Assembly: GCA_035480235.1 (NCBI GenBank)
Contig: DATIHX010000011.1
Span: forward strand, 66,146 to 121,225
Source of the DNA: Candidatus Saccharimonadales bacterium
Lineage (GTDB): Bacteria > Patescibacteriota > UBA1384 > 2-12-FULL-50-11
Reading direction: 5' to 3'
DNA: 55,080 nucleotides
Part shown: positions 1-55,080 of the stretch, piece after piece
Layout: the number at the start of each line of letters is the position of its first letter
How positions within the stretch are numbered: the first letter of the stretch is position 1
Program-made: the position numbers and the translations under genes
Notes under the pieces: generated by a model
Database searches by the model: none
Told to the model about the DNA's origin: nothing
What the model saw: only the letters and a program-made list of their open reading frames with translations

Positions 1-113
1 TCCCCCGATGCATCTCCTCCGATAGTAGCAAGAACTTTCAGATTGGCAACGGCAAAGCGGGCGAAGGACAATTCTTAGCCTTTCTTAAGACAGAGATAGA
101 GAGTTGTTAAGTA

Positions 114-1637
114 TTACTTCGTCTGGGTTTCCACCAAAATGCCGCCGGGAATTGCCGCTTTTTTAGTGACATTAAAGACGGTGAAGGGCTTATTGAACAG
201 CAGGCGGGTTTGCGAGTCGATGGCTGGGATTGCTGAGAAAAAAATGCCAGTTAGGGGGAGGAGGAGCGGCGCCAAAATCCACTCTTTAATTGTGTGGAAA
301 ATATAGGCCGAGTTCTTGCCCGGCCGGGGCGGCACCATCAGCGCCGCAATAATCATGTTGGCGATCATCCCGATCCAGGCAGCAGCCAGGAAAATCCGGT
401 AAATTATCGGGAAATGGAAACCAAAAACAGTGGCGGTGAAGCTAGCGTGCAACACTACCGGTAGCCAGCCGAACAGCAAAATAAACGACTGGGTGGCTAA
501 AGAATAGTGCGACTCCATTAACCGGCCGAGTTGCAGCCATTTGTAAAAAAACGGAATATTTTTATTCTTGTACGAATTTAGGAAAACAAACGGCACGTCC
601 GAAACGCCCCAATACCAGCGCCGACGCTGGAGATACTGCTCGCGACTGGTGTCGGCAAAATTGTCGCCCTGAACGGCGTCCATATAGATCGGCACAAACA
701 TCGGCACGACGTGGTGGTTACCTTTGAAGGCGAAGTAGCTGCGCCAGTACTGGTGACCGTCTTCCACGACAGTCGTCACCGACCAAAAATCGGTCTTAAC
801 GAGCGCCGCAAAACTTTGGGCGTGGGCGGCGAAATTCCGACAATAGTGCGGCCGCATCGCTTGAATCATCTGCCAGTAGGTCGAGCCAAGCGCCATCACC
901 TTAATAGCCGCCGGCACCGCCCAAATATTGTTGAAATACATCGGCAGCGGCTGGAAACTTTTATGAACGGGGTCGGGGGTGACCAGGTAATGCCAGGTCA
1001 AATTGGCGAAATAATTGCGGTCGACGCGGTTGTCGGCGTCGATGGTGGTGGTGATAACGTCGGTGTAATTCAACTGTCGGGAATCGATATTTTTTTTCAC
1101 CTGCCGGCCGGCCCAGGTAATGTTTGGCCCTTTGCCGCGCACCTCGCCAGCGATATCGGCAGGGTGAGATGTTGTTAAGAACATTCCGAAGCGGTGCTCG
1201 AATTCAAACTGGAGTTTCGGCGCGTAAACCGGCGCCAATTCTTTCTCCCGCCCTTCAAAGGCCACCACCACCAACAATTTCTCGCTTGGGTAGTTGCTTT
1301 GCTCCAGGGCTTCTAGGGTGTGGCGGAGGATAGAAATGTCTTCTTTATACGTTGGTATAATCACTAGCTGGTAAAAACGCTGCCAATCGGCCGGGTATTC
1401 GGCCTGGAGTTTTTTCAGCCAATCAATTTTCTGCTCTTGCCGGTAGCGCCAAAACCCAGCGGCTAAGTGGCCAGTCATAATAAAGACTCGCAGCAACCAA
1501 TAAATAGCGTAAACCAAGACGACCACTGCCAAGGTAAGCGGGGCAAAAAGGGCAAGATAAACTAACGCTGAGAGCGTCGCCCAAGTCAGCAGGCCAGGTA
1601 TCACTTCAAAAAGCCGAACGCGAAACGGTTTAGCCAT
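114..1637 (-). CDS. Family-2 membrane glycosyltransferase (cellulose/chitin-synthase-like)
   Basis: 507 aa. N- and C-terminal TM helices flank a cytoplasmic domain with IIPTYKE, a TIDADN (DxD-like) motif and QRRRW (QxxRW). Confidence 0.75.
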   Translation of the reverse strand: MAKPFRVRLFEVIPGLLTWATLSALVYLALFAPLTLAVVVLVYAIYWLLRVFIMTGHLAAGFWRYRQEQKIDWLKKLQAEYPADWQRFYQLVIIPTYKEDISILRHTLEALEQSNYPSEKLLVVVAFEGREKELAPVYAPKLQFEFEHRFGMFLTTSHPADIAGEVRGKGPNITWAGRQVKKNIDSRQLNYTDVITTTIDADNRVDRNYFANLTWHYLVTPDPVHKSFQPLPMYFNNIWAVPAAIKVMALGSTYWQMIQAMRPHYCRNFAAHAQSFAALVKTDFWSVTTVVEDGHQYWRSYFAFKGNHHVVPMFVPIYMDAVQGDNFADTSREQYLQRRRWYWGVSDVPFVFLNSYKNKNIPFFYKWLQLGRLMESHYSLATQSFILLFGWLPVVLHASFTATVFGFHFPIIYRIFLAAAWIGMIANMIIAALMVPPRPGKNSAYIFHTIKEWILAPLLLPLTGIFFSAIPAIDSQTRLLFNKPFTVFNVTKKAAIPGGILVETQTK

Positions 1638-1640
1638 TGC

Positions 1641-1946
1641 TTAGCGGGGGCTGGCAACGCCCAATATGAAAAAGCCGATGGCGGCAATTTCCAGCAAAAA
1701 GATCGAGGTCAACATCACTAGTTTTAGTTTAGGCCGTTCGGAGAATAAGGCCAAGAAAACTACCGAGTTTAAGGCGTACAAGCCGAAGCTGTAGGCCAAA
1801 AAACCGTTGTCGCCAGGCAGGCTGTGATGGCCGAAAAAAATGATGGCGATGAAGACGGCCAGGCTAATGAGCCAGGCAATAATTTGCCGCCGTTCGGGCA
1901 ACTGGTAGTGAAAGGCGTGGCGGAGTTGGCGGTAGAGCTGATTCAT
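1641..1946 (-). CDS. Small integral membrane protein, hypothetical
   Basis: 101 aa with about 3 hydrophobic helices. Stop lies 3 nt upstream of the GT2 start, so probably co-transcribed. Confidence 0.5.
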   Translation of the reverse strand: MNQLYRQLRHAFHYQLPERRQIIAWLISLAVFIAIIFFGHHSLPGDNGFLAYSFGLYALNSVVFLALFSERPKLKLVMLTSIFLLEIAAIGFFILGVASPR

Positions 1947-2016
1947 TCAGCCTCATTTTAGCGCGTCTGGGCGCCCATCACTAGCCGCTGCTTTACAGCG
2001 GTGGTAAACTGAAAGC

Positions 2017-3153
2017 ATGAGAAAGCTTTGGCTGGCGGCGGCGATCATCGGTTTACTGTTACCGCTAGGTTTAGCTCGAGCCGCTGAATTCGCGACTAAC
2101 TCAAACGGCGACGTGACCGTCCCAGCCAGCGAGCATCACCATAATTTTTACACCGCCGGCCAAAGTATTACCGTTGACGCCGCAACCAGCGGCGATTTGG
2201 CGGCCGCCGGCCAAACTGTCGTGGTGAACGGCAACGTCGAAAATAGCTTGTTTGCGGCCGGCCAAACCATCAATCTGCGGGGAAACGTCGGCAATAACCT
2301 GCGCGCGGCTGGCGATAACGTCACTATTTCCGGCACTATAAACGGCGACGTTTTCGCCGCCGGTTCAACCGTTACCGTGACTAAGGACGCGGTAGTTAAT
2401 GGCGGTCTTTATACTGCCGGTTCAAATGTTGTTATTAACGGCAGCGTCAAGGGTGAAGTTCGCTCGGCCGGGGCGCTAACCATTAGTGGCCAGACCGGCT
2501 CGGTCACCAGTTACGGCGAACTGACGGTGAAGAAAACTGGCATCGTTAACGGCAACGTCAACGTTCACGCCGCCCAAGCGGCGACCATCGAAACCGGCGG
2601 CACCGTAACAGGCGTTAACCATTTCACTCTGGTCAAAAACCGAACTAATAACCTGGCGATTTTCAGTAGTTTCGCCGCCCTGGCCGGCTTACTCGGCTCG
2701 TTAATCCTGGGTCTGGTGCTAGTTTTCCTGCTGCCCAAACGCTGCCAAATTATCGTCGATAAAGCCCTGAGCGCGCCGACGGCGGCGATCGGCTACGGTT
2801 TGGCGCTGCTGATTGTCTTCCCGATCGCCATCTTCATTATCGCGATTACCTTGATTGGCTTGCCTTTGGCCATGCTACTTGGGTTAGTTTGGTTGCTACT
2901 AGCGGTACTGGGCGGTTTCATCGGCAAACTCGCCTTTGGCGCCTGGCTCTACCAGCTCGTTACAAAAAAACCGGCCGTCACTAATTGGCTGACCTTGCTA
3001 ATTGGCCTAGTCGCCAGCGCTTTGATCGGTTTTATCCCCTTCATCGGGCCGTTGGTAAAATTCGCCTTCTTCTTGTTGGGCCTCGGGGCACTCGGCCGGT
3101 ATTTTTGGGCGACCTTCCGCGCGGAACCGACCCCGGCTTTAGAGGCCAAATAA
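2017..3153 (+). CDS. Membrane protein with N-terminal bactofilin-like (polymer-forming beta-helix) repeats and a polytopic C-terminal domain
   Basis: 378 aa. Signal/anchor sequence, then iterated AAGQxVxVxGNV / AAGSxVxIxG repeats, then about 5 TM helices. Confidence 0.6.
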   Translation: MRKLWLAAAIIGLLLPLGLARAAEFATNSNGDVTVPASEHHHNFYTAGQSITVDAATSGDLAAAGQTVVVNGNVENSLFAAGQTINLRGNVGNNLRAAGDNVTISGTINGDVFAAGSTVTVTKDAVVNGGLYTAGSNVVINGSVKGEVRSAGALTISGQTGSVTSYGELTVKKTGIVNGNVNVHAAQAATIETGGTVTGVNHFTLVKNRTNNLAIFSSFAALAGLLGSLILGLVLVFLLPKRCQIIVDKALSAPTAAIGYGLALLIVFPIAIFIIAITLIGLPLAMLLGLVWLLLAVLGGFIGKLAFGAWLYQLVTKKPAVTNWLTLLIGLVASALIGFIPFIGPLVKFAFFLLGLGALGRYFWATFRAEPTPALEAK

Positions 3154-5232
3154 CTTATTGAAACGACGGCCGCGGATCGCTAAAGCCCCGGCCAGGAAAC
3201 TGGCCACTGCCAACGCCGCGGTTTGAGCGAAGTCGTTTTCTTGGGCGCCAGCAACTAGCGTCGGTTGGTTCGACCCAGCGGCGAGTGGCAACGAAGCGCC
3301 GGCAGCGGCGGCGACCGTTGAGCTTTTTTTGACTTGAGTGGTCAGAGTTTTGCCAACGGTTTTGGTGGTAGTCGAGCTGACGGCACTGGTGAGTGCAGCC
3401 GTCGTAGCGTTGATGACACCAGTAGCCGGGGCGCTAATCAAACTAGCGCCACTGCCTAAATACCAAGTTTCGATGGCGCCGCTCGACGAGTTGTAGTCGG
3501 TCACTAGCGGCAACTGGGCGAGTGAGCCGGCAGCATAGTTAAGAAGGTTGGTAGGGAAATGAAACTTTAAAAAGCCGCCAGCGGTCGTGAGGTTAAAGCT
3601 ATCGCTGGCGGTGGCGCTCAAGTTGGCCTTGACGGTGACGGCTTGGCCGAGGTGGTTAACCAGCTCATCGACGCCAAACTCACTCAACGGCCAAGTTTGA
3701 GCCGAACCGATCGCTAGATCGTCCAGCGCCGAAAGGATGAGCCGCTTGGTTTGACTGGTACTGATTTGACCGGTAGCGGTGGCTAATTTGTTAACACCGC
3801 CTGGTAGCGCGCCTTTGCTATTATCGAGAAAAACTTGAATTCCGCCGGTTTCGTCTTGCAGGTAAAGCGCTTCGCTACCAACGGCGCCGACCGGCACGCT
3901 GACTACCCCACTGATTTCGGCCAAGGCGTTAGCCGGTAGGCTGCGGGCCTCACCAATTGAGACGGTGTAGGTCGGTGCCGTTGGTAAGGTGACGCGCGAC
4001 CAAGATTGAAAATCGGTTGATTGATACAGGTTAGGGTTACTGGAAGAGTTGAGCAGTAAAATCAACCCGAGACCGGCTTGGGCGTAGACAGCCTGGAGTT
4101 GGCTGGAGCTGGCCCAGGCGCCGGTGACTTTTTTGAAGGCGTTAGTATTGTCGGCGGCAAATTGCACCAAGCTGGCACCGGGCTGCCAAGCCAACCAGCC
4201 GCCAGGCACTTTTTTCAGTGCCGTCAAATCGCCGTCGGTGGTCGCTAACTGCCAACTCTCCGGCCCGTCAGAAACAAAATAGCTTGGGCCAACTTTCACC
4301 AATAGCCGATTGGTGCCGTCCGCGGCCGCTAGGTTGGTCAAATCGCCGGGCGGCGCTGTTAAAACGTGGCTTGTTAAGCCGAACTCCCACCAACTCGCAT
4401 CGGAGAGCCGTAAAAAGACGCGGTCGGCCAGGAGTTTGAGGCCGGTCACGCTTCGGCCGGTTAAATTTAGAGCGAAAGTTTCTAGTAAATTACTGTGCCA
4501 AACATACAAGTTGTTGGCCGCGTCGGTGGCGGCAACTAAACCGCCGCCGGTTGTAATGTTTTGGACACTGACCGGGAAAAGCGGTTGGTAATTAGTGGGG
4601 TTTAACTGGTAGTAAAACTGGCCGTCGGCGCAACTAAAACCGACGAGCGGCGCCGTCACCAAGACGCTGCCGGCGCAAGGGAAGCTAGCCACCACCGGCC
4701 AACTGTGATTTTGCCACTGCAGCACCCGAACAAATTGATTGAACTGCTGGCCGAAAAACAGCTGGCCGCCGACCCGGTAGAAACGGTTGGTTTGGTCGAG
4801 GGCGATCAACGGGGCGGCCGTCAGCGGCATTAGGGTCCAGTCGTTAGTAATTTCGGTGGCGGCAAGGGTTTGGCCCGTTTGACTGCCAACAATTATCGCA
4901 TCGCCCAAGCTCTGAAGCGCCAAGGCGTCGCCCGAAATGTTGCCAAGCTCGGTGGCGGCCAGGCCGGTCGAGCGATACAGCTTGGTCAGCGAGCCGGTTT
5001 TAGCGGTAAAAACTAATTGGTTGCTGAAAACAATCGGCGCCGCACTCAATTGGTCGCTGGTTATGCTGGCCAGTTGCCAGGTTTTGCCGGGCGCGCGCAG
5101 CCGGTACAAATTCTGGTTGGTGGTGGCACTGACGGCTGAACCGAGGCTTTGAAGCGAAAAGGCCCGGCTGCCATTGGGAAGTAAAGAAACCGCCAATAAA
5201 GCGAAAATTGTGAGTTTTACCAAAGCCCGCAT
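3139..5232 (-). CDS. Secreted/cell-surface protein, beta-propeller-like N-terminal region, OB-fold-like segment, C-terminal TM anchor
   Basis: 697 aa. Signal peptide, recurring W-containing blades (WQLAS, WTLMPL, WQLATTDG, WSRVTLP) and the segment GVVSVPVGAVGSEALYLQDETGGIQVFL. C-terminal hydrophobic helix followed by RGRRFNK. Confidence 0.6.
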   Translation of the reverse strand: MRALVKLTIFALLAVSLLPNGSRAFSLQSLGSAVSATTNQNLYRLRAPGKTWQLASITSDQLSAAPIVFSNQLVFTAKTGSLTKLYRSTGLAATELGNISGDALALQSLGDAIIVGSQTGQTLAATEITNDWTLMPLTAAPLIALDQTNRFYRVGGQLFFGQQFNQFVRVLQWQNHSWPVVASFPCAGSVLVTAPLVGFSCADGQFYYQLNPTNYQPLFPVSVQNITTGGGLVAATDAANNLYVWHSNLLETFALNLTGRSVTGLKLLADRVFLRLSDASWWEFGLTSHVLTAPPGDLTNLAAADGTNRLLVKVGPSYFVSDGPESWQLATTDGDLTALKKVPGGWLAWQPGASLVQFAADNTNAFKKVTGAWASSSQLQAVYAQAGLGLILLLNSSSNPNLYQSTDFQSWSRVTLPTAPTYTVSIGEARSLPANALAEISGVVSVPVGAVGSEALYLQDETGGIQVFLDNSKGALPGGVNKLATATGQISTSQTKRLILSALDDLAIGSAQTWPLSEFGVDELVNHLGQAVTVKANLSATASDSFNLTTAGGFLKFHFPTNLLNYAAGSLAQLPLVTDYNSSSGAIETWYLGSGASLISAPATGVINATTAALTSAVSSTTTKTVGKTLTTQVKKSSTVAAAAGASLPLAAGSNQPTLVAGAQENDFAQTAALAVASFLAGALAIRGRRFNKLFGL

Positions 5233-5248
5233 ACCCTCGTTGTACAGA

Positions 5249-5256
5249 CATTTCTG
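5249..5256. repeat. Left 8-bp target-site duplication CATTTCTG
   Basis: Identical octamer abuts the outside of both terminal inverted repeats (5249-5256 and 10712-10719). Confidence 0.75.
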
Positions 5257-5281
5257 CCTACATATCCCCTTATGACAAGTA
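5257..5281. repeat. Left terminal inverted repeat (IR-L) CCTACATATCCCCTTATGACAAGTA
   Basis: The reverse complement of 10687-10711 is CCTACATATCCCCTCTTGACAAGTA, which matches at 23 of 25 positions. Confidence 0.8.
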
Positions 5282-5378
5282 GAACTGTTCTTAGCGCATC
5301 CCTTCTATGGAGCTGAAACTCAGCATCTTGTTTAAATTACTTAAAACGATCAGAGTTTAGTAAATGGAGGAAAAAATA

Positions 5379-5921
5379 ATGAGTTCAATTTCAAAGATAA
5401 TATTAAGCGTAATTGTCACGGCTCTAGTGGTTGGAAGCGGAACGTACTACTTGCTGAAAAATCAGTCAGTGGCCAAACCGACTACCACAACCGCTCCTGC
5501 CAAGGCTTTAACAGTCAATGAGCAGTTAGCTAGAGTTCTATCGATTGACGCCGAAGCAATGAATAAAATATTGCTTGAGGATGTTCTCAAGCCTACACTT
5601 GGCACGGTGACTTTAGTGGGGGTTAGTGAGACCAACAACTGTTCGGCCTTTGAGGGCGCTTGCGGCAGAACCTTAACCCAAGAAGAACACGATAGCATCG
5701 GCGTTCAAGACCCGTTATTTGTCTACGAAACCACCAAAGAGATTACTCCAACAGACATGAAAAAACTACAGAACCAGTTAAATAAGAGCCAGTATCCAGT
5801 TCAAGAAAGCACAGCCTCGTCAATCTTGGCTCACGGCGCCGGAGGAGATAACACATTTCTGTCAATTACCGCCGACGTCAACGACACGGGGCGCTTTCAG
5901 ATTAGAGTATTGGTCTACTAA
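5379..5921 (+). CDS. Hypothetical N-terminally anchored protein (element cargo)
   Basis: The ORF opens at 5364, but the ATG at 5379 has GGAGG 8 nt upstream. One TM helix, then a soluble domain. No recognisable motif. Confidence 0.5.
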   Translation: MSSISKIILSVIVTALVVGSGTYYLLKNQSVAKPTTTTAPAKALTVNEQLARVLSIDAEAMNKILLEDVLKPTLGTVTLVGVSETNNCSAFEGACGRTLTQEEHDSIGVQDPLFVYETTKEITPTDMKKLQNQLNKSQYPVQESTASSILAHGAGGDNTFLSITADVNDTGRFQIRVLVY

Positions 5922-5924
5922 AAG

Positions 5925-6416
5925 TTACTTAAATCCGGTTGCTGGATCAAAGCTAACGTAATTAGTGCCATCGAACTGCTCAAGCTGGATCTGACCCTGG
6001 TTAATTGTTACCAGTAGGCTGATCCGCTTATTAGGTTTAACTGTCAGCGAGTGAGGCTCACTGCTCTTTGGAAAAATTGGCAACGAATAAACCGTTTTGT
6101 TAGTAAAGCTCTGGAAGTTTATGCTCCTGATAGAGTAGTTTGCAGCACCCGACTGAGCAACTAAATCGCAGTGAAACGCTCCTGCTTGCGATGGTAAGGA
6201 CTTTTCCGGACAATCGCCGTTTATCAAGAGCAAACCCAACCCCGGCTGTCCATCTTCGAGCACGTTAATGTCTAGAGATGTAGTCAGTAAGTTGGCCTGC
6301 CCATTTGTTGTAGTTTCGAGTGCGTTGAGGCGGGAGTGAATAATTATTATGCCGCCAGCGATTAGACCGACTACTGCAAAACCAAACGTTATATATCGTA
6401 GGTAGCGTGTTCTCAT
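5925..6416 (-). CDS. Hypothetical N-terminally anchored protein, translationally coupled to the upstream 974-aa gene (element cargo)
   Basis: ATGA overlap: ATG at 6416-6414 shares bases with the TGA stop at 6415-6413. An alternative start lies at 6428. One TM helix plus a roughly 130-aa domain. Confidence 0.55.
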   Translation of the reverse strand: MRTRYLRYITFGFAVVGLIAGGIIIIHSRLNALETTTNGQANLLTTSLDINVLEDGQPGLGLLLINGDCPEKSLPSQAGAFHCDLVAQSGAANYSIRSINFQSFTNKTVYSLPIFPKSSEPHSLTVKPNKRISLLVTINQGQIQLEQFDGTNYVSFDPATGFK

Positions 6417-9337
6417 GAGCTCAGACATTCGTTATACCATTGCTGGAACTGCGGAACGACTACAGCTCCACTAGCATTTTGACCTTGAAGACGATGCAGT
6501 AAGTTATCCCGTTGAGTTAGCAAGTCGGTTGGCGGCGTCCCAATATTTTGCTGCCAATACGCAGTTATATTATTGAGTCGATCAATAACTTGTTGATGAT
6601 AGACGCAAATGCTCGATAGAGATGTTGCTAGCGATTCAGGATATTTATCAACGTTGGGATCAAGAAGATCGGCGGCAGAGTATCCAATAGTTGCAGCACA
6701 ATTTGAAGAAGATGTGTACGCGCAATTAAAGGCGGCGATATCCCAAAGCGTTCTGCCGGTCGGGCTGGCCAGTTGTTGATCGAGCGACTGCTTATAATCA
6801 GTGGAAGAAGCTGAAATAGGCACCTGACCTGAGCCGTAAGAATAGTCGAGGGCATGAAGCATTTCGTGATCCGCGGTAGTTTGCAGCAAATCACCACTCA
6901 TATAATTAACTTCACGCGAGTCTAAGGTAAGCCCTCTGTCGGGATGGGCGGGGTCAAAATACCCGTTAGGTTCGGATTTAATGTCGGAACCAATACGCAC
7001 GACAGTCAGGATGGTTAAGGGAAAGTTTTTCCAAGTCTTGTATCGAATCACTTCTTTTTGAACAGTAGGCAGGGTGTTTTTCCTACTGAGTTGAGTTGTG
7101 TCGGGCGTGTCGTAAAAACATACCTTAAAACTATTTGTGCTGAAGTCGTCACATTCTTTATGGATGAGCATCAGAAAATTTCCGGTGCTGATCGATGAAT
7201 TGTACGAAAATGAGGGCGGGTTATTCTGGTCTTGAGTGGCGTCATCCGGTCGTGTTTTTTCAGGCCAGGTGTAGACGACATCGCCTGAGACAGGACTTCT
7301 ATAAGCAAGAGCGGAAGCACTGATTAGATGGTATGTAGACTGGATTAGTAAGGGGTCGGTTTGGGATGAAAACGCCGCAATGCCGTTGGTGACATTGGTG
7401 CTAAATTGATGGCCGCTTGAGTTGGCGATTATTACTTTCCCGCCGAGCGGGGAAATTGAAGCGTAATTTTGATCGTAATACAATTCGTCTTTCGGTTGGG
7501 GAGAAATAATTAGCAATCCATCGAGACTGAATGTGGCATCGTAAATCCGGTTGGTATCCACGTGAACAGTTTGGGTCAGATTAGGGAAACTAACATCGCC
7601 CATACTAACCGTAAGAGTGTAATCTGCTGTGCCGCTAAGCAGGCTGATAACTGGAGCTACTATCGCTCTTCCTCTAACGTTACTAACACTTTGATAGCGG
7701 GTTGTGCCGCTGACTACCGTTAAAACGGCGCCCGTGACTGGGTGATTATCAGCCGAAGTCATTGAGGCGACAATTGCGGGGGCGGTTAGAAAATTGTCGG
7801 TTCGAGCGTCATTATTACCGTAATCCGTTTCAGGCACAGCATGAGTAGGGTTAACAATAAAATCGAGTCCAACAATATTATGGTGATTAAGGAGGGCTTC
7901 GCTTGCGAAAGCATTCGATAAAAGTTTAATTCGGTGATTGTCGGCAGAAAATACTAGGTTGGGAATGGTTGCTGATGAGTCGGGACTTATCGTGGTCGAA
8001 AGGCTGTCTGAATACTCGTACAGATGTTTGTTTGGCTCGTTACCGGGATCATAGAGAGAAAGTTGGTAGGGAGCACTTCCTTGAAAAGTCCCTGGACCTA
8101 AGTTTTTGATTTTCAGGCCGGAGATAGTAACACTCGAGATATTTGAGCCGAAACTTGCTCCCATTGGCAGATTGTCGTAGCTGTGGCCAGTAGTGTCTCT
8201 GAGCGTAACTGTTGCTCCACTAGAGTCAGGAGTTAGATCTGGCTGACCGATTGTCACTGTAGCTGACGCTGTTTTATTGCCGTTGGCCCAAGTGCCGGTG
8301 ACTGTGAAAGTAACTGTTTGGGTTAGAGCAGCTGTGGTTCTGCTGCCGCCAGAGACCGGGGTAACCGCCCCAATTCCTTGATCAATCGTCATTGAGGTTG
8401 GATTGCCGGTTGAACCCCATGTGAGAACTGTGGTTTGGCTGCTACCGAGGGTGGACGGGTTGGCGGTTAGGGATACAGCGTGAGTACTTTGCCAGGGCGA
8501 AGCGTTATACGTTGCCGTAACTGTGCCACTAATCCTCCCTGTTCCGGTTAAGGTAAAAAGTGTTTGTCGGGTAATCGAAAAACTGGTGGTAACGGTGTCT
8601 GTTTGAGGATCGGGACTGTTAATGTTGGTAACATCACCAACATTTTGATCAATAACTAAGCGACTATTGGTAGTATGGAGACCTTTGGCCCACCAGAGTG
8701 TCACGGTATTGTCCGTGCTATTAACTCGGCCGTTTAACGTGGCTGAGTTATCCCAACCGAACCGAGCTATAACTTGATGCGTCACCGTGCGGTAATACCC
8801 GAAACCATTAACGGTCGGCTGCCAGTTGCTGTTGGTTGTTTGGCAGTGCCAGCCAGTATATTGATCGATTGTATTTTGACCGCAATCGCGGAACCAGGCG
8901 GATGGATTATTCTGATAACGGTCATTAATCCATTTAGTTGAAACTGTTTGGCCCTGATGACCATCGTTAATGGTGCAACTACCAGTACTCGTGGCGGCAC
9001 AACTGGCCCAGTTTTGAGCAGTTGCGTAGTTGTAACCCGGTGGCGTGTAGTCGTTCTGGTTGCCAGTATATTCGGTTTTGAATTGGAGTAAGGCAAAGAC
9101 GGAATTATACGTTGCGGTCGTGTCGCCAAGTTTGCATTGTAAAACACTGTCAATATTCCCGGCCGCAACTTGGTTTAGTGTGCTTAGAAGATTGTTACAG
9201 CTTGTGATAGTCAGCGGTGGCGGGGTTTGAGCAAGGGCAGTATTTGTCGCCCTAGAACCAACTGAAAAGGCGGCGGCTATTAAGCTAACAATTATTAGAA
9301 TTCTAGCGAGCCCCCTCATATCTACTATTACAGTCAT
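6413..9337 (-). CDS. Large secreted multidomain protein with putative C-terminal zinc metalloprotease (HExxH) domain (element cargo)
   Basis: 974 aa. Signal peptide (ends AQ), a Cys/Trp-rich N-terminal module and two Ig-like repeats (TLxW...IDQxxGxVT...TQTxTFTxTGT). Then CARDB-like and carboxypeptidase-regulatory-like beta segments, and HEMLH encoded at 6854-6868. Confidence 0.75.
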   Translation of the reverse strand: MTVIVDMRGLARILIIVSLIAAAFSVGSRATNTALAQTPPPLTITSCNNLLSTLNQVAAGNIDSVLQCKLGDTTATYNSVFALLQFKTEYTGNQNDYTPPGYNYATAQNWASCAATSTGSCTINDGHQGQTVSTKWINDRYQNNPSAWFRDCGQNTIDQYTGWHCQTTNSNWQPTVNGFGYYRTVTHQVIARFGWDNSATLNGRVNSTDNTVTLWWAKGLHTTNSRLVIDQNVGDVTNINSPDPQTDTVTTSFSITRQTLFTLTGTGRISGTVTATYNASPWQSTHAVSLTANPSTLGSSQTTVLTWGSTGNPTSMTIDQGIGAVTPVSGGSRTTAALTQTVTFTVTGTWANGNKTASATVTIGQPDLTPDSSGATVTLRDTTGHSYDNLPMGASFGSNISSVTISGLKIKNLGPGTFQGSAPYQLSLYDPGNEPNKHLYEYSDSLSTTISPDSSATIPNLVFSADNHRIKLLSNAFASEALLNHHNIVGLDFIVNPTHAVPETDYGNNDARTDNFLTAPAIVASMTSADNHPVTGAVLTVVSGTTRYQSVSNVRGRAIVAPVISLLSGTADYTLTVSMGDVSFPNLTQTVHVDTNRIYDATFSLDGLLIISPQPKDELYYDQNYASISPLGGKVIIANSSGHQFSTNVTNGIAAFSSQTDPLLIQSTYHLISASALAYRSPVSGDVVYTWPEKTRPDDATQDQNNPPSFSYNSSISTGNFLMLIHKECDDFSTNSFKVCFYDTPDTTQLSRKNTLPTVQKEVIRYKTWKNFPLTILTVVRIGSDIKSEPNGYFDPAHPDRGLTLDSREVNYMSGDLLQTTADHEMLHALDYSYGSGQVPISASSTDYKQSLDQQLASPTGRTLWDIAAFNCAYTSSSNCAATIGYSAADLLDPNVDKYPESLATSLSSICVYHQQVIDRLNNITAYWQQNIGTPPTDLLTQRDNLLHRLQGQNASGAVVVPQFQQWYNECLSS

Positions 9338-9385
9338 CTTTTATGGTTCGGTTGTCAACGAAATTTGGCCGTAAATGGATTAGTA

Positions 9386-9411
9386 AACGGTATCAGGCCT
9401 GATACCGTTTT
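9386..9411. terminator. Perfect 12+12 palindrome AACGGTATCAGG/CCTGATACCGTT followed by TTTT
   Basis: Read directly. It lies between the transposase and the 974-aa cargo gene. The T-run is on the + strand, so its role is uncertain (insulator or terminator). Confidence 0.4.
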
Positions 9412-9833
9412 GGGTACTTTTTCAGGTTATGTTTTTAAGAATTACTACGTTTTATATAAATATACCCGTCCAAAATGTAACAACCGTTGTTACAAAATTG
9501 AAACTAACTACTGGCTAGAAAAAGAAAAATCGTGAGTCCTTTATATATACATATTGATGCAGCTGTTGCACCAAAAAAGATCAGCTGCTGATCCTAAATC
9601 TCGATCAATTCCAGATACACTCAACAAAAAAGTGGAGTCCTTATAAATATATATTCATATTCATCGTTCTGCCTCTAAAACAATTCTGCTAAAGTAACCA
9701 CACATGGACAAGAAAAAACCTCAAAATCAAAAACCACAACCAGAGCCAACAATAGAACCAAAAAAATCAGTAGACGAAAAATACCTCCCCGACACAACCG
9801 AAGAAAAATTTACTGACTTACTGCACAAAGCGA

Positions 9834-10661
9834 TCAAACCCGGGCAATCAGTTCCTGAAACAGAGACCGAGTCGGACCAAACCGATGGTTATAGTGAAAA
9901 AGATACATCTCCAGATAACTCTGAAGATACTTCCGTCTAACAGCGCCATTGTAAGTTCCAAGTAACCCTCGTTTCATAAAGCTCCACAAGCCGTCGATAT
10001 AGCCGGTATGAATATCTTTACTACGGACATATTCGCCGTCTTTGTGCTTAATTGCTTCGTGCTGGTATCCGTGACGGCCTAAGAGTGAGTAGGCTATGTG
10101 CTCATCCGTAATAACTCGGCTATTCTTCTCAACATGTTCAAAAACAAACTTGAAATAACTAACCGGATGGTAGGCTTCCGTTTGTTTGATGCGAGCCTTA
10201 CCTTTTCGCTCGACAACTCCGACAACAGTCGCTTTGCTGCGTAAATCTTTACTCCCTTTCTGCTTACCGCCAACATACATTTCATCGGCCTCGACAGTGC
10301 CAGTTAGTTGATTGTTCGGGATACTTTCGGCCATAAGTTCTCGAATCTTCCGAGCCATTCGCCAAGCGCACTTGTAAGTGACACCCAACTGTCGCTCAAG
10401 TTCTTTAGCACTGACCCCGTTTTTAGCAGCAGAAAATAGATAGACGGCATAGAACCAGTCTGTTAAGCGCGTCGAGGATTTTTCAAAAATAGTACCTTTG
10501 AGAGGGTGGATTTGCTTGCCTTCGCCATTGGCGTAGCACTTACGTTTACTAACACGATAATAGCTTTTAGCGAGCTGCGGGTATTTGGCCTTGAAAACAT
10601 AGTCCAGACAAATATCATCAGTTGAGAACTGGGCCCTAAAGTCTTTGATCGTGTACTTCAT
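9834..10661 (-). CDS. tnp: IS1595-family (ISXO2-like) DDE transposase
   Basis: MKYTIKDF... start (the ORF extends to a TTG at 10679). WFYAVYLF...GVSAKELERQLGVTYKCAWRMARKIR helix-turn-helix, EADEMYVGG, VITDEH, IDGLWSFMKRG...YLxxYLxMYLFHYNHR. Confidence 0.85.
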   Translation of the reverse strand: MKYTIKDFRAQFSTDDICLDYVFKAKYPQLAKSYYRVSKRKCYANGEGKQIHPLKGTIFEKSSTRLTDWFYAVYLFSAAKNGVSAKELERQLGVTYKCAWRMARKIRELMAESIPNNQLTGTVEADEMYVGGKQKGSKDLRSKATVVGVVERKGKARIKQTEAYHPVSYFKFVFEHVEKNSRVITDEHIAYSLLGRHGYQHEAIKHKDGEYVRSKDIHTGYIDGLWSFMKRGLLGTYNGAVRRKYLQSYLEMYLFHYNHRFGPTRSLFQELIARV

Positions 10662-10686
10662 ATATCCAATATCTCTCAAGCCATAT

Positions 10687-10711
10687 TACTTGTCAAGAGG
10701 GGATATGTAGG
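10687..10711. repeat. Right terminal inverted repeat (IR-R)
   Basis: Reverse complement matches IR-L at 23/25 positions. Confidence 0.8.
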
Positions 10712-10719
10712 CATTTCTG
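10712..10719. repeat. Right 8-bp target-site duplication CATTTCTG
   Basis: Identical to 5249-5256. Confidence 0.75.
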
Positions 10720-10748
10720 ACGGTCAACAAGCTGCTGGTGCGAGCGAG

Positions 10749-11342
10749 CTAGCTCGAGTCGTCGCCGCTGGCGCCGCGGTGCAGCTCGATCACTAAACGG
10801 GCCAGCCGGTTGGGGTCGGGGACGTCCTTAATCGTAAAATAACCGCCCAAACCTGGATGATTTTCGTTGTCGCTAGTGCCTTCACCGGCCGTTTCAATCA
10901 CCAGCAACCCGTAGTTAAACAGGCTCTGGAAAAAGCCTTCCATCCGAGCCGAGACGTCTTCAATTTGGGCCAGGCCAAGCTCGGAGACTTCCCGCGACAG
11001 TAGCCCGAGCTGGGCCACGTTAATAATCCGTTCGTTGGTGATGAAGATGACGTCGTAGTAATACTCTAGCCAGGCGCCGAAAAGAAAAGTTAGCAAAAAC
11101 AGATAAAACGACGAACTGATTAAAAGAATAATTGTTCGAGCTTCGTTGAAAGTGTGGGGAAAGGCCAACGGCCCGATGATGTAAACCAAGATTGGAAAGA
11201 TCGCCATCGCCAAAACAATCAGTAATGTGCCTAAAAAGCCGGCTGGGTGCTTGCGGACCACCGCCTGAATTGTTTCGGCCGGATGAAGCGATAAAAAGAG
11301 AAAGGCCGGGTCGTTTTGGTTAACCGTCGTGGTTATTGCCAT
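10749..11342 (-). CDS. Membrane protein with bacterial PH (bPH_2/YdbT-like) domain
   Basis: 197 aa. Two TM helices, then FITNERIINV...IEDVSARMEGFFQSLFNYGLLVIETAG, which is typical of bPH domains. Confidence 0.6.
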   Translation of the reverse strand: MAITTTVNQNDPAFLFLSLHPAETIQAVVRKHPAGFLGTLLIVLAMAIFPILVYIIGPLAFPHTFNEARTIILLISSSFYLFLLTFLFGAWLEYYYDVIFITNERIINVAQLGLLSREVSELGLAQIEDVSARMEGFFQSLFNYGLLVIETAGEGTSDNENHPGLGGYFTIKDVPDPNRLARLVIELHRGASGDDSS

Positions 11343-11530
11343 AAATTTAGTAGTAAATCAGTACTGATAATAATAAACAACATCGCGATAACGTAGAGCG
11401 CCAGAACCGGCAGCGAGGCGTCGCCTGGCAAGCGGTATTTAAAGACCTGGAAAAAATAAAGGAAATTGATGACTAAAATAATCAGCAGAAAAACGCCATA
11501 CGCGAGAAGGATGGCTTGGTTGATGGTCAT
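11333..11530 (-). CDS. Small membrane protein, hypothetical
   Basis: 65 aa with two hydrophobic helices. Overlaps the next gene by 10 nt, so probably in an operon with the CHAP hydrolase. Confidence 0.45.
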   Translation of the reverse strand: MTINQAILLAYGVFLLIILVINFLYFFQVFKYRLPGDASLPVLALYVIAMLFIIISTDLLLNLWQ

Positions 11531-11533
11531 TGT

Positions 11534-12742
11534 TTACGGCCGGATGTAGCTATGGCCGCCAAAATCGTTGGGATTAATCCGCCGTTCGTCGTAGGCGTAG
11601 CGAATCCAGTTGTACTCGGAGACGACGATATCGGTGGGCGAATAAACCACTTCCACCGCCGCGACGTGCCCCCACTGGCTGGTCAGCGGCCCAGCGTCCC
11701 AGCGGACAATATCGCCCGGTTGAGCGCTGCCGGAAACGTGATAGCCCTGATCGGCGGCTAAATTGTTCCAGTTGTAGGCCGAGCCGGAACCCGGCCGAGT
11801 GTTATTAAACGGCCGGCCGAAATTGCGTTGAAAAGCAAAGGCGGCGTAGCTGGTACACTCGCGCGTTAAAAAACCGTGTTCATCGGGTTGGTCTGGTGCG
11901 CTATTGGCGTGCGGGTAACCACCGTTACCGCCGCTCCCTAAAAAGCCCCCGAGCTGCTGGCGTTTGGCGTAAAGGTCGCTAGAAATCTTCGTCACTTCCG
12001 ATTTTAAGTTGTTGAGTAGGGCGGCGTAGCGGGCTTGATCGCCTTGGGTTTGGTTCAACAAATAATTCTTTTGGGCTTTTTGGCCATCGAGCGAAGCCTT
12101 TGATTGCGTTAATTGATTGTTCAAATTTTGCAAGCCGGCTTTTTGCTGCTCGCTTTGCTGCTTTTGGCCGGTCAAGTCGGCGGCCAAACTATTAGCCGTG
12201 CCGATACTATTTTGCAAATCAGTTTGAATCGACTCGATATACTGGCTCTGGTTGAGCAGATCGTCAATGGATTTACTCTGGATAATCATCTCGACCGTAC
12301 TGGTTTGGGAGAGTTCGTAGAGGTTGACGTAGGCGCCTTTGAGTTTGGCGTTCAAATCGTCGAGTTTAGCCTGGTTAGCGGCAATTTGACCGGTCAGCGA
12401 GTCGATGATCGAGTTAGTGGTACCAATCTGATCTTGGGTGTTGCTGATTTGGTTTTGAGTTTGGGAGATCGAGCCGTCAAGGTTATGAATGGCGCTTTGT
12501 AAGTCGCTGGCCTGTTTCTGGGTAGCGGCTAAATTTTTTTGGTTTTGGGTTAAGGCTTGCTGGACACAGGTCTGCTTATCCAGAAGTTGGCTGTAGGTAA
12601 GCTTGCTGTTGTCGGTCGCTAGCAAACTACTGCAGTTGGCCGCTGCCCGGCTAACAGGTGCGCCTAAGAAGCCCAGAACCAATCCGGCAACAGCAATGAG
12701 ACTGACAATCTTGTGGCGAGACCCCTCGGTTGTCATGCCCAA
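11534..12742 (-). CDS. Secreted coiled-coil + CHAP-domain peptidoglycan hydrolase (PcsB-like architecture)
   Basis: 402 aa. Signal peptide, a roughly 230-aa Q/N/L-rich coiled coil, and a C-terminal CHAP domain (CTSYAAFAF...GDIVRW...WGHVAAVE). Confidence 0.8.
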   Translation of the reverse strand: MGMTTEGSRHKIVSLIAVAGLVLGFLGAPVSRAAANCSSLLATDNSKLTYSQLLDKQTCVQQALTQNQKNLAATQKQASDLQSAIHNLDGSISQTQNQISNTQDQIGTTNSIIDSLTGQIAANQAKLDDLNAKLKGAYVNLYELSQTSTVEMIIQSKSIDDLLNQSQYIESIQTDLQNSIGTANSLAADLTGQKQQSEQQKAGLQNLNNQLTQSKASLDGQKAQKNYLLNQTQGDQARYAALLNNLKSEVTKISSDLYAKRQQLGGFLGSGGNGGYPHANSAPDQPDEHGFLTRECTSYAAFAFQRNFGRPFNNTRPGSGSAYNWNNLAADQGYHVSGSAQPGDIVRWDAGPLTSQWGHVAAVEVVYSPTDIVVSEYNWIRYAYDERRINPNDFGGHSYIRP

Positions 12743-12811
12743 TTACCGTAGCAAGGGTTAGCCAAGTAGTCAATTAAGAACACGATGGGTTAATTCGGCT
12801 ATAGTAAATAC

Positions 12812-13570
12812 ATGCGCTTTGCTGCCGGGCTGCACACCAGCCGCCGCCACCACGTGTTAAAAACCAAACGTTTAGGCAGCTTGATCGCGTTCGTCTGGCT
12901 CGCAGCGATCTTGTTGATTTTGGTGCTACTGCTGCGAACGTCACAACTGGATTATCGGCAATTTTTGGACGGTTTTGCCGCCAGCTTGGCGCGAACCTCC
13001 GTCGCCTACGTCGTTGCCTTAATAGTCGGGCTAATTTTAGCGCTCTCAGTCACTGCCCAGCCGATTATCGAAACAATTTTCTTGCCGATACTTGACGTCC
13101 TCCAGAGTTTCCCCAGTTTTGCCTTGTTCCCGGTCTTGATCGCTGGTTTAGCGGGTCATTCAGAAACGATTATTTTGGCCGTGTTAGCCCTCGAAATGAT
13201 CTGGCCGATCCTCTTTTCGATCGTCGGCGCCGTCAAAAACCGGCGGCAAGAGCTGGAAGAAGCGGCAACAATTTTTGGGGCGGTCGGCACCAAACGGCTC
13301 TGGCACTTTGCTTTGCCCGAACTCTGGCCGGCCATTCTGACCGGCTCGATCGTCGGCTGGGGCGAGGGCTGGGAATTTATTATCGGCGCCGAGCTACTGG
13401 TTAGGGTCCACGTCGGCATCGGCCATTACCTTGGGGTGCTCGGCGAAAACAATCAGCGCAATTTACTAGCCTTTGGCATCGTCGGCTTAATGCTCCTCTT
13501 GTTTATGATTAATAAATTATTCTGGCTGCCCTTATTGCGCCAAGCGACCGCCTATCAAAATGACAACTAA
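12812..13570 (+). CDS. ABC importer permease (TauC/SsuC/NrtB-like, BPD_transp_1)
   Basis: 252 aa, about 6 TM helices, EAA-type loop (ELEEAATIFGA...WHFALPELWP). Confidence 0.8.
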   Translation: MRFAAGLHTSRRHHVLKTKRLGSLIAFVWLAAILLILVLLLRTSQLDYRQFLDGFAASLARTSVAYVVALIVGLILALSVTAQPIIETIFLPILDVLQSFPSFALFPVLIAGLAGHSETIILAVLALEMIWPILFSIVGAVKNRRQELEEAATIFGAVGTKRLWHFALPELWPAILTGSIVGWGEGWEFIIGAELLVRVHVGIGHYLGVLGENNQRNLLAFGIVGLMLLLFMINKLFWLPLLRQATAYQNDN

Positions 13571-14309
13571 TTCCGAGCCAATCATTACCGTTCAAAACGT
13601 TTCGAAAACTTTTCAAATCTATGGTCGGGCTGGCGAGACGGTCTTGAGTGAAGTCAATTTCGATATTCGACGGAGCGAATTTCTGACACTCATTGGTCCC
13701 TCGGGCTGCGGCAAGTCAACGTTACTGCGGTTGCTGGCTGGCTTAGACAGAAAATTTACCGGCACCATTACCCGTTCGCCAGGGCTGAAAATTAGTTTGG
13801 TTTTTCAAAACTTTGCCTTGTTTTCGTGGCTGACGGTCGAGGAAAATATCGGTTTTGGCTTGCGTATGAATGGTCAAAACGAAGGATTGATTAAAAAACG
13901 CGTCGCTGAGGAAATGAAATTGGTTGGCCTGGAGGGCTTTGGTAATAAGCACCCGAAAGAATTATCCGGCGGTATGAAACAGCGGGTGGGGCTGGCTCGA
14001 GCGATGGTCATGGATCCAGACGTGTTGTATATGGACGAGCCGTTCTCGGCGCTCGACGCCTTTACCGCTAAAACTTTGCGAGCGGATTTGTTAAAAATTT
14101 GGCAGCAACGCCGGATGACAATCGTTCTAGTTACCCACTTAGTCGACGAGGCAGTCGAGCTCTCTGATCGAGTAGTGGTTTTTTCGGCCCGGCCGGGTAC
14201 CGTTAAAGAAGTGATCGTCAACGACTTACCCCGGCCGCGCCAGCTCCGCGAGCAGAAATTTTATACCCTGGCCGACCGGCTGGAAAATCTGGTAGTAACA
14301 AATAACTAG
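13560..14309 (+). CDS. ABC importer ATP-binding protein (TauB/SsuB/NrtD-like)
   Basis: Walker A GPSGCGKST, signature LSGGMKQR, Walker B LYMDEPFSALD. Overlaps the permease gene by 11 nt. Confidence 0.9.
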   Translation: MTTNSEPIITVQNVSKTFQIYGRAGETVLSEVNFDIRRSEFLTLIGPSGCGKSTLLRLLAGLDRKFTGTITRSPGLKISLVFQNFALFSWLTVEENIGFGLRMNGQNEGLIKKRVAEEMKLVGLEGFGNKHPKELSGGMKQRVGLARAMVMDPDVLYMDEPFSALDAFTAKTLRADLLKIWQQRRMTIVLVTHLVDEAVELSDRVVVFSARPGTVKEVIVNDLPRPRQLREQKFYTLADRLENLVVTNN

Positions 14310-14447
14310 AGCGAATTTCAGGCCGTATCGGCTAAAGCTAAAAAGTCATGAGACTAGCTCCGAAACCAGCCAGATACTTTACTTATTTACAAAAACCCAT
14401 TAAGCTACTTCAGTAATCGTAAATTAACTATCAGGAGGTCTCGGCTT

Positions 14448-14864
14448 ATGCCTATTAAGTCCAAGTTTCATATCGGTGTCGTTCTCGCTCTCATTACTGG
14501 GGTGATTGTGTCGGACGAACACAACTATTTGGGGGACATTTTTTGCCAAATGACTGGTCGAGGACTCACCTCGAATGAGTGGCCCCACGCCGCAAAGCCA
14601 TGTCGAGCTTCGCTTCTCCAGCAGTATCCGATTTTGGCTAAATCAAGAGCAAAAAAAGAATTTGCCAAAATGTGCCGGTCAATAAAGGTCACCGATCAAA
14701 AAGAGCGCCAAGAGCTCCTCATTAATTGGCTGCCAGACTTTCAAGCCACCTTTGGCCTGGAAGATATGTTGGAGGTGGAGGCATTGCCTCCAGGCAGCTA
14801 CGAACGAGTTGGCGCTTTTGAGGCGACCAATCGAATTATCAAACCCCGACGTATTGAAGTCTAG
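14448..14864 (+). CDS. Hypothetical protein
   Basis: 138 aa. AGGAGG 8 nt upstream of the ATG and its own intrinsic terminator. AT-richer than neighbouring genes. Confidence 0.5.
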   Translation: MPIKSKFHIGVVLALITGVIVSDEHNYLGDIFCQMTGRGLTSNEWPHAAKPCRASLLQQYPILAKSRAKKEFAKMCRSIKVTDQKERQELLINWLPDFQATFGLEDMLEVEALPPGSYERVGAFEATNRIIKPRRIEV

Positions 14865-14892
14865 CCTTCTAAGCACGGCCCAGGAATGATCG

Positions 14893-14916
14893 CGGCCCAT
14901 TTATGGGCCGTTTTTT
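14893..14916 (+). terminator. Rho-independent terminator
   Basis: CGGCCCA-TTTA-TGGGCCG followed by TTTTTT. Confidence 0.7.
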
Positions 14917-14960
14917 AAGCCTGCCGACCGCGGCTAGAAAACCTGATGATGACGAAATCC

Positions 14961-16706
14961 CTAAGTTGTTGTCGTTTGTAGCGATAGAAACCGAGCGTAG
15001 AGTTGTTGATTTTTCACAAGATCCCGATGGGTACCCCGCTCTACAATTTTCCCGTTATCTAAGACTAAGATTTGGTCGGCTTTTTGGATGGTGCTCAAAC
15101 GGTGGGCGATCATCACCGCCGTGCGGTTTTTCATTAATTTTTCCAGACCGTCCTGAACGAACTTTTCGCTTTCGGAGTCCAGCGACGACGTGGCTTCGTC
15201 GAGAATAATTAGCTGCGGGTCGCGTAACACCGCCCGGGCGATGGCGATCCGCTGTTTTTCGCCGCCGGAGAGTTTAATGCCGCGTTCGCCGACCAGGGTT
15301 TGGAGACCGTCTGGCAGTTTATCAATAATGTTGTCGGCGTGGGCGATTTTGGTGGCCGCCGCTAATTCCTCGGCGCTGGCTTCGGGCTTAGCGAAACGCA
15401 GATTTTCTTCAATCGTATCGTTAAACAACGCCACGTCTTGCATCACCGTGCCAACTTTCTCGCGGATCGAGTTCTGGCTGAAATTTTCTATCGGCTGGCC
15501 GTTAATTAAAATCTCGCCGCCGGTCGGGGCGTAAAAACGCATCAAAAGTTTAGTGACGGTGGTTTTGCCGACGCCGCTTGGCCCCACTAGCGCCAACTTT
15601 TGGCCTTTGGCGAGCTTGAATGAAATGCCCCTCAAAACATCGGTCGCTTTGCCGGGGTAATGGAACGAGACGTCTTGGAATTCGATACTTTCGATGCCCG
15701 GCAACGGCTTGGCATCCGCGGCGTCAACCACGGTTGGCTTAACATTAAGAATATGGACCAACCGTTCGGCCGAAGTTTCCAAATCACCGGTATTGATAAT
15801 TGTCCGGCTGAGTGGGTTGATGGTGCCGCGAATTTGCAAGAGGTACCAAGAAACTAAAGCCACATCACCGACGCTATTGTGGCCGGTTAAAACACCGTAA
15901 GCCGTCACGCCAAGGGCTAAAACGATAGTGACGCTGTTTAAAATCGCCCGATTATAGTTCGTCCACCACTCCACCCGGGCCTGTTTTAAGCGAATATCGC
16001 GGTAACCGTCGATGGCGGTTAAATAGCGATCGAATTTGTATTTTTCCTGGGCGAAGCTCCGCACGGTTGTAATCTGCGAGATCGTCTCTGTCATCTCACC
16101 CATCCCCTTTTCAGTGTGTTTATGCCATTCTTGGCGCAGAGCTTTGGTTTTAATAACTTTACTGATCGCCCAATAAAAATTGATCGGCAGCGAGATGGTC
16201 ATAATTATGCCAACGGCTGGAATCTTTATCCAAAGAAAGGTGACCACAAAAATCGTCATCAAAACCGAGCCTAAGACGCCGTCGGCCAAGCCCATTACCC
16301 ATTGGCCGAAATCCATGGTGCCGGTATTTATCCGCGACAAAATTTCGCCTGAACGGTTTTGCTCGTAGTAATCGATTGAAACGCTGGTTAAATGCTTAAA
16401 TACTGCTCGCCGAATTTCCCAAATCACGTCAATGAATAGAAAGTCGCTCAGGCGTTCGGCGATGTAGTCAAAGAAAGCGTTAACTACATAAATGCCGAAC
16501 ATCAAACCGAGCGACCAAAAGATTTTATGAGCCACCGTCGCACTCCAACCAGTTCTCACTGAGGCGACGACGATGTTGAGTAGATTGCGGAAAACATAGG
16601 GAATCGCCAGCCCCGCAAAACCCAAAATACTGTTAACTAGAACGACTTTGAGCAGCCGAGCTTTATAACGCGGCACTAATTCAAATAGCCGCCAGATATT
16701 TTTCAT
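14961..16706 (-). CDS. ABC exporter, fused permease/ATPase (MsbA/multidrug-type)
   Basis: Six-TM domain then NBD: GPSGVGKTT, LSGGEKQR, IILDEATSSLD. Start taken at MKNIWRLF (16706). The ORF extends to 16751 but would then overlap ftsX. Confidence 0.9.
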   Translation of the reverse strand: MKNIWRLFELVPRYKARLLKVVLVNSILGFAGLAIPYVFRNLLNIVVASVRTGWSATVAHKIFWSLGLMFGIYVVNAFFDYIAERLSDFLFIDVIWEIRRAVFKHLTSVSIDYYEQNRSGEILSRINTGTMDFGQWVMGLADGVLGSVLMTIFVVTFLWIKIPAVGIIMTISLPINFYWAISKVIKTKALRQEWHKHTEKGMGEMTETISQITTVRSFAQEKYKFDRYLTAIDGYRDIRLKQARVEWWTNYNRAILNSVTIVLALGVTAYGVLTGHNSVGDVALVSWYLLQIRGTINPLSRTIINTGDLETSAERLVHILNVKPTVVDAADAKPLPGIESIEFQDVSFHYPGKATDVLRGISFKLAKGQKLALVGPSGVGKTTVTKLLMRFYAPTGGEILINGQPIENFSQNSIREKVGTVMQDVALFNDTIEENLRFAKPEASAEELAAATKIAHADNIIDKLPDGLQTLVGERGIKLSGGEKQRIAIARAVLRDPQLIILDEATSSLDSESEKFVQDGLEKLMKNRTAVMIAHRLSTIQKADQILVLDNGKIVERGTHRDLVKNQQLYARFLSLQTTTT

Positions 16707-16710
16707 CAAT

Positions 16711-17655
16711 TTAGGCCCTGAGGTAGCGTCGCAGCGAAAAGAGTGAAACAACGATGCCCAGCAGCATGCCGATCGCTAATTGGGAAACCACCAAGACCCA
16801 GAAATGGTTCATGAGGTACTGGAAAAGGTCGATATTAATCAGTTGGAAAAAAGCCAAGGCGCCGGTGGAGCCGTGGAGCGAGTGGGAAGCCAGCGCCGCC
16901 ACAATCACCAAGAACAGCGTCGTAATAATGGTGGCGAACAGGCCGTACATAATGCCTTCAACCACAAACGGACCGCGCACAAAGGCGTTGCTGGCGCCGA
17001 CAAAGCGCATAATTTCAATTTCGTCAGCCCGGGCGGTAATAGTGATTTTAATAATATTTAGCACGTTGAAAATGGCGATAATGCCGAAGAATAAACTCAA
17101 GCCCAAGCCACCCAGCTGAACGAAACGGGTGACCGAAACCAAACGATTAACCGTGTCTTTGTTCTGGGTGTAGGAAACACATTCAGAGCAAATAAGGTGC
17201 CCGGTATCGGCCGTTTGAACTTCGGTGACGACCGTCGGAATCGTATCGGGGTTGGTGGTTTTAATCGCTAGGCTCCGGGGTAACGGGTTATTGGTCGCCG
17301 TCACCGGTTTCTTAATATTTTCGTTAATCGGCAAGCGGTTCCAAATTTGGAGCGCTTCGGTTTTATTAATGAAGTGGACCGAAGCAACGTTAGCGGCGGT
17401 TTTCAGCCGGTTACCAAGATCGGTGATTTGAGCATCGGCGACCGCGTCGTCGCGGAAATAAATCGTTAAGTCGATTTTGGAGCGGATGTTGGCGGCCGTG
17501 TCGCGGAGTAAAAATGTCATTAAGAGCGAGACGCTAATCATGGTGAGTGTCAATGTCATTAGCAGGGTGGCGCCGAGCGTCAGCCAGCGGTTGCGCCAAA
17601 AGTTATTCCACCCGAGCTTAAAAATTCGCGTTAACGACTGCCAGCTAGATGACAT
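16711..17655 (-). CDS. ftsX: Cell-division ABC permease FtsX
   Basis: Four TM helices with a large first extracytoplasmic loop. Directly downstream of ftsE. An alternative upstream start lies at 17682. Confidence 0.85.
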   Translation of the reverse strand: MSSSWQSLTRIFKLGWNNFWRNRWLTLGATLLMTLTLTMISVSLLMTFLLRDTAANIRSKIDLTIYFRDDAVADAQITDLGNRLKTAANVASVHFINKTEALQIWNRLPINENIKKPVTATNNPLPRSLAIKTTNPDTIPTVVTEVQTADTGHLICSECVSYTQNKDTVNRLVSVTRFVQLGGLGLSLFFGIIAIFNVLNIIKITITARADEIEIMRFVGASNAFVRGPFVVEGIMYGLFATIITTLFLVIVAALASHSLHGSTGALAFFQLINIDLFQYLMNHFWVLVVSQLAIGMLLGIVVSLFSLRRYLRA

Positions 17656-18397
17656 ATTTGCCCCCGTGTTGATCGCTAACAATCTTACCGCCCTTCATCA
17701 GAATCACCCGTTTTTGAATCCGGTCGACGACGCCGCGATTATGCGTCGCCAAGATAATCGTCGTGCCGCGTTGGTGGATACGATAAAGTAGCTCGACGAT
17801 CTCCCAAGTGTTAACGGGGTCCAAGTTGCCAGTCGGCTCGTCGGCGATGAGGAGTTTTGGGGAATGAACCAAACCGCGGGCAATCGCCACCCGCTGGCGT
17901 TCGCCGCCGGAGAGCTCTTCCGGATAGCTTTTCTTTTTTCGGCCAAGGTTGACCAAATCAATAACTTTGTCGGTTCGGCGGGTAACATCTTCTTTTGGAA
18001 CACCACAAACCTCCAAGGCAAAAGCAATATTCTCCCAAACGGTTTTTTGGGGCAACAATTTAAAATCCTGAAAAACCACCCCAATTTTCCGGCGGTAGGC
18101 CGGTACTTCACGGTTTCGCAAATCAGAAAGCTGGCGGCCAGCCACAAAGATTGAGCCGTGCGACGGATTCTCTTGTTTGGTTAATAATTTAATTAACGTG
18201 GTTTTGCCGGCGCCGCTTTGGCCAACCAAGCAAACAAACTCCCCCTCGTAAATCTTAAAAGTAACATCGCGAACGGCCGGCCGGTGGGCGTATTCTTTGG
18301 TGACGTGCTGAAATTCGATCAGCGGAATTTCCGTGTCGGTGGGTTTTTTGATCGGGGTGGCCGGCAGGGGGTTGCCAACGCGCAAAACATCGTCCAT
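17645..18397 (-). CDS. ftsE: Cell-division ATP-binding protein FtsE
   Basis: GQSGAGKTT, LSGGERQR, LLIADEPTGNLD. Paired with ftsX. Confidence 0.9.
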   Translation of the reverse strand: MDDVLRVGNPLPATPIKKPTDTEIPLIEFQHVTKEYAHRPAVRDVTFKIYEGEFVCLVGQSGAGKTTLIKLLTKQENPSHGSIFVAGRQLSDLRNREVPAYRRKIGVVFQDFKLLPQKTVWENIAFALEVCGVPKEDVTRRTDKVIDLVNLGRKKKSYPEELSGGERQRVAIARGLVHSPKLLIADEPTGNLDPVNTWEIVELLYRIHQRGTTIILATHNRGVVDRIQKRVILMKGGKIVSDQHGGKYVI

Positions 18398-18444
18398 CGA
18401 ACCTACCGTAGCAGTCTGAAGCTGAAAAGGCTAGAATTAAACCA

Positions 18445-18783
18445 ATGGATTACTCTGGCAGTGATTTTTATTGCGATATCGCTATTCCGGGAAAAATTGA
18501 GTTACAAAAAGAGTACGAAAGCGAAAACGTTCTAGCGTTTCACCACACCAAGCCTTTTTGGCAGGTCCATATTGTAGTCGTTCCCAAAAAACACATTCCC
18601 TCGTTAACAGCTCTCAGCAAAGAAGATGAGCCAATTTTATTAGAGTTACTCGAAGTTCTAAAAAAACTAGCCGCTAACGTTGAAAAGGGAACTGGCGCAG
18701 CCCGAATTGTAACAAATTTAGGCGATTATCAGGATTCAAAGCATCTTCATTTTCACGTGTCCAGCGGCAAGAAAATAAACTAA
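18445..18783 (+). CDS. HIT-family (histidine triad) nucleotide hydrolase/transferase
   Basis: 112 aa. VLAFHHTKPFWQVHIVVVPKKH and the HLHFHVSSG triad. Confidence 0.85.
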   Translation: MDYSGSDFYCDIAIPGKIELQKEYESENVLAFHHTKPFWQVHIVVVPKKHIPSLTALSKEDEPILLELLEVLKKLAANVEKGTGAARIVTNLGDYQDSKHLHFHVSSGKKIN

Positions 18784-18827
18784 ATTACCCGATAGTTAAA
18801 TTGTTGTAACATCTTATATTTCGGTAT

Positions 18828-19250
18828 TTGTTCGGTTCTGCTATGTTGACGCCAATGGGGTACGAGACTAGCTCAACTGGTGAGTTTATCAGGAGGTATA
18901 AAACTGAGTTTAACCAATTGAAGCCGGTCAAATGCGCCACGATTGGCGAAAAAGTCCATTTTAATATGGTCGGATTTAAACACTTAATTTACAAGGGCCA
19001 ACATCGCCGACCAACGAAAGTGATATTCAACCGCCTAGTCTTGATCCCGCTAATTATTCCTACCTTGAAGAACGCCGCGGAAATTCTCGAGACAAGAATC
19101 CGTAAAGAAGTGGTTGACGGTAAGAAAGTTGAGGTTATGTATCATGCTCTTGAAGCAAAGGTCGGCCGAAAAAGTGTCCACATTCGGGTTGTAGTCAGAA
19201 AAATTGGCCAAAAAGGCCAATTTCACTTCTTTAGCATTATGAAGTACTAA
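18828..19250 (+). CDS. Hypothetical basic protein
   Basis: 140 aa with a non-ATG (TTG) start. No motif I can assign. AT-richer sequence. Confidence 0.4.
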   Translation: MFGSAMLTPMGYETSSTGEFIRRYKTEFNQLKPVKCATIGEKVHFNMVGFKHLIYKGQHRRPTKVIFNRLVLIPLIIPTLKNAAEILETRIRKEVVDGKKVEVMYHALEAKVGRKSVHIRVVVRKIGQKGQFHFFSIMKY

Positions 19251-19395
19251 AAAACGCCCTTTCGGACGCTCTTTAGTGTGCCTGCTTCCGACTTAGGAAA
19301 TCCTTAGCCGGTTCTAGGGCAAGCCCCACAAGCACAATAATAATATACCGGATATACCCGATTTTGTCAACCGTCACAGTGACCAATCGCGGCCA

Positions 19396-20268
19396 CTACT
19401 TCGCCAGTTCTTCTAAATCTTTTTCCAAGACTTTGGCGGCTTGCGGGTCGAGCATTTTGAGGAGCTTTTTGTACGTTCCGGCGGCGGTTTGGGCTTTTTT
19501 AGTTTCGGCAATTTCGTAATAGGCTAGGCTCAGAAAACCGTTAAGTTGGGCTAATCGGCGGACGTATTGGCGTTCGCCGTGGTCGGCGGCAAACCAACTC
19601 AAACTTTCTTCAGCCAGGTCAACCGCGATTTCAAACTGCTGTTGTTTAAATTTAACCCGGGCCAGATCAAACAGTGTTGTGGCGGTAAAAAAACCGGCGT
19701 TAGCTTCCTGCCGCAATAACTTCAGGGCTTGGTTGATATAATTTTCAGCCGCCACCAAATCGCCGAGTTTGGCAAAATGGAGGCCAAATTTATCGTAGGT
19801 AATGCCCAGGCCGGCCGGGTCGTCGATGGTTTTAAAAACACCGATGCTTTTTTGGAACCAATCGCGGGCTTCGCTGGTACGGCCGGCGTAGTCGTTGATA
19901 ATTGCCCAGTCACGATAGAGCGAACCTAAGCCGCCTTTGTCGCCTAAGTTTTTGAACGCGATTTCCGCTTGCGAGTAAAAGTTGATGGCGTCCCGATAAT
20001 AAGCGCTGTCGGCTGACGCCACGTTTTCTTTGGCCGAGACGCCGGCCATATGCAGCGCCCTGGCTTTCTGTTCCAGCTCGGCCGGCTGCGTCGCCAGCGT
20101 CGCAATTTCCAGGTAATACTTGATCGCTTCGTCGACCTGGCCGTTATTGCGGAAGTTGTCGGCTGTGAGAAAAAGTTTTGGGTAATCGACAAGTGGCATA
20201 GGAATAGTATAGGGCTGCAATTTCATTCTAGCCACAAGTCGAGAGTTGCTAGTTGTATTTTTGAACAA
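19396..20268 (-). CDS. TPR-repeat protein
   Basis: 290 aa with several 34-aa helical repeats containing the A/Y/G/L pattern (AIKYYLEIA, AINFYSQAE, ARDWFQKSI, AENYINQAL). Confidence 0.6.
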   Translation of the reverse strand: MFKNTTSNSRLVARMKLQPYTIPMPLVDYPKLFLTADNFRNNGQVDEAIKYYLEIATLATQPAELEQKARALHMAGVSAKENVASADSAYYRDAINFYSQAEIAFKNLGDKGGLGSLYRDWAIINDYAGRTSEARDWFQKSIGVFKTIDDPAGLGITYDKFGLHFAKLGDLVAAENYINQALKLLRQEANAGFFTATTLFDLARVKFKQQQFEIAVDLAEESLSWFAADHGERQYVRRLAQLNGFLSLAYYEIAETKKAQTAAGTYKKLLKMLDPQAAKVLEKDLEELAK

Positions 20269-20321
20269 ATTTTATTAAAATACAGCTAGCAGTTTGCAAC
20301 CTTAACTCAAGGAGAAGTTTT

Positions 20322-20843
20322 ATGGACCTGTCGTTTAACATGCCCCGCAGTCTCGAAAATACAATTCGAATCGAGGAAGTGGGTCGGACGTCGATCTATC
20401 TAGCTGAAGTTTTTGAACTCGAAGTTAGGTCGCTAACAGTTTACGGAAAATCACGCCTTACAAAGAAGACAGAAGCAACCGTCCCACAAAGAGTTCTCGC
20501 CTCGCAGGAAGAAATGAGCTTAACCAATAGACCACCAACTGGTTTATTGGCAAGACTTTTCTCAAGTGTAAAAAGCTCGAGAGGGAACGGGGAAGCATCA
20601 CCCGCTCCAGCTCTTGCTACCAAGCCCGAATGGTTGATTGTCGGAGACCGTGGTGCCCTGGCTGACGAAAATGGGAGGTGTACGAAATTAAATAACTACA
20701 GCTATCGTACCCATCTTGTTAGCGCCGCTGCCAACAATGGCTTAATCATTACTGGATCCCTTTTGGACGCAGCATTTGGGCCAATAGAGAGCGACTTAGC
20801 AGCTCTTATCCAAGGCCTAATCAAAGCAGCGGGCCAACGGTAA
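20322..20843 (+). CDS. Hypothetical protein
   Basis: 173 aa. GGAG upstream of the start and its own terminator. No recognisable family. Confidence 0.45.
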   Translation: MDLSFNMPRSLENTIRIEEVGRTSIYLAEVFELEVRSLTVYGKSRLTKKTEATVPQRVLASQEEMSLTNRPPTGLLARLFSSVKSSRGNGEASPAPALATKPEWLIVGDRGALADENGRCTKLNNYSYRTHLVSAAANNGLIITGSLLDAAFGPIESDLAALIQGLIKAAGQR

Positions 20844-20868
20844 CGACCGCCGCGATAAACACCGCCCC

Positions 20869-20895
20869 GCCCACCATATTTGGTGGGCTTTTTTT
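20869..20895 (+). terminator. Rho-independent terminator
   Basis: GCCCACCA-TATT-TGGTGGGC followed by TTTTTTT. Overlaps the secA stop on the opposite strand. Confidence 0.7.
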
Positions 20896-23494
20896 AGCCT
20901 TTGTGCCACGGAGCGTTGACGAGGCCACACTTTTTGAATTTGTAGACTTTACCGGTTTTTGGATCGATAGCACCGCATGGGCAGGGGTCGTTGCGGCCGA
21001 TTTTGCCGTCGTTTTTAGCTTGAATTGGTGCTGCTTCCTCGGGATTATTGGTTATTAACCGTTCGGCTGGCGGCTGGGCAACTGGCGGTTGGTTCTGCTG
21101 AATTGGTCCGGTTTCGGCATGTAAGAGCATCGCAATAATTTGCGAATCGATAGCGTCTTGGAGGCGATTGAACAAGCCGTAGGCTTCCTGTTTGTATTCG
21201 ACGATCGGTTCCCTTTGCCCGTAACCGCGCAAACCAATACTTTCGCGTAAATCTTCCAGGTTTTTGAGATGCTCCACCCACAAAACGTCAATCGCTCGGA
21301 GGGTGACGATCTTTTCGACTTGCGCTAAGACTTCTGGCGTCCAAACTTTGGATTTAGTTTCGTAAGCGGTTTTTTCTTCTTCGGTCATCCGGCTAAGTAA
21401 ATCGGCGTGCAGTGCCTCAGCCTGTTCAGGGTTGTTAGTATGCAAAACGCGGGCTCGGCGACGGTAAATCGCTTCACGCTGCTTGTTGGTGACGTCGTCG
21501 TACTCAACAAGTTGTTTGCGGATATCGAAGTTATGACCCTCCACCCGGCTTTGGGCTTGTTCGATCGCCCGCGAAAGCAAAGAGTTATTGATACTCATAT
21601 CGTCCGGCACGTTGAGGCGCTCCATCAGCGATTTCATTCGGTCGCCGCCGAAAATCCGCATTAAATCGTCCTCCATCGAAACGAAAAATTGGGTTTGGCC
21701 GGGATCGCCTTGCCGACCCGAACGGCCACGAAGCTGATTATCGATGCGGCGGCTTTCGTGCCGCTCGGTGCCGATCACCAGCAAACCGCCCAATTCCAAG
21801 ACTTTTTGGTGATTTTTCTCCCAAGAATCGAATAGGCTTTTTGACTGATCGGCGCTGGGGGCCGCGCCGCCTAAAACGATATCGACGCCGCGGCCGGCCA
21901 TGTTGGTGGCAACGGTCACCGCGCCGGGCTCGCCGGCTTTCTCCACCACTTGGCCTTCTTTTTGGTGCTGCTTGGCGTTTAGAACCGAGTGCGTCACCCC
22001 GGCGGCTTTGAGCAAACGGCCGAGTTTCTCACTTTTAGTGATCGAGACCGTCCCGATCAAAACCGGCTGGCCGGCTTGTTGTTTATTTTTGACCAAATCA
22101 ACGACGGCCTTGAATTTGGCTTCCTCGGTTTTGTAGATAGCGTCCGATTCGTCTTTCCGAGCACTCGGCCGATGGGTGGGGATCGAAACGACTTCCAGGT
22201 TATAAATTTTCGAGAATTCCTCGGCTTCGGTGGTGGCTGTCCCGGTCATACCCGAGAGTTTGTAATACAAACGGAAATAATTTTGAAAAGTGATCGTCGC
22301 CATCGTCGTTGACTCTTCTTGAACGTTAACGCCTTCCTTGGCTTCGATCGCTTGATGGAGACCGCTGGAGTAGCGCCGGCCGGCGAGCATCCGGCCAGTA
22401 AACTCGTCGATAATAATTACTTCGCCGTCTTTGACTACATATTCTTTGTTTTTCTTATATAAAGCATAGGCTTTTAAGGCTGTATCGGCGTGATGAACGA
22501 GCGCCACGTTACCAGGATCGTACATATTGTTAATACCCAGAAACTTTTCCAATTTATGAATGCCAGATTCCGTTAAGGCAGCGCTGCGAGCTTTTTCGTC
22601 GATCTCGTAGTCGGTCTTTTCAACCAGTTTGGGCATATACTTGGCGAACTGTTGGTACAAAACGGCTGATTCGCTGGTCATGGCTGAAATAATCAGCGGC
22701 GTCCGAGCTTCGTCGATTAAAATCGAGTCGACTTCGTCAACAATAGCATAGACTAATTCCCTTTGATTAAGTTGGTTAACCTCACCGGCCATATTGTCGC
22801 GCAAATAGTCGAAACCGTACTCGTTGTTAGTGCCGTAGGTGATGTCGGCTTGGTAAGCCTCTGGGCGGCTGACCGGCCGCAAATGCTTCAGACGCGGGTC
22901 GGCTTCTTCGCTCTCGAATGTAGGATCGTACAAATAAGAAAATTGTGGGCCGATCACACCGATACTTAGCCCCAAAAAATGATAGATCGGCGCCATCCAA
23001 CCGGCGTCACGGCGGGCTAAATAGTCGTTAACGGTTACTAAGTGGGTGCCGAGGCCGGTCAGGGCGTTGAGATACAGCGGCAAACTAGCGACCAGTGTTT
23101 TACCTTCACCGGTTTGCATTTCAGCGATCTGGCCTTGGTGTAAAACGGCGCCACCAATCAACTGAACGTCATAGTGACGCAGGCCGATGGTTCGTTTGGC
23201 CGCTTCACGGGTTAAAGCAAAGGCATAAGCTACTTTTGGTTCAAGAAGTTCTTTCAATTGTTTCCGCCGGGTGTCGTGCTGGGCGTCGATGTCGTCAAAA
23301 TCGGCGGTTTCAGCCATCAATTTCGTGGCGGCGGCCGAAATTTCCGTTTTAAGTTCTTGTGATTTTTTGGTTAAGTCCGCGTCAGTGAGCTTTTCCAGCT
23401 CTGGCTCAAAATTATTAACTTCGTCGACAAGCGTTTGGTACCGACCAACCTCCCGTTTATTGGGATCGCCAAAAAGTTTCGGGAAAAACGCCAT
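20894..23494 (-). CDS. secA: Preprotein translocase ATPase SecA
   Basis: 866 aa. MQTGEGKTL Walker A, DEVDSILIDEARTPLIIS, RGRSGRQGDPG, C-terminal Cys-rich tail (CPCG...KKCG). Confidence 0.97.
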   Translation of the reverse strand: MAFFPKLFGDPNKREVGRYQTLVDEVNNFEPELEKLTDADLTKKSQELKTEISAAATKLMAETADFDDIDAQHDTRRKQLKELLEPKVAYAFALTREAAKRTIGLRHYDVQLIGGAVLHQGQIAEMQTGEGKTLVASLPLYLNALTGLGTHLVTVNDYLARRDAGWMAPIYHFLGLSIGVIGPQFSYLYDPTFESEEADPRLKHLRPVSRPEAYQADITYGTNNEYGFDYLRDNMAGEVNQLNQRELVYAIVDEVDSILIDEARTPLIISAMTSESAVLYQQFAKYMPKLVEKTDYEIDEKARSAALTESGIHKLEKFLGINNMYDPGNVALVHHADTALKAYALYKKNKEYVVKDGEVIIIDEFTGRMLAGRRYSSGLHQAIEAKEGVNVQEESTTMATITFQNYFRLYYKLSGMTGTATTEAEEFSKIYNLEVVSIPTHRPSARKDESDAIYKTEEAKFKAVVDLVKNKQQAGQPVLIGTVSITKSEKLGRLLKAAGVTHSVLNAKQHQKEGQVVEKAGEPGAVTVATNMAGRGVDIVLGGAAPSADQSKSLFDSWEKNHQKVLELGGLLVIGTERHESRRIDNQLRGRSGRQGDPGQTQFFVSMEDDLMRIFGGDRMKSLMERLNVPDDMSINNSLLSRAIEQAQSRVEGHNFDIRKQLVEYDDVTNKQREAIYRRRARVLHTNNPEQAEALHADLLSRMTEEEKTAYETKSKVWTPEVLAQVEKIVTLRAIDVLWVEHLKNLEDLRESIGLRGYGQREPIVEYKQEAYGLFNRLQDAIDSQIIAMLLHAETGPIQQNQPPVAQPPAERLITNNPEEAAPIQAKNDGKIGRNDPCPCGAIDPKTGKVYKFKKCGLVNAPWHKG

Positions 23495-23495
23495 G

Positions 23496-24701
23496 CTATT
23501 TGGAAAGTTCGCTCGGCAAATTCACTCGGCCGTCCTCGGTCTGATTATTTTCGATGATCGCCAAGAGCAGCCGCTCGGTGGCCAAAGTGCCGTTCAAGGT
23601 GTGGGCGAACTGGTTGTCGCCGTTCTTATCTTTGTATTTAATGCCTAAGCCGCGGGCCTGGTAGTCGGTGCAGTTACTGACCGAATGGGTTTCGCGGTAG
23701 CGTTCTTGCGACGGGAACCATGCTTCGATGTCGTATTTTTTGGCGGCTGGGGCGCCCAAATCGCCGCTACCGATTAGCATTACTTGGTAAGGCACGTCGA
23801 ACTGGGCGACAAATCTCTCTTCCAGCTCCAGTAAAAACTTATGCTCTTTGGCCGAATCTTCGGGTTTGCAAATTGAAACTAATTCGACTTTATCGAACTG
23901 GTGCTGACGAAACATCCCCCGGGTGTCTTTGCCGTACGAGCCGGCTTCGCGCCGGAAACAAGCGGAAAAGCCGACCAGGCGCAGCGGCAATTCGTCTTCG
24001 GCCAATACTTGGTTGGCCCCGAGAGCCAGGAGCAGCGGTTCGGAAGTGCCAGACAAATAGCTGTCCTCTACTTTAAAGGTGTTTTCTTGGCCTTCCGGGA
24101 AAAAGCCGCTACCGAGTAAGGTTTCCTCTTTAGTAAAAACCGGCGGAATGACCGGCGTAAAACCGTTTTCGACGGCGAAATCGAAAGCGAGGCGCGAGAG
24201 TTTCATCCAGGCGATGGCGGCGTCGTTTTTTAAGTAGCGGAAGCGGGCGCCGGAGACTTTGGCGGCAGTCAGCAGGTCAAGCCAACCCAAACTGGTCATC
24301 AGCTCTTCGTGGCTTTTACCGTTCTTGAGTTTAATTTTCCCCGCCGTTTTAACGGCTTTGTTGGCGGTTTCGCCTTCGCCCACCGGCACGTCGTCGGCCA
24401 GTAAGTTAGGTAAGCGAACTAATAGTTTTTCCCGCTTGGCAGCCGAAAGCTTTTCTTCTTCGTTTAATTTTTCCAGCTCGCGTTTGATGTCTTTAAGGCG
24501 CCGGCCGTGGGCCTGGGCGGTTTGAGCGGTTGTGGAAAGTTGGTTGCGTTCGCTCCGCAGCGCGTCAGCTCGAGCGGTAGCGGCCCGCCAAACTTTATCG
24601 GCCGCCAAAACTTCATCAACCAGGCCAACTTCCATGAAGCGGTTTTTGAGACTGAGACGAAACAGTTCCGGTTCTTTACGGAGTAAATCCAAATCGACCA
24701 T
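23496..24701 (-). CDS. serS: Seryl-tRNA synthetase
   Basis: 401 aa. N-terminal coiled-coil arm, class II motifs (FRREAGS..., TLNGTLATERLLLAIIEN). Confidence 0.95.
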   Translation of the reverse strand: MVDLDLLRKEPELFRLSLKNRFMEVGLVDEVLAADKVWRAATARADALRSERNQLSTTAQTAQAHGRRLKDIKRELEKLNEEEKLSAAKREKLLVRLPNLLADDVPVGEGETANKAVKTAGKIKLKNGKSHEELMTSLGWLDLLTAAKVSGARFRYLKNDAAIAWMKLSRLAFDFAVENGFTPVIPPVFTKEETLLGSGFFPEGQENTFKVEDSYLSGTSEPLLLALGANQVLAEDELPLRLVGFSACFRREAGSYGKDTRGMFRQHQFDKVELVSICKPEDSAKEHKFLLELEERFVAQFDVPYQVMLIGSGDLGAPAAKKYDIEAWFPSQERYRETHSVSNCTDYQARGLGIKYKDKNGDNQFAHTLNGTLATERLLLAIIENNQTEDGRVNLPSELSK

Positions 24702-24769
24702 GGGTTGAGTGTAACAAACCTGTCAGTAATTATGAAGTCATAAAAACCCGCGCCGATTTGAATCCCCGT

Positions 24770-24785
24770 ATAACATATATATTAT
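24770..24785. repeat. Left arm of perfect 16-bp inverted repeat ATAACATATATATTAT
   Basis: The reverse complement occurs at 25145-25160. The left arm overlaps a putative -10 region (TTGAAT-16 nt-TATTAT) of the XRE gene. Confidence 0.6.
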
Positions 24786-24788
24786 TAG

Positions 24789-25130
24789 GTGAATCAGATG
24801 GTTAATACTGAAGATAAATACATTCAAGTGCGAACAGGTGGGCCGAAGAAATACTACAACAAGAAAAGGATTCGCAACCCCCACTATAAACCCGTGAAGT
24901 CGGCCTGGACGGTATCGAAATACCCGGCCGTAGAATATGCCGAATTACTGCGAGCTTTTCGCTCGGCACGGCTGGCAAAAAATATGACCCAACAGCAGCT
25001 CGCTCACGAACTTCGCACCTACCAAGCAGTTATCTGTAATTTTGAGCTTGGCCGAACGAACCCGACAGTTCACTTTCTTAGTCGTTTAGCTGAAGAGTTA
25101 GGTTTAACGCTAACGATTACGGCGAAGTAA
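24789..25130 (+). CDS. XRE-family helix-turn-helix transcriptional regulator
   Basis: 113 aa. C-terminal HTH_3 (MTQQQLAHELRTYQAVICNFELGRTNPTVHFLSRLAEELGL) and a basic N-terminal extension. Confidence 0.75.
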   Translation: MNQMVNTEDKYIQVRTGGPKKYYNKKRIRNPHYKPVKSAWTVSKYPAVEYAELLRAFRSARLAKNMTQQQLAHELRTYQAVICNFELGRTNPTVHFLSRLAEELGLTLTITAK

Positions 25131-25144
25131 ATTCAATTCGCCAT

Positions 25145-25160
25145 ATAATATATATGTTAT
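25145..25160. repeat. Right arm of perfect 16-bp inverted repeat ATAATATATATGTTAT
   Basis: Exact reverse complement of 24770-24785. Confidence 0.6.
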
Positions 25161-25221
25161 TCAGTGGTTGGGCATAACTGGGAGCAAAGAAGCCTTAGTA
25201 AAAAGGTGTGGGTAATTTATT

Positions 25222-25247
25222 AAAAAGCCGCTGGCTGAACCAGCGGC
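25222..25247 (-). terminator. Rho-independent terminator for the 25274-26293 gene
   Basis: GCCGCTGG-loop-CCAGCGGC followed by TTTTT on the minus strand. Confidence 0.65.
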
Positions 25248-25273
25248 AAGGAATTTCAGGAGGATTGGACTCG

Positions 25274-26293
25274 TTACATGTTAAGGTGGTGCTCCTCGGC
25301 GCGAACCTTCTCCTGATCCGGGATGCCAGTAACCTCCTCGATTTGCGGTATCAACTTGCTCAATTGGTTATCTGCCGCCGTCTCCCGTGCCAGCTTTTGG
25401 CGCAGTTTAGCAACTTCGGCGCTGGTAGAGTTTGGGTTACTCTCCAGCCAAATGAGCGTGCTTTGCAGTTGGCCAATCCGATGACGAATCGCTTCGGTTG
25501 GCTCCAACTCACTGAGAATTTGAAGTAACTTCCTCGTCTTGCGAATCTCCTTGGCGTGAGCATTTTTTGGTTGCTTTTGAGAATAGGTCCAGACCCGAGC
25601 CCCAAAATACAGGCCGTACAGCGGGTTAAGCGCCGAAAGTCCAGCAACGGCGACCGGCTGAGCCAGCGCTTTACTGATTAGCGAAGCGCGGTCTTCACTT
25701 TGATTCTCGGTCGCAATGCAGACTAGCAACCCAAGGCCAACCCAAAGAAAAACAAGAAATGGCCAGCCGGGAAAAACGAGTTGTTGGAAGACCGGGTTGG
25801 GAACGAAGCGCCCGCCTTTCAGTAGGACGTCGACCCCGGCACTATTGACAATTTTTTGGTCTTCGTCGAAATGCCATTCCAAACCCTTAGGATTAACTTC
25901 CTCGCCATCCCCTATAAGCACGTAGGCTCGTATTACTTTAGGTGTGCCAGGAAACTCCGAAGGGGTTAGTACGATATTGTTAACCGACAACAAACCGGGG
26001 TTTTGAGCCGCAAGATTCTTTGCCGTTTCATGAGCTTTTTGGGCTTTCTTAATTGCCAGCGCGAAATCGGCCAGATTGCGGGCTTGGCTGGGCATGTCGT
26101 CCAGCGAGCGGTTTTTTTGCATCTCTTGCCAAAAACTCCGGACGTTGGTTTGAAGGTTAAGGGTCTCCTTGATGCTCCTGGCGTGGTTGTCGTCAACATA
26201 AGCGTTCCACCCAAAAACAACAACGACAAGCATGATAATACTTAAAAGCAGCACGCCCAAGTTTTTGAGCAGATCGAAAAAGAATGTTCGCAT
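25274..26293 (-). CDS. Hypothetical membrane protein with extracytoplasmic domain and cytoplasmic coiled-coil tail
   Basis: Start moved to MRTFFFDLL (26293), which has AGGAGG 7 nt upstream. The ORF extends to 26341. N-terminal TM, a roughly 170-aa loop, further TM helices, then a helical C-terminus. Confidence 0.6.
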   Translation of the reverse strand: MRTFFFDLLKNLGVLLLSIIMLVVVVFGWNAYVDDNHARSIKETLNLQTNVRSFWQEMQKNRSLDDMPSQARNLADFALAIKKAQKAHETAKNLAAQNPGLLSVNNIVLTPSEFPGTPKVIRAYVLIGDGEEVNPKGLEWHFDEDQKIVNSAGVDVLLKGGRFVPNPVFQQLVFPGWPFLVFLWVGLGLLVCIATENQSEDRASLISKALAQPVAVAGLSALNPLYGLYFGARVWTYSQKQPKNAHAKEIRKTRKLLQILSELEPTEAIRHRIGQLQSTLIWLESNPNSTSAEVAKLRQKLARETAADNQLSKLIPQIEEVTGIPDQEKVRAEEHHLNM

Positions 26294-26428
26294 GTTTCCT
26301 CCTGAATTTGAAGAGCGAATACGAGGAGAATTATATGACAAAAAATGCCAAACGTCAAGGCGTCAATAAGGAAAATCACGCAAAATTAGCCAGCTTTTTG
26401 GTTAACTAATTTCTACCAGGAAAGACTC

Positions 26429-26887
26429 TTACTTAACCGAAATGATCTTGTAATCCACGGCGCCGTCGGGGGTTTGGACTTTCACTTTGTCACCGGCTTT
26501 GTGGCCGAGCACCGCTTGGCCGACCGGGGAATCAATCGAGATGCGGCCTTTGGCCGGGTCGGATTCGGTGGGGCCGACAATTTTGTAATTATCTTTATCG
26601 CCCTCGATTTCCACGGTAATTTCGCTGCCGATGCCAACCGTGCCTTTATGAGCGCCGTTGACTACCTTGGCTTGTTTAATTTGTTGCTCAAGTTCTTCAA
26701 TCCGGCCTTCAATAAACGACTGGTCTTCCTTGGCCGACGAGTACTCGGCATTTTCGCTCAAATCGCCCAAAGCCTTGGCTTCTTTAATCCGGTTGACCAC
26801 TTCTGGACGGCGAGTTTCCGTCAGCTCTTTCAGCTCGGTTTTCAGCTTTTCCAAACCCTCCGCCGTCATTAAAATTTCCTTCTTCAT
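26429..26887 (-). CDS. greA: Transcription elongation factor GreA
   Basis: 152 aa. LTAEGLEKLKTELKEL...GDLSENAEYSSAKEDQ. Confidence 0.95.
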   Translation of the reverse strand: MKKEILMTAEGLEKLKTELKELTETRRPEVVNRIKEAKALGDLSENAEYSSAKEDQSFIEGRIEELEQQIKQAKVVNGAHKGTVGIGSEITVEIEGDKDNYKIVGPTESDPAKGRISIDSPVGQAVLGHKAGDKVKVQTPDGAVDYKIISVK

Positions 26888-27151
26888 GGTTCCTTTCTGG
26901 TTTATACGTAAGAGTTGACCGGGTAATTACTTAGTTAGAATTGATTTCTGGCGAGTTGAGGGTGGGTATAGGGTGGGTAAATCAAGTGGTTTAACGCTTT
27001 CAACTCGATGAATACTCAATTATTCTAGCTTAACGGCCGTGGCTGTCAAGTAGCCCGCGCCAATTATTTAATTGGCGGTAAATTTGTAACAAATCACAAA
27101 AACTTTACTGGGTTTTCCAATAATCTGCCAAAAACAGTCGGGTTTTGCCGA

Positions 27152-28855
27152 TTGGAATCGGTTATGATACGGTCAATGCCTGCTTCCAGCCTCTCGCCCG
27201 TGGAAATTTGGGACCGCTGGTTGAATCAACTCCGCGGCCGAGCCGATGACGACGATTGCGAAACGGCCAAATTAGATATCTTAACGCTCCTCAACCATCC
27301 CGAGCCGCTGGGCGACCGGGAGCTAGACGCTTTAGGTAGCTTACTGGCCCGCTGCACCAGTGCCACCGCCATGGTTCTTTATGAAGAGGTTGGCCGGGTC
27401 GGCGGCCGGACCACCAGCCCAATTGCCCAAGTCAAGATTCATGCCACGACGCTAACCAAAAGCCAGCTCGAGAGCTGCATTAAACATCACGGCTTTATTA
27501 GCCACATCGGCCGCCGCCGGGCCGACGCGGCGCTGAAGTTGCGCGAACCGATCAGCCTGGCTAAAGTGCGCGAACCGATCAATTACCTCTACCGCGTTAG
27601 TTTGGGGCCGCCGTACACCGCTATTCTTTTAGGTACCAATATTTTGCCGCGGACCGACCAAAAATTTCTGCAAACGGTGGAGGCAACGATTAAAAGCCGG
27701 GTTAGCCTCGCCAATGTTCTTTCGGCGCTCCAAACCGAAACCGACCGGCTGTCGATGATTACTCACCAATTAAGCGAGGGCTTGGTAATTTTAGACCAGC
27801 GCCTCAACGTCCGCACCTGGAACCGGCCGCTCCAGCGGCTGACCGGTTTCTCGCCGCTCGACGCCGAGCACCAGCCCTACCGCCAAACGCTGCGGCGCCT
27901 CGGCGCCACCGATTGGCTAGAGAAAATCATTAAAGAAGCCGACCTCAATCCCAGCCGCAACACCTTCAGCGAGCAGATCGAGATTCAAACCAAAAGTAAA
28001 GACCGCCGCTGGGTCAACCTTTCTGGCTCGTTCTTGCGCGACGAAACCGGCAACGTCACCCAAACGATTATTTTAATTTCCGACATCTCACGCTTCAAAG
28101 ATTTGGAGAATCGGAAAAACGAGTTCATCTCGATCGCCACCCACGAACTGCGCACGCCGATTACCGCCATCAAAGGCTACCTGACGCTGCTAGAAAAATC
28201 GGCCTCGGCACTAGGCGACAAAGAGCGGAGATTTTTAACTCGAGCGCTGCAAGCTAACGAGCGGCTAGTGCGACTAACGGAAGATCTGTTACAGGTGGTG
28301 AGGGTCGAGGAAAATCGGGTGCCGTTCACCCTCCGGCCGGTCAACGTTGAAACGGTGATTACACAGGTGGTGGCCGATTTCGGCGAAAAAGCCCGGGCCA
28401 AAAACATCGAGATCGTTTTCAGGCAACCGGTCTTTGAGACGATGATTATCGCCGACCAAGAGCGAATGGAACAGGTTTTCGCCAATTTAATTGATAACGC
28501 CATCAAATACACGCCGAAAGGCCGGGTGAGCATTAATTTCGACCAAACCACCGACCGGCTGACCAAAGAACGCTGGGTTAGCGTCGCCGTGGCCGATACC
28601 GGCATCGGCTTAAGCGCCCGTGAGCAGGAAACAATCTTTGAAAAGTTTCACCGCACCAATAAGGCCCGCCAAACCCGCGAGGGCGGCACCGGTTTGGGCC
28701 TGTTTATTGTGAAATCGTTTGTTGAAAAACAAGGCGGAACCATTAAAGTCAAAAGTGGCTTCCGGCGGGGCAGCGAGTTTATTATTAGCTTCCCGGCGCT
28801 GGAGCCAAAAATAGAAAGGAAAATTACCGATGGCCAAAAACGTGCTGTTAATTGA
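27152..28855 (+). CDS. Cytoplasmic PAS-domain sensor histidine kinase
   Basis: 567 aa with no TM segment. PAS-like region, H-box FISIATHELRTPITAIKGY, N/G boxes (NLIDNAIKYT, DTGIGL, GGTGLGL). Confidence 0.9.
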   Translation: MESVMIRSMPASSLSPVEIWDRWLNQLRGRADDDDCETAKLDILTLLNHPEPLGDRELDALGSLLARCTSATAMVLYEEVGRVGGRTTSPIAQVKIHATTLTKSQLESCIKHHGFISHIGRRRADAALKLREPISLAKVREPINYLYRVSLGPPYTAILLGTNILPRTDQKFLQTVEATIKSRVSLANVLSALQTETDRLSMITHQLSEGLVILDQRLNVRTWNRPLQRLTGFSPLDAEHQPYRQTLRRLGATDWLEKIIKEADLNPSRNTFSEQIEIQTKSKDRRWVNLSGSFLRDETGNVTQTIILISDISRFKDLENRKNEFISIATHELRTPITAIKGYLTLLEKSASALGDKERRFLTRALQANERLVRLTEDLLQVVRVEENRVPFTLRPVNVETVITQVVADFGEKARAKNIEIVFRQPVFETMIIADQERMEQVFANLIDNAIKYTPKGRVSINFDQTTDRLTKERWVSVAVADTGIGLSAREQETIFEKFHRTNKARQTREGGTGLGLFIVKSFVEKQGGTIKVKSGFRRGSEFIISFPALEPKIERKITDGQKRAVN

Positions 28856-29213
28856 AGACGAACCGCTCTTAATTGAGCTTTACGAGGAGGGTTGGGGCGA
28901 CCAAGATTTCAATTTAATCGTTGCCAAAGACGGCGAAGCAGGCTTGAAAAAAGCTGCCGACACTGGAGAGCGACCGAACTTAATTTTGCTGGATATTCTG
29001 TTGCCCGGCATTAACGGCTTCGAAGTGTTAAAACGGCTGAAAGCCAACGCCAAAACCAAAGATATTCCGGTGATTGTGTTAACAAACCTCGGCAGCGAAA
29101 AGACCGACAAAGACAAACAACTGGCCTTATCGCTCGGCGCGGTTGATTATTTGGTGAAATCCTACCATACCCCCGACGAGATGCTGGAAGTAATCCAGAA
29201 GCGGCTGAAGTAG
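28830..29213 (+). CDS. Single-domain (CheY-like) response regulator
   Basis: 127 aa. Receiver domain only (LLIEDE, LILLDILLPG, TNLG, K near the C-terminus). Overlaps the kinase gene by 26 nt. Confidence 0.9.
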   Translation: MAKNVLLIEDEPLLIELYEEGWGDQDFNLIVAKDGEAGLKKAADTGERPNLILLDILLPGINGFEVLKRLKANAKTKDIPVIVLTNLGSEKTDKDKQLALSLGAVDYLVKSYHTPDEMLEVIQKRLK

Positions 29214-29215
29214 CC

Positions 29216-30139
29216 TTAAATCTCTTTAAGTCTATCCAAAATATATCGCCGAACTTCCTTTAGAGTTGCGTCAGTTACAATTGTAGTCTCAAATCCGCTA
29301 GGATCTTCTACGAAACGAGGGTACTTATCGGGTAGCTCAAGACGATAGTTTTTCGTATTGGTTTTGAATAACCCCGGCTGCATAATATATGCCATTAGTA
29401 TTTCATCGTTCGCCCACGGCCTAGCAAATGCTGTCGGTAATCCAGCTGATTGCAAACCACTCCGCATGCTTTTCATACTCTCTTTATTTAAGGCTGCTAG
29501 TAATTTTACAGCTGGGTGATTGATGCTTTCTAGCTCCTCAATTTCTGAGTCTGTCCAGGGGTCGTCGGCGCGAAAAGTTAGGTCGCCAGGCACTATTGTC
29601 AGATTGAATCCAGCATTTAAGACTAAACTTGCCGCTGCTGAATCATTACAGAAGTTGTGCTCAAACCCACGGGGGACCTGAACGCTATCAACTATTGGAG
29701 GATTTATCATCCCGCCCATAACGACAAGGCGTTTAACCTTTTGAGGAAGGGTTTTATCCAAGCGAAGCGCTTCGGCTACATTCGACAAAGTCCCAATGCC
29801 CGCAAGAACTAATTGACCGTTGTATTTATTGGCTAGCTCAATAATTAAGTGAGCGGCGCTTTGATTGTCGACAGGGAATCTCCGATAATTCTCCAGGCCA
29901 AATACCGCGCCTTCCCAACTAAAGTTATTGGTGGGGACCCCGATTCCTGGCGACACTGGCGTCTTGTCTTTGCCGAGCAAGCTTAAAAGTTTAAGAGCCG
30001 CTTGGGCTCGAAACTGAGTATCGTCAGTAACCGTGGATACCCCGACTAGCTTAATATCTTGGTAGATGGCGGCGAGCGTAAGGGCAGCAGCGTCCGTCAT
30101 TTCACTGCCGATATCTGTATCCAGGTGGAGGTGGATCAT
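29216..30139 (-). CDS. Nucleoside hydrolase (IUNH family)
   Basis: 307 aa. N-terminal Asp cluster HLDTDIGSEMTDAA, LVLAGIGTLSNVAEAL, VVMGG. AT-richer than the flanks. Confidence 0.75.
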   Translation of the reverse strand: MIHLHLDTDIGSEMTDAAALTLAAIYQDIKLVGVSTVTDDTQFRAQAALKLLSLLGKDKTPVSPGIGVPTNNFSWEGAVFGLENYRRFPVDNQSAAHLIIELANKYNGQLVLAGIGTLSNVAEALRLDKTLPQKVKRLVVMGGMINPPIVDSVQVPRGFEHNFCNDSAAASLVLNAGFNLTIVPGDLTFRADDPWTDSEIEELESINHPAVKLLAALNKESMKSMRSGLQSAGLPTAFARPWANDEILMAYIMQPGLFKTNTKNYRLELPDKYPRFVEDPSGFETTIVTDATLKEVRRYILDRLKEI

Positions 30140-30195
30140 AGTAACAAGTTACAGTAATACGATTAGTGAAGGAAGCTGGACTTACCGTACTTTCA

Positions 30196-31359
30196 CTACT
30201 TCTCTGCTGGGAATATTTTAGCGAATTGGAGGGCGAGGTATAGTTCGACGGCGTCGGTGAATTTTCTCGGGTCTTTGTCGAGGAGCTCGGCAATTTTATC
30301 GAGCCGGTAAATAACGGTATTGCGGTGAACCTTTAAGCTTTCAGCGGTCTGGGTGAGGTTCAAATTGGTACCCAAAAAAGCTTCGAGGGTGTCGATTAGC
30401 TCTTGATCGTCGTCTAGGCTCGAAAGCAGATGGTGGGCGTAATCTTTTTTTTGGCTAGTGGTGTTCGACAGTAAAAGTGGCAGCACGCCCAAGGAGTCGC
30501 TACGGTAGAGATGGTCGGCGCCGCGCAGTTTTACCCCCACTTCCAACACCTGGAGGGCCTCTTGGGCGCTAATCAGCAAACCGGCCGCCGAGGTGGCCGG
30601 CGAGCCGAGGCCGATCGTCACTTTTTGAATGTGAATGTTTTTCAGCGGCCCGACAATTTCACCGTAATTTTTGCTTAACAGGTCGTAAAAACGGTCGAAA
30701 TCGGCATCAGAGAGGTCTTTGAAGACTAAGAATTTGTCGTTGCCGATGTAGCCAATAATATTGTCTTGGTTGCGGCTGAAAAAACTGGAGAGGCTTCGTT
30801 CGATATCGTTTTTCTTGGCGGCGATCAGGTTTTTCTTTCCTTCTTGCGGCGTGCCGACGGTTTGGAGGTAGTTGTCCCAAAAGCCGGTCAGCTCAAAAAT
30901 TAAAGCCGAGCGTTGGACGTCCAGGCGAAACCCCAGCGCCGCCATTTGGCTTTCCAGTTCGTCGGCATCAATGGTTTGGGCGCGGTAGACCACCCGGGTC
31001 AGGAGCAAGTCTACAGCGTCGGGCCGGGGTTTGTGGAGCGTCAAAAATTGCTGGCTAATCAGTTCGGCTAGGCTAGAAATTATTTGAATAGTCTGAAAGT
31101 CTTCCGGCACCACTTCGGTGACCACCAAACCGGCCAACTTGTCTTCAGCGTAAATCGGGATGGCTTGCAACTCAGCGTGGTCGGTAACGGGCAGGCAACT
31201 TTTATCACGACTCGGCCCTTCCAAGAGCGTGAACTGCTTAATTTTCGGGAAATCGTTCATTTCCGGTAACGGCTGACCGTTTTGATTAATCATCGCCACT
31301 GGCCGGCCAACAATGCGCTTAATCTGGCGATAGATCTCTTTTAATAAATATGGTGACAT
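30196..31359 (-). CDS. CdaR/PucR-family transcriptional regulator
   Basis: 387 aa. C-terminal PucR-type HTH (LNLTQTAESLKVHRNTVIYRLDKIAELL). GGAGGA precedes the ATG. Confidence 0.75.
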   Translation of the reverse strand: MSPYLLKEIYRQIKRIVGRPVAMINQNGQPLPEMNDFPKIKQFTLLEGPSRDKSCLPVTDHAELQAIPIYAEDKLAGLVVTEVVPEDFQTIQIISSLAELISQQFLTLHKPRPDAVDLLLTRVVYRAQTIDADELESQMAALGFRLDVQRSALIFELTGFWDNYLQTVGTPQEGKKNLIAAKKNDIERSLSSFFSRNQDNIIGYIGNDKFLVFKDLSDADFDRFYDLLSKNYGEIVGPLKNIHIQKVTIGLGSPATSAAGLLISAQEALQVLEVGVKLRGADHLYRSDSLGVLPLLLSNTTSQKKDYAHHLLSSLDDDQELIDTLEAFLGTNLNLTQTAESLKVHRNTVIYRLDKIAELLDKDPRKFTDAVELYLALQFAKIFPAEK

Positions 31360-31551
31360 GCGTTCCTCCTTTGTCAGTTTCTCTAAGTCAACCCTATATG
31401 TATATTCTCACAATCGTCTAAAGGTACAAGTGACGTTTTTGGCTAATTATCTGAATAATGCAATGGTAATTTGTAGGAAGTTATAATTAGTTGGTAGCTA
31501 CTCTGGGGCGGCGATTATCTCACAATTGAGTAACTCTAAATTGCTCGCAAT

Positions 31552-33483
31552 TTACCCAACGCTAGGGTTAGCCGGAACAATCGGCGTTAACGGCAGTTGA
31601 AAGTGCTGCTGCATTATTTGCCGAACTACCGGGCCGGCGACGTCGAAACCTTCGCCGCCGCCTTCAATCACCACTGAAACGACGATTTCTGGGTTATCGA
31701 ACGGTGCAAAAGCGGTGAACCAAGCGTGGGTGTTGGATAGCGAAGCGCTGGTTTGGGCGGTGCCGGTTTTGGCGCCCATCGGCACCGGCAAGCCGCCCAA
31801 AATAAAGTAGGCAGTGCCGCCCGGTTGGTCAGCCAGGCGCATACCCTGGCGGACGGTATCGATGTTGCTTGGGTCGACGACGTTTTGGGTTTTAATAATC
31901 GGGACGACGTCTTTAGTGCTGCCGTCGCCATTGATCAGGCTTTTAACCATTTGTGGCTGGTAGAGCCTGCCGCCGTTAGCGATGGCGCTGATGGCATCCG
32001 CCAGTTGGAGCGGGGTGATCAGGAAGCCGCCTTGGCCGATCGACAAGTTGTAGGTGTCGCCTAAAAACCACCGTTCGTGCTGGGTCTTTTGCTTCCAGGC
32101 CGGCGTCGGGACGTTGCCGGCTTTTTCGCCGGGCAGATCGACGCCAGTCTGGCTGCCGAAGCCAAATTTTTGCAAATAGCTATCCAGCCGATCGATGCCC
32201 AAACCGCCGATCGGGCCGTGACCGCCGCCGATGGTGTAAAAGAATATGTCGTTACTCTGGGCGATAGCTAGTCTAATATCGGAGATCCCGTGGGTCTTCC
32301 AGTCGTGGAAGGTTTGCGGCCCGGCAGTAATCGGCTGTGAGGTGTCGAATTTAGTAGTGGCAGTGACGACGCCGGCCTGCAGAGCGCCAGCGGCGATCAG
32401 CGGTTTAACGGTAGAGCCGCTCGGCAGCTGGCCGGCGATCGCCCGGTTAAGTAGCGGCGAAAGCGGATCGGTTAAAGCGGCTTGGCGAGCGGCCGCGTCG
32501 CCGGTGGTGGAGAATAAATTATTGTCGAAACTTGGGGCGCTAACCATCGCCAGAATTTGGCCCGAGCGCGGATCCATCGCCACGGCTGCACCGCTTTTGG
32601 CGTGGTTAGCGCCAATGGCCGCATTTAAAGCCGAGCTGGTAATTTGTTGTAAGCCGCTATCCAGCCCAAGAATGAGCGATTGGCCCGGCACCGACGGTTG
32701 GTTGCCGACCACCCGGAGCGCCCGGCCGGCGCTATCAACTTCCACAGTGTTAATGCCCGGCGTCCCCTGTAAGGCCGGGTCGTATTGCTCTTCCAAACCG
32801 CTTTTACCGACGTAGCTGGTGGGTAATAAGGCCGGGCGGGCCCGCAAATCGGTGGCGCTGGTTTTGCCGATATAACCGAGCAAATGACCGAGGTCCGGCA
32901 CTTCTTCCGAGTATTGACGCACCGGCACCGCCAGCAAGCTGACGCCGGTTAAGTTGGCGTCGCTGAGTTGGAGTTCGAGCGCCATCGCTCGGTCGCGGTC
33001 GAGGTTGTCCAAGAGCGTTAGTTGGCTAAGGTTGGCGCTAGCTTTCAGTTGGTTGGTTAAAGCCGTCGCATCAAGCCCTAATACGCCGGCCATTTTAGTA
33101 ATGGTGGCCACCCGGGCGGCGGCTTTTTTCGGGACTTCGGCCGGCTCCAGTACCACCGAATAATTAGGAATGTTTTTGACTAGCGCTGTGCCGTTGCGGT
33201 CGTAAAACAACCCCCGGAGCGCCGGCACCGGCTCGGTTTTCAGGCGGTTGCCTTCGGCCAGCGAATAGTTTTGTTGGCCCTGAACGATTTGCAAGCCAAT
33301 CAGCCGGAGAGCTAGGCCGAACATCAGCGCCAACACCACCAAGCGAAAAATTACCAACGCCCGCTTTTCCGGTGGTTGGTCACTGGCCAAGCCATCGCCC
33401 GGCCCGGCGGCTTCAACCGCCAAACCGGTTTCCAGTGGCGGCTCGTAATTTTCCCCGAGCGGCTTGATGCCGGCGATCGGCAA
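31552..33483 (-). CDS. mrdA: Penicillin-binding protein 2 (elongasome transpeptidase)
   Basis: 643 aa. N-terminal TM, PBP dimerisation domain, transpeptidase motifs STVKP, SND, KTGTA. Follows mreBCD. Confidence 0.9.
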   Translation of the reverse strand: MPIAGIKPLGENYEPPLETGLAVEAAGPGDGLASDQPPEKRALVIFRLVVLALMFGLALRLIGLQIVQGQQNYSLAEGNRLKTEPVPALRGLFYDRNGTALVKNIPNYSVVLEPAEVPKKAAARVATITKMAGVLGLDATALTNQLKASANLSQLTLLDNLDRDRAMALELQLSDANLTGVSLLAVPVRQYSEEVPDLGHLLGYIGKTSATDLRARPALLPTSYVGKSGLEEQYDPALQGTPGINTVEVDSAGRALRVVGNQPSVPGQSLILGLDSGLQQITSSALNAAIGANHAKSGAAVAMDPRSGQILAMVSAPSFDNNLFSTTGDAAARQAALTDPLSPLLNRAIAGQLPSGSTVKPLIAAGALQAGVVTATTKFDTSQPITAGPQTFHDWKTHGISDIRLAIAQSNDIFFYTIGGGHGPIGGLGIDRLDSYLQKFGFGSQTGVDLPGEKAGNVPTPAWKQKTQHERWFLGDTYNLSIGQGGFLITPLQLADAISAIANGGRLYQPQMVKSLINGDGSTKDVVPIIKTQNVVDPSNIDTVRQGMRLADQPGGTAYFILGGLPVPMGAKTGTAQTSASLSNTHAWFTAFAPFDNPEIVVSVVIEGGGEGFDVAGPVVRQIMQQHFQLPLTPIVPANPSVG

Positions 33484-33575
33484 GTACGGGTCAAAAATCG
33501 CCGCGTCAGTGGAGCGGATCCGGCCCTTCGGCCGCCAAGTGGCGATTCTTCGGAAGAGTTGGTCGAGCCAATCAG

Positions 33576-34088
33576 TCAGAGTTGCCGTCCTTCCCAGTGT
33601 TCAGTTAAGTGAAATCGGATCACTAGTAGATAGTACAGACCGATGGCGATCAAAAAATTAGCGAAAACGCTAACGACAATTGGCGCCAGCTGGATGCCAC
33701 CGCTCAGCACGAATTCGACGCTGATCATCAGCACGTTAGCGATCGCCAGCGCCGCCAGGGCGTGGAGCACCGACGAGACGGCAAAAAACCGAACTTTCAA
33801 GAATTGAATCAGCAGCGTTAGCCCGGCGAACACCACTAGCCAGAGCCCAAACGGCGTAAAGCCAAGTAGGTCGGCCGAAAGCCCCACCAGCACCGCCCAA
33901 AAAAGCGCGGCGCTGCGACCTCCGAACCAACTAAAGGCCCAGACCGAAAGCAGTAGTAAGTCCGGCGCGCCGCCGCGCAAGTTCCAGTAGTGGCCGACCG
34001 GGCCGTAGGTGAGTGGCAGGCAGACCGCCAAGAGTAGTAGTTGCAGAAAGACGCTGCGGGTTTTCATGGAATTAGTTGGTTTGGACAA
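33576..34088 (-). CDS. mreD: Rod-shape determining protein MreD
   Basis: 170-aa polytopic membrane protein overlapping the mreC stop by 17 nt. Confidence 0.7.
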   Translation of the reverse strand: MSKPTNSMKTRSVFLQLLLLAVCLPLTYGPVGHYWNLRGGAPDLLLLSVWAFSWFGGRSAALFWAVLVGLSADLLGFTPFGLWLVVFAGLTLLIQFLKVRFFAVSSVLHALAALAIANVLMISVEFVLSGGIQLAPIVVSVFANFLIAIGLYYLLVIRFHLTEHWEGRQL

Positions 34089-34863
34089 CGAAAACCGTCG
34101 TCAGGCTATTAATGTTAACCGGCGAAGCCACCCGAGCGCTCTGGAAAATGTCTTCTTTGTGGCTCAAAATTTGCTCGACAGTGCCCACGGCAATGCCAGC
34201 CGGGTATAGGTTACCCAGCGCCGAAGTAACCACTGGTTCACCAACAGTCACCCTGGCGTCAATGGGAATATTGGTCACCACCAGCCCGCCGATGTCACCC
34301 TGCAACAGGCCGGTGGTTTGCGAGCCGGTTAAAAGCACCGGCGTGAGCAAGTTGCGGTTAGCCAGGAGCCAAATTTCGCTGGTTGAATTGGAAACTTGTT
34401 TAACTTTGCCGATGACGTAGCCGCTCGACACCACCACTTCATTAACTTTTAGGCCGTCGTGGCTGCCTTTGTCGATGGTGATAGCCTGGTACAAACCGAC
34501 CGGCGAGTAGTTAATAATAGCGGCCGGCAACAGCTTTAAGTCCGGCCGGCTTTGGGCAAAATTCAGGTCTTTGCGCAGTTGGCTGTTCTCGTTTTGAATT
34601 GTTTGCAGGCCAGCAACGGTCGCTTGTAACTGGTTATTTTGGGCTTTGAGCGCCGCGTTTTCCCGTGACAAAGCGTTAATTGAACCAAACAAAACGATCG
34701 CGGTGTGAAGTTGGCTGCCGGAGTGGTTCAAAAGCGCCACCGGGCCGGCTACTAGCCTTCTCGCCCGGTCGCGAACCGGATGGAAAAGCGGAAATTGAGC
34801 GATCAGAATGAGTAAAATGAGGGCGATGTAATAGGTGGAACGCTGACGAAGGCGGCGCAGCAT
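34072..34863 (-). CDS. mreC: Rod-shape determining protein MreC
   Basis: 263 aa. N-terminal anchor, coiled coil (ENAALKAQNNQLQ), beta-barrel region (VVSSGYVIGKV..., YPAGIAVGTV). Confidence 0.85.
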   Translation of the reverse strand: MLRRLRQRSTYYIALILLILIAQFPLFHPVRDRARRLVAGPVALLNHSGSQLHTAIVLFGSINALSRENAALKAQNNQLQATVAGLQTIQNENSQLRKDLNFAQSRPDLKLLPAAIINYSPVGLYQAITIDKGSHDGLKVNEVVVSSGYVIGKVKQVSNSTSEIWLLANRNLLTPVLLTGSQTTGLLQGDIGGLVVTNIPIDARVTVGEPVVTSALGNLYPAGIAVGTVEQILSHKEDIFQSARVASPVNINSLTTVFVVQTN

Positions 34864-34927
34864 TACAGTAAAGAATTACTAAATAACTGAATGACTAAAT
34901 TACTGAATTTCGTTGGAAGAATTGACA

Positions 34928-35968
<1,041 letters not shown>

Positions 35969-36023
35969 TGAATTGATAGTAACAATTTCGAGGTTAAAAG
36001 CAATTCACCCAGCGTGTGTTAAA

Positions 36024-36353
36024 ATGAAATATCTCTTTCGAATAAGGAGCGCACCATTGAAACCCTTGAATACGTCTGACATAGCTGCGCTACGAGCAAT
36101 AATGAATCTGTCGCCCGACGGCAGTGTTCATGTGGCAAAACCACCAATAAGACAGAAATTTCCTGTCGGAATACTGTCCGATTGTGATATCTTTATTGGT
36201 CCTGGTCCGGCCATACCGAATATCTTTGTCGGCACTGGGCTTGAATATGAAGATAACAATGAGCCGCGCTTTGTTAATCCGATGCCGGCCCTCGACGAGC
36301 TAGTTGGCCCTGGATTACCCGGCCAACACGACCAACTCGACGACGAAGAGTAG
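36024..36353 (+). CDS. Hypothetical small protein
   Basis: The ATG at 36024 is taken as the start because the longer ORF from 35904 overlaps mreB. Followed by a + strand terminator. No known motif. Confidence 0.35.
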   Translation: MKYLFRIRSAPLKPLNTSDIAALRAIMNLSPDGSVHVAKPPIRQKFPVGILSDCDIFIGPGPAIPNIFVGTGLEYEDNNEPRFVNPMPALDELVGPGLPGQHDQLDDEE

Positions 36354-36367
36354 CGTCTCGATATTTT

Positions 36368-36388
36368 GCCCCATTTCGGGGCTTTTTT
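36368..36388 (+). terminator. Rho-independent terminator
   Basis: GCCCC-ATTTC-GGGGC followed by TTTTTT. Confidence 0.6.
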
Positions 36389-37304
36389 AAAAATACTTCT
36401 TAACTTTGGTGGCTTGTTCGGCGGCGGTTTGGGAGTAGTAGGTGGTACCGTGAGCGGTGAAGAAGAAGTAATAATTAGTCGTGGCCGGAGCCAGAGCCGC
36501 TTGCAAACTTTTCAGGCCAGGGTTGCAGATCGGGCCGGGCGGCAAGCCAGCGTTCAAATAAGTGTTATACGGCGAGGCGACGGTCTGGACATCACCGGCA
36601 TCAAGCACCGCCCAAGAACCTTTGGCGTACTGAACGGTCGGATCGGCCTGGAGTTTCATGCCGATTTTCAGGCGATTGACGTAAACGCTGGCGATTTGCG
36701 AGCGATCATCATTCGCCCCGGCTTCGCGTTCGACAATCGAGGCCAAAATTACCACGTCCGGCGTCAGGTTTTTCAGATCTTTGGTTCGTGAAGTAAAGTT
36801 ATCTTTCAAAATTTTAATTAACCCCGCAATGGTTTCGTCGGCTTTGATTTCGTAGGTATCGGGGAATAAATAGCCTTCATCTTTTTCGGCCACAGCGGTA
36901 AAACCAACAAATTGTTTCAAGCCGCGGTCTTCCACCAAATATTTTTCCATATCTTTCGCTCGCCAACCTTCCAGTAGGGTGATTTTGACCGTTTTAAAAT
37001 CGCCGTGACTCATCATGAGAATCATCTCACTGGCCGATTCGTTAGCCGATAATTCGTACGGCCCGGGAATAAAGTCGGCCCGGGTCAAACGTGAATAGAG
37101 CAAAAAGGCGGCCGGGCTTTTAATTAGCTTGGCGTCGTCCAGCTGCTTGGCCACCTCAGCTCGGGTCGAGTTAGCTTTAATCTCAACCGTTTGGGTAGCG
37201 GTCGTGTTAGGATCTTTGGCGGAGAGTAAAAAAGTGAAGCGAAAAACCACAATGATTAACCCCAACGCTAGAGCGATCGCAAAAAGTTTAACTGCCAGCC
37301 GCAT
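36387..37304 (-). CDS. mltG: Endolytic murein transglycosylase MltG (YceG-like)
   Basis: 305 aa. N-terminal TM, then LEGYLFPDTYE, ASIVEREA, SPYNTYLNAGLPPGPICNPG. Confidence 0.9.
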   Translation of the reverse strand: MRLAVKLFAIALALGLIIVVFRFTFLLSAKDPNTTATQTVEIKANSTRAEVAKQLDDAKLIKSPAAFLLYSRLTRADFIPGPYELSANESASEMILMMSHGDFKTVKITLLEGWRAKDMEKYLVEDRGLKQFVGFTAVAEKDEGYLFPDTYEIKADETIAGLIKILKDNFTSRTKDLKNLTPDVVILASIVEREAGANDDRSQIASVYVNRLKIGMKLQADPTVQYAKGSWAVLDAGDVQTVASPYNTYLNAGLPPGPICNPGLKSLQAALAPATTNYYFFFTAHGTTYYSQTAAEQATKVKKYF

Positions 37305-37719
37305 GCTCTTCTAAAAATTGCTGAAGGATTAATTCCGCCGAAAGTTGGTGCGTTCGTTTTTTAATTTCATCGGCGCTCAAACCTTGGCTTTCCAGCATAT
37401 CCTCGGCCATAAAGCTGGTGAGCGTTTCATCCACAAAGTGAACGGTGACGTTCAGTTTGTCTTCCAGCCCGCGACAAAATTTTTCAATTTTTTTGGATTC
37501 TTCGGTCGGCGCGCCGTCTTCGTCCACCGGCAGGCCGGCGACAATCGCGTCGGCGCCTTCGTCTTCAATAATTTTGGCTAATTGGGTGTAAGCCGCTTCC
37601 GGCTGGCTGTAGAAATCGCGGTCTTTAGCGGCCGAAATTGTCGTTAATTCTTTGGCTAAGAGTTCGCCAACGGCTATACCAAGAAATTTCTGGCCGACGT
37701 CTAGTCCTAAGTAACGCAT
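37288..37719 (-). CDS. ruvX: YqgF/RuvX putative pre-16S rRNA nuclease / Holliday-junction resolvase-like
   Basis: 143 aa. MRYLGLDVGQKFLGIAV..., VAGLPV, DETLTS. Confidence 0.9.
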   Translation of the reverse strand: MRYLGLDVGQKFLGIAVGELLAKELTTISAAKDRDFYSQPEAAYTQLAKIIEDEGADAIVAGLPVDEDGAPTEESKKIEKFCRGLEDKLNVTVHFVDETLTSFMAEDMLESQGLSADEIKKRTHQLSAELILQQFLEEHAAGS

Positions 37720-39546
37720 TTACTTGGTTGTAGCAGCTGGCGGGGTTTCTTGGAAGCCGTAGTTAATTTGAATGGCTTGGCGCAGGAAGGGTAGCTGAGG
37801 CCACCAGCTTGGGCGGAGAACAACAGTGGCAGCCGTCGCTTGATACTGGACTTTCACCAGATTGATGGCACTGGTTTTAGAATGATGAGCAACGGCTCGA
37901 GCAACGGCAGTTTTGTCAATCTTAGCCACGATAAAGCCGTTCAGACTGGCGGTGATGGTCATGGCAGATTTGTCGTCAGCTAATGACTTGAAAACCAGCG
38001 CGATAGATTTATCGTTGGGTATCACGAGCTGCTGAGTACTTTTAACGTCTTTGGCCGCAACGGCTTTAATCGCGTTAGTCGCCGCTGTTTGATCGAAAGC
38101 AATCTCCCCGGCCTCCACGCCCATCGACAGATTAGCGCTACCGACTTGGGCGCCAACTGATTGGTCAACGGTTTGGCTGGTAATCGTCAACCAACTCGAG
38201 CCGTCCAAAACGGTCTGTTTGGCGGCTTTAGCCTTGATGTCGTCAGTTGCTTTGGTTGTCAGGTCGGTTTTGAGGGCGGCGACGGCGCCGTCGACATCAG
38301 TTTGCGAAAGAACGGTGACGGTTTTGGTGGTACCGCCGCTGGTTGTGCCTTGGCCGTAAACCAACGAGTTCTGGCCGCTAATCGTAAAAGTCGCGTCTTT
38401 CAGGTTGAAACCGTCACCGACGTCGCTGGCGGTAATGCTGCCGCTGGCTTGGCCGGGGACGACCGAACCGCCAGACACGCTCGCGCCGGGAATCGTCACC
38501 GCTTTGTCCAGGGTGAAATCCTTGCTGCTGGCCGTTAATTTGGTGCCGGCGGCGAGCGTGACGGGGGCCGAACTGGCTTTATTATATAAAGTGACGGGGC
38601 CAGCCGCTTTGGTGCCGATATTTTTAGTACCGGTGGCGGTGACGGTTTTCTTATCGGATTGGTCGCTGGTCAGTAAATTTCCAGCGATCGTGTTGTCGGC
38701 GCCGGTTGCCGGCTTGGTGGTGACGGTCAGGTCTTGGCTCGGGTTAACGGCGGTGGCGGCTAGAGTCAGGGTAACCGTAGCCTTTGGCAGGAAAAGGTAA
38801 ACGACGATCAGGAGCAATACGGCGATAGCGCTGCCGATGCCAACCGATTTCCACGGCATTTTGAACGGCTCGTGCGGCGCGTTCATCTGGATACTGCGGG
38901 GAATAATCGGCGGCAGCTCGCCGTGATCAGCGCTGGCCCCAACAGCGGTTACTGGAGTGAGCTCTGGCTCGATTTGGGTTGGTTTAACTGCTGGGGGGGA
39001 CGGATCGACGGGTTTTAGTGGTTCCGGCTCCGCCACTGCCGTATCTTCGTCAATAGTGACTGGCTCGTCAGGGGTGGTAATTGGCGTCTCTTCGGGTAAA
39101 TCGGCAGCTGGTTCAAGAAACGTTTCATCGGCAACGGCTTCAGCCGCTTCGCTGGCGGCAACGGGCACGTCAGGGTGGTATTGGTTTACTTTGACGCCGT
39201 CAATAACGATGTCTTCCAGCGGTTCAGCCGGCGGTTTGGCAGTAGTTTTTGATCCGCCAGCTGGCGGATCAGCTTTAGCCGGTTCCGGGGCGATCGTGCC
39301 AAGGCTGTTGTAAGTGGTGAAGCCGACTTGTTGCGCCAGCCGCTGACCGACCCGATTGGTTGAAACAATCACCACTTCTTTGCCCTGCTCCTTGGCCTGT
39401 TTGGCTAGTAACTTCAAATTAATTAGACTCTGAAATAGCGTCCCGTTTTTCGGCACGACGATCGCCACTTTGTGATCCGACAAATCTTTCAGTTTGTCGA
39501 TAACAGAGGTGATCTCTTCGTCTGGCTCAAGGTAGATGGGCTTCAT
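37720..39546 (-). CDS. Hypothetical bitopic envelope protein (small cytoplasmic N-domain, Pro/Glu-rich linker, TM, large T/A/G-rich extracytoplasmic domain)
   Basis: 608 aa. Starts 1 nt after the ftsA-like stop and ends at the ruvX start. TM at about aa 235-255. Confidence 0.6.
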   Translation of the reverse strand: MKPIYLEPDEEITSVIDKLKDLSDHKVAIVVPKNGTLFQSLINLKLLAKQAKEQGKEVVIVSTNRVGQRLAQQVGFTTYNSLGTIAPEPAKADPPAGGSKTTAKPPAEPLEDIVIDGVKVNQYHPDVPVAASEAAEAVADETFLEPAADLPEETPITTPDEPVTIDEDTAVAEPEPLKPVDPSPPAVKPTQIEPELTPVTAVGASADHGELPPIIPRSIQMNAPHEPFKMPWKSVGIGSAIAVLLLIVVYLFLPKATVTLTLAATAVNPSQDLTVTTKPATGADNTIAGNLLTSDQSDKKTVTATGTKNIGTKAAGPVTLYNKASSAPVTLAAGTKLTASSKDFTLDKAVTIPGASVSGGSVVPGQASGSITASDVGDGFNLKDATFTISGQNSLVYGQGTTSGGTTKTVTVLSQTDVDGAVAALKTDLTTKATDDIKAKAAKQTVLDGSSWLTITSQTVDQSVGAQVGSANLSMGVEAGEIAFDQTAATNAIKAVAAKDVKSTQQLVIPNDKSIALVFKSLADDKSAMTITASLNGFIVAKIDKTAVARAVAHHSKTSAINLVKVQYQATAATVVLRPSWWPQLPFLRQAIQINYGFQETPPAATTK

Positions 39547-39547
39547 G

Positions 39548-40792
39548 CTATTGCTTCACTCCGGCCACGGCCTTACGCATCATTGTTTCCAGGATACCGC
39601 TTTCGCCGATTAAATCTAAGCCAACGTTGGCTAAAGCCATCGGCGTGACGGCCGAGATGTCTTTCATCGTTTTAGTTTCGTCCACCATATTGGCGACACT
39701 CGAGGGCTGGATAAACTGAACATCGGGTTGACGGGCGAACGGTAGCGATTTGACCCAGTCCTTAGTTTGTAAAATTTGTTTGATTTCCGGCAGGTTGCTG
39801 CCGCCGCCGCAAAGGAGGATTTTACTAGGCAACAGCTCGGCTTCGCCGAATTCGCCGAGCGAAATCTCTAAAGCCGATAGCCAAACTTTGGCGTCGTTAC
39901 CGAGCGCATGTTTAACCAGCTCGGCTTTTTCCGGCTCTAGTTCCCCGGCGGTGTAAGCCAGTTTGGCGGTTTCGGCTTCAGCAAAACTTTCGCCCAAAAC
40001 CGCGGCAACGCGTTTGGTGAACGCCCGGCCGCCGATGGCGAACATTTTGGTGCCCTCCACGCCGCCGTTGCGCACTACCGCCACATCCGTTGTGCCGCCG
40101 CCGATATCAATAAAAATCGCCGCAAAATCGGTGGATTCTTCGTCGATACACCGCGCCACGGCGTACGGCTCGGCAGCAACAGCCAACAGTTCTAGGCCAA
40201 GTTCGCGAACGACCGTTTCTAAAGCCCCGAGCTGGACGATCGGCGCGAACGAGTTGTAAACACCAACAGAAAGCTCTTTGCCTTGGTAGCTCATCGGGTT
40301 AGAAACTTTGTAGCCGTCGATCACCACCGAAACGATGGCGGCGTTGACCAGTTGAACGTCGATCTCTTCTTGGCCGGTTTCGGCGGCTAATTCTTTGCGA
40401 GCCGCGCGGAAAGCCTCAGCTTGGACTTGGTTGACGATGTCTTGCAATTCTGAAAGTTGAATTTGGGTGTGGGGCTTGGCCCGGGTGACTTTAATGCTGG
40501 TGGTGGCGCCCTTCACCAACTCGCCGGCGATGCCGACGATCGCTTGGTCGGGCAAAGTACCGGCCTGGTTGGCGGCTTCCTCGATCGCCGCTTCGCAGTT
40601 TCTAGCGACGCCGTGAATATCGGTAACGCCACCGCCCTGCATGTCACTGAGTTTTTGGTGAGCCCGGCCGACGCCGCGAACGTGGCCCTCGCCATCGATT
40701 ACTTCAAAAACCAAGGCCTTGACGTACTCGGTGCCAATATCGAGTGATATTGCCCAATTGCTCTGTTTTTTCTTCCCTCCAAACAAACCCAT
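39548..40792 (-). CDS. ftsA: FtsA-like actin-family cell-division ATPase
   Basis: 414 aa. ISLDIGTEYVKALVF, FIDIGGGTTDVAVV, LLCGGGSNLPEI. C-terminal amphipathic tail. Confidence 0.75.
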   Translation of the reverse strand: MGLFGGKKKQSNWAISLDIGTEYVKALVFEVIDGEGHVRGVGRAHQKLSDMQGGGVTDIHGVARNCEAAIEEAANQAGTLPDQAIVGIAGELVKGATTSIKVTRAKPHTQIQLSELQDIVNQVQAEAFRAARKELAAETGQEEIDVQLVNAAIVSVVIDGYKVSNPMSYQGKELSVGVYNSFAPIVQLGALETVVRELGLELLAVAAEPYAVARCIDEESTDFAAIFIDIGGGTTDVAVVRNGGVEGTKMFAIGGRAFTKRVAAVLGESFAEAETAKLAYTAGELEPEKAELVKHALGNDAKVWLSALEISLGEFGEAELLPSKILLCGGGSNLPEIKQILQTKDWVKSLPFARQPDVQFIQPSSVANMVDETKTMKDISAVTPMALANVGLDLIGESGILETMMRKAVAGVKQ

Positions 40793-40841
40793 CTGTACTT
40801 TTAGCCTACCGAGTTAAGGGTAAAAAAACAATGAGGTCTCA

Positions 40842-40870
40842 TTGACATGCTGAACAACTACTGATATCAT
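40842..40870 (+). promoter_or_regulatory. Sigma70-like promoter TTGACA-17 nt-TATCAT
   Basis: Read directly. It is followed by AGGAGG and the ATG at 40898. Confidence 0.45.
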
Positions 40871-40897
40871 TACGCGAGTTGTAGGAGGAATATTAAC

Positions 40898-41482
40898 ATG
40901 TCGTTGCCAATTACTGCAAAGCAGTTGATAGAAGACGAGCTTTCCGGAGGAGAGTTGCTGGAAACCCAAAAAGAGATTCTTCAGCTATTTGGCGGGGAAC
41001 TTCTTATGAGCTTGCTTGCTGGTGCCAATCTATCGGGAGGCATTGGAATCGCCGAAGAAGATTGGGTTAGGGTTCGTCAATCCATGTCCATCGCCGGGTC
41101 TTCTACTAGTGCTAACGACTTCTTCGTGTCGCTAGACAAAGCGCTGGCTACCGAACCAGAGGACCCCGATTCGCTTGCTGGAGTGTTGGAGCAGGAAGAA
41201 TGGGCGGGGCTTCTTAGTATCTTAGCTCATGCAGTTTGTCTTTCGGTCAACGTGGATAATATTGTAAATGATGCGTTCCAAGAGCGCCGCGGCGATATCG
41301 ATGAAGGCATAGAATGCGTTTCAATGTATGAATACGTTCAGCGCGCAGTTGCACGAGAGGCTAATAATTCCTTGGGTCGTTTGCAGCAAGCTCTTTCTTG
41401 GCTTCCCTTTATCCACATACTAAGCATTTGCTTACGAAATCCCTCACCATGCTTTCAGCACCCTGAACAGTTCGATCTTTAG
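40898..41482 (+). CDS. Hypothetical acidic cytoplasmic protein
   Basis: 194 aa. Strong SD, own promoter-like element and terminator. No recognisable family. Confidence 0.5.
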   Translation: MSLPITAKQLIEDELSGGELLETQKEILQLFGGELLMSLLAGANLSGGIGIAEEDWVRVRQSMSIAGSSTSANDFFVSLDKALATEPEDPDSLAGVLEQEEWAGLLSILAHAVCLSVNVDNIVNDAFQERRGDIDEGIECVSMYEYVQRAVAREANNSLGRLQQALSWLPFIHILSICLRNPSPCFQHPEQFDL

Positions 41483-41489
41483 CTCTAGA

Positions 41490-41516
41490 CGGCCGGAACT
41501 CTCTGGCCGCTTTTTT
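41490..41516 (+). terminator. Rho-independent terminator
   Basis: 8-bp stem (CGGCCGGA/TCTGGCCG with one G-U pair), 4-nt loop, then CTTTTTT. Confidence 0.6.
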
Positions 41517-41568
41517 AATTGACGAATTTGCGCTAAAATAACTTTAGCAATTCGTACCTGGAGAGATT

Positions 41569-42177
41569 ATGATTAATCCAACTACATTACGCCGGCTTTC
41601 CCGGTTACTTTCTGACCGCTCGACGTTAAACATCGTCGAGCTCGCTGAATACATCGATTGGGAGCGCCTAGAAGGTGCACTTGAGTCAGCTGAAAAAGCG
41701 ACAGATCCCATAGCGCGATGGTTTGAACTCGATAATTTCTCGATTTACCGCGACCCTCAAAGCGAAGATAATTTCAAGCTGATAATTGGATTCTTAATGG
41801 CCATCACCGAATGGCCCGACGAGCAATCATGCGACCCAAAATTGTCGCTGGGGATAGTTGAAAAGATCAACGATGACTACCTGCCCCTGTTGTCTTCGCT
41901 AGACCGCCAGACTTTCGACGAAAAGGTGGCAAGTAATGAAGAGCTGGAGAAAATTGGCGCTTTTTTGCGTTATATTTTTCTTTACGATGCGATTGTTGAC
42001 GAGCTGGAAAACGCAGTAGCGGCGGAAAAGCGGCAATTGGAAAGTTTGTTAACCGGCGAGAAGCAAACAGCCGAGGAGCAGCTTATCAACGTCATTTTTG
42101 GGCCTAGCCCGGCGATGTTGATCGATAGCATCGACAAAATAATCATTGCCTTTCGAAATCCGGTTATCCACAGCTAG
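41569..42177 (+). CDS. Hypothetical acidic cytoplasmic protein
   Basis: 202 aa. GGAGAG upstream and its own terminator. No recognisable family. Confidence 0.5.
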   Translation: MINPTTLRRLSRLLSDRSTLNIVELAEYIDWERLEGALESAEKATDPIARWFELDNFSIYRDPQSEDNFKLIIGFLMAITEWPDEQSCDPKLSLGIVEKINDDYLPLLSSLDRQTFDEKVASNEELEKIGAFLRYIFLYDAIVDELENAVAAEKRQLESLLTGEKQTAEEQLINVIFGPSPAMLIDSIDKIIIAFRNPVIHS

Positions 42178-42197
42178 CGGCTATCGGCCGCTTTTTT
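42176..42197 (+). terminator. Rho-independent terminator
   Basis: AGCGGC-TATCG-GCCGCT followed by TTTTT. Overlaps the alaS stop on the other strand. Confidence 0.6.
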
Positions 42198-43890
42198 ATA
42201 CAACTCGGGCTTTGATGCGGCGGATACCTTGCGAGGAAGCTTCTTCTTTGAGAATTTCAAACCGACCTAACTGGCCGGTTTTTTTAACGTGCGGGCCGCC
42301 GCAGAGCTCGCGCGAGAAAACCGAGCCGTCTTGATTGTTGATCGTATAGACAGAAACCGTATCGCCGTATTTAGCGCCGAATTCGGCTTGAGCGCCAAGC
42401 GAAAGCGCTAGGGCTTTCGGCATTTTTTCGTGGAGCACCGGCAAGTCGTCAGTGATTTTTTGGTTGACGATTTCCGCCACTTTTTTGAGTTCGTCTTCGG
42501 TTAATTTGCGGTCGAAATTAAAGTCGATCCGCAGCCGCTCGCTGGTGACGTTCGAGCCTTTTTGGACGACGCTTTTGCCCAACACTTCTTGCAGGGCGGC
42601 AAGTAATAAATGATGGGCGGTGTGATGTTTGATAGTTTGGGGCGCGTGATCCGCCAAACCGCCTTTGAACTCCCCGGCCATACCGGGCCGGGAAACATCC
42701 TGGTGACGCTTAAATAATATTTCAAAATGGGCCAAATCGACGTCACGGCCCAAACTTTTCAAGTGTTCCAACACCAATTCTTTCGGAAAGCCGAACGACT
42801 CGTACATGTAAAAAGCCAACTCAGTTATTTTTTTGACGTCGCTGTCGGCATGCTCGTTCAGCCATTTGGCCAGGTAGTTTTTAGCCCGGTTCAAATTCCG
42901 TTCAAACTGATTTTTTTCGGTTTCGATGACGGCCAAGACTTCTTCACTGCTTTTGAGCGAGTACACCGGCGAGTAAAAATTGTGAATGTTGTAGAGCAGA
43001 TTCGAATAATCGAGCGGGTTTTCTAGGCTATCAGCTAAGAAAACGGCTTTCCGAATTAAGCGGCGCAAGACGTACTCGCGACCTTTGTTAGCCGGTTCGA
43101 TGCCAGCCGAGATCAAGAAAACAGCGGCTTTCAAATGGTCAACGATTGTTCGGGCTGATTTTTCGTCGTCGCCGAGGCTGCCAATCAACTCATCGAAGGG
43201 CGCGATCTGCCAAACGCTATTTTTGCTTTGGAGCGTTGCGCTCAACCGCTCCAACCCCGAGCCGAAATCTAACCCGAAATTTTTAAGTTTGGTGAAATTT
43301 CCTTCAACGTCTTGATAGTATTCATTAAAAACTAAGTTGCCCACTTCGATGCCGTCAATAAAAATTTCGCTGTTCGGCCCGCACGGCCCTTCGTCGCCCG
43401 TCGGTCCCCAAAAGTTATCTTCCCGGTGCAATTTTTTAACTTTGACGCCCAGGCTCTGCCAGATTTCCGCCGAATCAACATCTTCTGGCGTTAATTTATC
43501 ACCGGCGAAAACGGTGGCGTAAACGCGCGATTTTTCCACACCGAGTTCGTTATGAACGAAGCTCCACATCGCTTCGATGGCGTCTTTTTTCAGGGCTCGA
43601 ATATCGGAGAAGCCGAAACTGAAAATCCCCAACATCTCGAACATCGTCAGGTGGGTGTCGTCGCCGACTTCGGCAATATCGCTGGTCCGGATGACTGGCT
43701 GAACGGTGGCTAGTTTCGGCGCTGGTGCGCGGGTCGGGTCGCTGTAAAACGGTTTAAATTGCTGCATCCCGGCGGTCGTAAACAACACCGACGGGTCGTT
43801 GGCCGGAATTAAGCCAGCCGCTGGCACCATCTGATAGCCAGCTTTCGAAAAATGATTGAGAAATTTTTGGCGCAGCTCTGAGATATCCAT
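42196..43890 (-). CDS. alaS: Alanyl-tRNA synthetase, short form lacking the C-Ala domain
   Basis: Start taken at MDISELRQKFL (the ORF extends to 43929). Class II core (FTTAGMQQFKP, GPCGPNSEIF, GSGLERL), editing domain HTAHHLL...CGGPHV. Ends right after GIRRIKA. Confidence 0.93.
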   Translation of the reverse strand: MDISELRQKFLNHFSKAGYQMVPAAGLIPANDPSVLFTTAGMQQFKPFYSDPTRAPAPKLATVQPVIRTSDIAEVGDDTHLTMFEMLGIFSFGFSDIRALKKDAIEAMWSFVHNELGVEKSRVYATVFAGDKLTPEDVDSAEIWQSLGVKVKKLHREDNFWGPTGDEGPCGPNSEIFIDGIEVGNLVFNEYYQDVEGNFTKLKNFGLDFGSGLERLSATLQSKNSVWQIAPFDELIGSLGDDEKSARTIVDHLKAAVFLISAGIEPANKGREYVLRRLIRKAVFLADSLENPLDYSNLLYNIHNFYSPVYSLKSSEEVLAVIETEKNQFERNLNRAKNYLAKWLNEHADSDVKKITELAFYMYESFGFPKELVLEHLKSLGRDVDLAHFEILFKRHQDVSRPGMAGEFKGGLADHAPQTIKHHTAHHLLLAALQEVLGKSVVQKGSNVTSERLRIDFNFDRKLTEDELKKVAEIVNQKITDDLPVLHEKMPKALALSLGAQAEFGAKYGDTVSVYTINNQDGSVFSRELCGGPHVKKTGQLGRFEILKEEASSQGIRRIKARVV

Positions 43891-44013
43891 ATGGTAATTA
43901 TACCTTGGCTGATAAGCTTCCTCCAGCACGGTACCCCCCCTAATTCCCTTATACTTTATAACGTATACGAGGGTTTGGAGTTAATTGAAATGATTAATTC
44001 GTCTGAATTTAGC

Positions 44014-44799
44014 TTACGTACCTGGTATCAAAGCTTTCCAAAGGTTGTTGATGTCGCCGGGGGCTGGTTCGTTACTGCCCGTAGCGGCGTTACCGTTGGA
44101 CGCCGGGCTGGAAAGCAAGTTCTGCCACAAGTTGACAATCGGTACGCCGGTAATATTAGCGACGCTGACGTTCGGCGTCACCGTAAACTGGAGCGGGGCT
44201 GGCGCAGCTGGCGTTGCCGGAGCAGCCGGGGCTGGCTGGCTGGCTGGCTGAGCGCTTGTCCACCACTGCCCATAAATGGCGTCGTATGCCGCTTGAATTC
44301 GTTCAATTTTGCGAGCATAGGCATCGACAGCTGTGATTCTAAAACCCCGGTTGTCGGCATTAACTGCCCCACTGCCACCGTTATAACCTTCCAACGCGTA
44401 ATGGAGCGAGCCGTAATTTTTAATGCCTTCGCTGACGTAATAAGCGGCGAACCACTCGGCTAAATCAACATTTGTTAAGAGCTGGTTGGGTGAAAAGTTT
44501 TGGACGCCGAGCCGGGCCGCCACCCCGCGGGCGGTAGAACCCAAAAACTGCGTCGGGCCGAGCGCGCCGCCGCCCGAGATCGACCCTTGATGGAAGCCGG
44601 ATTCCACAAAAGTAAGTGCGGCGAGAGTATTGGGGCTAAGACCGTACTGCTGGGCCCGGGTGGCAATTGGTGAACGGAAATTATCGGGTAGCGGATAGGC
44701 AACGCTGGCAAACAAGACCGGCCCCAGCAGAAAAACCAGCAAACCAACAATCGCCAAACTAACCAGCGTCCAGAGCCAAATTTTCGATCGCGCCACCAT
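44014..44799 (-). CDS. Membrane-anchored lytic transglycosylase (SLT domain)
   Basis: 261 aa. N-terminal TM, FVESGF...GALGPTQFL catalytic region, Pro/Ala-rich linker, C-terminal tail. Confidence 0.85.
   Translation of the reverse strand: MVARSKIWLWTLVSLAIVGLLVFLLGPVLFASVAYPLPDNFRSPIATRAQQYGLSPNTLAALTFVESGFHQGSISGGGALGPTQFLGSTARGVAARLGVQNFSPNQLLTNVDLAEWFAAYYVSEGIKNYGSLHYALEGYNGGSGAVNADNRGFRITAVDAYARKIERIQAAYDAIYGQWWTSAQPASQPAPAAPATPAAPAPLQFTVTPNVSVANITGVPIVNLWQNLLSSPASNGNAATGSNEPAPGDINNLWKALIPGT
44230..44250. repeat. Tetranucleotide microsatellite (GGCT)5 inside the SLT gene
   Basis: Read directly. It encodes part of the QPASQPA linker on the minus strand. Confidence 0.8.
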
Positions 44800-44830
44800 A
44801 GTGACTTTACTCTACCAGGGAACTAATATG

Positions 44831-44914
44831 TGCGCGAGAGAGGACTCGAACCTCCACGGGGTTGCCCCCATATCCACCTCAAGGATACGTGTATACCAAT
44901 TTCACCACTCGCGC
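44831..44914 (-). tRNA. tRNA-Leu (anticodon GAG), type II with long variable arm
   Basis: Cloverleaf folded by hand. Acceptor GCGCGAG/CTCGCGC, anticodon loop TTGAGGT, variable arm TGGGGGCAACCCCGT, T-loop TTCGAGT. No encoded CCA. Confidence 0.9.
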
Positions 44915-45020
44915 TTATCAACGAACCGTGCCGAGGGTGGGAAAATTTCGTCCGCCTGCTGGCGGACTCAGCTTCTCACTCCACTGCGTTACGTTCGCAG
45001 TGAACCCACATCCGACACCG

Positions 45021-45104
45021 TGCCTGAGAGAGGACTCGAACCTCCACGGGGTTGCCCCCATACGCACCTGAAGCGTACGTGTATGCCAATTTCACCACTC
45101 AGGC
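45021..45104 (-). tRNA. tRNA-Leu (anticodon CAG), type II
   Basis: Same body as the neighbouring tRNA. Acceptor GCCTGAG/CTCAGGC, anticodon loop TTCAGGT. No encoded CCA. Confidence 0.9.
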
Positions 45105-45146
45105 TAAGAGCTCAATCAATTTTACCAGATTTGAGGGTTGGATTCA

Positions 45147-46463
45147 CTACTTAACCGACCACAGCGCGAAAGCTTGGAGCCAGTCGGTGGGCGAATCGGC
45201 TACCCAGGGGTCAACGGAGCGAATGGCGTTGGAAACCACGTAGCTGGCTTTTTGCTCGCCTAAAATTACCGCCACACCTTGGTTTTGGAGCGTTTGGTGG
45301 AGCGTCTCGATTTGGCCTTTCCGGCCGGCGATGTTGGTTTGAGCGCGAATTTGGTTAATCGCCGTTTCCACCGCGTCGCTTTTGACGCCGCTTAAGTTGT
45401 TGCCCGGCGGCCGAACCTGGCTTTGGTCCCAGAGGTAAAACGGGTCGAGTTCGTAGCTGTAATCGAGGCCACCTAAGAGGGCTTGAAAATTCCGAGCCGG
45501 GGCAATTTGGTCTTTAATGTCACTTTCGCTTTTCAGTTCCAACGTCACTTTAGCGCCGGCTGCCTGCCATTTGCCCACCAGATCTTTAGCCATCGATTGG
45601 TACGGCTCGCTCGACGGCGCTGTTAGGGTGAACGGTTGGGTGGGGATACTGCCACCGGCGGCGATTTTCTGGCCGAAGCTCTGGTCTCGAAACGGCGCCC
45701 GGTTCAAGTTAAAAAAGACGGCGTAATAAAGCGACAGGCCGAACGGGTGAAGTTGGTAGCCGCGCGGGGCGGTGGTGGTTTCCAGGTGGGCACCGTCGAT
45801 CTTATGGTTATTCAGCGCCGCTTGCAGTGCCTTGGCGGTGGGGTAGGCGTTAATAATCACCCGGTTGATGTAACTATTGGCCGCACCGGAGCGAGTGTTA
45901 CGCACCAAAACCGCTGACTGGTTGGTTAATTTACTCACCTTAAACGGCCCGAAGTCGAAAAGCGGCTCAGCCAACAAAAGCGGCAAGCTCGGGTCGGCGT
46001 TTTGCAAAGTAATGACCAGCTGATTATTCTCGGTGGTCACCGCCGCATCACCCAGCAGGTTGGCTTCTAAATTCAAACTATTCTGAATCTCGCCCAGCGG
46101 CACTTGCGGCAAAAGCGTCAAGTGAAAAACCGTCTGGTCGGTGCTGGCCGACCAATCTTTCACCAATTGTTTGGTGAGATTGCCGTTTTGGTCGAACCTA
46201 AAAAGCCCGGCTTTGGTCAAATGAGCGGCTTCGTCTTCGATCTGTTGGCGATCGCCGACTACGCCGTCCACAAACGTCCCACCCTGCGACGGCGTGTTGC
46301 TATTGTTGCCGGCGTACTGGCGGAACCAGAAGGTACCGCTAATCACAATGACGACCGACAGCAAAGCTAGCAAACCTTTTTCGTGCTCTCCTAAGTAATT
46401 CTTGACGCTTTCGCGATAGGAGGTCACCCTCCGTTTTAGGGCCAGCCAGCGGTTTAATGGCAT
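45147..46463 (-). CDS. Membrane-anchored family-5 solute-binding-protein-like protein (peptide/nickel SBP fold)
   Basis: 438 aa. N-terminal TM. Pattern typical of SBP_bac_5 (GLFRFDQNGNLTKQLVKDWSASTDQTVFHLTL..., YYAVFFNLNRAPFRD, DPFYLWDQSQ). Confidence 0.55.
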   Translation of the reverse strand: MPLNRWLALKRRVTSYRESVKNYLGEHEKGLLALLSVVIVISGTFWFRQYAGNNSNTPSQGGTFVDGVVGDRQQIEDEAAHLTKAGLFRFDQNGNLTKQLVKDWSASTDQTVFHLTLLPQVPLGEIQNSLNLEANLLGDAAVTTENNQLVITLQNADPSLPLLLAEPLFDFGPFKVSKLTNQSAVLVRNTRSGAANSYINRVIINAYPTAKALQAALNNHKIDGAHLETTTAPRGYQLHPFGLSLYYAVFFNLNRAPFRDQSFGQKIAAGGSIPTQPFTLTAPSSEPYQSMAKDLVGKWQAAGAKVTLELKSESDIKDQIAPARNFQALLGGLDYSYELDPFYLWDQSQVRPPGNNLSGVKSDAVETAINQIRAQTNIAGRKGQIETLHQTLQNQGVAVILGEQKASYVVSNAIRSVDPWVADSPTDWLQAFALWSVK

Positions 46464-46464
46464 G

Positions 46465-46683
46465 TCAGTTGGTGAGAATTTGAGCGATCACGATAACTAA
46501 GAAAACCGTCGCCAGTAAAATTGTTCCCCGAAAAAGCAGCTTTTCGATGCCCCGACGGCCGCGATAACTGATGTCGGCCCCGCCGAACGCGCCACCGATA
46601 CCAGTGCCGCGATGCTGCAGGAGGATGCTAACCACCAGCAAAACGGCGGTAATGATCTCTAAAATTTCCAGTAGGTTTTTCAC
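46465..46683 (-). CDS. secG: Preprotein translocase subunit SecG
   Basis: 72 aa, two TM helices, LLQHRGTGIGGAFGG motif. Confidence 0.85.
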   Translation of the reverse strand: MKNLLEILEIITAVLLVVSILLQHRGTGIGGAFGGADISYRGRRGIEKLLFRGTILLATVFLVIVIAQILTN

Positions 46684-46751
46684 CGTGTTGAAAGCCTAAC
46701 CCAGTTTTAATCACTCGTCAAGGCAAAAGTGGGGATTTTAGGTGACGACTT

Positions 46752-46825
46752 TGGAGGCCACGACCGGAGTCGAACCGGTCTACGCGGTTTTGCAGACCGC
46801 TACCTAACCGCTCGGTCACGTGGCC
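46752..46825 (-). tRNA. tRNA-Cys (anticodon GCA), CCA encoded
   Basis: Acceptor GGCCACG/CGTGGCC, anticodon loop CTGCAAA, T-loop TTCGACT, discriminator U followed by CCA. Confidence 0.9.
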
Positions 46826-46934
46826 ATACCGTAATAGTATACCTGTAGTTAGGGCGAAAAACGAGCGCTTTGTCAGTTGAAATGGAGAGGATTTGGCTGA
46901 AGGCGGCAGTAAACCGAAGAAATCAGACCAGCTC

Positions 46935-46982
46935 GCGAGAGACGGGAATACTTCACTCCGTTACGTGTTCCCGAACTCTCGC
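46935..46982 (-). pseudogene. tRNA-Gly-derived minihelix / partial tRNA-Gly duplicate
   Basis: The minus strand reads GCGAGAG-TTC-GGGAACAC-13 nt-GTATTCCC-GT-CTCTCGC. The 5' 7 nt and 3' 15 nt are identical to the acceptor/T-arm of the adjacent tRNA-Gly. Confidence 0.45.
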
Positions 46983-47020
46983 TCACATGACAAAACCACC
47001 CGGAGGGTGACTGTCATGTG

Positions 47021-47091
47021 AGCGAGAGACGGGAATCGAACCCGCGTATCTTGATTGGCAACCAAGCGTACTACCATTGTACTACTCTCGC
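47021..47091 (-). tRNA. tRNA-Gly (anticodon GCC)
   Basis: Acceptor GCGAGAG/CTCTCGC, anticodon loop TTGCCAA, T-loop TTCGATT. No encoded CCA. Confidence 0.9.
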
Positions 47092-47152
47092 AGTTGTTCT
47101 GAATTATTATACCTGCTTGGCGTTCTTGTGAAAAGGCGCTGGCTCGGTTAGG

Positions 47153-47473
47153 ATGACCTCAAGAATGAGCAAGAAAAAGAAAAGCCGGTTGAACAAAATG
47201 CTCAAAGCCCAGCAACTGCAGCAAATTAGCGCTGGGCAGGTTTTGCCAGTTTCGCCGACGACTCCCGCCCCAATGGCCGTTATGACAATCGCTGCTAACC
47301 CCGTCGTCCGACCCGCCGACCGCCACCTCAGCCGGGAGATTCTCCGGACGTTGATTAGTTTGTTGGTTGTCGCCGCGCTGCTGTTTACGGCCGTCATCGT
47401 CGACCGGCGAACTAATTTATTTACGACTTTTGGGGCTTGGCTGTTCCAGGCCCTGCGGCTAGCTAATAAGTGA
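47153..47473 (+). CDS. Small basic protein with one C-terminal TM helix, hypothetical
   Basis: 106 aa. Preferred over the overlapping minus-strand ORF 47107-47397, whose translation looks non-protein-like. Confidence 0.4.
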   Translation: MTSRMSKKKKSRLNKMLKAQQLQQISAGQVLPVSPTTPAPMAVMTIAANPVVRPADRHLSREILRTLISLLVVAALLFTAVIVDRRTNLFTTFGAWLFQALRLANK

Positions 47474-47475
47474 GG

Positions 47476-49002
47476 CTAATCGCTCTCGCTAAAGCGGTAG
47501 CGGATAGCTTCAGCCACTTCTGGCGCGCCGATCACTGCCTGGCCGTTCAAGTCGGCGATGGTCCGGGCGGTTTTTAAAAGCTTATGAAACGACCGGCCGC
47601 TCATCACGAATTTTGCCGCTGCTTGCTCGATTAATTGGTCGGCGGCGGCGTCGGTAACACAAATTTCGGCGATTTTCCGGCCTTTCAGGGCGCTATTTAA
47701 CCGGCCGCTGTTACGTTTTTTCTGGAGTTTTTGGGATTCGGCGATCGCCAAACGCAACGCCGTTAATTCTGCGACATCGGCCTTGTTGGCTTTCAGCTCA
47801 CCCAAAGTTACCGCCGGCACTTTCAGGAATAAGTCGATTCGGTCCAGAATCGGACCGCTGATTTTTTTGCGATATTGATTAATTTGGTGGAGGCTGCAGA
47901 CGCAGTCTTTTTGGCTGGAGCCCAGCCAGCCGCACGGGCAGGGATTCATGGTGGCCACCAGCAAAAAATCGGCCGGGTAGGAAACGGCGCTATGAATGCG
48001 CGAGACGTGAATTTGGTTATCCTCGAGTGGTTGGCGCAGCCCTTCTAAAACTGACCGCTGAAACTCCGGCAATTCATCCAGAAACAAGACGCCGCGGTGG
48101 GCCAGGGAAATTTCGCCAGGGCGCGGGCTGGTGCCGCCGCCGACGATGGCGATTTGGCTAGCGGTGTGATGGGGGCTACGAAACGGCCGGCTCAAAGTTT
48201 CGAGCGGTTGGTGGTGGGCGATACGGCCGGCGACGCTGTGAAGTTTGACCACTTCGATCAGTTCGTCGGCACCGAGCGGCGGCAAGAGCGCCCGCAGTCC
48301 GCGGGCCAGCAGAGTTTTGCCGGCGCCCGGCGGCCCTTCTAGCAATAAATTGTGGCCGCCGGCCGCGGCGATTAAAGCCGCCCGTTTGGCTTGGGCTTGG
48401 CCCTGAATTTGCAACCAGTCGGCGTCCAGCTCGCTGTCGGTTTTGGCTTTTTTACTTGCCGCCGGAGCGTCGAATAAGGCGCCGCCAACGGCGCTGATGG
48501 CTTCAACTAAAGTTGTGACCGGCGTTAGTTCGATATTCTTGATTAAGGCCGCTTCGTGGTAATTGGCCGCCGGCAAAATCACCTTTCGGTAGCCGTTTTT
48601 GGCCGCCCATTCCACTAAACTCAAAGTGCCGGTGATGGCCTGGAGGCCGCCGTCCAGCGACAAACCGCCAATAATCAGCGTGTTCTTAAAGGCTTCATTC
48701 GATTCAAGCTGATCGTCGGCTAGCAAAATGCCCAGCGCGATCGGCAAGTCGAAATGGACGCCGGATTTTTTCTTTTCGCTAGGTGCCAAGTTGACGGTGA
48801 TTCTTGACAGCGGAAATTGGTAGCCCGAGTGTTTAATGGCCGAGCGAACCCGTTCGCGCGATTCCTCTACTGCTTTGTCGGCCAGGCCGACCATCACAAA
48901 ACCCGGCAAGCCGGTGGCGACGTCCACTTCCACCATCACCGGTTCGGCGGTGATACCGTCAACGACGGCCGAGGGGAGTTTAGCCAGTGACATCCTCCCC
49001 AA
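47476..49002 (-). CDS. YifB/ComM-family Mg-chelatase-like AAA+ ATPase
   Basis: 508 aa. Lon-protease-like N-domain, GPPGAGKT Walker A, VLFLDELPEF Walker B, Cys cluster CPCGW...CVC. Confidence 0.92.
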   Translation of the reverse strand: MGRMSLAKLPSAVVDGITAEPVMVEVDVATGLPGFVMVGLADKAVEESRERVRSAIKHSGYQFPLSRITVNLAPSEKKKSGVHFDLPIALGILLADDQLESNEAFKNTLIIGGLSLDGGLQAITGTLSLVEWAAKNGYRKVILPAANYHEAALIKNIELTPVTTLVEAISAVGGALFDAPAASKKAKTDSELDADWLQIQGQAQAKRAALIAAAGGHNLLLEGPPGAGKTLLARGLRALLPPLGADELIEVVKLHSVAGRIAHHQPLETLSRPFRSPHHTASQIAIVGGGTSPRPGEISLAHRGVLFLDELPEFQRSVLEGLRQPLEDNQIHVSRIHSAVSYPADFLLVATMNPCPCGWLGSSQKDCVCSLHQINQYRKKISGPILDRIDLFLKVPAVTLGELKANKADVAELTALRLAIAESQKLQKKRNSGRLNSALKGRKIAEICVTDAAADQLIEQAAAKFVMSGRSFHKLLKTARTIADLNGQAVIGAPEVAEAIRYRFSESD

Positions 49003-49049
49003 AACCTAACCCTCTTTAGCTAATTTGTAAACTTTTCCAAATCAACCGT

Positions 49050-49709
49050 TCACGGGCCGAAAATTAAGACCGAAAAACCAAATAAGCAAACGATAATCAC
49101 CGCCCAGCCCAAAATAATAATTGGTAGGCGCCGGCCGAGAACCGCCAGAACGGTGCCGGCCAAATAGGTAACAGCCAGCAATAAAAGCGTAATAATATTC
49201 GGCCCGCTGGTGGGCAGCGGCGCGGTGCCGGCGGCGTTTAAGGAAAAATTACTACTTAACGCACCCAGCACCGCCACCACTAGCCCGAAAGTGAGCGATA
49301 GCGCCACCGCTGTTTGGGTTCGGCCGGCGAGGCCGGCGGTTGGCTGAAGAACGCTATGTTTGACTTGCCACTCGGCCAATAAAGCCAGCTGCCCTTTCGG
49401 GTAAAAGACGCCGCCGCACTCGGTGCAGTGCCAGCTTCGGCCACCGGCTGGGCCGCGAGCGTCGTCTTCTTCCAGCATCGTCCCATCAGTTGGACAGGCC
49501 ATATTAAAAGCTTTGAGGCTGTAATTAAATTGTGGCGTGTCGTAGTGGTTCAAAGCAGCGGCGTCTAGCGCTTCAGCCGGCTGCCGAGCCAACCAAAAAC
49601 CGCCGCACTGCATGCAGTGGTAGCTAGTTAAGCTGCCGCCGTTTTGCGTTTGCAAACCAACCGCCTCAAAACCGCCGCCGCAATACGGGCACTTCAAAAT
49701 CCCCTCCAA
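49050..49709 (-). CDS. Membrane protein with two N-terminal zinc-ribbon modules
   Basis: CPYCGG...CMQCGGFW and CPTDG...CTECGGVF, then 3 TM helices. The likely true start is the TTG at 49697, which is preceded by GGAGGGG. Confidence 0.6.
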   Translation of the reverse strand: MEGILKCPYCGGGFEAVGLQTQNGGSLTSYHCMQCGGFWLARQPAEALDAAALNHYDTPQFNYSLKAFNMACPTDGTMLEEDDARGPAGGRSWHCTECGGVFYPKGQLALLAEWQVKHSVLQPTAGLAGRTQTAVALSLTFGLVVAVLGALSSNFSLNAAGTAPLPTSGPNIITLLLLAVTYLAGTVLAVLGRRLPIIILGWAVIIVCLFGFSVLIFGP

Positions 49710-49852
49710 TCCATGCCTTTACTGTAGCGAAATCTACTTGACAATCAAGGAAAAACAGCGATAATGAGGTTGTTTGGAAGTGGCTAGTTGCTCATATGCA
49801 ACGGTCCTTTGGTCGCAGATCCTCCTCCCTGGCGCGGCTCACTGCCGCGCCT

Positions 49853-50605
49853 TTACTTACCCAAAAATTCTTGAACTTTTTGCTCAGCCTCTGTTGAGCT
49901 TTTGATTAAAAAAGGCGAATTATGATGCCGCCACCAGGTCAGTTGCCGGCGGATATAAGCCCGGCTGGCCGCTTGAAATTGGCTGATCGCCGCCTCACGG
50001 CTCAACTCGCCCGCAATGCTTTTTAATGCATAGCGGTAATCCAGTCCGATGGCGTCTACCCAGTCAGCCGAAACGCCGCTCACCAGCAAATGCTTGGTTT
50101 CAGCCACAACCGCGTCAAAAACCCGAACAAACCGCTCGTCGGAATTTTCATATAATACTTCGCGTTCAACGTTGGTTTGCAAAACCAAACTCTCAAAATC
50201 CACCGGCTTTTTTGTCTTCGCGCCGCGCCCTTGCCCGGGTTCGTAACCTTCCAGTAGCGCCGTCACGTACAAGCCCGTCCCACCAACAATAATTGGCAAC
50301 TGCCCATTCTGCCATATGCGTTCAAGCGCATACCGTGTAGTCACCAGCCAATCGTTCAAAGTGAAGCGCTCTCCGGGTTCGGCGACGTCAACCAACAGTT
50401 GCGCAACGCCATCAACCATTCGAGCGGGCAGATTATTCCACTCACCAGCCACCCCCTCTTTATTGGTGCCCACACCTAAACCGCGGTAGACTTGCCGCGA
50501 GTCGGCGCTAATCAAAACGCCGTTAAACTTTTTGGCCAATTTCACCGCCAGCGCCGTCTTGCCGCTGCCGGTCGGGCCAACAACGGCGATGAGTTTCTTG
50601 CTCAC
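49853..50605 (-). CDS. miaA: tRNA dimethylallyltransferase MiaA (short form)
   Basis: 250 aa. GPTGSGKTALAVKLA, ISADSRQVYRGLGVGTNK, IVGGTGLY. Confidence 0.9.
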   Translation of the reverse strand: MSKKLIAVVGPTGSGKTALAVKLAKKFNGVLISADSRQVYRGLGVGTNKEGVAGEWNNLPARMVDGVAQLLVDVAEPGERFTLNDWLVTTRYALERIWQNGQLPIIVGGTGLYVTALLEGYEPGQGRGAKTKKPVDFESLVLQTNVEREVLYENSDERFVRVFDAVVAETKHLLVSGVSADWVDAIGLDYRYALKSIAGELSREAAISQFQAASRAYIRRQLTWWRHHNSPFLIKSSTEAEQKVQEFLGK

Positions 50606-50641
50606 AGCGCCCCAATCCGGTATTTTGCGAATTGTAACTTC

Positions 50642-51358
50642 ATGCTCTCAATTAAAAATCTCACCAAAACATTTTACCAGGGACCGGCGGAAAAAACTGT
50701 CTTGAGCGGCATTTCTTTCGTTGTCAAAAGGGGCCAAGTTTTCGGCTTTTTGGGCCTGAACGGCGAGGGCAAAACCACCACTGTCAAAATCATCGGCTCG
50801 CTGTTATTTGCTGATAAAGGCGCTGTCAAAATTGGCCAATTCGACCACACTTCGGCCGATGCGAAGCAGCTAATGGGCTTCATGCCGGAAACTCCGCAAT
50901 TTCACACCCACTTAACGGCCACGGAAGTTTTGCGTTACGCCGGTGAACTGTTTGGGCTAGAGAAGCCTGTCCTCGACCAACGAATTCCGGCGCTACTCGA
51001 AGATGTCGGACTAAGCGAAGCGGCCGATCGGCGGGTTAAAACATTCTCTAAGGGCATGGCCCAACGTTTGGGTTTTGCCGCCGCCTTAATTAACGAGCCG
51101 CCATTGTTGGTGCTTGATGAACCGCTGGACGGCCTCGATCCGCTCGGCCGATTGGATTTCAAAAAACTGATCTCACGCTTGAAAAAACAAGGTACCACGG
51201 TCTTTTTTAGCACCCATATTTTAAGCGACGTCGAAGAAATTTGTGACGAAGTAGCAATTCTCCATAACGGTAAAATTATCGCCCAAGGCAGCCCGAAAAA
51301 ATTAACCAGCGCCAAAAAAACCTTAGAAGAAACTTTTGTGGAGCTGGTGAAACGATGA
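50642..51358 (+). CDS. ABC-2-type transporter ATP-binding protein
   Basis: Start at MLSIKNLTKTF. The ORF-track extension to 50492 is antisense to miaA. GLNGEGKTT, FSKGMAQR, LLVLDEPLDGLD. Confidence 0.9.
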   Translation: MLSIKNLTKTFYQGPAEKTVLSGISFVVKRGQVFGFLGLNGEGKTTTVKIIGSLLFADKGAVKIGQFDHTSADAKQLMGFMPETPQFHTHLTATEVLRYAGELFGLEKPVLDQRIPALLEDVGLSEAADRRVKTFSKGMAQRLGFAAALINEPPLLVLDEPLDGLDPLGRLDFKKLISRLKKQGTTVFFSTHILSDVEEICDEVAILHNGKIIAQGSPKKLTSAKKTLEETFVELVKR

Positions 51359-52116
51359 AGAAAATCTGGGCGGTCGCTAAAAATACTTTTAAAGAAACCG
51401 TTCGCGACAAGTTGCTTTACGCCTTGCTCGGATTTGCTGTTTTAGTGATCGCCGGTAGCTTGCTGGCCGGCTCGGTTTCGCTCGGTCAAGACCAGCGGGT
51501 GATCGAGGATTTTTCGCTCACCGCCATGCTGGTTTTTTTACTGATTATCACTCTTTTTATCGGCACTCAGTTGGTTAGGCGCGAAGTGGAGCGCAAAACT
51601 ATTTATTTATCGCTGACCAAACCGATCAGTCGCGACCAATTTTATTTGGGTAAATTCGTCGGGCTGTGCTTGACTAGCGCCGTCTCGGCGGTGGTGATGG
51701 GCACCATTTTCCTCATCGTGCTGTATCTCAAAACCAAAAGTTTTGAATGGGTGGCGCTTTGGGCGATCGGAGCATTAATTTTGGAAATTTGGTTGTTAAC
51801 GGCGGTGAGTTTACTCTTTAGTAGTTTTGCCGCGCCAATTGCCAGCGCCATTTACACCTTCGGGTTAGTACTCGTCGGCCATTCCAGCCTCACGATTTGG
51901 TCAATCGCCCAAAAAAGCGGCGGTTTTTTGAAGGGGACTTTGGAGGCCGTTTATTACGTTTTTCCAAATTTGGAAAAATTTAATTTACGTAACGAAGTAG
52001 TCTACCACCTTCACCCCAACCCAACTCAAACAGTGGCAATTATACTTTATTTCGTCGGCTACACGGTTGCAGTGCTGTTGCTGGGAATGAGCGTTTTCCG
52101 CCGCCATGAGTTTTGA
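51355..52116 (+). CDS. ABC-2 family permease (NosY-like)
   Basis: 253 aa, 6 TM helices. 4-nt overlap with the ATPase gene. Confidence 0.75.
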   Translation: MKKIWAVAKNTFKETVRDKLLYALLGFAVLVIAGSLLAGSVSLGQDQRVIEDFSLTAMLVFLLIITLFIGTQLVRREVERKTIYLSLTKPISRDQFYLGKFVGLCLTSAVSAVVMGTIFLIVLYLKTKSFEWVALWAIGALILEIWLLTAVSLLFSSFAAPIASAIYTFGLVLVGHSSLTIWSIAQKSGGFLKGTLEAVYYVFPNLEKFNLRNEVVYHLHPNPTQTVAIILYFVGYTVAVLLLGMSVFRRHEF

Positions 52117-52969
52117 GTGGGGCGAAAGCTTCAAAGATCTATGGCCACGTTTCGCGCCGCTACTGCTGCTAGCGGCCTTGGCTTTAGCCTATTTCGGCCA
52201 GCTTCGCTACGACACCTGGCGGTTTTTCGATACCCCGACCGTCCAAGATAGCTTTAATAATTTCATCGAGCCGGAGCCGCTCAAAAGCCCAACGGCCAAA
52301 GCCGCCAGCCTCGGCGCCACCAACTTTCTGAGCGACATTTACTGGCTGGAACTCATTCAATATTACGGCGGCGGCGACCCGTACGGCACCTACCGCCAGT
52401 TGCCAGCGCTCTACCAAACCATTACCGACTTGTCGCCGAAATTCCTAGCGGCCTACCAAAGCGGGCTATTAGTTTTGCCCCAAGAAAAATTTACCGATCA
52501 AGCCATCGCACTCGGCGAGAAGGGCCAGCAAAATTTACCGAAAAGCTGGGAGATTCCCTATTACGAAGGGCTGGTCTACCACGTGGATAAAAAAGACTAT
52601 TTAAGCGCCGCCCGGCAGTTCCAAATCGCCGCCGCTAAACCCGGCGCCCCTGCCATCACCAAATATTTTGCCGGCCTTTATTATAAAGAAGCCGGTTCGC
52701 GCCAAACCGCCTACGTTATTTTCCAGACGGTTTACCAAACCACCACCGACCCGTTCGTTAAAGACCGCGCCCAAAAACAAATCGGCCACCTAGGCGGCCT
52801 CTTCGCTTTGCAAGACGCCGTCAGCGCTTTTCAGCAAAAGCTTCACCGCAACCCAAAAAGTTTCGACGAATTAATCGCCGCCAAAATCATCCCCGCTCTG
52901 CCGGTTAGTCCGCTCGGGCTGAAATATACCTATGACGCGGTAACCGGCGCTGTCTCGGATACTAAGTGA
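52106..52969 (+). CDS. Hypothetical anchored protein with TPR-like helical repeats
   Basis: 287 aa. One N-terminal TM and a helical repeat character. Overlaps the permease stop by 11 nt. Confidence 0.5.
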   Translation: MSFEWGESFKDLWPRFAPLLLLAALALAYFGQLRYDTWRFFDTPTVQDSFNNFIEPEPLKSPTAKAASLGATNFLSDIYWLELIQYYGGGDPYGTYRQLPALYQTITDLSPKFLAAYQSGLLVLPQEKFTDQAIALGEKGQQNLPKSWEIPYYEGLVYHVDKKDYLSAARQFQIAAAKPGAPAITKYFAGLYYKEAGSRQTAYVIFQTVYQTTTDPFVKDRAQKQIGHLGGLFALQDAVSAFQQKLHRNPKSFDELIAAKIIPALPVSPLGLKYTYDAVTGAVSDTK

Positions 52970-53919
52970 GCGCTGACGTTGGTAAAGAGCCGCCAAATCG
53001 CTTTAGCCAGTTTTTTATGGTCGTGGTACAGCGGGTCGACCTCGCTAATGAAATCACCCGCCACGATTGGTACGTTGTTAATTACTGGCTCATCGGTTGA
53101 GATATTGCGGACCGAACCGAGCTTACCTTCCTTTACCGATTGGGCGATAATTCGGTTATTAACCAACGCCGCATCAAAATGAGCAGTGCCGATATAGCGT
53201 TGAAGCTCAGTGATATGGTCAGTAACGGTGTAATTTTCAGTCTCGCCGCGTTCGGTTGAAGCGTTACAAATATAGATTTTCATGGCAGACGACCCTTCAA
53301 AAGCTGCCCGAATATCCGAAATTAACAAGTTCGGCACGACGCTGGTGTAAAAACTACCCGGCCCGACGACGATTAAATCGGCCTGTTCGATGAAGCTAAC
53401 AGCCGTTGGGTTAGCCGCCACATTTTCCGGCAGAATGCCCACCCGACCAATGCCGAACCGGTGGCCCTGGATGGCCGTCTCCACTTCGCCGAGCGCCTGT
53501 TGGCCGTTTTTCAAGGTGGCAATTAAATTAACGTGCTCGAGGGTGGACGGAATGACCTGGCCTTTAATCGATAAAATTTTACTGGAGGCTTGAATCGCCC
53601 GCTCGAAATCCCCGGTAATATCGGCCAAAGCCAGCAACAGTAAATTACCCAGCGAGTGGCCGGAGAGCCCGAAGCCTTTCTGAAAGCGGTACTCAAAAAG
53701 TTTGGTTAATAGCTGTTCGTCGCTAGCCAGGGCCGCCAAGCATTTCCGGACATCACCCGGCGGTAAAGTACCAAGCTGCCGCGAGAGCTGGCCGCTACTG
53801 CGGCCGTTATCGGTCATCGTCACAATGCCGGAAAGCGAAACGGGGAAGTCTTTGAGGCCGCGCAACACGGTGGCCAACCCGCTCCCCCCGCCAATCGCCA
53901 CGACCTTGGGTTTGTCCAT
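52930..53919 (-). CDS. yvcK: YvcK/CofD-family gluconeogenesis/cell-shape factor (UPF0052)
   Basis: 329 aa. VVAIGGGSGLATVLRGLK, GHSLGNLLL, VVGPGSFYTSVVPNLL. Confidence 0.9.
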   Translation of the reverse strand: MDKPKVVAIGGGSGLATVLRGLKDFPVSLSGIVTMTDNGRSSGQLSRQLGTLPPGDVRKCLAALASDEQLLTKLFEYRFQKGFGLSGHSLGNLLLLALADITGDFERAIQASSKILSIKGQVIPSTLEHVNLIATLKNGQQALGEVETAIQGHRFGIGRVGILPENVAANPTAVSFIEQADLIVVGPGSFYTSVVPNLLISDIRAAFEGSSAMKIYICNASTERGETENYTVTDHITELQRYIGTAHFDAALVNNRIIAQSVKEGKLGSVRNISTDEPVINNVPIVAGDFISEVDPLYHDHKKLAKAIWRLFTNVSAHLVSETAPVTAS

Positions 53920-53952
53920 ATTACGAAATGAGCTCTGGAGTGAAAAATTCCA

Positions 53953-54456
53953 TCACGGCGCCAGCGGAAATTGATAATCACTCGGTTGGCCGCCGCCCGG
54001 CAACTGCCACGGCGTCACCTGAAACTGGTCGATCGCTTGGGTGGTTTTGCTACTGATGGTGGCTACCGCCGAAATTCTGACCAGCCCCAAGTTATGAAAA
54101 TCGGCAATCGTGACGTTAAAACTTAGCCGGCCGCTGGCACCGGCCGCCAATTGAAAAGTACCGGTGTTATTGGTTGAGCCGTCCGGGTACTGGGTAACCA
54201 CGTCGAGTTGGGCGCCGGGCAGGGTGGCCACTGTCACCGTTTCGGTTTGGCCCAGGTGGACTTGCGGGGCGTTAAAACTGATTTTCAGCGGAAAATCCGG
54301 CGACGTTTCAGCGTTTTGGCTAGCCAATGCCACCGCTTGAGCGTTTAAAACCAGCGGTGCCTGGGCGACCAAACCGTGCCAGCGCAAACCGAGCGCTGTT
54401 AACACAACAGCCACAGCCGTAAAAGCGGTATTACGAATCATTTTCCACATAAACAT
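53953..54456 (-). CDS. Hypothetical secreted protein
   Basis: 167 aa. Signal/anchor sequence, then a beta-rich sequence. Confidence 0.5.
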   Translation of the reverse strand: MFMWKMIRNTAFTAVAVVLTALGLRWHGLVAQAPLVLNAQAVALASQNAETSPDFPLKISFNAPQVHLGQTETVTVATLPGAQLDVVTQYPDGSTNNTGTFQLAAGASGRLSFNVTIADFHNLGLVRISAVATISSKTTQAIDQFQVTPWQLPGGGQPSDYQFPLAP

Positions 54457-54534
54457 TTCTTATTGTAGCGCACTGCCGCGTCTTGAAAAGCCGCCCGTTG
54501 CCGGGCCGGGCAAAGGCGGCTATAGTCAAAAAAC

Positions 54535-55080
54535 ATGACTGACGTGGTAATTATTGGCTCGGGGATCGCTGGCTTGTCGGCCTCGCTTTACGCCGCCCGC
54601 TACGAGTTATCGAGCGTGGTGATCGGCGACATTTTGGGCGGCGCTACTTCCAGCGCCTGGACGGTCGAGAATTACCCCGGTTTTGAAGCGATCGACGGCT
54701 ACGACTTGATCGTCAAGGTCAAAGACCAAGTGGAAAAACTCGGCGTCCAAATCGCCACCGATCGGGTGATCGATATCGCCAAAATGGCCGACCATTTTGA
54801 GCTGAAAACCGAAGCCGGCGAAACTCACCAAGCCAAAGCGGTGATTTTTGCGGTTGGGGCAGCGCGGCGGAAACTGAATTTGCCCAAAGAGGACGACTTT
54901 GCGATGGGCCGCGGCGTCCACTACTGCACCACTTGTGACGGCCCGCTTTATAAGGGCAAAACCATCGGGATTGTCGGCGGCGGCGACGCTTCGGTGAAGG
55001 GCTTGAACCTGGCCGTTCAGTACGCCGAAAAGATTTATTTAATTGTGATGACAGACAAGCTGACTGCCGAGCCGATCAAT
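54535..55080 (+). CDS. trxB: Thioredoxin-disulfide reductase, 3' truncated by the window edge
   Basis: Not in the ORF track because no stop is reached. The ATG at 54535 gives MTDVVIIGSGIAGLSASLYAAR (FAD GxGxxG), redox CTTCDG, and a second GGGDAS dinucleotide motif. Confidence 0.9.
   Translation, partial: MTDVVIIGSGIAGLSASLYAARYELSSVVIGDILGGATSSAWTVENYPGFEAIDGYDLIVKVKDQVEKLGVQIATDRVIDIAKMADHFELKTEAGETHQAKAVIFAVGAARRKLNLPKEDDFAMGRGVHYCTTCDGPLYKGKTIGIVGGGDASVKGLNLAVQYAEKIYLIVMTDKLTAEPIN

Follow-up and report, generated by a model that had tools for sequence, protein, structure and literature searches.

In this study, a window of 55,080 nucleotides (the whole stretch of DNA analysed) from a Candidatus Saccharimonadales bacterium was investigated, and we observed that positions 5257-10711 very probably constitute a single IS1595-family unit transposon, that is, an insertion sequence (IS) with passenger genes of the kind called a 'transporter IS'. 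The element is 5,455 bp long with a transposase share of 0.83-0.85 kb, in agreement with the figure of about 0.85 kb of 5.46 kb given in an earlier note on this DNA. That note had proposed a cargo-carrying IS1595-family transposon whose ends are intact and flanked by an 8-bp duplication, and the proposal is supported by our data: it withstood the comparison of its repeats with chance, the search for relatives carrying the cargo at this locus without repeats or transposase, and the question of whether the family makes 8-bp duplications. In this layout, one DDE transposase gene lies just inside the right inverted repeat (IR-R), followed by a conserved backbone of about 300 bp, and the remaining 4.2 kb or so up to the left repeat (IR-L) is cargo, comprising genes for proteins of 974, 167 and 185 aa. 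The transposase would bind both 25-bp repeats and mobilise all the DNA between them, and integration at staggered cuts 8 bp apart would yield the CATTTCTG duplication, the landing point being a spacer reconstructed as 53 bp, 16 bp upstream of the start codon of a 697-aa host gene.

With reference to the boundaries, IR-L (CCTACATATCCCCTTATGACAAGTA; 5257-5281, plus strand), which is distal to the transposase, and IR-R (10687-10711, minus strand; reverse complement CCTACATATCCCCTCTTGACAAGTA), which is next to it, match at 23 of 25 positions, an earlier count that our end alignment reproduced. The octamer CATTTCTG, previously noticed outside both ends, is a perfect target-site duplication at 5249-5256 (the start codon of the 697-aa gene, at 5232, lies 16 bp downstream of it) and at 10712-10719. 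When the whole window was scanned for inverted 25-mers matching at 23 or more positions and lying no more than 10 kb apart, this pair and two local hairpins were returned, nothing more, and ten shuffles gave 0-2 pairs in the same scan; the two repeats are the sole long-range inverted pair of such quality in the window, and their match is far above chance. By our own estimate, about 1e-3 such pairs would be expected, to be multiplied by 4^-8 for the duplication. No third copy of the repeat was found in the window with up to six mismatches allowed. In two contigs from other samples (L009 and L010), a repeat identical to IR-R adjoins an unrelated flank (...AACTCTTG, followed at the junction by CCTACAT...), and this junction, as judged from the sequence, fixes the right boundary exactly. 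The transposase of these two contigs shows 91% protein and 84% DNA identity to the present one, and the contigs do not differ from the element over its first 31 nt despite the 16% gene divergence, which suggests that the repeat is functionally constrained.

A chimera formed during assembly or binning, with another organism's contig joined in at the locus, could have a composition unlike that of the flanks, and one public assembly does break at the junction: contig CAZWSM010000003.1 (GCA_964636455.1) ends exactly at 10712, the last duplication base, with a 55-bp overlap with the next contig. However, independently assembled contigs run through the two junctions at 100% identity (L002 and L006 from SRR9179560, L004 from SRR9179562, and L005, which is contig 5 of GCA_964636455.1), and a chimera would not yield a perfect 8-bp duplication around matched inverted repeats; we find this explanation hardly credible.

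The only transposase gene of the element (9834-10679, minus strand) has an intact ORF, encoding 281 aa from a TTG at 10679 or 275 aa from an ATG at 10661, and is full length beside relatives of about 270 aa. Its product matches Pfam PF12762 (5.5e-27, 95 bits, cut-off 27) and the NCBIfam model NF033547, 'IS1595 family transposase' (1e-49, 169 bits, cut-off 75), and the intact ISXO2-like DDE transposase noted earlier inside the right end is of the IS1595 family. Existing records include the 275-aa form, once in each assembly, and an exact look-up of the 281-aa form found none. The catalytic residues in an alignment of 27 sequences are D126, D186, D223 and K230. D126, D186 and K230 are invariant (27/27); at position 223 the present enzyme and its two 91%-identical relatives have Asp, and the remaining 24 have Glu. 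The IS1595 motif of Siguier, Gagnevin and Chandler (2009) reportedly consists of D, D, then E/N/H, with K/R 7 residues later, and the present transposase fits it with Asp as the third residue. The Pfam zinc ribbon PF12760, carried by only some of the relatives, gave no match in the transposase at E <= 0.01; the N-terminus is conserved in the clade and its cysteines are C18 and C42 only. The N-terminal zinc finger Zn_Tnp_IS1595 is found in all IS1595 groups but IS1016 (PMC8101967), so that the lack of a PF12760 match does not exclude membership of the family. The best annotated plasmid-borne IS1595 transposase is 38% identical to the present one, and the named ISPma1 and ISCsp2 stand at 30%. 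Under the identity rule customary in ISfinder, the element would count as a new IS.

The IS1595 family in ISfinder has subgroups with passenger genes of up to several kb. Among the 80 relatives compared in this study, 54 share the repeat motif GGTAATTATCCCTTGACA..GTA, and 26 of these 54 have perfect 8-bp duplications, with lengths of 1,379-6,643 bp. The elements of this clade carry the transposase at one end and passengers that vary, including SDR, N6 methylase, MazF, glyoxalase, DUF5680, Trypsin_2, zeta toxin and others. Examples are L020, from the Saccharibacteria MAG contig CAYMUP010000040.1 (6,643 bp, duplication CGAAATCC), L051 (4,786 bp), L037 (4,710 bp) and L091 (4,036 bp). These resemble the present element in the repeat core TATCCC..TGACA..AGTA, 6 nt from the tip and also carried by IR-L, in a transposase lying 50-100 bp inside one end, in perfect 8-bp duplications and in kilobases of variable cargo. 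They differ in that their transposases are only 36-47% identical in protein to the present one, the repeat tip is GG in relatives and CC here, and the cargo consists of cytoplasmic enzymes, toxin-antitoxin components and methylases, none of which resembles the 974-aa and 167-aa genes. The family does make duplications of 8 bp, as these are usual for IS1595 members (PMC8101967) and were observed in the 26 relatives.

According to a passage in PMC3129680, the name 'transporter IS' (tIS) for passenger-bearing IS1595 copies comes from a 2009 paper (Siguier, Gagnevin and Chandler, Res Microbiol 160:232). A mobile unit moving a secreted protease module in a reduced genome was called unusual in the earlier note; as regards cargo in this family that view did not hold, since carriage of cargo is the rule in this transposase clade and, by the same passage, had been described in 2009. 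The present element belongs to this already described kind. It shares with transporter IS a single DDE_Tnp_IS1595 transposase at one end, terminal inverted repeats, the 8-bp duplication and unrelated passengers between the transposase and the far repeat; it has one repeat pair, one transposase gene and no second IS copy, and it was inserted as one unit, as seen from the duplication, the cargo-less orthologous loci and the common GC3. It departs from known IS1595 tIS in a transposase that shares no more than 38% identity with any annotated plasmid-borne one, a CC rather than GG repeat tip, an Asp as third catalytic residue, the lack of a zinc-ribbon match in Pfam and a cargo that is a secreted HExxH-protein module. 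The composite transposon Tn7052 (ISEc69-mcr-2-ORF-ISEc69), formed from IS1595-family elements (PMC7835479), likewise moves non-transposition genes by an IS1595-family transposase and leaves an 8-bp duplication, but its cargo lies between two complete IS copies, whereas the present element has no internal ends. The single transposase gene and the lack of any internal repeat above chance speak against a composite transposon.

Insertion of the element parted the 697-aa host gene (3139-5232, minus strand) from the upstream 197-aa bPH-domain gene (10749-11342, minus strand), whose stop codon and the duplication are 29 bp apart, the two genes having an operon-like layout. The reconstructed empty site is a 53-bp spacer between them. 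Two related lineages provided three contigs with an empty site, namely L150 and L151 (Logan) and L152 (GCA_034680565.1), which keep the gene order CHAP, 63 aa, bPH, 698 aa, DUF8173, 101 aa, 507 aa and GH26; the 697-aa orthologue of these lineages is only 54-58% identical. Their spacer between the bPH and 698-aa genes is 39-49 bp, alignable with the reconstructed empty site and uninterrupted, as an insertion between these two genes, already suggested, would lead one to expect. Neither transposase nor cargo is present at the orthologous locus of the three contigs, and relatives carrying the cargo there without repeats or transposase were looked for and none was found. The insertion probably changes transcription of the 697-aa gene through a polar effect.

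The element is AT-richer than its surroundings, as had been remarked before, its GC content being 45.1%, that of the left flank 54.5% and that of the 10 kb to the right 49.4%. The GC3 of its four genes is 0.445-0.495, against a mean of 0.604 (sd 0.059) for the 39 ORFs outside, and the cargo matches the transposase in GC3 and not the host genes; the composition of the element is foreign to its host. These values bear on a reading in which the mobile unit is just a short IS of roughly 1.2 kb, made up of IR-R, the transposase and some 300 bp of backbone. The cargo would then be an island with no relation to the IS, and IR-L a solo or relic repeat that by coincidence lies 4 kb away. Such a reading could appeal to the relative L011, in which DNA homology with the element stops about 300 bp past the transposase and the contig continues into housekeeping-looking proteins (MBL fold, HIT) that resemble ordinary chromosomal genes, ending before any IR-L, and to L153 and L154, where the cargo module is chromosomal with no transposase link. 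Yet the perfect duplication brackets the full 5,455 bp, internal repeats are at chance level (best match 15/25, shuffles 14-17), neither the cargo nor the IS is present at the site in related genomes, the cargo GC3 is transposase-like and not host-like, and all 26 duplication-validated relatives are at least 1,379 bp long, with several of 3-6.6 kb; taken together, this makes a short mobile IS very improbable. No internal relic ends above chance were found in the window or in L011, and a candidate ancestral left end (14-15/25, at window positions of about 9596-9620 and at 1151 of L011) was rejected because its score is at background level and the homology runs 60-90 bp beyond it. L011 was also dropped as proof of a cargo swap, since its contig ends before IR-L and its downstream genes look chromosomal.

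Within the whole unit transposon that we favour, the cargo begins next to IR-L with an ORF of 185 aa (5364-5921, plus strand, GC3 0.495) with an N-terminal membrane anchor, which had no match in Pfam, NCBIfam, PADLOC or PHROGs and no similarity to the equally placed ORF in L154. A membrane-anchored protein of 167 aa follows (5925-6428, minus strand), its gene overlapping the stop codon of the 974-aa gene (6413-9337, minus strand). The 974-aa protein has a signal peptide, Ig-like repeats at about residues 250-370 and a C-terminal putative zinc-metallopeptidase domain. All three N-termini are hydrophobic, which agrees with the previous reading of three genes for secreted or anchored proteins. 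The C-terminal motif H824-E825-x-x-H828, D831 and E901, together with four Cys, is invariant in 12 distant homologues, and E901, the candidate third zinc ligand, sits in a helix of the AlphaFold model (pLDDT 88.5). Among the 50 Foldseek matches listed, all are zinc metallopeptidases and nearly all belong to the M1 gluzincin family, the matches being weak (E at least 0.017, TM about 0.35). Searches of Pfam and NCBIfam with the 974-aa protein found no match, phmmer against the PDB gave nothing significant and a PDB profile search gave E values of at least 0.1; PADLOC and PHROGs were also empty with regard to cargo function, and a defence-system reading of the cargo was dropped as PADLOC had no match. 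The likeness to gluzincins (M1 aminopeptidases) thus lies in the HExxH with a downstream Glu in an E-A-F-A-E-E-like helix, invariant here, and in the best structural matches of a confident model, nearly all of them M1-family catalytic domains; the differences are the lack of a significant Pfam, NCBIfam or PDB sequence match, a HExxH-to-Glu spacing of 77 residues and the four invariant Cys. The designation 'protease' in the earlier note is therefore putative, based on the invariant HExxH...E and the weak fold matches, and no curated family matches the 974-aa protein.

The 167-aa protein is 30-31% identical to the ORF directly after the 974-aa homologue in L153 (3e-18) and L154 (6e-22), so that the two-gene module, a 974-aa type protein with a membrane partner of about 160 aa, is conserved in both. 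From this sequence conservation, the core of the cargo is a conserved two-gene module of a predicted secreted gluzincin-like HExxH...E protein and a small membrane-anchored partner, and it defines an uncharacterised two-gene family. On the L153 and L154 contigs the module adjoins housekeeping genes and no transposase was called; as the module is chromosomal in these other genomes, capture by the IS is how we infer that the cargo was acquired. The 974-aa protein has no close homologue outside its own cluster, hence the absence of the cargo from the empty-site relatives.

A second copy with the same cargo was found neither in the genome nor in JGI metagenome contigs or viral contigs, and beyond this locus the transposase end alone was seen, in L009-L011. 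Movement of the whole unit would accordingly be deduced from one insertion and the behaviour of the clade. The repeat core TATCCCCTNNTGACAAGTA occurs at 58 metagenome loci, about 20 of them adjoining transposases 36-51% identical to the present one; none of the 58 has the CCTACA tip or cargo homology, and the full repeat pattern is absent from the viral contigs. Three features back the description of the insertion as recent, and only indirectly: the duplication is perfect, GC3 is unameliorated and an assembly breaks at the junction. A search of the JGI metagenome contigs for an empty site of the same strain, by the 24-mer GTACAGACATTTCTGACGGTCAAC, found none, and all contigs retrieved by exact look-up of the two flanking proteins were filled or truncated. 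The insertion could be genuine but now a fixed, immobile relic, having transposed once, with cargo that behaves as chromosomal genes. The single copy in the genome, the lack of another copy with this cargo in the collections searched, the two differences between IR-L and IR-R, an Asp where the clade has Glu as third catalytic residue and the missing same-strain empty site would all suit such a relic. However, the duplication is perfect, the transposase ORF is intact and full length, GC3 shows no drift toward the host value, and the Asp variant is common to the two 91%-identical relatives, which sit at other sites; moreover, the break of CAZWSM010000003.1 is the pattern expected if some reads diverge after the duplication. 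We consider a relic possible, though rather doubtful. The unit transposon may still be active at present; a direct sign of activity was looked for and none was found.

The present element leaves the understanding of how IS1595 elements work unchanged. Its value is that of a clean, base-resolved case from an uncultivated bacterium, in which a unit IS moves a surface or secreted module of several genes and orthologous empty sites allow comparison. The widespread IS1595 transposase clade to which it belongs routinely carries 0.5-6 kb of variable cargo, so that annotation pipelines considering the transposase only miss the true element boundaries. A broader interpretation, which we regard as unlikely, would have the clade serve as a shuttle for cargo in general among uncultivated bacteria, Patescibacteria included, with conserved repeats that hold the transposase promoter and a conserved 3' backbone with a duplicated module of box plus hairpin; cargo would be exchanged at the backbone boundary, and the surface or host-interaction protease module would have moved between lineages and not be a one-off capture.

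Between the 974-aa gene and the transposase gene lies a non-coding spacer of 496 bp (9338-9833, minus strand), whose stretch from about 9520 to 9833 is conserved IS backbone. A box of about 40 nt occurs twice in the spacer, at 9522-9558 and at 9623-9664; the spacer also has a terminator-like hairpin at 9577-9595 and perfect palindromes, one at 9385-9410 and one at about 9476-9492. The 'structured spacer' of roughly 500 bp described earlier is thus apt for its perfect hairpins and duplicated box and less so for the spacer as a whole, which folds only mildly better than shuffles (z = -2.1); Rfam gave no match in 4800-11200 at E <= 1. A promoter-like site, TTGACA-17-GATATT (10668-10696, minus strand, 10/12 matches), has its -35 hexamer inside IR-R and reads into the transposase gene. 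Promoter-like sites overall are as numerous as shuffles predict, so that this one is argued for by its position and by the conservation of TTGACA in the repeats of relatives; the transposase promoter likely uses this TTGACA as its -35 element. A promoter scan of the left end showed no outward-reading sigma-70-like site. On the plus strand, a putative antisense ORF of 78 aa (9704-9940) overlaps the 3' end of the transposase gene and was also called by gene callers in L005 and L011.

The element at 5257-10711 (5,455 bp) is a new, well-bounded insertion sequence of the IS1595 family carrying passenger genes, a kind of element that is already known. Its newness is modest, and lies in the particular cargo, a so far uncharacterised two-gene HExxH module, in the clade-wide view of cargo carriage and in a conserved 3' backbone. 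The left inverted repeat (IR-L, 5257-5281) reads CCTACATATCCCCTTATGACAAGTA and the reverse complement of the right one (IR-R, 10687-10711) reads CCTACATATCCCCTCTTGACAAGTA, identical at 23 of 25 positions, and the octamer CATTTCTG directly flanks both repeats (5249-5256 and 10712-10719), which confirms the repeats and the 8-bp duplication reported in the earlier note. IS1595-family members usually carry such flanking 8-bp target site duplications (PMC8101967). In the whole window, the only inverted pairs of 25-mers that agreed at 23 or more positions within 10 kb were this one and two local hairpins (9383-9412 and about 51953-51984), and ten shuffled windows gave 0-2 such pairs. No third repeat copy was found in the window with up to six mismatches allowed, and the best internal repeat end inside the element matched at 15 of 25 positions, equal to the shuffled background of 14-17. 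The hairpin at 51953-51984 is a local, nearly perfect palindrome whose overlapping arms agree at 23 or more of 25 positions; the element's own ends and the hairpin at 9385-9410 aside, the window has no further strong inverted repeat. It was also observed that the duplication begins with CA (10712-10713) and finishes with TG (5255-5256), so that the pairing of the repeats could be extended two bases outward. We rejected this extension as coincidental, since the 8-bp duplication and the geometry of the clade, with six bases before TATCCC, give 5257 and 10711 as the ends; the repeat tip is CC in the window versus GG in the clade, while the geometry is common to both.

The transposase is encoded on the minus strand at 9834-10679, with 281 aa from a TTG codon, or 275 aa from an ATG at 10661, the start picked by the gene callers. 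It was recognised by Pfam PF12762 (DDE_Tnp_IS1595; 5.5e-27) and by NCBIfam NF033547 (IS1595 family transposase; 1e-49), and nearly all of its approximately 2,500 homologues are 265-290 aa long, indicating that it is full length. D126, D186 and K230 were invariant among 27 aligned sequences. Position 223, seven residues ahead of K230, was Asp in three of them, the window's and those of its two relatives of 91% identity, and Glu in the remaining 24. The Pfam zinc-ribbon model PF12760 gave no match to the transposase. Among annotated plasmid relatives, the nearest reach no more than 38% identity to it. A promoter-like site, TTGACA-17-GATATT (10696-10668, minus strand), places its -35 hexamer within IR-R, and this TTGACA is also kept in the repeats of the relatives; judged from the sequence, the site may serve as the transposase promoter.

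Comparison with related loci indicates that the element boundaries are exact and that the entire unit is the insertion. Two contigs, L009 (Logan SRR6032603) and L010 (JGI 3300009873), carry a transposase with 91% protein and 84% DNA identity, preceded by an identical repeat, and their flank upstream of this repeat is unrelated to that of the window (...TTAATTAACTCTTG|CCTACATATCC...); a third, L011, has the repeat variant CCCACCTATCCCCTCTTGACAAGTA beside yet another flank. Homologues of the 697-aa flanking protein (3139-5232, minus strand) are 58% and 54% identical. The contigs that encode these homologues, L150 and L151 (Logan SRR21686418 and SRR21686416) and L152 (NCBI GCA_034680565.1), provided orthologous empty sites, all with the gene order of the window: CHAP, a 63-aa ORF, bPH (197 aa), a 698-aa gene, DUF8173, a 101-aa ORF, a 507-aa ORF and GH26. 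In these contigs, the bPH gene and the 698-aa gene are separated by a spacer of only 39-49 bp, in which no transposase, repeat or cargo was found. Removal of 5257-10719 from the window leaves a 53-bp spacer that can be aligned with those of the three contigs; the reconstructed empty site reads ...GTACAGACATTTCTGACGGTCAAC..., with GAGAAATTTCTGTGTACAAC in L150 against CAGAAATG|TCTGTACAAC in the window. A word-indexed search of 5.8 billion proteins with the 974-aa cargo protein revealed no homologue with more than 16% coverage outside its own cluster, and an exhaustive HMMER search nothing closer than 31% identity outside that cluster; the cargo as a whole is therefore absent from the related genomes. 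Compositionally, the GC3 of the 185-aa (0.495), 167-aa (0.482), 974-aa (0.445) and transposase (0.467) genes may be set against a mean of 0.604 (sd 0.059) for the 39 ORFs outside the element. An assembly chimera could be excluded because independent 100%-identical contigs, namely those of Logan SRR9179560, SRR9179562 and SRR9179563 and contig 5 of GCA_964636455.1, taken together cross both junctions. Ends, duplication, transposase family and orthologous empty sites thus all support the structural reading first proposed, an IS1595-family unit with passengers and intact ends.

With reference to the transposase clade, a transposase-alignment scan of one genome per species disclosed at least 587 loci, of which the best 80 (36-47% identical) were kept; these came from Patescibacteria, Saccharimonadales, Acidobacteriota, Dehalococcoidia, Cyanobacteria, Proteobacteria and other groups. 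Ends were paired by a script, which took the stretch directly before each transposase gene and picked the inverted match further downstream that fitted it best. The repeat motif GGTAATTATCCCTTGACAnCAnGTA was detected in 54 of these best 80 loci, and 26 of the 54 show a perfect 8-bp direct repeat directly outside the inverted repeats, for which the chance is about 1e-4 per locus, with seven trims tried. From repeat to repeat, the 54 loci measure 1,379-6,716 bp (median 2.2 kb) and the 26 validated by duplication 1,379-6,643 bp, such as L020 from Saccharibacteria (6,643 bp), L051 (4,786 bp), L037 (4,710 bp) and L091 (4,036 bp); all of the 26 are longer than a transposase gene with nothing but its ends. 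The transposase lies at one end in every paired clade element. The 26 validated elements harbor 60 further ORFs of scattered Pfam families, including short-chain dehydrogenase (SDR), N6 DNA methylase, PemK/MazF, glyoxalase, DUF1828, DUF5680, PCC, Trypsin_2, zeta toxin and others, two of the ORFs being IS1595 transposases themselves. Cargo carriage is the rule in this transposase clade, and the suggestion of the earlier note that a mobile element with such cargo is unusual was not upheld, given the varied passengers of these relatives.

The largest passenger is the 974-aa protein (6413-9337, minus strand), which has a signal-peptide-like N-terminus and, at residues of about 250-370, an Ig-like repeat that is the source of most of its 352 HMMER matches; PF07679 is on record for two of its homologues. 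About 11 distant proteins align over residues 365-973, with C729, C740, H824, E825, H828, D831, W865, Y874, E901, A904, C911, R949 and C971 invariant among them. The motif HExxHxxD is followed 77 residues on by a Glu in an E-A-F-A-E-E-like helix. Sequence searches against Pfam, NCBIfam, PADLOC, PHROGs and PDB were negative or below significance. AlphaFold2 modelled the last 261 residues from a 12-sequence alignment with a pLDDT of 88.5 and a pTM of 0.87; Foldseek returned no match from PDB at E <= 0.001, and all 50 of the 50 matches listed were zinc metallopeptidases, nearly all M1 gluzincins (IRAP, ERAP1, aminopeptidase N, LTA4 hydrolase), the best of them with E = 0.017, a probability up to 0.93 and a TM of about 0.35. 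Our best guess, which we hold about as much as we doubt it, is that this protein is a putative secreted gluzincin-like metallopeptidase.

The 167-aa protein (5925-6428, minus strand) carries a membrane anchor at the N-terminus; the start of its gene overlaps the stop codon of the 974-aa gene. It is 30-31% identical to the ORF directly after the large homologue in two other genomes, L153 (3e-18) and L154 (6e-22), which makes the pair a conserved two-gene module. There, an HExxH protein and a membrane partner of about 160 aa lie at 597-3680 of L153 and 8001-11821 of L154, with stop and start codons overlapping or adjacent, and neither protein has a Pfam family. The module adjoins rnpA-yidD-yidC in L153 and lies between aminoacyl-tRNA synthetase genes in L154 and in the contig L155. 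No transposase was called on the L153, L154 and L155 contigs. Elsewhere the module is thus ordinary chromosomal DNA, and it was captured by the insertion sequence here. The remaining passenger, a membrane-anchored 185-aa ORF (5364-5921, plus strand), is convergent to the other two, and no relatives of it were detected in Pfam or on comparison with the L154 ORF in the same position.

Between the 974-aa gene and the transposase lies a spacer (9338-9833), part of which belongs to the 3' backbone. The DNA homology with L011 runs beyond the transposase stop to about 9520 (about 300 bp; window 9520-9833, minus strand, and L011 963-1240), and in the approximately 50 nt immediately downstream of the stop, conservation equals that of the coding sequence. 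A 78-aa antisense ORF (9704-9940, plus strand) overlaps the transposase 3' end, and was called independently by gene callers in two assemblies and, with 68 aa, in L011. Its start codon is kept in L011, with a 30-nt in-frame indel, and 16 codons past the transposase stop (LPDTTEEKFTDLLHKA) are identical. The conserved part is 88% identical to L011, though much of it overlaps the transposase gene, and the ORF could be a real small protein or merely conserved DNA. A box of about 40 nt (TATATAnAAGGACTCnC followed by a T-run) occurs in two copies about 100 nt apart, and a backbone hairpin differs in a compensatory manner between the window (GATCAGCAGCTGATC) and L011 (GTGCAGCAGCTGCAC). Perfect palindromes, AAACGGTATCAGG/CCTGATACCGTTT (9385-9410) and TGTAACAACGGTTGTTACA, lie nearer the 974-aa gene. 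Rfam gave no match in the backbone or spacer, and the spacer as a whole folds at z = -2.1 against shuffles; the conserved backbone is possibly a terminator, a regulatory site or a small RNA. In L011, the backbone is followed by genes for a 193-aa protein, an MBL-fold protein and a HIT protein, and no IR-L was found before the contig ends; these genes may be either a different cargo or host DNA.

Regarding the host locus, the bPH (10749-11342, minus strand) and 697-aa genes are on one strand and were formerly 53 bp apart, and together with the upstream CHAP gene they were probably co-transcribed before the insertion. The two are now 5.5 kb apart. The insertion point precedes the 697-aa start codon by 16 bp, and the gene keeps its GAGGG ribosome-binding site. 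Because a promoter scan revealed no sigma-70-like site directed outward from the left end of the element, and terminator-like hairpins are present on the minus strand (5592-5573 and 5484-5463), the 697-aa gene may be silenced, or may rely on transcripts that read through from the 974/167 operon.

A duplication without mismatches, an ORF that is still intact and GC3 values that have not been ameliorated are all in keeping with a recent insertion. The exact transposase occurs in one copy per assembly. In GCA_964636455.1, contig CAZWSM010000003.1 stops with the final base of the right duplication copy, at window 10712, and CAZWSM010000005.1 begins 55 bp earlier (window 10766) and continues through the element into the left flank. 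Such an overlap is what a de Bruijn fork gives if two continuations exist for the final 55-mer made up of flank alone, and an empty-site allele among the reads would fit; since the left junction of this assembly is unbroken, the evidence is only suggestive. The empty-site 24-mer was absent from JGI metagenome contigs. The contig L003 (SRR9179563) ends 31 nt into IR-R, where the next base (position 32) is C in the element of the window and T in elements of the L009, L010 and L011 type, suggesting that the sample may hold a second related element.

Elsewhere in the window, a cluster of four tRNA genes lies on the minus strand at 44831-47091 (44831-44914, 45021-45104, 46755-46825 and 47021-47091). 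Two ORFs outside the element equal its genes in their low GC3, compared with the mean of 0.60, one at 29216-30139 (minus strand, 0.448), an inosine-uridine nucleoside hydrolase (PF01156, 1e-35), and one at 40898-41482 (plus strand, 0.462), which has no Pfam match; both may be other foreign genes.

Follow-up and report, generated by a model that had tools for sequence, protein, structure and literature searches.

A secreted protein of 974 residues with an HExxH motif, encoded in the tiny genome of a Saccharimonadales bacterium (CPR/Patescibacteria), raises the question of what kind of protein it is, what the small anchored protein encoded directly behind it does, and whether these genes travel together. 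The locus lies in a stretch of 55,080 nucleotides, referred to here as the window. An initial annotation, made from the letters alone, had described a "mobile effector plus partner cassette"; its underlying observation is confirmed, and its interpretation is partly supported. The explanation favoured here, as probable on balance, is a surface zinc peptidase with an anchored docking or regulatory partner, carried in this genome as the passenger of an IS1595-type element. The two genes and the parts of their products lie as follows.

6413 to 9337, minus strand: secreted multidomain protein of 974 aa (open reading frame listing; the gene-caller variant has 968 aa and starts at M7)
9227 to 9337, minus strand: predicted signal peptide, aa 1-37, ending between ...TNTALA and QTPPP, with its hydrophobic maximum at aa 9-27
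8771 to 9226, minus strand: Cys/Trp-rich N-terminal module, aa 38-189, with six Cys; as a module with an ITSC...C pattern it recurs in G008 and several family members
8210 to 8770, minus strand: two Ig-like units of weak mutual similarity, aa 190-285 and 286-376, by comparison with shuffles
7778 to 8209, minus strand: CARDB-like beta-sandwich, aa 377-520, ending in PETDYGNN, with E503, D505, N508 and N509 invariant
7274 to 7777, minus strand: two more beta-sandwich segments, aa 521-606 (carboxypeptidase-regulatory-like) and aa 607-688, by domain order against the relative P0019
6416 to 7273, minus strand: C-terminal gluzincin-like domain, aa 689-974, about 286 aa (family alignment, AlphaFold2 and Foldseek)
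6854 to 6868, minus strand: HEMLH (H824, E825, H828), followed by the invariant D831; HExxHxxD occurs in 24 of 25 family members
6635 to 6637, minus strand: E901, an invariant Glu and proposed third metal ligand, in an ExxA motif (E213 in domain numbering, without exception; A216 in 90% of sequences or more)
6413 to 6416, minus strand: ATGA stop/start overlap of the large gene and the partner gene (minus-strand sequence)
5925 to 6416, minus strand: 163-aa partner (open reading frame listing, alignment of 13 partners)

The 974-aa reading frame, the HEMLH motif and the four Cys downstream of it (C872, C880, C911 and C971) are all present as first described, and six Cys and six Trp within residues 38-195 bear out the Cys/Trp-rich module. 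The signal peptide and N-terminal anchors named earlier likewise hold: each of the three proteins (974 aa, 163 aa and the 180/185-aa product of a third gene) has a single hydrophobic N-terminal segment, with Kyte-Doolittle 19-residue maxima of 2.15, 2.36 and 2.25. The large protein carries a signal-peptidase-like site, ALA followed by Q, which is kept among its relatives as AxA followed by Q or H. No hydrophobic segment is seen past this signal peptide, and the protein therefore apparently lacks its own membrane anchor. The two Ig-like units, earlier called "clearly repeated", are indeed related (Smith-Waterman score 75 against 38 +/- 7 for shuffles, z = 5.3), but "clearly" overstates the case, and self-BLAST of the protein gives no internal repeat match. 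A Pfam search with the 974-aa protein gives no match, CARDB matches in its relatives are sub-threshold (Pfam, E ~1e-3), and CarboxypepD_reg is matched beyond the Pfam cut-off in P0019 (E 3.5e-10) and more weakly in P0011 and P0022. Because P0019 is absent from the full-length alignment, aa 521-606 are assigned as the CarboxypepD_reg counterpart by domain order only.

The ATGA shared by the large gene and the gene of the 163-aa anchored protein is present on the minus strand, and an upstream ATG at 6428 is an alternative partner start giving 167 aa. The partner consists of a basic N-terminus, a single transmembrane helix and a beta-rich extracytoplasmic domain of about 115 aa with one conserved Cys pair (C69 and C83). 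Pfam and PDB searches with it give no match. The partners of different loci are homologous to one another, with A32, G61, C69, C83 and G141 invariant in 13 aligned partners and three further homologues beyond the alignment. In 16 of 16 loci examined, the partner gene lies directly downstream of the large gene on the same strand; the two overlap by 1-32 nt in 13 of these pairs and are separated by a gap of at most 5 nt in the remaining three. A tandem locus contains two pairs, with an own partner for each large gene. Judged by these gene arrangements, the 163-aa protein is a true obligate partner of the large protein. The co-occurrence of three genes that the initial annotation had suggested surveying is thus found for this pair throughout, but the 180/185-aa gene never accompanies it.

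According to the favoured explanation, the two genes would form an operon specific to one Patescibacteria (CPR) family. The large product would be exported by Sec, with its signal peptide probably cleaved. Its Cys-rich head would be followed by a stalk built from beta-sandwiches (Ig-like, CARDB-like and carboxypeptidase-regulatory-like) and then by the C-terminal catalytic domain, which disulfides would stabilise. Translational coupling would keep partner synthesis in step with the large protein. The partner would stay in the membrane by its N-terminal helix with the small beta-domain facing outside, and would form a one-to-one surface complex with the large protein, as a docking or regulatory subunit that keeps the enzyme, otherwise without an anchor, attached to the producer and possibly latent. 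The enzyme may cleave extracellular proteins or peptides, for example in the surroundings or on the surface of a host bacterium, which would fit an organism unable to make most building blocks.

The role of the partner, which may be a docking subunit, an inhibitor or a chaperone, is where the strongest alternative arises. Potempins inhibit KLIKK peptidases, and AprI/Inh inhibits serralysins. For serralysin AprA with AprI/Inh, as for the Tannerella forsythia potempins and KLIKK peptidases, the gene of a secreted peptidase adjoins that of a small (~100-130 aa), beta-type, membrane-held protein with a specific action on this peptidase. The potempins are outer-membrane-anchored lipoproteins of 98-132 residues whose genes adjoin the target peptidase genes (PMC9890683). 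By this likeness, the pair could be an effector with its immunity protein or a protease with its inhibitor, in which a proteolytic weapon, diffusible or delivered by contact, is accompanied by an anchored cognate inhibitor that shields the producer surface rather than anchoring the enzyme. The order of an enzyme gene and a small overlapping gene is typical of such systems, the pairing is strict, the tandem copies each have an own divergent partner, the partner is small, beta-rich, disulfide-containing and membrane-held like the potempins, and in this genome a transposon carries the pair as a single unit. Unlike the window partner, potempins are encoded upstream and are outer-membrane lipoproteins of diderms, whereas here the gene is downstream and overlapping and its product, in a CPR cell, is held by a transmembrane helix. 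Furthermore, the window partner, a putative inhibitor on this reading, has no sequence similarity to potempins, AprI or any other known inhibitor family. No secretion-system or toxin-delivery genes adjoin any pair; around the other pairs, neighbours with a family match are housekeeping genes, and many neighbours match nothing. The large protein would otherwise have no means of staying on the cell. In the family member P0021, represented by one incomplete protein at the edge of a contig, substitutions affect the catalytic H and E and the Glu ligand, and the partner is nevertheless kept, with the genes overlapping; a structural or docking role is therefore favoured over pure inhibition. Inhibition or immunity is considered rather unlikely as the main role.

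The partner could also be a steric chaperone or maturation factor anchored in the membrane, which the exported enzyme would require a single time, for folding or for its disulfides, like the lipase-specific foldase Lif or like PrtM for PrtP; it would then not be a stable subunit. In lipA-lif operons, a coupled gene behind that of the exported enzyme encodes an outward-facing partner that is anchored at its N-terminus and acts one-to-one. The window operon shares this order, the translational coupling and the outward-facing N-terminal anchor, and the two invariant Cys pairs of its catalytic domain need correct pairing. However, Lif is helical and has about 340 aa, whereas the window partner is beta-rich, has about 160 aa and shows no homology to it; the ectodomain of about 115 aa is unlike known foldases, and a PPIase motif, a thioredoxin motif and any family match are absent. 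Such a transient role is regarded as improbable.

The docking explanation presupposes that the large protein is an enzyme, and this rests on its C-terminal domain. The region around HEMLH was first estimated at roughly 200 aa, but the domain comprises about 286. Searched exhaustively with HMMER, 1.84 billion representatives yield only 27 relatives at E <= 1e-3, which makes this a rare family, with the domain C-terminal in every case. Of the 162 genomes of the class, 4 encode it, each from one and the same family, and none of 400 other genomes sampled across the phylum does. Pfam, NCBIfam and PDB sequence searches with aa 689-974 give no match, none of the sequence profiles of MEROPS and the Pfam peptidase families links to the domain, and weak Pfam SprT-like matches are located at the HExxH motif. 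Across 22 aligned sequences with a mean column identity of 25%, the residues H824, E825, H828, D831, W865 and E901 and Cys 729, 740, 911 and 971 are invariant. The HExxHxxD motif, the spacing of 72 residues and the ExxA motif form a gluzincin-type signature. The earlier statement that a thermolysin-type signature is lacking proves wrong at the family level, because an invariant Glu, E901, lies 72 residues past HExxH as a candidate third ligand. A zinc ion would be held by H824, H828 and E901 as candidate ligands, with E825 as the putative general base. The distance of 72 residues is long for a gluzincin.

The AlphaFold2 model built on the 22-sequence alignment is confident (pLDDT 92.4, pTM 0.89), compared with a pLDDT of 41 when three sequences are used. 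HExxH is predicted in a helix at domain residues 127-145 with a five-stranded sheet upstream, and E901 at the start of a long helix at domain residues 210-234. The zincin-like fold that the initial annotation had proposed to check by structure prediction and Foldseek is supported by this model, which matches mainly zincin and gluzincin folds, although weakly. Against the PDB, the best 50 Foldseek matches are all gluzincins (M1 ERAP1, IRAP and APN; M61; EryP), the best with a probability of 0.98; the similarity is weak (best E 6.6e-3, TM 0.34, rmsd ~13 Å). In a viral structure library, an M34-annotated endopeptidase ranks first, and proteins annotated as SprT-like, IrrE-like or "metallopeptidase" are scattered among many uncharacterised entries.

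An HExxH helix, a Glu on a later helix and an upstream beta-sheet are common to the domain and the gluzincins (MEROPS clan MA(E): M1 ERAP1/IRAP/APN, M61, M4 thermolysin, M13 neprilysin and M34). The neprilysin family has HExxHxxD, with the Asp three residues past the second His, and the window domain has its Asp at the same position. In contrast to the gluzincins, the domain has no sequence-profile match to them and only partial fold similarity, a helical insert fills the long HExxH-Glu spacing, two Cys pairs of disulfide type are invariant, and the domain always stands C-terminal behind a beta-sandwich stalk in one CPR family. On the strength of the model, aa 689-974 are read as a previously unclassified family inside a known zinc-peptidase fold. 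The weak fold matches, the loss of catalytic residues in one member and an adhesin-like build, with a Cys-rich head on a long stalk of beta-sandwiches, would also suit a protein that is mainly an adhesin, its HExxH domain being a zincin-like binding module, a pseudo-enzyme or a hydrolase of peptidoglycan or glycoconjugates. The invariance of HExxHxxD and Glu at about 25% identity, however, argues for conserved catalysis, and the best 50 PDB matches all come from active zinc peptidase families, so that little probability is given to a domain other than a protease.

The context of the operon is the remaining question. Outside the two genes described above, the following features surround it.

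5249 to 5256: left 8-bp target-site duplication CATTTCTG, identical to the octamer at 10712-10719; the two adjoin the outer ends of the inverted repeats
5257 to 5281, plus strand: left terminal inverted repeat CCTACATATCCCCTTATGACAAGTA (27-nt arms, 93% complementary)
5364 to 5921, plus strand: 185-aa orphan protein, N-terminally anchored, with a CxxxxxxC motif (open reading frame listing; 180 aa when started at the ATG at 5379)
9338 to 9833: AT-rich spacer (35% GC) from the transposase gene to the cargo, with a terminator-like hairpin at 9577-9595 (minus strand) and a 26-nt perfect palindrome at 9385-9410
9834 to 10679, minus strand: IS1595-family transposase, 281 aa (DDE_Tnp_IS1595 E 5.5e-27; NF033547 169 bits against a cut-off of 75)
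10687 to 10711, minus strand: right terminal inverted repeat, holding a TTGACA -35 hexamer that faces the transposase gene (repeat search)
10712 to 10719: right 8-bp target-site duplication CATTTCTG, a perfect direct repeat

The operon and the orphan gene in this genome are the cargo of a 5.46-kb IS1595-type element with 25-bp inverted repeats, which inserted into a conserved cell-wall operon, separating two of its genes, and brought them in as passenger DNA. Empty sites are seen in three related genera, where the CHAP, 65-aa, bPH and 697-aa genes are contiguous. Insertion sequences of the IS1595 family with passenger genes are termed "transporter IS" (Siguier, Gagnevin and Chandler 2009, cited in PMC7986276). 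The window element resembles them in a transposase that passes the family HMMs, in the terminal inverted repeats and 8-bp duplication, and in passenger genes located between the transposase gene and one end; it differs in its cargo, a 4.4-kb block including a putative CPR surface protease operon, in being single-copy and in a transposase zinc ribbon that lacks three of four Cys compared with a G018 relative. That element and transposase gene are single-copy in the genome, that this zinc ribbon is degenerate and that all other pairs are chromosomal might suggest repeats arising by chance or misassembly around a native operon, but this is very improbable, given inverted repeats that occur in two copies only in the window and the entire 681-kb genome (0 expected by chance), the perfect direct repeat, a GC content of 45.1% (genome 51.4 +/- 2.0%) below that of 99.8% of same-size genome windows, the uninterrupted flanking operon in three genera and, in G018, a relative of this IS that has similar inverted repeats and carries different cargo. 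The description as a mobile cassette therefore stands for this genome but not for the family: no transposase is found among the genes called around the 15 other pairs, and the pair is not generally mobile.

The third gene, earlier called divergent, is convergent with the partner gene, with 3 nt between their 3' ends; it belongs to the cargo of the element and stands outside the conserved pair. Its product has no similarity to the 163-aa partner, and a search of 5.8 billion proteins recovers only the protein itself; distant relatives occur elsewhere in the class, for example at 30% identity in G024. This G024 relative adjoins a radA-like reading frame, a call made from reading of the translation only.

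The window covers the final 55 kb of a contig of 121 kb in a Patescibacteria (CPR) genome of 681 kb (11 contigs, 87% complete). The three open reading frames (ORFs) of the initial annotation, the ATGA overlap between two of them, the position of HEMLH and the four Cys residues downstream are all confirmed in the sequence; the finding itself is real, and the interpretation placed on it is partly right. The features concerned are the following.

5249–5256 and 10712–10719: 8-bp perfect direct repeat, CATTTCTG, flanking the inverted repeats
5257–5281 and 10687–10711: 25-nt terminal inverted repeats, the only copies in the window and the genome, with none expected by chance
5364–5921, plus strand: third ORF, 185 aa (180 aa with the ATG at 5379 as start)
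5925–6416, minus strand: partner ORF, 163 aa, overlapping the large gene at ATGA (6413–6416), where its ATG meets the TGA stop
6413–9337, minus strand: large ORF, 974 aa
6854–6868, minus strand: HEMLH, aa 824–828 of the large protein, with four Cys downstream
9834–10679, minus strand: transposase ORF, 281 aa

Each of the large, partner and third proteins contains one N-terminal hydrophobic segment, and at E <= 0.1 none of them has a match in Pfam or NCBIfam. The large protein possesses a signal-peptidase-type site (ALA↓Q), and an AxA↓Q/H site is kept in its relatives.

When the whole 974-aa protein is searched by word index against 5.8 billion proteins, the only match is the protein itself. 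Full-length relatives were found in the related genomes G008 (1110 aa) and G005 (1024 aa) by a six-frame search, and a 727-aa relative in G004 was added by profile search. A profile of the last ~286 residues of three proteins, run exhaustively against 1.84 billion representative proteins, yields a total of 27 proteins at E <= 1e-3. In all matches, bar a few fragments, the domain is situated at the C-terminus of proteins of 590–1110 aa, and 24 of 25 family members carry HExxHxxD. In the 22-sequence alignment, with a mean column identity of 25%, the residues C729, C740, H824, E825, H828, D831, W865, E901, C911 and C971 are invariant, while A904 and R949 are nearly so. From these invariant positions, therefore, the family signature HExxHxxD, 72 residues, ExxA is obtained. 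As judged from the alignment, this is the arrangement of the gluzincin type, and it is not visible from a single sequence; the earlier statement that no thermolysin-type signature is obvious is overturned by the aligned family. The absence of an obvious metzincin signature (HExxHxxGxxH), also noted initially, holds for the family motif. The motif HExxHxxD-[YWFND] lies within a continuous helix, and a metzincin is rejected because there is neither a Gly at +3 nor a third His. The Cys residues of the C-terminal domain are putatively paired, which is what an extracellular domain would be expected to show.

The AlphaFold2 model calculated from three sequences is useless (pLDDT 41), and the one calculated from 22 sequences is confident (pLDDT 92.4, pTM 0.89). 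In the latter, HExxH is located in a predicted helix (domain residues 127–145) with a five-stranded sheet upstream of it, and the candidate third ligand, E901 of ExxA, is situated at the start of a long predicted helix (domain residues 210–234). The top 50 Foldseek matches in the PDB are exclusively gluzincin peptidases, including the M1 members ERAP1, IRAP and APN, M61 and EryP, with weak scores (best E 6.6e-3, probability up to 0.98, TM 0.27–0.35, rmsd ~13 Å). In the viral structure library, an M34-annotated endopeptidase occupies rank 1, and SprT-like, IrrE-like and 'metallopeptidase'-annotated proteins are scattered amid many uncharacterised entries, again with weak scores. At the level of sequence, no cut-off of the curated peptidase families in Pfam and NCBIfam (M1, M4, M13, M34, M60, SprT and others) is passed, and the best peptidase-family score among the relatives is SprT-like (E 0.0028, 17.9 bits vs a cut-off of 25.6). 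A PDB sequence search with the large protein and two profiles gives nothing significant; the matches to a ricin-B lectin (E 0.02), protein kinase A (E 0.08) and projannalysin (E 0.58) are taken as noise. The proposal of a protease effector gains a confident model and gluzincin matches, but the structural scores remain weak (E 6.6e-3, TM 0.34). In our reading, the C-terminal domain represents a new sequence family with a predicted catalytic core of the zincin/gluzincin type and substantial family-specific elaboration.

The remainder of the large protein is organised as follows.

aa 38–189: Cys-rich module with six Cys and several Trp, common to the G008 relative and several other family members
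aa 190–285 and 286–376: two segments with a weak mutual relation (Smith-Waterman z 5.3 vs shuffles)
aa 377–520: segment ending in a conserved ETDYGNN motif; the corresponding region of relatives gives sub-threshold CARDB matches
after aa 520: segment equivalent, by domain order, to the CarboxypepD_reg region of the family member P0019 (E 3.5e-10, above threshold)

The two segments between aa 190 and 376 had been described as clearly repeated Ig-like units; they are weakly related, but their similarity is invisible to BLAST, and a self-BLAST of the large protein reveals no repeats. No toxin domain is matched in the large protein among Pfam models. The architecture thus consists of a signal peptide, a Cys-rich head, a beta-sandwich stalk and a predicted catalytic domain.

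At 16 of 16 loci examined (the window, G008, G005, G004, nine pairs from eight contigs of metagenomic or MAG origin, as well as three distant members), the partner gene is the next gene after the large gene on the same strand. The two genes overlap by 1–32 nt in 13 of the 16 and are separated by a gap of <= 5 nt in the other three. The partners are 152–186 aa long, with 299 aa in G005, and are homologous: a basic N-terminus is followed by one transmembrane helix of ~20 residues and then by a beta-rich domain of ~115 aa. A juxtamembrane [RK]-x-x-A is conserved, and G61, C69, C83 and G141 are invariant. A cleaved signal peptide was considered for the N-terminal helix and rejected, given the 20-residue hydrophobic stretch and the aromatics at -3 of the conserved Ala. 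The partner domain of 13 partners matches neither Pfam nor any known inhibitor family; the sole Pfam match among these proteins, Big_7 in one member, presumably corresponds to an extra C-terminal Ig-like extension of the 299-aa partner in G005. No PDB profile matches the partner family, no domain shared with the large protein is detected by hhalign of the partner profile, and a word-indexed search with that profile gives almost nothing beyond the query.

Two variants of the pair deserve description. At one locus (L038; GCA_034680565.1, contig JAXOUH010007973.1, 371–7090), two pairs are arranged in tandem, 934 + 160 aa and then 916 + 166 aa; they are strongly diverged from one another, and each large gene has its own divergent partner. 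In the family member P0021 (L057:3–1128, JGI 3300003316), which is partial at a contig end, the first His is replaced by Tyr, the catalytic Glu by Gln and the Glu ligand by Ala, giving the motif YQxxH ... AAFAGE. P0021 and its partner, whose overlapping gene is still present despite these replacements, therefore resemble the pair with a pseudo-enzyme in place of the enzyme.

In the proposed mechanism, a zinc ion would be bound by H824, H828 and E901, with E825 acting as the catalytic base, the substrate would be an extracellular protein or peptide, and the enzyme would be bound by the partner. A large protein bearing an export signal is strictly paired, through translationally coupled genes that overlap or nearly abut, with an anchored, outward-facing partner. 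We favour a putative docking or regulatory subunit for the partner, because no membrane anchor is seen in the large protein itself, the two genes are paired at every locus examined, and the partner is kept by a catalytically dead member. The main rival, by analogy, is that the partner would be a pure inhibitor or immunity protein. Potempins are small anchored inhibitors encoded beside their peptidases (PMC9890683), and the partner is likewise small, anchored and encoded in the adjoining gene; AprI is a second inhibitor to which it may be likened. The retention of a partner by P0021 points instead to docking or regulation. A steric chaperone similar to Lif would be a further possibility, again by analogy. 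Beyond the docking or regulatory role, a wider reading would take the pair as a surface weapon or a feeding device, specific to its lineage, of episymbiotic CPR bacteria: a long stalk would display a new zinc protease family, a dedicated membrane-anchored partner would control the enzyme, docking it as well as protecting the producer, and the IS1595 element would be one of the rare documented transposons that move such a module between Patescibacteria genomes. Taken as a whole, we consider this combination rather unlikely.

The pair is found in 4 of the 19 genomes of the family, and it is absent from all other genomes of the class (162 searched) and from 400 other genomes sampled across the phylum. 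A related-locus search with three sequences returned only two loci, both found before. No transposase occurs among the genes called around the 15 other pairs. Their identifiable neighbours are housekeeping genes (such as polA, Mur ligase, signal peptidase, rnpA/yidC and ribonucleotide reductase); several of these loci have neighbours in common, and many other neighbours have no family match. Neither delivery systems (T6SS, T7SS, CDI, Rhs) nor toxin families are recognised among the pairs' neighbours, many of which are without a match. Ordinarily, the pair forms an accessory operon on the chromosome. The mobility proposed for the effector-plus-partner cassette is borne out here by carriage on an IS1595-type element, but not by the 15 other pairs.

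The third gene had been counted as part of the same cassette. It never adjoins the pair elsewhere, and the pair alone is conserved; a conserved three-gene cassette is rejected, the 185-aa gene being an orphan. The third protein is unrelated to the partner, and a search by word index through 5.8 billion proteins yields no close relative of its 185- or 180-aa form. The only relatives of any meaning are anchored proteins that are distant from it and occur in other parts of the class; one of them, in G024, has 30% identity and lies beside an ORF that looks like radA by translation. The third gene is real, but it stands outside the conserved module.

Patescibacteria account for a substantial part of bacterial diversity and spend their lives attached to other microbes; to our knowledge, a function has been assigned to very few of their surface proteins. 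The fold class, the protease-partner operons and the passenger-carrying IS1595 elements are of already known kinds. What is new is a catalytic-domain family without a curated model, an obligatory small anchored partner and restriction to one CPR family, and the transposon carriage is an extra feature of this genome. The module is compact and testable: a confidently modelled zinc-peptidase-like domain, always accompanied by a small anchored partner, in one CPR family only. If the activity were confirmed, it would constitute a new peptidase family, a new arrangement of enzyme and partner in a monoderm-like ultra-small cell, and a candidate for how CPR cells process host or environmental proteins.

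The 281-aa ORF at 9834–10679 passes the IS1595 models (PF12762, E 5.5e-27; NF033547, 169 bits vs a cut-off of 75), and both the transposase gene and the element are single-copy in the genome. The GC content of the element is 45.1%; genome windows of equal size have 51.4 ± 2.0%, and only 0.2% of them reach so low a value. This low GC is common to all four genes of the element. In three other genera (G011, G007 and G001), the genes of a CHAP hydrolase, a 65-aa protein, a bPH protein and a 697-aa protein form one uninterrupted operon, in which the homologue of the 697-aa gene either adjoins the bPH gene directly or overlaps it. From the inverted repeats, the direct repeat, the transposase, the low GC and the uninterrupted sites, therefore, the element is a genuine IS1595-type passenger-carrying transposon inserted in a conserved operon. 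A composite of a short IS and a solo end is rejected because no internal copy of the inverted repeat exists. Such carriage means that, even in a genome of ~0.7 Mb, modules of this kind can travel as passenger genes.

The insertion (flanks at 5232–5256 and 10720–10749) parts the 697-aa envelope protein gene (3139–5232, minus strand) from the CHAP/65-aa/bPH operon, and in this genome the 697-aa gene may need a promoter within the element for its expression. This gene is present in 18 of the 19 genomes of the family, with a GC content of 56% vs a genome mean of 51%. A related IS1595-type element is situated in G018 (L029, contig C23, 1454–3805), with a 46% identical transposase and similar 25-nt inverted repeats; it carries a different passenger, a 317-aa gene without a Pfam match. 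The N-terminal zinc ribbon of the transposase in the window lacks three of the four Cys of this relative (CPKC...CLHC), and with its ribbon degenerate the element may no longer move by itself. A 78-aa ORF (9704–9940, plus strand) overlaps the transposase gene at its 3' end in antisense, with a recognisable counterpart at the same position in the G018 element (L029:2249–2422, minus strand); the two read EEKFTDLLHKAIKP against KDKFHDLLKKAAQP, and the ORF may encode a small protein that is conserved in this group of IS elements. Approximately 50–70 nt upstream of the start of the large gene, a perfect 26-nt palindrome (9385–9410; AAACGGTATCAGG/CCTGATACCGTTT) could serve as an operator or a bidirectional terminator. 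Elsewhere in the window, a 140-aa ORF (18828–19250, plus strand) gives a sub-threshold match (E 2.5e-5, 24.9 bits vs a cut-off of 27) to LPD3, the large polyvalent protein-associated domain 3, which usually resides in mobile elements.
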